NCBI GenBank assembly: GCA_013239625.1
Contig: MU053588.1
Coordinates: 2,242,508-2,306,507, forward strand
Direction of reading: 5' to 3'
Length of the DNA stretch: 64,000 bases
Source of the DNA: Lama guanicoe
Taxonomy: Eukaryota
Positions 1 to 64,000 of this stretch are shown in pieces. A model generated the notes under the pieces. It saw only the letters and a program-made list of their open reading frames with translations, was not told where the DNA came from and made no database searches. The stretch's first letter is position 1; each line of letters begins with the position of its first letter. The position numbers and the translations under genes are program-made.

Positions 1-323
1 ACTAAAGTAGGGCTAGGGGCGCACTGCAGAGGGAAGGGAGGAAAGCAGAGGGGTTGGACCTTGAGGAATTTCGAAATCTCTGCTGACCAGCAGTCAGCTT
101 CCTCCTTTAGGGGTTACGGGCACAGTGCCAGTGGCCCCCGTGATCACAGACAAGGCGACCCAATGAGTGTTGTGAGCCCGAGATTGATCTGCTTTCTGTG
201 ATGTCCCCTAAAAGCCTAGAACACCCCCACACATTGCCAGCTTTTGTTCCCCCCACAGTTTGGAGACTCTGACACACCCACTTTCCCACCTGGGCTCTGC
301 GAATCCTCTAGCTGCCTGGCAAG

Positions 324-3300
324 ATGAAGCCTAAACTGATGTACCAGGAGGTAGGTGGATGGGGGACCTCGGGGGAGGGGCTGGGCCCAGTGGAGGGAGG
401 GGGTCTTGCTGAACTGCCCTGTCACCCCCCTACCATCCTGATCCCCCAGCTGAAGGTGCCTGCCGAGGAGCCCGCCAACGAACTTCCCATGAATGAGATC
501 GAGGCTTGGAAGGCTGCAGAGAAGGTAGGAGCCCTCTGCCACCCTCACTCTGTCTCAGACATGGGCTGGGCTGCCCGCCTTGGGCTGGCTGATCACCTTC
601 TCCTCCCCACAGAAAGCCCGTTGGGTCCTGCTGGTCCTCATCCTGGCAGTTGTGGGCTTTGGTGCCCTGATGACTCAGCTGTTTCTATGGGAATACGGCG
701 ACTTGCATCTCTTCGGGCCCAATCAGCGCCCAGCCCCTTGCTATGACCCTTGCGAGTAAGTGGCAGCAGAGGGTGGGAGCAGGGAGCCTCGAATGGTGGG
801 GGGAGGGGCACTGCCAAACTGAGGACCTGTCAACATGCAATAAGCAGGGCCTGCACCCAGTAGTCGAGACAGAGTGAGGAGATCGCAGCCTTCCAAGTAG
901 ACCATCATCACAGGTTCTTCCCTCCATGCTCACCCGCTTCCCCCACACTGTTGCCATGGCAGCCACAGCATCATCTTTTGTCAGTGAACAGAAAGGCACA
1001 CACAGACACACATGGTATCTTCCATCCACATCTGTGGACACATATGCACACACATGGACATCCACATATGCACTTCTGAAAAGACAAAGACACAGACATG
1101 CAGAGAATCTTGAGTATAGGCACACACAAATATACACAGTCTTCCATACTCCCTGGGGAGACAAGTGAGCACTCACATTCCAGCCCCCTATGGCTGATTC
1201 TGCCTCCCCCCACCCCCCAGAGCAGTGCTGGTGGAGAGCATTCCCGAGGGCCTAGACTTCCCCAATGCCTCCACGGGCAACCCATCCACCAGCCAGGCCT
1301 GGCTGGGCCTGCTCGCCGGTGCCCACAGCAGCCTGGACATCGCCTCCTTCTACTGGACCCTCACCAACAATGACACCCACACTCAGGAGCCCTCTGCCCA
1401 GCAGGTACCTGGCAACCTGGGCCCTGGCTGGCAGCAGGGGGTGGTGGGAGGCAATGGGGTGGGGGCAAAGGGGGTTCCCCTGAAGCTCAGGGGACAGGTG
1501 GGCATGTCTCACACAACAAGCTGGACACAGGTGTTTGGGAGCAACTGTCTTCACATGGCCCTCTGGATGGGGGTGTTTTGTCATGGTCATCTGGAGGCCT
1601 CTGAATGTCAGGGTGTGGGTTTGGTTACAAGGGATTAGGCTGACAGATATCACTTGCCCATAAGTCACCCCAGTCCTGTCGCTCAAAGAAATGGAAATAT
1701 GGAGTGAGTACCAGCCCAGTCTCAAGCCGGGCTGCCACTTCCCAGCTGTGTGACCTTGGGCAAGTCACCTCACCTCTCTGGCTTCAGTCTGCTCATCTGT
1801 AGAATGGGGCCAATACCTAGCACCCACCTCTTATAAGGATGAAATGAGCCAATCCCTGCAAATTATAGCACAGTGCCTGACAAAGCCAGCCCTTTATAAG
1901 CATTTGCTATTATAGCCTTGTTAGGGCCTGGAAACTTAAACATAATACTTCAGGATTTGAAAAGGAACAGCCTGGGTGGTTGGATAAGTCCTTCATTAAA
2001 AAGCACAGTGAATCTATCCTCTTTCCCTGCTGCCTCTCTTTGTCAGAGGTAGGCTTCAATTAATTAAAATTGTGGGGGTCTTTAAGCATTGCCTGAAAAA
2101 AATATAAACCAGTTAAAAATTATCTGAGTGCCCATACCCTGCTGGTTCCTACTGGAGTGGTTCAAAGTGCAAAGCACAGACACAGGAGGCAGACGGTCTG
2201 AGTTCAAATCCTGCTTCACTTTTGGTTTCGTCAATGCTCAGTTGCCTCATCTGCACCTAAAGATATACTCAGACCTGCCTCATCAGTGAGGGTGGTGAGA
2301 ATTCAATGAGTTCAGATGTGAAGAAGCTTAGAAGCAGGGCCCGGCTCAGAGTTGAAACCCGGGAATCATTGGCTGTTACTATGACTGTTATTGGCATCAG
2401 CAAGCCTCACCCATATCTTCCCAGACCCCTAGTCTGCGCTGTGCCGCCAGCATCCTGTAATGGGCCCAGAAGCCCTGTGGTGTCAGGCATTGATGCTTCC
2501 AAGTCAGGATCTTGGGAAGGTCCTGTGAAGGGCAGGAGTAGCAGGGAGGTTCTAGCAGGGTTCAGAGCAGCCAGTTATTAAAACAGATAAAGAAAGATTT
2601 TAATACCTTAACCTGCAAAGCCTTCCCTAAGTATACTGGCTAATATAAAGCCTGATCAGTCCTGGAAGCCTAATCTCAACACAACTCCATGGGGGTGTGG
2701 CATGGGATTGGAGACCTGGCTGGTCCAGCCCCTCAGAGGCTCTCCCCTCCCTGCAGGGTGAAGAGGTCCTCCGGCAGCTACAGGCCCTGGCACCCCGGGG
2801 TGTGAAGGTCCGCATTACCGTGAGCAAGCCCAACGGGCCTCAGCCCCAGGCGGACCTGCAGGCGCTGCTGCAAAGTGGTGAGCTAGGGGACAGCTGGGGA
2901 TTGACTGGGCCTGGGGCTGCTCCAGCCAGTCCCTGACCACCACCCCTGTCGGTTGCAGGTGCCCAGGTCCGCATGGTGGACATGCAGAAGCTGACCCATG
3001 GTGTCCTGCACACCAAGTTCTGGGTGGTAGACCAGACCCACTTCTACCTCGGCAGTGCCAACATGGACTGGCGCTCCCTGACCCAGGTCTGCCTGCACCC
3101 TACCCACTCGCCCTCCTAGGCTTCTGCCTGCCCCAGCCTCCAACTGCATCCCACTTTAACCCCAGAGTCCTCTCCATCTAGCCTCTGCAATGGCTTCCTT
3201 CCCACCTCCTGCCAGGCCTCACCAATCCAGTCCTCCACTGCCCTCCCCCTGTTCATGGAAGCCCCTCAGTGGCAACTACCAGCCCATCTACAGGCCATTC

Positions 3301-6300
3301 AAAGCTCTGCCCACCTATTTGACCTTCATTATTCCCTCCCTGAGTGCCTTCTCTAAGCCCAGCCCTATTCTGATCCTGGGAACATGGCAGTAACAGATGT
3401 ACCTCTTGGAGCTCCCAGTACAGAGACAGGCTTCTCACAGGCAGTGTCCTCCCAGACGGGTCAAGACTGGAATGGAGGAAGCCCAAGCACGGGGGTCTAG
3501 GGCCAGGTTGGGGGACCCAACCTGGGGTATCAAGGAAAGTCTCCCAGAGGAGGCGACAACTAATCTGATACCTAGAGGATCTGCAAGAATTAGCAGAAGA
3601 CAGGAGAGGGGTACAGCTTAGGCAATGATCATTTGCTCAACAAATATTTCCCAAGCCCCTAATCTCACCAGCTCTGCAGAGTGGATGCTGAAGATACAGC
3701 TGTGGCTGAGACATCACCCGTGCCTGTCCTCCTAGTCAGTCAATGGGGAGATAGGTTTGTCACCAGAGAGAGTGATGAGGGAAGCCCACGGGACCCTGAG
3801 AGCCTCAAGGAATGCCTGGCACAGTCTGGACAGTCAAGGCAGCATTCCTGGAGGAGGAAACTACCAGCTAAGACCTAAGACTGGGTAGGAAATCAGCAGA
3901 AGGTAGAAGCAACAGCATGTGCAAAGGTTCAGGCAACCTGGAGCTTCAGAATAACTGAATGATCGTCACCAAAACTGGACTCAAGACTTCAGTCTTGGTC
4001 AAGTTCATGTCTATACCAGGACTCTAGTTGGGAGAAAGGGGGAGCTAGGGGGCAGAAAGAGGAGAGACAGGCAGATAGAGGGGTGAGGGACAGGAAAGGA
4101 GACCGGGGAGGGAGGGGGAGTATCTGCAAGTGTCCGTGCCACCTGTGAGTCCTGGGCCACCAGCCCCCTCAGCACTGTCCTCCCTCAGGTCAAGGAGCTG
4201 GGCGTGGTCATGTACAACTGCAGCTGCCTAGCTCGAGACCTGACCAAGATCTTCGAGGCCTACTGGTTCCTGGGCCAGGCAGGCAGCTCCATCCCATCAA
4301 CCTGGCCCCGGCCTTATGACACCCGCTACAATCAAGAGACACCCATGGAAATCTGCCTCAACGGAACCCCTGCTCTGGCCTACCTGGCAGTGAGTCCGAG
4401 GGAAGAGGGACCCATCACACCTCAGCCACATGCCCTCAGTCATGGCCTCCATCTAGCCCTGCTCAGTAATTTGGTGGGAATGGGAGAGTCCTGACCACTA
4501 GCCATCATTCCTGCCCACTCAGGGGCCTGGACTGTGTCCCAACATCTCTAGGCCTTGGTCTCATCTAGGAAGTGGGTATCATAATATTTACAATCTTTTA
4601 GGACTAATGAGGAGAGCCCGTGCAAGGTCGAGCCCTTGGTGTAAGCTACCTATGGCTCTTTCCATTTAAATCTATTTAAATAAAAAGTGGATAAAACTTC
4701 AGTTCTCCAGTCACACTAGCCACATTTCAAGGGCTCAGTAGCCACATGCAGCAAGTGGCTGCCATATTGGGCAGGCAGATAGAGAACATCTCCATCACTG
4801 TGAAAAGTTCTATTGGACAATGCCGACCGTCGCCTGTGGCACTCTGGACAAGGCAGTGCTGTTTTTAGCTGTTGATATTTTCACTAATTAGGGTGGCCAA
4901 CCTGGGTCCCCTTCAGTTCTTCTGAGCAAGTCACCTGGCCAACCCCAGCATCATGGTGGAAGGCCACACTAAGTCACAGATGCAGGGATGACTCATTGGG
5001 GTCATTTGCTCCAGTGGTCTCCCACGGGGGATGAAAGGTTCCCCCATTACCACTTCTGCTTTCAGAGCTTGAGTTTGCTCATCTGTCGTGAGGATGGAGG
5101 GAGCTAGGTGAAGAGCCTGGTGTGGGTGGGCACGTGAGAAGTGCCATCAGGGTGAACTGTGAGCAAGTCAGGGACAAAAGTGACTAGAACGGAGCTCCTC
5201 AAACCTGAGCATGCATTAGAATCACCAGAACGGCTTGTTAAAACCCAGATTCCTGGGCCCCACCCCAGCACCTTGATTCCCTGTGCCATGTGCAGCAAGG
5301 CCCAAGAATCTGCGTTTCTAACAAGTTCCCAGGTGATGCTGTTGCTGCCAGATCAGGGACCTCATGTCGAGAATCGCTGGGTTAAAGCATAAGTTCTGGA
5401 ACCAGACAGCCTAGGTACAAATCCTGTCTCCATCTATCAGCTGTGCAACCTTAGACAAGTCACTTACCCTCTCTGCGCCTCCATTTTCTCACCTCTGTAA
5501 GGGACGTGTTAATTATCTCTCCCCTTTATGGAGGCTGAGCATTCAGTGAGACCCACAGGACCTGGCTCATGACGAGCTGTCTATAACTGGAGTCCACTGT
5601 GACGGCACCCCTGGCAGGACACGTGTCTTGACTGTCCCTTTATCCCCCAGAGTGCGCCTCCACCACTGTGTCCGAGTGGCCGCACCCCAGACTTGAAGGC
5701 CCTGCTCAACGTTGTGGATAATGCCCGGAGTTTCATCTACATCGCGGTCATGAACTACCTGCCCACCATGGAGTTCTCCCACCCGCGCAGGTACTGCTGG
5801 GTGCGTGAACAGGGCTTGGGGAAGGGAGCCACTGCAAGTGAAAGAGGAAGGAGCTGGGAGAAGGGGTGATGGGGCCCAGAAAGCAGGCAGGGGGCCAAGG
5901 CCAAAGGACAGACAGAGGGGGAACCATGGCAAGAGGCAGAGGAGACAGGTGACAGGGAGAGTGGGTCTGGATACTTGAGGTAGGGCAAAGGGAACAGAGG
6001 AAAGGATGAGAATATTGGAGGTGGGGTGGGGGACTGGAGTCTTAAGGCAGAGGATGCAGGATGTGGGATTTCTGGAGGTAGGAGGCAGGAGTTTAAGCTG
6101 GAAATGGGATGAGAGGCTTGGGAGATGGGACTAAGTATTCAGGTTTGGGGCGGCAGGGTTGGGTTCTGTGATCTGGGACGGGAAGTGGGGATGACTGGGC
6201 TCTGGGGGCTCAGAGCAGGTAGTCTGGAGTCAGCAGACAAGATGATGGGAAGATTGGGCTTGCAGCAGCAGGACTGGGAGCCAGAGATGGGGTGGTCTTG

Positions 6301-7393
6301 GAGCCTGGGGGTTCCCAGGCCTGGCTCCCTAAAGCTGAGGTGAGGCCTCCTCTGTGGCCCACACTCCCTTCCCTAAGGTTCTGGCCTGCCATTGACGATG
6401 GGCTGCGGCGGGCTGCCTATGAGCGGGGCGTCAAGGTGCGCCTGCTCATCAGCTGCTGGGGACACTCCGAGCCATCCATGAGGGCCTTTCTGCTGTCCCT
6501 GGCTGCCCTGCGTGACAACCACACCCACTCTGACATCCAGGTGGTAAGCACCTACCCCAGATCCACCCCTCAGCCCCTGTGCAGGGCAGTACTGGGGACA
6601 CAGCTCTCGTGGTGCTCACCTGTCACCCAGAGTGGTCTGTGCCTGGTTGGGGGGCACCATGGATCGGGGCCAGGATTGAGGGAGTGGGCAGAGGGGTCAG
6701 GGCCGGGTTTGGGGAGCCCAGGGGAAGCACCTGCCCAAGTTAAGGTGTCATGGAAGACTTTCTGGAAAAGGAGACATTGGATGTAAGACCTGGGGGAGGA
6801 ATAGGAGCCATTCTAGAGGGAAGAGGTGGCATATGAGGCGACCAGGTCCTCCCCGTCAGTCGGTGTTTACTGAGTACCCACTCCACCTGGCCCTATTCCT
6901 GCCCTCAAGGCCCCGTGGGAAGCAGCCAAGTCCTCAGTCCTGAAGATCTGGTTCCACACCCCATCCTAGACCCTGGGCTCTCTAACCCACCCTGCATCTC
7001 CCCCTTCCCCTCAGAAACTCTTTGTGGTCCCTGCGGATGAGGCCCAGGCTCGAATCCCTTATGCCCGCGTCAACCATAACAAGTACATGGTTACTGAACG
7101 TGCCACCTACATCGGTGAGTGTTCTGAGGGCCGCCGGGGAGACAGAAGGGGGTCCAGGCACCGCCAGGGGCCCTGACTCTCTGCTCCCACACCCCCGCCC
7201 CACAGGAACCTCCAACTGGTCCGGCAGCTACTTCACTGAGACGGCGGGCACCTCTCTGCTGGTGACGCAGAACGGGCGGGGCGGCCTGCGCAGCCAGCTG
7301 GAGGCGGTTTTCCTGAGGGACTGGGACTCCCCTTACAGCCACGACCTCGACACCTCAGCCGACAGCGTGGGCAATGCCTGTCGCCTGCTCTGA
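324..7393 (+). CDS. PLD3: Phospholipase D family member 3 (lysosomal 5'-3' exonuclease), 490 aa, 11 coding exons
   Basis: Join 324-350, 450-524, 613-755, 1221-1404, 2757-2877, 2959-3086, 4189-4389, 5651-5790, 6378-6543, 7015-7114, 7206-7393 = 1473 nt, all introns GT-AG. Starts [13 protein letters not shown], has a TM segment ([17 protein letters not shown]), HTKFWVVD (HKD) and HNKYMVTE (HKE) motifs, and ends NACRLL*. The ATG exon begins at an acceptor at 259; upstream non-coding exons and promoter lie outside the window. Confidence 0.98.
1725..1912 (+). mobile_element. MIR (representative of many MIRs in the window)
   Basis: Core agctgtgtgaccttgggcaagtcac...ctcatctgtagaatggg. Confidence 0.7.
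4650..4825. mobile_element. hAT-Charlie DNA transposon fossil (MER3-like)
   Basis: cagtcacactagccacatttcaag...aaagttctattggaca signature. Confidence 0.65.
5190..5382. mobile_element. MER5A-like DNA transposon fossil
   Basis: ttagaatcacc...cttgttaaaac...gggccccacccc...gaatctgcgtttctaacaagttcccaggtgatgct signature. Confidence 0.7.
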
Positions 7394-7642
7394 GGCCCGG
7401 TCCAGCGGACAGTCCCCGTCCCTGTGCCCCTGCTTCTGTCTGCCCCATTGTGGCTCTAACAGGCTCCCCCCCTGCTCTCCAACCTCTACCTCTGCCCCTA
7501 CTGGCCTGACGCTGTGGCCCCAGAGGACCCAGCCGAGCTGGGGGAGGGGTTAGCCCCCAAAGAAGTGGGGGTGCATGCTGGGCCCGGCCCCCTGGCCCCA
7601 CCCCACTTTCAAGGGCAAAGAGGGCCCAAGATCATAATAAGA

Positions 7643-7648
7643 AGTAAA
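7643..7648 (+). terminator. Probable PLD3 polyadenylation signal (variant AGTAAA)
   Basis: AGTAAA about 250 nt after the stop, followed by a GT-rich tract (tgtgcctgactgagtggtgtg); no canonical AATAAA until 8357. Confidence 0.6.
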
Positions 7649-8348
7649 TAACTTATCTGTACAGCCTGTGCCTGACTGAGTGGTGTGAGGTAGGGTGTCG
7701 GGGTAGGGGACAGCTGGCATGGGCCTCTGGTGGGGACATCTTCCTGTGCACTGAGCCCTCAGCATGTGTCCGGTATGTGCCGAGCCCTCAGTAGGTGACC
7801 AGTGTGGACTGGCAAGTGCTGAGCCCTCGGCCTGTATGTGCTGAGCATGCACGTGTGACCTCGTATAACCAGAATGAGGCAGCGTGTGCTGCACGCTCAG
7901 CATGTTCCCAGCCAGATGAGCACGTGCTGAGCCACTGCATTATCCCCAGGGTGGACTCGCATGTCTGGACACTAGAGCATGTACCAAGCGTGAAATGTAC
8001 ACCTGCCAAGTGAATTTACACTTCGCATGTCCCGAGCATGGATGAGTGCATGCCAAGCCTGTAACCTTTGGCAGACACAGGCCAACAGATGATGAGAATT
8101 TGGCATTTGGCTGAACCTGTCACCTGCTGAACACCAAGAATGTTCTGAGGGTGGATTCTTGTGTGCCAGGCACTGAGCTTCTCTAGGGGATGGGTCAGTG
8201 CGCCAAGCACAGCCTCCAGCCTGAGCCACTGGTAGGCTGGGGGCAGCATTGGAGAGCAGGGCCTGGACCCCAGCCTGAACCCCACCCCAACACCAGTCCA
8301 GGCCTCAGGCAGGGAGGACAGGCATGAGGCAGAACTGCTAAACAGTTC

Positions 8349-8354
8349 TTTATT
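8349..8354 (-). terminator. HIPK4 polyadenylation signal AATAAA
   Basis: tttatt on + strand, 280 nt beyond the HIPK4 stop. Confidence 0.8.
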
Positions 8355-8633
8355 GAAATAAACAGAGGCAGCAGGGCCAAGAGCGTGCTCAGGGCCAGCG
8401 GGGTACAGCCCCGTCCCTGTGTCCCTCTGGCCAAGGGGGCCAGGGGCCAGACCCCAAAACCCTCCTGTGTTCGGGGTGTGTGTGCAGGCGTGCGCCGTGG
8501 GTGGGGGGAGTGGGGAATTTCTTGATAACTATCTTTCTGTAAGAATAATTTGTCGGTTCAGGGGATGGCTTTGACAAGGGGATGCCAGCCCCACTAGCAC
8601 AGCCCCCAGTAATGGGCAGGGGTGGGGTCACCA

Positions 8634-11600
8634 TCAGTGGTGTCCGCCGACATGCTGCAGAAAGCTAGTGGCCCGGGGTGGACCATGTGGGTGGGTGTGG
8701 CGTGGTGGGAGCCCCTGAGCCCGTGGCCCCCTGATGCCCTCCAGGGTCCACTCTGGCTCATTCAGCCATTCCCCGGAACAGCTGCTGGGGTCGAAGAGCT
8801 CAGGGCCTGGCCTCTGTTGGGGAGAAGAGACGGGCATCAGCGAAGAAGTGCCCCTCACCCCAACCTCCACCAGCCCTGAGGAACAACCAGCCTGCCCCTC
8901 ATGGACTCCTTCTGGTCCCAACTGCATCCTTGTCACTTCCTGAGGACAATTTTGTACATGCTGAACCGTCATCCATTTTGGAGGCTTAAATAATGTGTGC
9001 TGAGACCTTCCTCTGTCCCGAAGGTGTGTTTGCTGAGGGTCTGTCATGTCTTCCTGGGTGGGCGAGCTGTGATGGGCTTGTTGGGAGTACTAGGGCTTTA
9101 TCGCTTCCTGTCTGTGGACTGCTGTGTTCTGAGTTTTTACACAGCGTGAATACAGATTAGTGTTTGCTGAGCTTCCTCACATCCTGAGGGCGGGCCTCAG
9201 ATGCTGGACCCTGTGGCAGGCCATCTAGTTGTGTGGGAGGCAAGGCTGGTTTTACTGTGCTCTGATCCTAGAGCTCTGGGGAGGCCCTGATCCCAGAACC
9301 ACCCGCACCCTGGTTGCCGCCCAGCTCACCTCAACTTCCATGGTCATGTCCTTGATGTCTGGCCCATCCCCCTCCCGCTGCGGGATGGCAGGCGGCTCAG
9401 CGGAGGCCCCTAGGCGCTCTCCTTCAGCCCAGCCACTGCCCCGGCCTGGTGTGTCATCCTCAGGAGAGGCCTGGCTCAGCCAGATCAGGTTGCTGAAGTT
9501 GGAGTCGGACTTGGAGCCTGCGGGTGGCTTGCGGGCTTTGTGGCGGCCTGCCAGGCGGCTGCCATAGAAGGCCAGGATGGGCTCGGGGCCGGGGTCAGAC
9601 ACCCGACGGCCAGCGGCAGCTGCCTTGAGTGGGACCAGCATGTCGGGGACCACATTGGCACGGGTCTCACCCCACAGCTCACACCCTGCCTCCTGTAGAC
9701 TCAGGTCGTCCAGCTGATTGATGGCCCTTTGCATGCCTGGTGCCTTCTCACGGGAAAAAGGCCCGCTGCCCCCCACACTGCCCAGGCCCACAGCCTCCTC
9801 CTCCTCGGCCAGTTGGTAGTAGGGGGGCCCGTCTTCTGCAGCAGCCACCACCGACGTGGGTGGCTTGCCCTCCACCTGCAGAGAGAGGCGGCAGCCGCGC
9901 AGTGAGAGCTGGTAGTAGCGGGTGGTCTCGTGGGCACTGCGCAGCTGCTGCATGGACACGAAGGGGTGGCGCAGGGCTGCGCTGGGGCTGATGCGCTCGT
10001 GCGACTCCCATGTCAGCATGCGCTTAATCAGCTCCACCATGCTCTTGAGGTCGGCATGCTCCGCCAGCACCTCCCGGTCCGGGAAGGTCAGCCGACTGGC
10101 TGCCCCGCCGCCATTCACCGTCTCAATCTGGTCCAGTGACTTGAGCATGTACTTGCGGCGCTCCAGCGGGCGCACCTGGTGGGATGTAAGGTGGGGCAGA
10201 GGTTGACACCGAGTCCAAGCCTTGGGCCCCAGGCACCCCTGCTGTGGGGCCCACTTATGACCCTCCCACCCCAGCTTCCAGTCTGCCCTCCAGTCTGGCC
10301 CAGAGCTCTCTTGTGGCTATGAAGTCCACACACCGGAACCCTGACTTCCAGTGCTGCCCATGATCTGACTTGGCGCTCTCTTGCTGCTGGGAGGACCATA
10401 CCTGCTCACTAACACTAGACACCCTCTAGTCTAATCCACAGCCCTCCTACTGCTGCAGGAAGGACAGCTGACTGTAATCATTTGTTTTACTGTGCCCTGA
10501 TCCTACAGCTCTGGGGAGGCCCTAATCCCAGCACCACCTACACCCTGGCCACCCTCCGGCTCCCCTCTCTCTCTGCTCTCACTGGCTCAAGTTTCACACC
10601 TTGCCCCAGCCCTCCAGTCCCCCCCCCCCACAGGCCGTGGGTCCGGTCCCGAACAGCGGCTAGTAGAAGGGCTGTCCTAACCCTCTAGTCCTCCTTGGAA
10701 TCAGTTCCAGACCCCTCTTGCTTCTGCATCTGATCCCAGCCCTCGAGCCTCCCAGGAGTCAAGCCCAGACCATCTTTGCCAAATTGTTTGACAACCACTG
10801 GCCCAGGAGTTATCAGAGGAGCTGCCATGTACTTTCAGTCCCATCTGTGGTCTCACCCAGACTCCTCTCTTGCTCCCACGGCTGGCCCAAACTTCCAGTC
10901 CTCTCTGCTGTCTCACCCAGACTCTTGCCGCACAAGTTTGATGACCATAGCCACAGAGGTGGCAGACAGGCTGCCCTGACTTCCAGTCTCACCTGGGGTC
11001 TCACTCAGAGCCCTCTTGCTGTGACAGCCCCCGCAGCTGACCCCCAAGCTCCTGGTCCTCTCTGAGATCTAGCCTAGATTTTTTTTCTTGATGTGGCAGC
11101 CCCCACACTGACTGCCCTCCCCGCCCCCCCTGCCCCCCTACCTTGGTCTCAGCCAGGTAGTCAGCCGAGGACTTAAGCTGCCAGGGGTTAGTGGCATCAG
11201 GGTGGGGATTGCGCTTGAAGAAGTGGTGGGCCTTGCGGGCGGCGTGCAGCAGGTGGGGCTTGGGCAGGCCCTGGGTCTCACAGATGTAGCGCACCTGGTC
11301 GTACTCATTGTTGCCCGGGTAGAGGGGCCAGCCCAGGTGCAGCTCAGCCATGATGCAGCCCAGCGACCACACGTCCACCTTCTCACAGAAGGGCAGCCCC
11401 AGCAGAATCTCAGGGGCCCGGTAGAAGCGTGACTGGATGTACGGCTCCTTCACATAGCGCACCTCACTGAATATACTGGCCGAGCCAAAGTCGATCACCT
11501 GAGCAGTGGGGAGGGAGGCACATGGGCCAGGAGGGCCAATCTGAGCCTCCCTTGGCATCTCTCACCAGGGTCTTCCTTCATCAGCCATCTGACTGTCACT

Positions 11601-14426
11601 GCGTCTGTGAGTCTTATCTCTTGTTAATGCTCCTATCCATCTCCTCCAGTCCTTGTCTCTGGTTTGCGTATTTGTCTCTCTGTCTCTGTTTCTCTCCACT
11701 AGAACTTACACCCATGAGGGTCAGGAATCCTCTCTCCTCTCTCACCTCACACTTTAGCCATCAGCCAATCTTGCTGATTCCTCCTGCTGTTCTGCCCACT
11801 CTGCATCCTGAGTTTGTTCACGGCCCCACCCTGATCCTGTCCTCTCATCCCCCTCCTGGACTAATGTAGGGGCCTCCTTGCCAGTTTCCCTGTTTCTCCC
11901 CTCCACCCCCACCTTCCAGTTTGCTCCTCACATGCAGCCCGAGGGTCCCTGTGACCACCTGAGTCAGACAACCTCCCTCCCCTGCGCAGAATCTTCCTGT
12001 GGCTTTACCACATCCTGTGATAAAAGTCTTCACCCGGGCCCACAAGCCTCCAACAATCTGCCCGGTCCCCTTGCCACCCTCACCCTCTCCCACCTTCCCC
12101 CTCACTCACCCAGCTCCAGCCTCCTGGGCCTCTCGCTATTCCCTGAACAAGCCAGACACATTCCCAGCTCAAGGCCTTTGCACTGGCTATTCCCTCTGCC
12201 TGGAATGCTCTTCCTCCAGATGTCCACATGGCTCCCTCTCTCACCTCAACTCTTTACTCAAATGTCACCTTCTCAGGGAAGTCTTTGCTAACCATCCTAT
12301 TAAAAACAGCACAGCCCACCCTTTCTATCCACCCTACTGGCCCTCTGCTTTTCTCCATAGCACTTAACGCCATTTCACATACTATATGCTACCTTTGTAT
12401 GTAGTTCATTGTTTCTCTACTCAACTTGGACATCAGTCCCACGAGGGCAGGGATTTTGTCTGTTCACTGCTGCATCCCTAGATACCTGGACCAGCACCTG
12501 GCACACAGCAGGGGCTCAGGAAAGAGTGAATGAATGGGCTTTTTTACCCCATCATGCTCTTTCTTTCTGTGTCTCCTTTGTCTCTCTCTTTTCTTTCTTT
12601 GCCTCTTCATCACTTGTCTGTCTCTCATCTCTCTCTCTCTCCATCTCTGTGTCACCTCCCTGAAGCCCAGGTTCTATTCTGTCTTCATCATCAAGCACTT
12701 AGTGACACCCCACACTGGCCCTTGGCACATACAGGTGCTGATGAACACCTGTTGCACTAACGTGGTGAATGCCGGAAGGTCCTTGCCTCTCCCGATGCCT
12801 CTCGGGGGAGCAATCTGCCATTTTCACTCTGAATCTCTGTGATCCTGTCTCAGCCCCTCCCTCGGGATCCCTCCTGTAATTTCTCTGCTTCTGATTCAGC
12901 CATCCCTCACCTTCTGTGTACAGAAGGCAGTGTGACAAAATGGTTATTAACCTGGACTCTGAACACAGACAGCTGAGGCCTGAATCTTAGAGAGCTTGAA
13001 TGACCTGATCACTCAGTCCATATTCATGGAATCCCTTCATGCATTCCACAAATGCAGCGGGGAGACCAGCGCTGGCCAGGTGTCATGGATCTGTCCTGTC
13101 TGTCTCCTGCTGTGTTTGTGAGAATCTCTGCTTCATTGAGTCTCTGTCCCTCCACCTATTGGGGCAGAATGATCTCCCTTTTCCTGTCTCAGTATCTCCC
13201 TGTATCTCTGCCATTCATTTAGCACTGACTACACGACAGCAGTAGGCTGGGAGATGCTGAGGAATCAGTGGTGACCTAAATGCTCCTGGCCCTGCCCATA
13301 CTCCTAGTTCAGACCCATCACCAGATAGTAACAAACCCAAAAGCAGACAGAGGGGTCAGAGCCGGAATCGGGGATCCTTGGGACTTGTGACAGCACCAAG
13401 GAGGTGCCTGTGTGCCCGGCAAGGATTCGGAAAAGGTTTGTTGATGAACAAACTCAGGATGATGCCGCCATCCTTCCAGTCGCTAGGGACTGCAGGCTTT
13501 CATCCTCCCTCGAGGGAGGATGAAAGCCTCTCCTCCTCTCTCACACTTCACATAAGATTTACCAGCAAGTCTTGTTCCAAAATCTACCCAGAACTCACCC
13601 ACATCTCCTCTTCTCACTGCCCTGTCACTGGTCCCACCCACCCATGTCTCCCACCTGGCCCACTTCTCAGTCACTCCTCACTGTCTTTCTGCTCCTGCCC
13701 GTTAGCTCAGCTAAGACCTGACAAGGATGGGGAGACCTCAGGTCTTGGAGGGAGACGATGTCAGAATTGGGACAGGGAGATGGGGAGGATTTCAGAGACA
13801 GGAGGTGGGGAGAGGCATCGAGGCCAGGGAGGGAGACCTCAGGGCTGGGAGACAAGTGAGGGACAAGGGAGACTTCAGCGTCAGGAGAGCATCCAGGGCT
13901 GGGGGAATCTGGGAGAGGACAGGAACAAGGGACACTGCCACCCCTGGGCAGCCGCACTCACCTTGACCCTGAAGGGGCAGCGGGTCTGGTCTACCAGCAT
14001 GATGTTCTCAGGCTTGAGATCGGCGTGGATGATGGCCAGCTCCTTGAGCCGGGCCAGGGCTCTGAGCACCTGCAAGGTGACCGTGCGGATGTGACGGACG
14101 GGGAGGGGTGCGAAGTTGTTCTCCTTCTGGAATTCGAAAAGGTTTTGCTCCAGCAGCTCGAAGACCAGGTAGAACTTGAGGGCGTCGTGGAAGAAATCAA
14201 GGAAGCGGATGATGTGGGCCTCCTCCGGGTCCAGGCCCCTCATGCAGCGCAGCAGCTTCAGCTCGTTCTTGATGATGCGGCTGCGGTAGGCGTCGTTCTT
14301 CAGGATCTTGATGGCCACCATCTCGCCAGTACTTCGCCGCCAGCCCTTGGCCACCTCCCCGAAGGTGCCCTTGCCCAACACCTCAATGATGTCGTAGCAG
14401 TCAGTCTCCGACTGGATGGTGGCCAT
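8634..14426 (-). CDS. HIPK4: Homeodomain-interacting protein kinase 4, 615 aa, 4 exons
   Basis: Join complement 14426-13962, 11498-11142, 10175-9330, 8813-8634 = 1848 nt, all GT-AG. Starts [25 protein letters not shown]; kinase motifs [28 protein letters not shown]; ends FLQHVGGHH*. Confidence 0.97.
11900..12540 (+). mobile_element. L2 3' fragment in HIPK4 intron 1 (representative of many L2 relics)
   Basis: ggcctttgcactggctattccctctgcctggaatgctcttcc...cagcacctggcacacag...gtgaatgaatg terminus. Confidence 0.65.
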
Positions 14427-16850
14427 GGTGCCCCTGTCGCCGGACACTGCCCTGTCAACACCCCTGCCCCACGGGCTCTGCCTCCGGAGCCTCCTGCCCC
14501 GACGCCGGCTCTGAGGCTCCCCCAGTGGCGGAAAGAGAACCGCGCTCGTCCCTTGCCCTGTGAGGTTCACCCCTGCCTCCCTGGCAACCCCCAGACCTCT
14601 GGGCCACACAGCGAGTCTGCCAGGGGCTGCACCCCTCCCCCGAAGCCCTCCTGGCTTGGGATGAGGGGCCCCAGGCCCCCCAGAATGGGTTCCAGTGTTG
14701 CTGAGTGGCTCTGGTTCTGTTGTTGGAGACCCTCGGCCCTCGCTGGAATCGGGGGTGGGGTGGCAAGTAGTGCCCCCTCCCCCATCCAGGGGCGGAACAC
14801 TGGAGAGGCTGGACAGGTGAAGGGGAGGAGAGTCTGATTGTGGACGTAGGGCAGAGAGGAATGGGACATTCCCAAACATGTGGGGAGAGACTGTCTTCCT
14901 GAGCTAGAGGATTTGTGTGTGTGTCTCTGCTCAGAAAACACCTGCCTCTGCCTGTGGCTGCTATGGGGTAGGTCTGACTGATATGGGACCAGGTTGCAAA
15001 AGGTCTTGAATGCCAGGCAAAGGAGCTTGGACTTTGTTCTGAGGGCAGTGGGGAGCCACAAAATGACTTTGAGCAAGGGAGGGCAGGGTCAGATGGGAGT
15101 GTCAAAGCTACTGTGTGAAGAAGAGTGGATTCGAGGAGGCAAGAGTGGAGGCCCAGAGCTTGCAGCAGGCTCAGGTGGGAGAAGTTGGCGGAGGTGGGGG
15201 ACGAGGCAGGTGGACGAGACACTCAGGAGGCCAGGAAGACAGGCCCTGCAACTGGCAGGTATAGGGGAAAAGAGGGAGCCGTGCAGGATAAGGCTCTGGC
15301 CTGGGTAACGATGGGATGGTTTCTTGAGACGTGAATAGGAATGGGGAGCAGTTTGGGGAAGAGGATGTTAGGAAATTTACATTGAAACATTTAAACACAT
15401 GTTGAGGGCTTTAGAAGTCTTATCTGATCCTTACAACATACATCTTAATATTGCCATTTTATAGAAGAGAAAAGAGGCAAAAAAATGTTTAAATGCCTAA
15501 AGTCACCCAGCTGGGTGCCAGAGGCAGGTTTTGACGCTGAGCCGTCTGGCTTTAGAGCCAAGCTCTGAACCACCACCTCACACAACCTCCTAGTATCCAG
15601 GAGACATCAGGGGGTGTGTGCAGAGGCCACTAGATGCCCCTGTGGACCCAGGAGAGAATCTGGGAACTGTCAGCACAGAAATGAGGTCTGGGAGCCATGG
15701 GGAGGGTGACATGACCCAGGGAGGGTGTGGGTGTGGAGGGCCTGGGAGGAGCCCTGAGGGCCCAAAGGGTGTGAGGCGGAGAGAGAAGGAGGGAAGAGAG
15801 AGAAAAGAGAGTTTTGGAAGGAGGAAGGAGCCCTGAGAAGTCAGGACACAGGAGAGAGAAGCCCTGAGAGCTCATCAAGCCCACGGACAGATCAGCGGTG
15901 GTGAGAGGAAAAGCCCAAATGCTGGGAGCCTGGGCAGAGGGTGGACACGAGGAATGTAGGTCACTCCTGCCATGTTTGGTAGGGATAAAGAGGAACATGT
16001 GATGGGGGAGTGACCTAAGGGGGGCCGGCTTGAAGGGAGAAGGTGCTGGAGTAAGTGGGGCGTCTGTGACCACTTAGGGCACAGCACACCCTTTAGAGCG
16101 GGAAGATGGAGATGTGATGAGAGTGGAGGGGAAGCTATCAGGGGCCTCAGAGGAGATGTGGGGCTAGAGAGCTTGTCTAGGGCATCTCAGAGAGACATGG
16201 GGGATGCTGGGGCTTAGATTCTGAGTGGGGATGGGTCCCTGGGGACTGAGGCCCAGCCCCAGTAGGAGCTGCAGACCCTGGGACTTAGTCCCAAAAGGCA
16301 GCCAGGTGTCTGGGGTGGAGGTTCTGACCCCATAATCCTGGAGAGGGGATCAGGAGGAGCCTTCCTGGGTGGGGCTGGGGTGAACCGGGCAGTCCAACCA
16401 GCCAGACAGGAAAGGGATGGGCCAGGATGCAGAAGTGCTCTTGGAGGTGGCGAGGTGGCCAGCAGAGGGCAGGTACGGAGCAATTGTATGCCGCTCTCTT
16501 AGGGCTCCTGGGGTAATCCTGGCAGGAGTGGGTCACCCAGGACAGGCAGAGTCCCGGGCAGAGGGGTCCTACAGCTGTGCTCTGCTGAGGAACTTCCTGG
16601 CTCAGAGGACCCTGCGGGAATCCTGAAGGGCTAGGGCAGTCCCTCCCACCAGGCCCACCCCAGGGCCTCCTTGATTCTCCTCAGACCAGGGGTGGCCTGC
16701 TTCCCTGTGCACAGGATCCCCTCAGGCCAAGTCCCCCCTCCTTAGGAACTCTATCTGCACTCGCTCCCCCCCCGCCCCCTCCACTGTCCCCTGTCCCCCC
16801 AGTAAACACACTCACAGAGGAGACCTGACCCAACGCTACCTCTGGATTAT

Positions 16851-16856
16851 TTTATT
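16851..16856 (-). terminator. PRX polyadenylation signal AATAAA
   Basis: tttatt on + strand, about 175 nt beyond the PRX stop. Confidence 0.8.
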
Positions 16857-17030
16857 CACATGGCTTGGCAAGATACAGGCAGTCCTGCCAACGAGCTGGG
16901 CATGGCCTCCTCGCCCTGCCCTGGTCAGTCGCCCACCTCCCAGCCCTCTGAGGGTTAGTGCTAGTTATCTCACACACAAAACAAGGGGTGGGGGGGAAAC
17001 AGGAGGGGAGCCTCCCTCTGCCCAGGGCTT

Positions 17031-26636
<9,606 letters not shown>

Positions 26637-26860
26637 GGCACTGCTGGGAGTCACCTGGGCCCCAGGCTCCTGCTTCCTCTCTCCCTTCTGCTGCAGGACC
26701 AGCTTCAGTTCTGCATGGAGCAGCTGCCTCTGAGCCTGCAGGGGCAGGGATGGAGGCTTGAGGCCAGGAGAGCATGAGGGGAAAAGGCCAGGCTTCAAGG
26801 GAGAGGTCATGGTGGGTATGAGAAAGGGAGAAGGGCCCCCCATCCCATCTGTCCTCTCAC

Positions 26861-26959
26861 CGCTGCCTGGGCACCAGCAGCCCCTCCTAACTGAAGCCCA
26901 GCCTGGGATGCCGCACAGTCGTCTGTGGGCCTGGCGCCCTTCCTCTGGGGTCTTGCTGC
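26861..26959 (-). other. PRX: PRX upstream exon 3 (99 nt; 5'UTR in the canonical form, open in frame)
   Basis: Acceptor tctctccctggcag| at 26960-26961 and donor GCG|gtgag; reads AARPQRKGARPTDDCAASQAGLQLGGAAGAQAA. Confidence 0.75.
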
Positions 26960-27042
26960 CTGCCAGGGAGAGACCAGGTCGTGAGGCTCCAGGTGGGCCC
27001 GGGAGGGGTAGGGAGGGGCATGTGGCACCAGCCAGTGCTCAC

Positions 27043-27086
27043 CTCAGGGTCACCTCCAGCTCCTTGGGCCTCCTGGGTCCCGGGCT
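27043..27086 (-). other. PRX: PRX upstream exon 2 (44 nt)
   Basis: Acceptor ttattcttcttag| and donor GAG|gtgagc; reads (E)PGTQEAQGAGGDPE in frame with the downstream exons. Confidence 0.75.
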
Positions 27087-27429
27087 CTAAGAAGAATAAT
27101 GTGAGCATTACTGTCAGCTGACCCCGCTGCTGGCTTCCTGAGTGCCTGACCCTTCCTGCACTCTGTCAGTGCTCTATCCCTATAGTGCATATAGGGAAAC
27201 GGAGGCTCAGAAGACCTTTATCCAAGGTGACATGGCTGGACCACAAACCTCATAGCCAGAACTGACTCCTAGGCCTGTCTGACAGCAGAGCCCCAACACC
27301 AACAACCTCGGCTGACCCAGGGGGCCAAATTCACTATGAAATCATTATAATCACTGCCATGTACTCCCTGTGAGCAAAACACCTCACCTCTCGGTGCCTC
27401 AGTTTCCTCATCTATAAAGTGGGGAGGCA

Positions 27430-27592
27430 GAAGAGGGTAGAGCTTAGTGGTAGAAGGCATGTTTAACAAGCATAGTGTCCTGGGTTCAATCCCCAGTACT
27501 TCTACTAACAAACAAACAAAAGAAAACTCGAATGGATGGATGGATGGATGGATGAATGGATGAATGAATGAATGAATGAATGAATGAATGAA

Positions 27593-27631
<39 letters not shown>

Positions 27632-27633
27632 AA
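27430..27633 (+). mobile_element. tRNA-derived SINE copy with compound microsatellite tail, inserted in a MIR
   Basis: A and B boxes, then (ATGG)n(ATGA)n(ATAA)n. Confidence 0.8.
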
Positions 27634-30630
27634 AGGGGAGAATGAGAGCACCCACCTCACTGTGCTGCTGGGAGGGTCAAGTGCATCTGTAAATATAAAG
27701 GGCCGGGCACAGGGCAGGCGCTTCGTAACTGCTTGATATGATTATTACTAAGAACATCCTGTGGTGCTGACCTTGTGTTGAACATCCCACAAAGGTCATG
27801 GCATGTGGTCCTCAGAACACCCTTGTGAGGTCAATACCACAATTGAGCCCATTACAGAGACACCTGAGGCTACAAGAAGGGCAGTCACTTGCCTGGGTCA
27901 CAAATGGCCAAGCCAGGACTTGAACTTGTCTGAAAGCTCCAGCCACTTACATGGATAATCATATCTAATGGGCATTGAGTGGTGACTCTTTGCCAGTCCT
28001 GTGCTAAGACCTTCAATTTCCACCCCAACGCAGAAAACCCTAGCCCCTCAGAGAGGCCAAGAATCTTGCTCAAGGTCACACAGCACAGAGAGAAGGAGGC
28101 AGAGCTGGATTCAGGTTCAGCCTCTCCAACAGGTCCTTCTGGGAGAAAGAGAATGGAGACTGTCTCTCTCCGCTACCTACTTCCTGGTCTCTGGCCTTGT
28201 CCTCCCGGCCCCCACGGGGCATGCCAACCCGCCAACCCCGAGTCCACAGAGAAAGGTCAGGCCTCACGCGGCACATTCCCTCAAACAATGGCCCATCTGC
28301 TGTGCCCAGTCACATTCCGCCGCTGCCCACCCATCCCCAGCTGCACAATGGCCCTTCATAGCCCACCACGGGCCAGGATAGAGGACACAGGGACCCCCTC
28401 AATGCTCCAGCCATACCCACTCCACTAGTTGCCTGCCCCCCACCATTGTCAGAGGGTGCCTCTCTGGCTCTCCTAGAGGTCCTGGTCTTCATGTCCTTCC
28501 CTCGCCTCCTCTATGAGTCCCCAGCCCCTCCAAGTAGGGTTGGCTCCCACATCTGGGTTATTTCCTCTGAACTGGGCCCTATGCTGGCACCATTAAGCCC
28601 CAAAATCACCCTGGATGTGGTGGCTGTTTTAGGGTTGGAAATAGGCTCAGAGAGGGGAGGTGACCTGTCTGGGATTACACAGCTGGGACCCATGCCCTTG
28701 ACCCCAACTTTGCACCTTAACTTGCTTTGGTGGCTTTGAGGACTGCAGGAGCCCCAAACAGCAAAATAGCCAGGGCAGGAGTTGGGCTGGGCAGAAGGTG
28801 CCAGAAACAGGCATTTTTAGAGGGACCTCCTTGGTGCCAACCTGAGGCCAGGCGGCACTTTACAGATGTGGCCTCATAGTACCCCATTTAACTGAAGAGT
28901 AAATGAAGGTTAAGAGTATCACAGTGACCGAGTCAGGACTTGAACCTAGGTCTGAAAAACTGAGTCCCTGGCATAGTGTAGCATCCTGAGCTGGGGGTGA
29001 GAGAAGTCTGGTACTTGTAGGAGGTGGTGGAGGTGCAGGGGAGGATTTCCTGGGCCACAAGCTCCCTGTTCCAGGACAGGCCAGAGACGGTCACACCCAG
29101 AGGCTAGCACAGGAAGTCTAACCCGGGGTGGGGGCAAGAGAGAGTGACCTCCTTCTTCATCCCTGCCCGGGACAGCTGCCCAGCCCAGGTTATATTTAGC
29201 CCAACTGTGCCCTTCCTGAGAGACGTACCCAGCTCCTGGGGTGGAGTCAGGTGGGGTGGGGTGGGGGCAGCTTCGGAAGGAAGCCCCCCGCCCCAAACCC
29301 CGGGAACTCTGTGTTCCCAGCTCTGCCTGTCCCACTAGGCAGGGGAAGGAGGGGTGGGGAGAGGTGCCCAGGGTAGGGGATGGTTCCTGATTTGTTTTAG
29401 AGGAAGATCTAATGGGGCCTCCCTGATGAATCAAGGCCAGGCGGGACCCTCCAGAGCCCAACAGCCTATTTCTTGGCTCTGTCCTGGTATATTCCTGAGC
29501 TTCCAGAATTCTGAAAGTCCCCATTTCTTGAGAACTTACTATGTGCAAAGATCCTTCCCTGTCTTGACTCATTAAACACTTACTACACCTCTCTGGGGAG
29601 GGCACAACTTAGATGCCTGCTAAAGATGTCACTCACACCCTTCAGGATGTCTGCGATGAGGGGTTGTCATTTGTGCCTTGGGCCCTTCAGCAGAGCTCAG
29701 CCTGCCGAGGACTCCCCCAGCTTTGCCTCACTGCACTGTCTTTCCCCATGGCTGGTGCCAACCTCATTTAGGAATTCTCCCCACTCAGAGCCTCAGCCCC
29801 CGAATCACCAGTGATCTGGTGCTCTTAGCGATGGGAGGGGGTGTTGATCTGACTCATCTGGGCCCCTAGACATGATCTGAGGAGGGGGAGGTTTTTGGCA
29901 GTGGCCTCCAGCTGCCTCAGTGAGTCCCTTCTCCAGCACTTCTCAAGTATGAATACTCAGGCAAGATATTTAACTTCTCAGTGTCTCAGTTTCTTCATCT
30001 GTAAAATGGAGCCAACAAGAGTGGCTTTGAGGATTTGAGAGATAACAGCAGGTGTTTAGAATATTTCCAGTATACAGTAAGTGCTCAAGTAATAGGAAAT
30101 AATCTCTGACAGCAAGAGGGGAGGGGGTCTATGCATCTCAAAGTGTCTCATGCCCAGCCTTGCTCACAGTGGCCCCACTTTCTCCTCTACCCAAGAGGAC
30201 CTTTGGGTGAGGGACAAAATCCAGCTCAAGCACCAGCCTCCTACCAACAGGATTAGCGTTGCCTCCCCAGCAGTTTAGTCCACAGATCAAAAAAAGCCTG
30301 TCCCACCGTAGGCATCCTGCCCCAGCTCTCTCCAAGCAGCAACCACTTAGTCTCGCATCAGCCCTGTGAGGTAGCTTCCATCAGCCCATTTTATAGATGG
30401 GAAAGCAAAGGCACAAAGGGTGAAGAATCTTGCCCAAGGCTACATAGTCAGAAAGAGAAGAATGCTGGGATTTGAATCCAGGGTCTGGCTCCAAAGTCTG
30501 TGCCTTTAACTCCTACCCAACTCTGCCTCCTGAGCCCCAGGCAGCCTCCCAGCACCTCCCAGGATCCTGGGTCTCATTTCTGCGGCTTCTCAGCCTGGCC
30601 AGGAAGGGAACTGGCCAGCTGATCTCTTAC

Positions 30631-30690
30631 CACTGGGCCTCCAGACACCTCGAGAGCTCCCCGTCCGTCTGCTCAGCCCCAGCCCCAGGC
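30631..30690 (-). other. PRX: Probable canonical non-coding first exon of PRX (5' end approximate)
   Basis: Strong donor GTG|gtaag at 30631/30630, no ATG in the exon, G-rich promoter-like sequence upstream. Confidence 0.5.
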
Positions 30691-31706
30691 TGGGGGGGAA
30701 AAGGAACGGGGAGGGGGAGGAGGGGGAGACCCCAGCCATTGGCTGCCGAGGCATGACATCACCAGGGAGTGGGTGGTGGGGAAACAAACATCCCCCTCTC
30801 CTAGCTACATCCACTCGCAAGAGGGTGGGAGCCACAGAAGAGAAGCTGAGACAGCCGCTGCTCCTGTGCCTGGGCTGAGACCTCCACCAGGAGCCCCACA
30901 CTCCTGGGATCTGCACATTGCTGGTGCCACTTCGAGACTCACCCCACCAGCACTATCTCCTTGTTTCCAGACCCAGGTGTGGCCCTACTCTTTCCTGGGG
31001 CCCCTAAAATAAACTCCTTCCACTCCTTCTCCCCGTCAGTTTGGGTTCAAATCCCAGCTCAGCCATGTCCTAGCTGTGTGACCTTCGGCAAGTCACAGCA
31101 TCTTTCTGGGTCTGTTTCTTCATTTCTAAAACAGGGAGGATAAAAGTGCACACCTCATGGGTTTGTTGTGAAGATAAAATGAGTTAAGAGGCTAAAATCT
31201 TTAAAAAGCGCCTGGCACAGACTGAATGCTACTCATAACTATTTTGTATTATTCACACAAAGTAGAGAACCAGCTAGACTTGTCAGAGGACTTTTGGCCT
31301 GAGTGGGACTGGGCACAGGGGAGCCCCACTTCTCTGTTTAATGAAGTTGCATTTTGGGGGACACCTATCACATACTAAATACTGTGCTGGGCCCCCAAAG
31401 CTCGGCTCCGGGAATTAAGGATGCAAGAGAGAAAGATTATGCCCAGTTTTTAGCTACACAGACAGAAGGTGGTGGAGCTGGGGTCCAACTCCAGTTCTGT
31501 TGGACCCCAAAGACCCTGCAACACTCTTCTGTCCCCTTGATATAACAGATAAGGAGGCTCAGAGAAGGTAATGACACCCAAGGACATCCATAGCACGTAA
31601 TTGGTAGCACAAGGATTTGAACCCAGACCTGCCCAACTCCCAAACCAAGGCCACCAGGCCTCACCCTGATCCCCTGGCCCCCGACCCCCAGCCTGCCCTG
31701 ACTCAC

Positions 31707-31749
31707 CAGACCCCGGGGGGCGGCACAGGGAGCACAAGTACCCCCACAT
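31707..31749 (-). CDS. PRX: Candidate alternative coding first exon of PRX (MWGYLCSLCRPPGS-G)
   Basis: ATG at 31749 with G at -3, 43 nt to a consensus donor CTG|gtgagt; phase 1 matches the 44-nt exon exactly. Confidence 0.65.
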
Positions 31750-32262
31750 GCCCCTCACACCCACCCGGCTGCTGCCTCGGATGCTCCTGGCTCTCTGAGT
31801 TGGGGCCTGGGGCCGGGGCTGGGATGAGGTCGGGGATTACCTCCAAAATGCACGTCAGCAGCTTCTGCCCCATTGCTTAGCCTGGTGCAGCCACCAGGCC
31901 CTCACCTCAATCCGCACCCTCGCCCCTCACATCAACTCTGCTCGCCCCTCTGTGGCCCCCTCCCCATCCCCCTCCTGAGCATTTGGGGCCTACTCCCAAG
32001 GGCGCAGGGGACCAGGAACTGGTTGGCAGGACCCCAGAATGCTAGGGGACTCCTCCCTTCTCTCTGAAATGCCCCCTGCCCACTCTCAGCCACTGGGGAA
32101 GGCAGGAATGTGCTGAGCTCTGGAAACTGCCTTCCAGGACTGGCAGCCAGCAAGGACTGGGGTGTGGCCGGAACCCAGCCAGAACCCTCCTCCTGGGAGG
32201 GGTGGAAGGGACAGTGTGGTCAGGGTAGCTGATGGGACTGAGGAGACCTTCCCCCTATTGTA

Positions 32263-32264
<2 letters not shown>

Positions 32265-32306
<42 letters not shown>
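32265..32306. repeat. (CT)n microsatellite
   Basis: About 20 perfect CT units. Confidence 0.95.
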
Positions 32307-32309
<3 letters not shown>

Positions 32310-35300
32310 ATTGATTGATTCAAACATTCATCTGTTCATTTATTCATTCAACATTCACAGGTCCTTGATGGCAGGCCTTTGGCTGGGCACTGGGGACACT
32401 GACAGAGCTAAATCACTATGGGGGGGCAGGTTCAGGACAGGATTTCTGGAGGAGATGACATCTGAAGTCAAACTGGAGAGCTGAGGAGGAAGGAGCTGGG
32501 TACAAACGCAGGGAAGAGGCTTCCAGGCGGGGGTGGGGGGGAGGTACACGGACAAAGTATCAGAGCGGAGAGAGGGAGCAGTACTTCATCCAGTGTCAGC
32601 AAACAGTTAATGAGCACCTGGATGGTGGTGGATGGTGCTGGGGACACAATGTGACCAAGATAGCCCGGGGCTGCTTTTACAGAGTTCACAGTCCAACAGG
32701 GAGCCAGACTCAGAGTGGCCAGGTTTGTGATGGGGGAATCTCAGGCAGAGAGGTCAGGACCTTGCTGGGGAAGCCCAGGAAAGGTAGCTGCTTCAACTGA
32801 GGAAGGGAGGTCGGGGAAGTCTTCCTGGAGGAGGGGACATGTGAGCTGAGAATTGAGTGGCCCACAGGAACCAGGCAAGCGAAGAGGGAGTGGAACAGCT
32901 TTATGGGCAGAAGGAACAGCCTGTGCAAAGGCTCTGAATCCAGACAGAGCTCAACACATAGGAAATTTCCATGAGCTGAGAACTGTGTCCTTGCTCGTGG
33001 CTATGTCCCTAGGGCCACAAGTGCCCCTTCCTTTGTATCTCCTCATTTATACATTTATTCACCGGTTATTCACAGACACCTCCGCTGTAATCATCCTTGG
33101 GCTGAGCAGTGCTGGGGACACAGCAGTGACTATGATGGTGCCTTCACAGAACTCACAGTCCAAGGGGGGTCAGATGTTAAAGAAGCAATCAACAAAACGA
33201 GAGTATAATTACACACTGAGCTAAGAGCTATGAGAAACAGAACCAGATCTATAAGAGGGGCCTGGCACATTGATATTATCAGAAAGAGCAAGGAGGGCTT
33301 CTTGGAGGAGGTAACATTTGAGCTGGCACCTGAAGGATACATAGGAGTTCATGCTGGTGGTGGATAAATGAGAGTAGGTTGCAGGGTGAGGAGAAGCAGT
33401 GGGGAGGGCCATAGTCAGCAAGGCCCTGAGGAGGGGCTGAGACTTTGTCCTGAGAGCCCTGGGTACTTCCAGGAGGGACAATCAGAGCTGAGTTTTAAGT
33501 ATTTGAGGGGGAAAGAGTCTGACTACAGGCGAGGCTAGAGCCGGGAGGAAAATTCACCCCTCTCTGCTCAGGGTCCAACAGACAAGGAGGCTGTTACAGG
33601 CTCTCCTGTCTCTCTCCGTGTATCAGAGGACAGATATCCTTGCTGGTTCCCAATCTTTGGGGACAAGCATTCAGTCTTTTGTCAGGAAGTAAGATGTTAA
33701 CTGTACATTTTTTGCAGCTGCCCTCTAGCAGGTGCAGGAAGCTTCCTTTCCGAGTTTGCTGTGAGCTTTCTGTGGTGAATGATGTGTTTCCCTCTCTGTC
33801 TCTGTGTCTCTGTGTCCTTATTCCTTGTCTCTCTCTCTGTCCGTGTCTCTGTCTCATTCTCTCTGTGTCTGTTTCTCTCTTTTTCTGTCTCTCTCTCTAT
33901 CTCTTGCTTGTCCTCACCCTAGGAGGTGTGGCCACGGGAAGCTGAGTTTAGAGGGTGGCACCAGTGTCCCGGTTCCGGCCAAAGCCACCTCAATAAACAC
34001 AGGACGTCCTGCAGGGCTGGGGAAGGAGGTGGAAAGCTCTCCTCAGGGACCACCCTCTCCTCACCCAGTTGGAGCCGAGCAGGAACCGGGTTCCACCCAG
34101 TGCAGCCCAGGGAAACTGGTATCTCCCTCACCCCTGTCCTTTACACCTGTTCCTGCCCCCTGTCCTCTCTAGTGAGCTCCCGGTCCCAGGGGCCCAGCAG
34201 CCTACATGCCTTCCCCTGGGTGTCCCCCCAGCCCCTGGCACCCACTGTGTCCCTTTCTGGCCTCAGTGTCAACACGAGACCTGCTCCTCTTCCGGGCCAC
34301 CATCCCAACATGGCCCCACCATCCCCAAGTTACCTGGCTAGAGCCCTGGGTCTTGTCCTAGGCCCCTCCTCCACTGCACCTCATCACCCTACAGCCTGTC
34401 CTCTCCAGCATCTCTCATGTCCCCTCCACTCTTCAAGGCTGCTCTGTCCCTCCCTGGCCTCCCCTCTGGGCTCCTGGCCTCCAGTCTCACTCTCTCACCA
34501 CCACATCCACATGGCAGCCAGAGAGACCCATTTACTTCTAGATTCCTTTACCCTACTGCCTTCAGAGGAAAGTCCCCATCCTTGTGTGCCCTGGCCCCTG
34601 CCAACGCCTCCAGCTCCATCACTTCCCTTACTGCAGTTTCTCTCTTTCCAATCAAACCCAGCAGCTTACAGATCCCTGAAAAGATTGTAGGATCCCTCAC
34701 TTTCTAACTCTTGCACCTGCTGTTCCCTCTGCCTAGAACACTCTCCCCTCAGAACAACAACCCTCTGAGGTGGGTACTGTTACTGTCCCAGCTTACAGAT
34801 GAGGACCCTGAGGCCCAGAGAAATTAAGTATCTGGCCAAGAGTCACACAGCCACAAAATGGCAAAGCAAAGGTTCAAATGCAGGTGGTCTGGCTTTCAAC
34901 ACAATCTCTCTTTATTGAGTCAATAATCATTGACTAAGTGTCATTAGGTTTCCGCACCAGGACTGCAGACTGCAGGTGTTCAGTAAATGTTCACTGAATG
35001 AGTGAATGGAACGGGGCGGAAGGTGAGGGTTCAGATCCCCGAGGACCAGGATAAACTCTGAGGACCCAGAGCAAGGGAGAGATGTGGTCAGATTTGCCTT
35101 TGGGTAGGTACCCATGATTCTTTGCTGAATGAGGGAAGGAAAGGAGGGAGGAGGGAGAAGGAGACCAAGGACATCTCTCCCAGGTGATGGAGGAGAGAAG
35201 TGTTTGTGTGATGGTCCCTGTGAATGCCCATGGAGGGGAGCTAGCCTGGCGAGTGTCGTAATGGGAACACAGAGAGGCTCTGTGAAAAGCAGCAGCAGCA

Positions 35301-37346
35301 CCAGGGCTGGCAGCTCAGTTAGGAATGGTGTGGGCCCTGGAATCTGCTGGCTGAGGTAGCCTGGCCTCCTGGGGTTGAGCCTGAGGGCGGAGGGGCACAC
35401 CAGAGCCAGGGAGCCTGCACAGTTGTCCGGGGGGTCAGACATGAGGAAAGTGGGGCAGGTCTTCAGGCACTGGCTGTTCATAAACCTAAGGGCACTGGTG
35501 GTGGTGGGGAACCAGTGCTGATCAAGCCCATATGGTGCTTTTGTGCAAAAGGCATGCCCCTTCCCCAAGGCACTTGACCTCCATCTGCTGGGAAACTGTT
35601 GTAATAAATATGGAAATGCATGATGCCTAAGACGTGTGGTAGTCCCCTAAATACGGAGCCTATGCGCAGTGCACAAGCCCTGCAACTGTACGCAGAGGTT
35701 CTGGGCAAAGGGGAACATTGCTGGCCCAACAGGCACAGGGGCAGACGGGAGCGTCGTTGACAGATGGGTAAGCTGTCTGTTTCAATAGGTATCACAGGTT
35801 ATCCCCCAGTTTGGCACCCAGAGACATCAGAAACAGGTCTTCAGGGTGTTATGAACGGAAGGCATTGCTGAGCCCACACACGGAACTCCTTGACCACTGG
35901 TCAGATCTCTAGGGACTCTTAAGACGATGGCATGACAGACCCCAAGACTAGACACCAGGGGGCATTGCTGAGCTCAGCCCAAACTCCCAAGGTCCGGGTC
36001 TGGGTCAAAATCGAGTCTGAGTCCCATTGCCCAGCGTCTGGAGTCACTAGGTTTTGGAATCAGACACCCAGAAGCCCCTCAGCCTGGGCACCAGCTCCCT
36101 TTGGGCCATTTTCACTCCCCTCCCCGGGCCACCTCAGCCACTTCCAGAAATGGGCACGACTTCCTCTGCTCCTCCAGGAAGCTTCATTCTGCCCGCCCCT
36201 TCCAGGCCCGAGGGGCTGGCCGCAGTTGCCCGCCTTCCCCCGCCCCCGCTCCCCCCTCCCCAGTTCCACCCCAGCTTCAGCCTCCCTGAAGCTTCCGGCC
36301 AGAGTGGAGGCGCCGGGGCCCCACAATTTTTATGTCCCTCTGCCGGGGTTTCCCGCATTCGAGGCCCCGCCAGTCCCTCAGGTCACCCACCGTCCTAACC
36401 TACCCCGCCCCCCGCCCAGTACCTCGGGCGCTGCCCTGCCCCCACGGCCGCCAGGAAGGACGCCGCCTGGGTCCCGTGCCAGGCCTCTGAGTGTGCGGCC
36501 CCTCCCAGCCGGGCCAGGAATGCGGCTGGACGGCGGGGGCGGCGCAGACACCCGGAGCTCAGGCCGGCCCCATCACCCAGGCTGTCAGGCAGGTGGCCCC
36601 AGCTCGTTGGGGCCTAAGTTTCTTCTAGAAGGAAAGCAGGATCGCCTGCCTTTCCATCAGGCCACCAAACTTGGTGGCTTTATTTCGGAATCAGCCTCTA
36701 AGCTGCCTTATCCCTTGCCTGCCCAAAGAGAGATTTGAGGCCCGGAGTGGATTTTATTTTTTAAAACTTGCTGGAGTCTCCCTTTTTTCACCATTTTCCT
36801 GGAGAGCTAGCTCTCAGTGCTCCTTGGAGAGACTCCATCTAGCCTTCAGCTTTGTGCTTTTATTTCCGGCTCATTCTGAATTCAAGCTCCGTTTTGCCTC
36901 CACACCCAGCTCCCAAGACACAGGTACACCCCAGGGAAGGACTAGATTTCGTTTTTAAAAAGTGGCCTGTGGCTTCTCCTCCACCACCACCACCACCACT
37001 ATGTATACACACAGGCACATCAGGGAAACCTGGTTGAGTGTATGCCGGGGGTTTTCTAGAGGACCAGTTACCAGACCTAATTGGACTGCTTCTCAGACCA
37101 AAAAGCAGTAAAGTTTCAAACCTATCTCAAGTGATGACCTCTTGCAGCCTCAACTTTCTCAACAATAAAATGGGATAATAATAATGTCCATCTTCTTAAG
37201 AGGATTAAATGAATTAACACACATCAAATGCTTAGAGCCACGCTGGATGCACAGTACCCGGTGGATAAATGTTAGAGGTTATTATATCACCTCACCTTAG
37301 CCCAGAAACAAAGCAATACACAGACTTGAGACATCCCAAGACTGGC

Positions 37347-37352
37347 TTTAAT
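37347..37352 (-). terminator. Probable SERTAD1 polyadenylation signal ATTAAA
   Basis: tttaat on + strand about 310 nt beyond the stop. Confidence 0.6.
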
Positions 37353-37660
37353 TTCAAAAACCTGGTTGGGGTCTCTCCCTACATAAGGAAAAGTGTATAC
37401 CAGGCTATGACCCCCAGGGATTCAGCACTGGGCCTGGTCCAATCCCATTCCAGCCACCAGGCCCTGTCATTTCATCATGAGGGCCAATCCCAGACTGCCC
37501 CCATCAGCCAGAGACAAGAGGACGGAGGTGAAATTGCCCAGGACTGGATTCTTTCTCTCCAAAGCCCCTATCTAGGGGAGCTAGCTATGTCTTTCCAAGG
37601 AGAGTTGCTCCAGCCATCAGGCTCAGTTTGGACAGAAGATCAACATCCCAGCCCTGGGGG

Positions 37661-38377
37661 TCAGCGCCCTGGCCCTGGTGGCCGCTCCAGTGCCTGTGTG
37701 CCCACCAGCACGTCCATGAGGTAGTCCAGCTCGGCCTCATCCAGCTCTGGAGCTTCCTCCTTGCCTGGCCCATCCTCAGGGCTGGGTTTGTGGCCCTCAG
37801 AGACTGGTGCCCAAAATTCACTGTCATACATGGAGGTGTCAATGTCCTCGAATAGGCCCTCGAGCCCATCGTCCAGCAGACAGCCAGTGGCTGGGCCCAG
37901 CAGGTCCAAGGCACCCAGGCTGGGTGGGGCTGCCCCACTGGGGCGGCCTGGCGGCCCCTCGTCTACCAAGGGTTGGGGGGCCTGGCTCAGGCCCTCAATA
38001 TGGCTGAGGTCCTCCAGGAGGCTGGCCATGGAGGCTGAGAGTGCGGCGTCCGAGCTGGCCAGCAGGTTATCAGCTATGCCAGGGGCTGTAGGTGGGCTGG
38101 GCACAGGCGGCAGGGTAGCTGCTGGTGCCATGGATGCCTGGATTCGCCGCAGTGTGTTCACTACCAGCACCAGGTGCCGCAGGTCTGGCTCACTCTGCCG
38201 CAGGCTGTGGTGGAGCTTGAGCACTGAAAGGTCAAAGAGGGAACTGGAGGCCACAGCCGGGGGTGCTTGTGCCACTGCTGGGTGGCCAGGTTCCAGCCAC
38301 CAGGCGTCAACTGCCAGGGCTTCCTTCTCCTCCTCCTCCTCCTCCCGCTTGCGCTTCAGGCCCTTGCTCAGCATCAT
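37661..38377 (-). CDS. SERTAD1: SERTA domain-containing protein 1 (TRIP-Br1/SEI-1), single coding exon
   Basis: Acceptor ccccacag| immediately before ATGATG (38377; second ATG 38374). MLSKGLKRKREEEE..., SERTA domain SLFDLSVLKLHHSLRQSEPDLRHLVLVVNTLRRIQ, C-terminal ELDYLMDVLVG. Confidence 0.96.
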   Translation of the reverse strand: MMLSKGLKRKREEEEEEKEALAVDAWWLEPGHPAVAQAPPAVASSSLFDLSVLKLHHSLRQSEPDLRHLVLVVNTLRRIQASMAPAATLPPVPSPPTAPGIADNLLASSDAALSASMASLLEDLSHIEGLSQAPQPLVDEGPPGRPSGAAPPSLGALDLLGPATGCLLDDGLEGLFEDIDTSMYDSEFWAPVSEGHKPSPEDGPGKEEAPELDEAELDYLMDVLVGTQALERPPGPGR

Positions 38378-39479
38378 CTGTGGGGAGCGAGAAGTCATTC
38401 AGTTATGGAAAGCCAATGTGAAGTTCTGATGCCTGTGTGATCTTGGGCAAATCACTTAGCCTCTCTGAGCCTAGGCTTTCTTAGGGAAACTTTTGAGAGC
38501 TGAATGATAATTGTATCTATTTCATAAAGTTGTTGGAAGGAATAAATGAGATAATATACAAAAAGCACTTTACAACGGTGTCTGGTACATAGCAATTACT
38601 CCTATGAATAAGTATTATTCATAATAACTATGATTATTTATTTCTTCAATGAACCATGTGAAATGTCCAATATTTAACCTTTTTTTAACCTACAAAAGCA
38701 GCTGTTTCATATGGTTTAATCTAATATTTATTGACTGTCTAATTGTATCAGACAGTAAATAAATAAACAATTACAGGAAATGTACAGATGGTGCTAGGAA
38801 GATACTAAAAGGTTCTGGAGAGTCGTTAGGGAAGGCTCCTCTGAGGAGGTGACATTTGAACTGAGCCCTCAAGTACGAGAAGGAATCAGCCAGGGAGGAA
38901 CTGGGGGGAGGCATTCTGGGAATAAAGAACGACGGCAAAGGCAAAGAGACCTAGAGGCTTGATGAGCTTGAACTGAAAAAAGACTCCATGGTCAGTGCAC
39001 AGAGCGACACAGTATGGGGTGAGGGGGCAAGTTCGAGAGTAGGCAGAGGCGAGGAACTTGGATTTTAAGCAGGAAGGAATGCGGTGTTGTGGACTGGTTA
39101 GGTTTCCAGAATATCCCCTTGGCTGTTACGAGGAAGTGGGGAAGGTTGTTGGGAAGGTGGGGAGATCCATTCTGAGGCTACTGCACTCTGGGGTGGGCGA
39201 TGGTGGAGACTTGGGAGTATAAAATAGTAGTGGACATGGAAGGAAGTTGGATTTAGGATTTATTTGCGAAGCAGAGTGGACAGAGCTTGCCGGAAAATCC
39301 TGATGGGCACGGGGGTCAATGAGAGAAGTTTGAGGACCCACTTTTCCCGGGGCGGGTGCCCCTGGCCCAATCTGCTTTTTAAAAGACAGACAGCCTGCAG
39401 GGCACAGTACCTAGACCCTTGCCCAGTAGGACATTTGGAGTGACCCTTCTCACTACTCAAAACTGGGTCTCCCCTCCTT

Positions 39480-40400
39480 CCTAGCCGACCTGGGAGTCCG
39501 GAACCACAGGAATTCAGCCCCCACCCCCGACTCCGCCCCCTGGTCCCTGCGCCCCCTAGCGGCGCCAGGCCGGCTTTCCCCCGGGGATTCCGGCTCCTCA
39601 AACCCAGGGACCCTTTACACTGCCCGGCGGGACGCGGCGTTCTTGCCTGCCGCTCGGGAAGTTGAGGGCCGGGATCCCCGGAGGGCTGTTCTGCCCTCTT
39701 GGCCTCCGCTCACTTCCGGAAGGCAGTGGAGGCGACTCCTCCCGAAGCGGCGGCGGCGGCGGCGGCGGGGGCGGGTGAGTCACGCAGCCGGAGCCAGGGA
39801 GCCGGCGCCTCCGCCCCCTTCCCCGGCTGCGGCGTGATTCACCCGGCCCGGCCGGGGCGGGCGGCACATAGAGGCCCGCGCGTCTCGATCCCGGGCAGCC
39901 CTGGCACGCACCTGCCGGACCCGGGGATCGAACATGCTAAATGACCCCGTGGCCAGTACCCCTACTTTCCCTAGGCCTCTTCCCTTCATTTACATACCCA
40001 GCTCACCAGTTGCCAATCAGAACGAAGAGGGAGCCACCCGCAGCCAATCAGGAAGCGGTGGCGGCAGCATTGCTCGCTCACTCTCCTTCAGCAACCGGCG
40101 CCTGGGTCGAGAGACGCAGTTCTGACTTCGGCGCACGACTCCAGGCTCCCGACTCTCCTTAGCTACTGCCCACTTTCGTGGTGGCTCCGCCCTCCACCCA
40201 GGGATTGGTCCTAGACAGTGATGGGCGGGGCCTGTAGGGGGCCGTTTAGAAGGGAGGAGAAGTTGGCTTCAGAGCGCATGTCCCGGAGACTTAGCGAGGG
40301 GGGAGAAAGCAGAGTAACTATTTGTCCTGTGGGATAGCGGCGGGGTGGGATTTTTGTCTCTCGAGGCGCGGGCCCCTCACACCTGCCTACGCACCTGCCA
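39480..40400. promoter_or_regulatory. CpG island: SERTAD1 promoter and non-coding exon 1
   Basis: Dense CpG, (GGC)n at about 39748-39768, CCAAT boxes (40012, 40044, 40203) and a GC box at 40224; likely exon-1 donor TGG|gtatgt at 39998/39997 on the minus strand. Confidence 0.8.
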
Positions 40401-40999
40401 AACCCAGCACTGAATTTCGTATGCATCCAGCGCCAACAGAGGACTACACTCTAGGCCAGATAGTCCTAGGTTCAAATTCTGACTCGATGTGTGACCTTGG
40501 AAAAATGTTTGACATCTCTGAGCCACACAAAGCATGTTAAATGGGATCTTTTTAGCCTACTTCTTGACAGTTAGGAAAATTAAAATAAGGTCGTATCAGA
40601 TTCAGCAAATGCTGGGCGGTTGGACTCAATCTTGGTTACAAATGGGACTAGGAGGGTGGGGGTGGGATGCCACTGGAGTCCCATCCTGGGCTCCATTTCC
40701 TGAGTAGCTGTGTGACCCTGGGCAAATGTTTTAATCCTTTAGGAGGGTCTCAGTTTCCTTACCTTTAAAAGAGAAACAGCGTCTGGCTCAGAAGATTGTT
40801 TTGAGGATTAACTAGAACAATTCGTACAAAGTACTCAGAATGGCGTGTAACATGTCCTTTTGTTAGTAGTAGTGGCTGTTGTGGTAATAGCACAGGCTCT
40901 TAGTTAAAGGGGAGACATGCAGGGTGGGCTGCAGGTAGACAGCAATTTAATACTTGTCCCATAAATTGACAATGGGACTTACCTGCAAGTAGCTCATCT

Positions 41000-41970
41000 G
41001 CTAACTCCTTTGGTGCTTTGGGAAGAACTGTTTGTGAACAAAGCTCTGGACCAAAGTAAGCTAGCAGAAATGCTAACCAGACTTGCTGAGTCAGGCAGCC
41101 ACTATCAATGGATGCTCAACCCTTAGGGTGAAAAGTTAGTGGGGAACAGAATCTTGATAGCTTCCAAAGCATCAATGCATAGATGACTTGCTAACTGCAA
41201 AGAGGGAAATGTCCTTTTATGATGTGGAAATGTGGTGCTCACCACCTTAACCATGTAGTGAAACTTTCTATCCACAGTAGTGGGACACCCTGACACTGGG
41301 TAGCACCTGATACAAATTCATTAGGAAGTACAAACATTCCTGGTGGAGCCTCCATGTTAAATTTCATGAATTGAGTCTCATCAAGTGTCTAGACCCAACC
41401 TCAGCTTATAGGGAACAGAGTAACAAATTAAACACAAGCACAATCAGACAAATACAGAACGTGAGATATCTACAGCACAACTGTGTTGCTCTAACCAAAA
41501 ATTCAATTTCAAGAAGACACAGGAAGGGATTGCTAGGGTTGAGGAGGGGAGAGGATGTTGCAGAATAAAAGATACTGTAAAATTTAATTATTAAACCAAA
41601 TAGGCATGTGAATCTGCATTAGATCCTGATCTGGGGAAAAAAACTTCTATACAAGATATTCTTGGGGAAATTTGAATATAGATTGGATAGTAGATGATAT
41701 TATGGAATTTTTGTTTCTCTTAGATGTGATATAGTTTTGTGGTTTGTAGGTGAGTGTCCTTCATCTTAAGAAATGCCTGCTGAGCTATTATATTAGGGGT
41801 AGAGTGTCAAGATGTCTGCACTTTACTCTCCAATAGTTCAGCAAAAGAAAAAATGTGCATATACACATATACATATGCAGTTAAAGGAAACTTAAAATGT
41901 TAACAATTAAACATAGGTGGGAGAGTATTCAAATCTTTTCTATGTGCTTGAAATTTTTCATAATAAAAAG
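41000..41970 (+). mobile_element. Old L1 3'UTR fragments (L1MC/ME-like; boundaries approximate)
   Basis: AT-rich; motifs such as tggggaaatttgaatatagattggatagtagatgatatt and gaaatttttcataataaaaa. Confidence 0.55.
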
Positions 41971-44900
41971 AGGGTCAAATGCTAAGTAGAACCAGGCTCC
42001 TGCTAGGCAAATTCACATAATTTCCCTCATACCCTATTTTTTTGGCCTGGGAAGAGGGAGGCTCACAGTCTCCCAGTGGCTCTTTCCAGATCATACAGGG
42101 AAGAAGAACTCACAGAAGTCTGAGGAGTTCAACATGTATTTATTGACCCTACTATGTCCCGGGCACAGTTGCAGACAATGAGGGTACAGCATTGCATATG
42201 CCTCACGGAGTCTCTCTCCTCACAGATCAGGGGAGAGGGGCGGAAAGAGAAAAGAAACATGAAAACAAACGAATCAAGCAATTTCTATGTGCCAGGCACT
42301 GTTAAGGCACTGAAGGTATGGCAGTAAAATTATAAACAAAAATCCCTAATGTGAGGAGGTGGACAATAAACTTAATAAAGCAATTATTTAGTATCTTAGA
42401 AGGTGACAAGTGAAAAGGAAAAGCAGAGCTGGAGGAGAGTGATGAAAGGGTGTGCACTTTGGACAGGGAGCTGGTGGGGATCCAGGGGTCTCTGAAGAGG
42501 TGACATTGAGTAGAAACCTGATGAAATGGGAGTAGTAGTAAAGCTCTGGAAAAAGAGTGTTCCAACCAGAAGGAGGTATCAGTGCAAAGGCCCTGAGGCT
42601 CAGGGTGCTACCTGTCTTTGACCCACAGCAAGGCTAGCGTAGCCGGACTGTATGCTGCCGGGGAGGAGGTCGGAGAAGTTTCTAGGCCCTTTGGAGCACC
42701 CTACGGACCTTTGTTTTTCATTCTGAGTAGGATGAGGAATCCCTGGAAGATGAATAGAAGAGGCAGATAATTTCTGCTTCTGTTCAGCGACTTGAAGAAA
42801 ACAAATAGGACGGGAAAACAGAGAGGTCAGGGGAGAGGTACCTGTAGCTAGGGTGGTCCGGGAGAGCTTCCCAGAGGAGGTGACATTGGAGTTGGGACCT
42901 GAAAGTGGAGAAGGAGCCAGGAATTCAAAGGGCTGGGGGAAGGGAGAAAGAGAGAGCCCGGGCCTCGGGAAATGAAACCAGAAGCGAAGCCACCGGCCTG
43001 GCAGGCCAGGGGAGGAGCCGCAGCCAGCTGGGGAGGGAGGGGGTTCGGGGAGCGCCCCGCCAGCAGCCGCCCGCCCCACCCGGCCCCTGGGGAGGGAGGA
43101 GGCGCCGGCTGGGCTCCCGGGTCGGCAGCCTGACTGCCAGCTCGGGGCGGAGGGTGAGCAGGTGGGAGGGACCGAGGTGGCCGAGGCCCATCCCCCACCG
43201 CGGGACGGCGGGGGAAGGCAGGTTGGGGAACGTGGACTCTGCCCTCAGGGACCCGGTTTCCTCTGCGGGGCCACCCTTTCTACTTCTCTCGCCAGTTCCC
43301 TGACTTCTCTCTCTGGGCCTCTCTGAACCTCAGTTTGATCATCTGGAAAGTAGGGGTGCTCCTCATACTGGCCTCACTGATACTAACAGGCTCTGCGATC
43401 CCGCTTCTCTCCTGTATCTTTAGGGCAAAGAGAGCCTATGTAAAAGTGACTCAGGTCTCCTTCCTCCACTGCTCAACACCCTCCCAAGCCTCTCATTTCA
43501 CTCAGGGTAAAGCTCAAGTCCTCCCTGTGGGACTCCCACAAGACACTACATGATTTGTCTCCCTCAACTCTTTCACCCTATCTCCTAGGACTCTTCCCCT
43601 TGCTCCCTTTACTCCAGCCACACAGACCTCCAAAGGGTCCCTCAGACATTCCACTCATCCTCAGACCACCGGGCCTTTGCACTGGATGTTCCTGCTGTGG
43701 GGATTGTTTCTCCACAGATTCACACGGCTCACCTCTCACTTCCTTCCGGTCTTTCTCAAATGTCATCTTGTCAGGGAGACCTTCTCTGGCCATCCATCTA
43801 AATAGTGACACCCCCATCACTTTCCTGCTTTCTTTTTCTCCACACTATTTATCACCACTTGACAGATTGTACATTTTACTGTCTATTTTAGTAAACAGTA
43901 CACACTCGTGTTTATTTCAGCCTTCTCCCACTGTGATAACTTTACCAGAGCAGGGACTCTGTTTTGTTCATGCACCTGGGAGAGTGCCAGGTCCACAGTA
44001 GGCACTCATTTTGAGCAATTATCGGAATCCTTGGTGTGCAGCAGGCACCCTCTTACACACTTTGCATGCTTGCTCAGTGAGGCAGGTACTACTCCAGGTC
44101 TTGAGGGTGGGACATGGTGCGTTTGAAGAATGGCAGAGGATGGTGTGAGGAAGATGAATTCAGAAAGGTGGGATGGAGGGTTGGCCATTGCAAGGTTGGG
44201 AGTTCATCTTCTCAACAACAGCAAAAAAAAAAAAAATTGTTTTTAGTGCCCCCCTCATTGGTCCCGAGCATAGTTCTATACACTACAACATGACCCTCTC
44301 ACAGATTCCAGCAGACCAGGAGGCTAACCATAAAGAGGTCTTAAATAATTTGAGATTGGTAAGAAAATCAAACAATGTGAAGTGGGGTTGGGGAGAGGCA
44401 CCTCGACACGTTGAGCCAGGAAGGGCAGGGAAGACCTGAGAAGGGGACACTTGGATTGCTGAAACTATGGAGAAAGTGTCCTTTGGGCAGTTAAGAGCAA
44501 GTACAAAGGCCTTGGGGTTAACTGGAGTCACATGAGGAAGGAGAGAACTGAGATTACGCTGGGGAAGTTAGGAGCAAGATTGCCAGGCCTCGCAGGCCTT
44601 GGTGAAGTTGGGGTTTTTATTCGGAGTGTGAGAAGTCACCAGATGTTTTAAGTGGGAGGAAGACATGATCGAATGGGCATCCAACTGAAATATGGACCTC
44701 ATGTGCCTTAAGATCTCCTTGACCACCTCCTCCTCTCTCTCCAGATTGGCACCCACCTGTTAGTTACCTAGCCGATTTTAGATTTAGAGGCAATGCCCCT
44801 TTCAGGGTGAGAATTTTGCTTTGAGCCAGAAAGCAAAGGCAGAACTCCCTCTCCTTTCCCTGTCTATGGGCTACACCCAGGTATGGTTCCTCCTTACAAT

Positions 44901-45215
44901 CCTTCCAGAAAAGTCCTTAATGCTGTGTAAACTTACCTGCTACCATGTCTTCAAAGGTCTTTGTGGGGGCCTAGCCACTGCAGCAGCATATCATAGCGCA
45001 TCTTCCCTGGCCTCCCGTCTTTCCCCCTCACTCTCACCACCCTGGGCTTATACCTCCTAATCATCTGAAACATTAACTTAGCTGGGCTGTGCTTCTTAGC
45101 CAAGTTTTCTAGAAAGATCTGTTTTTAATTCTGGGGGTCTTTGGGCATTTTTTCTCCTCTGGGCCTCAGCGACACATTTCATACAATGAAAGATTTGACT
45201 TAAGTGCCAGAGCCC

Positions 45216-45313
45216 TTTTTTTTTTTTTTTTTTTGAATGGTGGTACTGGGGATTGAAGCCAGGCCCTTGTGCATGGTAAGCATGTGCTTTACCACTGAGC
45301 TATACCCTCCCCC
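45216..45313 (-). mobile_element. tRNA-derived SINE copy
   Basis: Poly-T followed by the reverse-complement consensus; flanking agagccct repeat. Confidence 0.85.
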
Positions 45314-45777
45314 AACAGAGAGCCCTATCCTTTGACTTTAATTCACGTGACCCAGTTTCTCCCTCCTGTGTCCACCTGTGTCTGGGGAGTCTAAGTCTAC
45401 CAAGAAACAACAAATGAAACAGTTAAGTAGGCTCTGGAGGTAGACTGAATTTGAGTTCTAGCTCCTTGGTCCTCACTCTTCCTAGCTGTGTGACCCTGAG
45501 CAAGTGACTTGGCCTCTCTGAACCTCAGGGTTCTCCTATGTAAAACGTGGTTAACAGTATCTATTTCTATATAATCATAAGGATTCAATGACTTAATTCA
45601 AAGAAAGTAGGTAGAACAGTGCTCTTAACAAGCATTCAATAAATGTTATGTTTAATAATATACCTGCCTCAACTTTGACAGGGAAGGGGTACAGGAAATC
45701 ACAGAATTTACTAGGTCTCTCCCATTGACCCACTGAAGTTTAGAAACTTTAGACAACACCATCCCTTCCAAAATACT

Positions 45778-45783
45778 TTTATT
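45778..45783 (-). terminator. SERTAD3 polyadenylation signal AATAAA
   Basis: tttatt on + strand about 600 nt beyond the stop. Confidence 0.75.
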
Positions 45784-46389
45784 AGAAAAAAATCATTACA
45801 AACAAAAAAACCCACCACAAAACCCGCCTTTCTTTTAAATAACGCGGCATGGAGCGGTTTGGTTTCCACCCTATTGCACGTGGTCCGGCCTGGTCATGAA
45901 TCAGGAGGCTGCTGGGACTGGGGTCCTGTGAAGGAGGTGGGGTTCAGCCTGAGGGGAGGAGGCCAGCCCCTCCCACGCCCTGGAGGTGCCAAGAGGCAGA
46001 GGCTGCATTTCCATAGCAACCAGGCAGTACATCCCTGTCATCCTTTGACAGGCCCAGCTTATCTTCCCTGAGGCCCCAGTGGACACAAGGGGAGCAGGAA
46101 CTGGAGGGAAAGGCAAGAAGACATGTGGAAGTGGGAAATCAGACTCCCAGAAACAGAGTCTCATTAAGGCATTTGGAACAGATAAATTAATTCAGGAAGA
46201 CCCACCTTCACAGAAGGCTGCAATAACCAGACACACACACACATGCAAGACAGTTTGTGGAACCCTGAAATGGGAGAAGGGAGGCCACAGTCACTGTTTA
46301 GAGCCCCTGTCAAAACACACCCACAGAATTGCATCCAGGGGTTCAGCCCACCAAGGCTCAGATGAGGAAGGAAGCCCCCTCTAAAAGTT

Positions 46390-46986
46390 TTAGGATCCTA
46401 GAATGATTTCCATGATGTGATCTAGTTCATTCCATTCCCAGGACCCTGGGGCACAGAAAAGGTTGTGAGGAGGCTCTGCTGGTGCCAGTGCGGGCTCCTT
46501 CTCCACTGTGGATGTGTCAATGTCCAGAAAGAAGTCATCCAGGCCAGAGTCCCCCAGGTACCGGGAGCTCAGAGCTTCTAAGAAGACTGGATCAGGCTGG
46601 GGCAGCACTTCATTCTGGGAGCCCGGGGGAGCCCCTGGATTCTGAGAGGGCTCGGTCTCGTCCATGGAGGTCTCGAGCTCCCTAAGAATAGAGCCGATGG
46701 TGGCTGACAGGGAGAAGTCCTCCTCACCCAGGAAGAGGGGTTCAGGAGGCAGGGCAGGTGCAGGAGTCAGGCAAAGAGCAGCTTGGAGCTGCTGGAGAGT
46801 GTTGTGGATGAGGACATGTCTGCGAAGGCTGGGTGCTCGGGGGCCCAAGCTTCGCTGGACTTTGTCTAGGGAGATGCGGAGCAGGGCTTGCTGGTAGCTC
46901 CGCAGGCCTGCCGGGCCCCAGGCCCACTTCTCATCCTCCTCTTCCTCCTCCAAATCCGAGTGTTTCCTCTTCAAGCCTCCTACCAT
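46390..46986 (-). CDS. SERTAD3: SERTA domain-containing protein 3 (RBT1), 198 aa, single coding exon
   Basis: Acceptor ctccacag| at 46993, ATG 6 nt later. MVGGLKRKHSDLEEEE..., SERTA domain ALLRISLDKVQRSLGPRAPSLRRHVLIHNTLQQL, ends ELDHIMEIILGS*. Confidence 0.96.
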   Translation of the reverse strand: MVGGLKRKHSDLEEEEEDEKWAWGPAGLRSYQQALLRISLDKVQRSLGPRAPSLRRHVLIHNTLQQLQAALCLTPAPALPPEPLFLGEEDFSLSATIGSILRELETSMDETEPSQNPGAPPGSQNEVLPQPDPVFLEALSSRYLGDSGLDDFFLDIDTSTVEKEPALAPAEPPHNLFCAPGSWEWNELDHIMEIILGS

Positions 46987-47749
46987 GATGCCCTGTGGAG
47001 AGAAGAGGGGCAAGTCAGATACAGCAGGGAGAGTTCAAATCCCAAATCTTCTGTATGGTTGTTGATTTGTAATGATCCAAACCTCAGTTTTTCCATCTAT
47101 AAAATGGAGACTGTATGACTCCCACAAGGCTAAGAAGGAGAGTAAATGTATGTGATTAAGAAAACAAGATCTGGGCTTAAACATAGCTGGGTTTGAATCC
47201 CACTTACTTGCCTGTGTGGCCTCAGATAGTGAATTTACCTCCATGAGACTCAATCTCCTCATCTACAAGATGAGAATCCTAACTCAAGCCCCTCTAAGTC
47301 TTAAAGCTAATCTTCCCACAATACTCTTCTTCAAATGGGACATACACAAGATAGGTGTTGGGTACAGAGACCTGGCCTGAAAGGAGCGAATCCTAGTTTG
47401 AATTCTGCCTTTCATGCTGCTCAGCTGTGGGTCTTGGGAAGTGATGTGACGTAACCTCTCTGGGCCTTAAGGGGATTGCAGAAATGTTCACCCTCGTTAG
47501 AAGATCCTAAGAGTGATATGCATAGACAGGGCCCACCACACAGGAAACACTTAATGAACAACAGTTAACTGCCATTTATTCATTCAATATTTCTATTCTA
47601 GAGTCTACGATATTCCAGCCACCTGGAACCCTGTTAGGGTACCTATCTGTGGAGACTCTCCTTTCACAGGGAAGATTATCTGCTCATGCCCTCTTCCTAA
47701 CTGACTGGGAGCGCTCCCAACAACCAGGAAGGGGACTTCCTCATTCCCT

Positions 47750-49510
47750 CTGCGGGTGCCTTCAGGTTCCCTCTGGCCGCGCCCCACAAGAAAACTTGCT
47801 GGAACACGACTCACGCCAAGTCCCGCCCCTACCGGCCCATCCCAACCAAACCTCGGCACCATGCAAGGATTCCCCGCTTGGCACCCAGACACGCCCCAAA
47901 TTGGCCCAGGGACTTCTGGGAAATGTGGGTCTATCGCCACCGGGCACACGCACTGACGTTGAGCGTGCACTACAATCCCCGGAAGGCTCCGCACGCCTCA
48001 GGGACGAACCTTCCCCACCCTCCCTCAGGGCATGCGCAGAGGAGCCTGGGGGTGGGTGGGGGAAGGGAACCCGGACGTCCAGCTGCCGGACGCCTGCCGA
48101 GCCCCGCCCTCCTTTGCCTCCAGGGCGGCGAGTCTGAGCTCCACGCCCTGAACACCCCTCCCCCACCCCAGACTCTGGCTCTAAAACTGCTTTCTCCCGG
48201 TCCTTCGGACCGCAGAAGGTCCTGGATTCTTCCCGCAAACTGCCCCCCGGGTCCTCAAAGACTTAACAATACTCTCCGACCCACTCCGTTCGGGACACTA
48301 GGTATCTCAATTTTGAGACCTTCCTCCGTCAATTTTCCACTATTCTCCCGTCTTTCAAATGCCTCTCGACTTCACCTCCAGTCTCCCCCTCTGTCTCCAA
48401 GACCTGACAGGGAACTCTCCCCAGCACCCCATCTCCGCCGCTGGGAGATCAAGAGTCCTTGCCCCCCCAGTCCTCTTGCTTCTCCAAATATCCGGGATCC
48501 CAGCCCAAACCTGCACACCTTTTCCAGAACACTAAAGCCCCGAATTCAGCCCGTCTCGGAGACCCAAAGTGTCCTAATCTCCAGATTCCCTGCCTCAAAA
48601 GTTCCTTCTCTAGTTCTCTCGCTTCTCCAAACACCCCATGTCTCAGCTTCAAACTCCTTCCCTTGAAGATCCTGCCCACCCCCAACTTCGCCTTTCGTCC
48701 AGGATCCTGAAACTCAGTCTCCGGTCCCTAACCTTCCCCCCAAACCCTATCATCACCCTTAATCTGCGCCCCTTACTCCCGCCGATATCCCGCCTCCACA
48801 ACTCTCGGGGGCGCGCCTCCACTTCCCCCAACCCAAGGCAGATCCCAAGCCAGGCAGCCACACCTCACCTCAACTGCCAGGTTCGCAATGACCACCTCCG
48901 GGGACGCCCGCAGCTCTTCGACCCTCCAGCACTGGGCAGGAGCCTCGCTCACCTCTCCGGGGCCTCTCGGTCTGGACTCAGGCCCACCCAGCTTCGCCCG
49001 GGAGCCGAACCGCGAGCCACGATTGGCTGGAGCCCTGCCCGCCGCTGGGGGCGGATTGGCTGGGCGGAGCCACCCACTGGTCTCCAGTAGACGCCCGACT
49101 CGCCCTTCCCTACAGTGCTCCGCGGACCATTTAAAGAATTCCGACTCTCTGGGAGTTGGAGGGCCAAGTCTCTAGGGTCGGGGGAGTATCAAAACTGTTT
49201 TCTTTCAACTCAACTACTGTCCTTGCTCCAAGATAGTCATCGTGGCTCTCTGCGATCCCTTTATACCAGACCTGGACCCCGTAGCGGAACAAGAGTGGCT
49301 GGCACTCCCCACCCGTACCGCTTTCCGGGAGGGCGGGGTTGAGCCTCTCGCGGATGCCGCACCCCTTGGTTTCCGAGGGCGGACGCTGCGGGGCGGAGAA
49401 TGACGCACTGAAGATCAGCCAATAGAGTGTCGCGGCCTATGTTGCTTGGGCGACTGCAGCCCCGCCCTTCGCCTCCCCTGTCCTCCCGCCCCCAGCGCTT
49501 CACCCCCGCA
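47750..49510. promoter_or_regulatory. CpG-rich SERTAD3 promoter region (two CpG clusters, about 47750-48300 and 48780-49510)
   Basis: CpG-dense, CCAAT motifs (49021, 49054, 49419), GC boxes; candidate minus-strand donors GAG|gtgagc at 48953 and GGC|gtgagt at 47815. Confidence 0.7.
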
Positions 49511-51472
49511 GCTCTCTTCTTATAAGGACTTCTCCTTAGCGTGTCTTCTGGTAGTTCCTCCTACCTCCTCCTGACGTCCCATCTCCCTTTCAGGTTGGCA
49601 CCCCTGCTGCTAGAAACTCGTTCGTGGCTCCTCACTGTCTTGGGGACAAAGTCCATACTCCTAATTTTTGCGTCAGACCTTCAGGTCTGGGCTGATACAC
49701 ACTCCTTATTCCCTACAGTCCTGCCACACAGATTGACTTTAAGTTTTTCTAAAATGACTTCAAGTGTTCTCCACCACCATGAACACAGAAATTCTGTCTT
49801 GTTTTCTTCCCTGTCTTATCCCTGGTGCCTACAAGACACATAGCAAGTACTCAAAAATGAGAAAAATAAAAGGCTTTTGGATCTTTAAACTTGTTTCCCC
49901 ATCCGGAAAATACACCGTTTCCAAGATGCCTCTCATCAGAACTAATCTCAAAGGATTCCTTCTCTCAGAAGCCTTCTCTGAGGATTTAAGGTAGGTTAGG
50001 ACCCATTCTGGTCTCCCATGGTGCCCTGTGCTTCGTCCAACGCGGCCTTGACCCCTCTGCCTGGGCCTCCCCCATCCTGGCCCCGGGCTGTCACTGTCTG
50101 GATTGTGGGCCCCCTGAGGACATGTACCAAAGTTATCTGGGTATCCCACTGCTTGGTTCCCAGCATCACCCAGTACAGAGCTGGACACAAAGCAGACGAC
50201 CAGTGAAAGTTTGTTAAATGCCCAGACAATGTGACAGAAATAAAGAGGGTGGAAATAAAAGTGCTAGTGTCTAGAAAGCCTGAACCAGTATTGCCCCACC
50301 CCCACAACAAGTTCTCACCAAGGGGAGGATGGTTTTCTCCAGGCCACTCCTGAGAAGGCTCCTCAGACTAGTTCTCACCGGTTGGAATTTGTCAACCAAG
50401 TTGTCCAGGTGTTTGCAGAAGCAGTAGATGATTGGAATGAATTCTTTGCGGGGTGGGGGTGGCATTGGGGGCTTAGGTGGGGGGAGGCTGGAGGTAGAGA
50501 GAGAGGAGTGGCTTGCTCAGGTCTGGGAAAGGTGTCTCTGGGGAGTAAAGGTGGGGGAGAGTAGATTCCCAAGAGGGGCATAATTAGGAAGAGACAATTC
50601 TTCCTCTTTCCCCTCCCAAACTTGCCCCTCCAGGGTTCTGGTCTCCCGGTGGCCCCACTGTAATCCCATCTCCAGGATACAGCCCCAGGCTTCTTTCTGG
50701 ATGCCTTTCTTCCTTCCCCAACCAACTGTCCACTCAGGCTCCTCCCACTCTCCTTTTTCTTCCTCAAGCCCTTTGGGCCCTCCTGGGTTCCTAGCCTCCA
50801 CTCTTTCATCCTTCCATTCACCTTCACACAGTAGCCAAGGGATGTTTTACAAAACACAGACCTGATTGTGCCCCCTCTCCAGCTCCACTCCTTGCAGAAA
50901 ACCTTTGACTAAAGCTCAGACTTTTTACAACGACCCTGTACAGTTAAAGAGTCCATGGGAACAGTCTCTTGGGGCTGATCGCTCCTCTCCTCTAAGCAAA
51001 GTATTATTAACTGTGGGGATAGATTTTAGTTCCTCAGAGGGGCCGTGTGCTCTCCTGCCTCCTGACCTTTGCTCACATGGTATCTTCTGCCCAGAATGCC
51101 ATCACTCCTTAGAACTTCCTGGGGGAGTCTCACCAAACCAGGTTTTGGGTGGGACATCCCCTCTTCCACAGAACCTTGTTTGCTCCTCAAGCTGGGCACC
51201 TCAGCCCTCTGAGCTTCCTCCATCAGAGCCCTGGCCACTCTATGTTGTCACTGTTAGAGGCAGGGCTGTCTTCCCTGCTGGACTGTGAGATCCTTGAAGG
51301 CAGAATCACCACTGGGTTCCCAGCACAGAACCAGGCAAGGACATGAATGAATGAATACCCAGAAAATCTTACACGGAGGAAGACAGAGACACTGAGAAGC
51401 CCAGACAGAGCCAGAGAGAGGAAGAGTCACAGAGTTACTCCTCTGGAATAATTTGAAGCTCTTGGCTCAAGA

Positions 51473-51478
51473 TTTATT
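51473..51478 (-). terminator. BLVRB polyadenylation signal AATAAA
   Basis: tttatt on + strand 60 nt beyond the stop. Confidence 0.85.
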
Positions 51479-51537
51479 GCTCCCTTCCTTTGTTCTCTAC
51501 CTCCCAGGACGCTGTCCTCCCGGACAGGGCGACAGCC

Positions 51538-63720
<12,183 letters not shown>

Positions 63721-64000
63721 GGCCAGGAGGCTGATCCCAGACTTACTCTATGTCCCAGGGTCTCCTCGAGGCTATCAGGGGAGAATGTGAGGGAGAATAG
63801 TGTAGGTGTGTGAGTGCAACATGGTGTAACTGCGTATCTGTGTGCCCATGTGACCCTGTGTGACTCTGTGAATAATTAAGGGAGAGCATGGTTGTGGATG
63901 ACACCATGTGCCACCCTCTGTGTGTAACACTGTATTACAGTGTAAGATTGTGTGTGACACCACGTGTGGCAGGCATTGATGCTGTCCTTGTGTTACCTTG

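Follow-up and report, generated by a model that had tools for sequence, protein, structure and literature searches.

A Conserved Open N-Terminal Extension of Periaxin with a Predicted Membrane Anchor and a Likely Common Origin with the AHNAK2 N-Terminus

Introduction

PRX, which codes for periaxin, a scaffold protein of myelin and lens, is a disease gene (CMT4F, Dejerine-Sottas and dominant congenital cataract). In one account the ATG of the human PRX mRNA is placed in exon 4 and L-PRX is located at the membrane in lens (PMC12617670), and in another a short-start L-PRX-GFP protein carrying its tag at the N-terminus is described in endothelial cells as mostly nuclear, hardly any of it reaching the membrane (PMC6030167). 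Variants with N-terminal cysteines have been described on several other PDZ scaffolds, namely PSD-95, SAP97, PSD-93, GRIP1b and GRIP2b (PMC6365469).

A longer periaxin is annotated in human (UniProt A0A669KBF1, 164.79 kDa), in line with the initial annotation of the locus studied here, which mentioned such isoforms for human and lens and considered the extension possibly under-studied rather than new. We take this entry to be the form with 95 additional residues (+95), which fits its mass. In nerve proteomics it stands first in a group shared with Q9BXM0, an identification made at the level of the protein group. The RefSeq model isoforms X1/X2 of many mammals have the same start, the same 95 residues and the same junctions as the form described here, with no difference at the sequence level. 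The extension is already known as a database annotation, without an assigned function, which makes the long isoform less of a surprise; no publication on long periaxin isoforms, nor any description of their counterparts in other vertebrates, was found in the literature consulted, which covers lens periaxin incompletely.

Gene Structure of the PRX Locus

The window analyzed is a stretch of 64,000 nucleotides from Lama guanicoe (contig MU053588.1, positions 2,242,508 to 2,306,507, assembly GCA_013239625.1), and all the features given below lie on its minus strand. It contains a PRX orthologue, in which an N-terminal periaxin-type PDZ domain is followed by a large last exon and an S form arises via intron retention. 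The coding part of the distal first exon (exon 1a, 31707..31749) starts with an ATG, comprises 14 codons plus 1 nt, ends at a GTGAGT donor in phase 1 and encodes the MWGYLCSLC start with C6 and C9; in-frame stops are present upstream of its ATG, whose context, with G at -3 and T at +4, is of moderate strength, against a strong one for the short start. Exon 2 (27043..27086; 44 nt, phase 1 to 0) codes for residues 15-29, exon 3 (26861..26959; 99 nt) is a symmetric cassette (phase 0-0) that encodes the least conserved linker and whose skipping leaves a 62-aa extension, and exon 4 (26610..26735; 126 nt) contributes 33 extension codons before the canonical ATG at 26636. The PDZ domain is divided between exon 5 (24363..24519; first half, phase 0 to 1) and exon 6 (21471..21667; second half), and exon 7 (17031..20861) is the large last coding exon of L-periaxin. 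When the intron after exon 6 is read through to a stop at 21408, S-periaxin results (242 aa including the extension), a form that is annotated in Sturnira (entry P0016); the bat orthologue matches the PDZ family PF00595 and PDB 4CMZ.

The coordinates, lengths (43, 44, 99 and 126 nt), AG/GT splice signals and translation proposed for the first four exons in the initial annotation were all reproduced exactly. Once joined, these exons give 285 open nt in frame with periaxin (95 aa, 9.7 kDa), frame 0 being the only open one and frames 1 and 2 having stops, and the full model down to exon 7 codes for 1498 aa with no stop. The long isoform has canonical splice sites and an open frame joined to the main ORF, and its predicted junction 31707>27086 derives from the splice signals and from proteins annotated in other species. 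It had also been argued that three phase-compatible junctions and 95 open codons are unlikely in a neutral UTR. We have dropped this single-genome argument: of 20,000 mononucleotide shuffles of this 67% GC sequence 8.9% were open, as were 201 of 4326 overlapping 285-nt segments of the first intron, so that being open does not by itself make the frame unusual. The case for a coding extension is made by comparative evidence, namely its conservation across jawed vertebrates, and on that ground the proposal is supported.

Conservation of the Extension

The same start and length are found in 31 database entries, 26 of them with 95 aa, three with 62, one with 96 and one with 92, and two further caprine entries of 96 aa start with MWEYL; all these changes in length keep the frame. 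Together, these annotations cover about 27 placental species from Laurasiatheria, Euarchontoglires and Afrotheria. These orthologues are gene models that were retrieved by searching for the extension, and species without it are invisible because the extension itself served as the query. Among 56 mammalian entries, 31 begin differently (other first exons, intron read-through, fragments), and a porcupine model (entry P0039) has exons 1-3 in another frame, with a possible break in exon 3. Protein searches retrieved no extension sequence for human, mouse, rat, xenarthrans, marsupials or monotremes, and the wallaby and echidna entries begin at the short Met.

Conservation is distributed unevenly along the extension. 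Exon 1a reaches 0.94, partly through the selection of entries on MWGYL, and C6 and C9, which were not selected for, are kept in 22/22 aligned sequences while the neighboring residues vary. Mean identity is 0.82 for exon 2 (21 database entries), 0.69 for the spacer exon 3, the lowest value, and 0.90 for the helix exon. Forms in which exon 3 is skipped are annotated in Equus, Desmodus, Lacerta and Paroedura, and the horse and the lizards share the same annotated trio of full, exon-3-skipped and short forms; in macaque, X1 exceeds X2 by 95 aa (9.8 kDa).

The helix motif of exon 4 (QRQLLHAELKLVLQQK, residues 64-79, 26685..26732) is the best preserved segment in distant species: residues 63-77 are invariant in 22/22 mammalian sequences, and Q64, L68, H69, E71, L72, K73, V75, L76 and K79 are invariant in an eight-sequence alignment reaching from mammals to fish. 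It had been said to look like an amphipathic helix; it is conserved from skate to mammals, and the hydrophobic moment is no more than moderate (0.35-0.49). AlphaFold2, applied to the 242-aa bat form with eight sequences (mean pLDDT 42), suggested a helix at residues 56-84 as the sole structure, with low confidence. No match for exon 4 or for the extension was found in Pfam, PDB or ESM Atlas, which for such short queries is weak evidence of absence. In a PDZ tree, built without an outgroup because the search for AHNAK in this genome gave only unrelated PDZ matches, the helix-bearing proteins make up one side of a branch (14/28 rows, 97/93), and, judged from the sequences compared, the LHxELKxVL helix is specific to the periaxin clade.

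Counterparts in Other Vertebrates and in AHNAK2

Counterparts of the extension are present in Lacerta, Podarcis, Paroedura, Lerista, Pelodiscus, two frogs, Danio, Gambusia, an eel, sturgeon and skate. These counterparts have two Cys among their first ten residues and a helix of the conserved form QxxxLHxELKxVLxxK, so that conservation at the protein level extends across distant species, as seen by searches that detect only species keeping the extension. At least two Cys occur in the first ten residues of 25/25, 16/16 and 26/26 entries of three groups, against two in 74 of 1257 null peptides taken from ATGs of the window; the groups were picked by start motif, so that in the two MC groups part of this result follows from the selection. 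The spacing of these cysteines varies (CxC, CxxC and Cx6C). When the placental first exon was compared with the skate start, only 3 of the 1257 null peptides scored as high, against 116 for the mean non-mammalian start and 671 for AHNAK2. Since it is similar only to the skate start, the placental first exon may be a replacement exon. No start of the MC[DE][CY] type was found on the minus strand between positions 27087 and 40500 of the window.

The non-mammalian periaxin starts compare differently with those of AHNAK2: for all six distinct starts, only 0-4 of the 1257 null peptides scored as high. Upstream of the PDZ domain, PRX and AHNAK2 have the same number of exons and the same intron phases. 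The phases 1,0,0 alone would coincide by chance with a probability of about 0.07, as calculated from assumed phase frequencies, and the equal 99-nt exon comes on top of this. The periaxin helix and the AHNAK2 motif RPQGSSP were not found together in any of 189 entries, of which 62 contain only the helix, 40 only RPQGSSP and 87 neither. The homology to the AHNAK2 start, like the skippable exon 3, had been missed in the initial annotation. The shared exon layout, phases and 99-nt exon 3, together with the vertebrate counterparts, make it likely that the extension is the ancestral N-terminus shared with AHNAK2, the textbook periaxin then being a shortened form made from a second promoter.

Alternative First Exons

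The proximal first exon (exon 1b, 30631..30690, 5' end approximate) is likely non-coding; the exon that had been placed at 30.6 kb stands, and its donor position is corrected to after 30631. An Apodemus model (entry P0053) translates this exon in a different frame. Upstream of it, a CCAAT-box match (30736..30744) includes an in-frame ATG (30739) of the type used by some gene models, and matches of the CCAAT type are common (5 found vs 11 expected). Both this ATG and an intron ATG at 27108 were considered as the main start and rejected as likely gene-model by-products. Candidate distal-promoter motifs, TGCTGACGT and TAATCC (31834..31860), are located about 85-110 nt above the distal ATG; we take the former to be Maf/CRE-like and the latter to be of the bicoid type. 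TGCTGACGT has a single occurrence in the window (0.15 expected; 14/100 shuffles reach 1), a weak signal for a motif picked after looking. A promoter toggle between long and short forms is consistent with the forms annotated in macaque, horse and lizards.

Discussion

We consider it probable that PRX encodes an open 95-residue extension, conserved in jawed vertebrates, that is likely the ancestral start in common with AHNAK2, is likely produced from a distal promoter and is predicted to anchor the protein at membranes through S-acylation of C6/C9. This reading starts from the open frame, the splice signals, the conservation of the Cys pair and of LHxELKxVL, the AHNAK2 phases and the annotated long, skipped and short forms, from which we infer roles for promoter choice, acylation, a helix partner and a spacer, and a use in particular tissues. 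Promoter 1a would give rise to long periaxin (+95 or +62 aa), and promoter 1b to an mRNA with exons 2-4 untranslated, from which the textbook protein would start at MEARS. ZDHHC enzymes would acylate the Cys pair, which adjoins W, Y, L and L, placing the PDZ dimer at the membrane, where it would not be free for the cytosol or the nucleus; the helix would fold when bound to a periaxin-specific partner, and exon 3 would determine how far the helix is spaced from the anchor. The contrast between the mostly nuclear short-start L-PRX-GFP in endothelial cells and the membrane-located L-PRX of lens fits this reading.

The conserved cysteines stand close to the start of an alternative N-terminus, next to hydrophobic residues, and their predicted S-acylation would tie long periaxin to membranes; by analogy, the extension would act in the same way as the N-terminal variants of PSD-95 or GRIP1 that are palmitoylated. 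It is, nevertheless, conceivable, if somewhat unlikely, that the extension is made and matters with its Cys pair unacylated, the cysteines forming a redox or metal site or a hydrophobic part of a helix that touches the membrane, and LHxELKxVL performing the main function (binding or self-association). The helix is the deepest-conserved element, and the three S-acyl datasets examined give no support for periaxin or AHNAK2: in one of them mouse Ahnak2 showed no hydroxylamine enrichment (ratio 1.2 at the protein level, adjusted p 0.41), neither protein was found in the second, and periaxin is not named in the main text of a bovine lens palmitoylome. Against this, the cysteines lie where anchors of the PSD-95 type have theirs, within the first ten residues, and their spacing varies by lineage with their number constant at two, a pattern more readily explained by acylation than by a fixed metal site.

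We give little credence to the idea that the mammalian extension is a relic, in which exons 2-4 would be UTR only, preserved by constraint on splicing or on the RNA, with projection and rare transcripts as the source of the long models. The published accounts consulted describe only L- and S-periaxin and one promoter, the frame would be open by chance in 5-9% of cases, and both the ascertainment bias of the protein searches and the porcupine model fit a relic; yet the in-frame changes in length, the helix invariant at the amino-acid level from skate to mammals and the retention of C6/C9 amid varying neighbors speak against it. Just as improbable is that the helix is made mostly from the proximal promoter, with initiation at ATG 30739 or at a near-cognate codon (CTG/ACG) of exon 1b, so that the resulting periaxin would have the helix but no Cys anchor. 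Exon 1b is also in phase 1 and open from that ATG, and Lemur and Felis models carry 117-122 extra residues, but the ATG is inside the CCAAT-box match and likely upstream of the start site, the Apodemus model reads exon 1b in another frame, and the non-mammalian forms begin with the Cys exon.

If the long form is made, 285 nt of "UTR" are to be counted as coding in variant calling, existing constructs are missing a predicted membrane anchor as well as the N-terminal motif conserved most deeply outside the PDZ domain, and the route of periaxin to lens and endothelium membranes becomes testable with one cysteine mutant. A wider reading, which we regard as unlikely when taken as a whole, would see the lipid-anchored long form as the original periaxin of jawed vertebrates and as the chief form of lens fibers and endothelium, driven by a distal promoter of the Maf/Pitx type and carrying an undescribed binding helix kept for more than 400 million years, with the textbook protein as its shortened form; the long promoter and a retained intron 6 would then yield a 242-aa membrane-anchored, PDZ-only periaxin, possibly a dominant negative. 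Were this true, variants now assigned to the PRX 5'UTR would fall in coding sequence, and the 242-aa dominant negative would explain how intron 6 splice variants lead to dominant cataract without neuropathy.

Compared with the described systems, long periaxin shares the gene, the PDZ domain and the tail with canonical L- and S-periaxin, whose start at MEARS leaves out the Cys pair and the helix. With the variants of the PSD-95/GRIP type it has in common an alternative N-terminus bearing Cys in its first residues on a PDZ scaffold, and it differs from them in that its alternative is a plain truncation, four exons switching between coding and UTR, and in that its acylation is predicted; no sequence homology with them is claimed. 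AHNAK2 of the same genome is closer, with seven coding exons as in periaxin, intron phases 1,0,0,0,1,0, a 99-nt exon 3, a Cys-pair first exon (starting MCDC) and a related PDZ domain. It has RPQGSSP in exon 3 without the LHxELK helix, the reverse being true of periaxin, and in placental periaxin, unlike AHNAK2, position 2 is W and the Cys pair is shifted. The homology between PRX and AHNAK2 thus likely reaches from the PDZ domain to the entire 5' gene layout.

Upstream exons of the periaxin gene

The periaxin gene (PRX), on the minus strand, almost certainly encodes a real, conserved N-terminal extension of 95 aa upstream of its canonical start (MEARS, ATG at 26636). The four segments proposed in the initial annotation (31749-31707, the distal exon 1a; 27086-27043; 26959-26861; 26735-26610) were confirmed, with 43, 44, 99 and 126 nt and AG/GT ends on every inner exon, and in the joined exons frame 0 alone is open, reaching MEARSRSAE after 95 codons. 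With the three downstream exons, the full model codes for 1498 aa without a stop, the extension having a mass of 9.7 kDa. The accompanying argument that 95 open codons are unlikely by chance is weak, as 8.9% of 20,000 shuffles are open and, among 4326 windows of this length (285 nt) in the intron, 201 are open too.

Exon 4 contains a three-codon, out-of-frame uORF (ATG CAG AAC TGA, 26716-26705, minus strand), 80 nt upstream of the short start; its ATG shares bases with the codon for the invariant His in a helix motif (residues 64-79). An in-frame ATG is found at 27108 (minus strand; product MLTLFFLE), in the intron just upstream of exon 2, and several database models from lynx, rhino and ruminants begin at this type of ATG, which is likely a modelling by-product or, alternatively, a third start site. 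The donor of the proximal exon (1b, 30690-30631) follows 30631. Intron 1 includes a compound TTTA/TTCA/TCCA microsatellite (about 27520-27640) and a GC-rich stretch that may be an enhancer, with a MEF2-like site at 29190-29199 (one of six matches in the window), while a GA repeat (about 32265-32310) lies upstream of the distal promoter. Translated neighbouring ORFs at 6223-6786 (plus), 9252-14903, 37661-38398, 46390-47034 and 56319-56786 (all minus) presumably correspond to PLD3, HIPK4, SERTAD1, SERTAD3 and BLVRB, respectively.

Conservation in mammals

A protein search with exon 4 (42 aa) matched 53 of 57 candidates; the source names, where given, are either periaxin or unnamed/hypothetical protein. 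The MWGYL start is present in 25 of 56 mammalian entries (21 with 95 extra residues, two with 62, one with 96 and one with 92); the other 31 are fragmentary, read through an intron or begin with a different first exon. Including cluster members, there are 31 MWGYL entries and two caprine MWEYL forms, from about 27 species of three placental superorders, all of them gene models that are not mutually independent. Mean identity to the window in 21 entries is 0.94, 0.82, 0.69 and 0.90 for exons 1-4, and the cross-species alignment bears out the extension: C6, C9 and residues 63-77 do not vary in any of the 22 sequences, whereas C44 is kept in 14/22.

The 62-aa form results from skipping of the 99-nt exon, and the horse annotation carries +95, +62 and short forms. 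In a porcupine model (P0039, Erethizon dorsatum), exons 1-3 are translated in the +1 frame and the usual frame returns at exon 4, which may reflect a frame break in exon 3. In felids (P0005, P0007, P0261, P0268), an alternative first exon is annotated; these forms begin with MCNDPC, likewise with two cysteines among the first six residues, and have 104 extra residues. The macaque isoforms X1 and X2 are 95 aa and 9.8 kDa apart. Human A0A669KBF1 is probably the +95 form, which its 164.79 kDa fits. In a human nerve proteomics supplement (PMC13490253), this periaxin entry, with that mass, shares a group with Q9BXM0 and is listed ahead of it.

Other vertebrates

With the 242-aa bat form as query, a full HMMER search (E up to 0.001; best 150 of 479 matches examined) revealed the extension, among the matches listed, in lizards, turtle, two frogs, zebrafish, Gambusia, eel, sturgeon and little skate; one further search gave 6 matches among 155 candidates. 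The non-mammalian sequences open with, for example, MCECFARVF, MCECLRGIF or MCDYLHGLC and continue through a variable spacer to QKEKLHAELKxVLxxK. Q64, L68, H69, E71, L72, K73, V75, L76 and K79 are the sole invariant columns of an 8-sequence mammal-fish alignment, and the positions left free in the search pattern are Q in 37, V in 36, L in 38 and K in 37 of 38 distinct motif strings. For Lacerta and Paroedura, as for horse, three forms are annotated: a full one, a short one and one that skips the spacer and is thereby 31 and 35 aa shorter. Some fish entries carry AHNAK-like names, yet in a PDZ tree of 28 rows without an outgroup, a branch (97/93) separates all 14 helix-bearing rows from the others. 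The entries examined from wallaby, echidna and coelacanth begin at or near the short Met and are uninformative on their upstream exons.

Proposed mechanism

Choice between the two promoters would set exons 2-4 as coding or UTR; in the human reference mRNA, the ATG is in exon 4 (PMC12617670). That the extension is an anchor attached by S-acylation and governed by this switch seems reasonably probable. GFP-tagged short-start L-PRX is mostly nuclear in endothelial cells (PMC6030167) and lens periaxin is located at membranes (PMC12617670), a difference that is consistent with the anchor, but indirect. Against the anchor, published acylation data gave no direct support: mouse Ahnak2 has a non-significant ratio of 1.2 (PMC12874130), the PMC10337253 supplements yielded no match, and the main text of PMC6266727 does not name periaxin. 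A Maf/CRE-like site and TAATCC lie 85-110 nt upstream of the distal ATG; as they were chosen post hoc and 10-14 of 100 shuffles match, they are at most a hint of lens use.

The segment described initially as an amphipathic helix is a conserved predicted helix, with invariant H and E and a hydrophobic moment that is only moderate. Its probable role is to bind a partner specific to periaxin. No match to helix or extension came from Pfam, PDB or ESM Atlas, and the structure model of the extended form was unreliable.

Comparison with known isoforms and AHNAK2

The long isoform is already known as annotation. The published descriptions consulted are limited to L and S forms (passages of PMC12617670, PMC12460658 and PMC7072810), and literature searches, judged from their listings, returned no publication on the extension; the accessible part of PMC5505122 says nothing about isoforms. 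In the literature searched, nothing was found on the age of the extension, its AHNAK2 layout match, the helix or the likely anchor. PMC7072810 links PRX to AHNAK2 through the PDZ domain together with a region of the tail.

The AHNAK2 paralogue (G000:C9058:477454-496225; 5' exons L009-L011) was modelled from splice signals and agreement with matched proteins, giving exons of 55, 59, 99, 96, 142 and 185 nt plus a large exon, with phases 1,0,0,0,1,0; a review reports at least seven exons (PMC10682155). Periaxin exons measure 43, 44, 99, 126, 157 and 197 nt, with identical intron phases. The probability of a chance match of the upstream phases alone would be about 0.07 under assumed phase frequencies, and the equal 99-nt exon and first-exon similarity add weight to a shared layout. 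When 1257 window ATG peptides are scored against AHNAK2 starts, only 0-4 of them reach the score of each of the six distinct non-mammalian periaxin starts. The window's own start is not above this null (671/1257) and resembles the skate start only (3/1257), which leaves two readings: a homologue that changed fast, or a replacement in which two cysteines were regained.

In AHNAK2 exon 5, two in-frame acceptors are separated by 9 nt. The MC start of AHNAK2 and its RPQGSSP motif are conserved from elephant shark to mammals; MC starts can also act as oxygen-sensitive N-degrons. The two proteins differ in what follows, AHNAK2 carrying RPQGSSP and never the periaxin-type helix.
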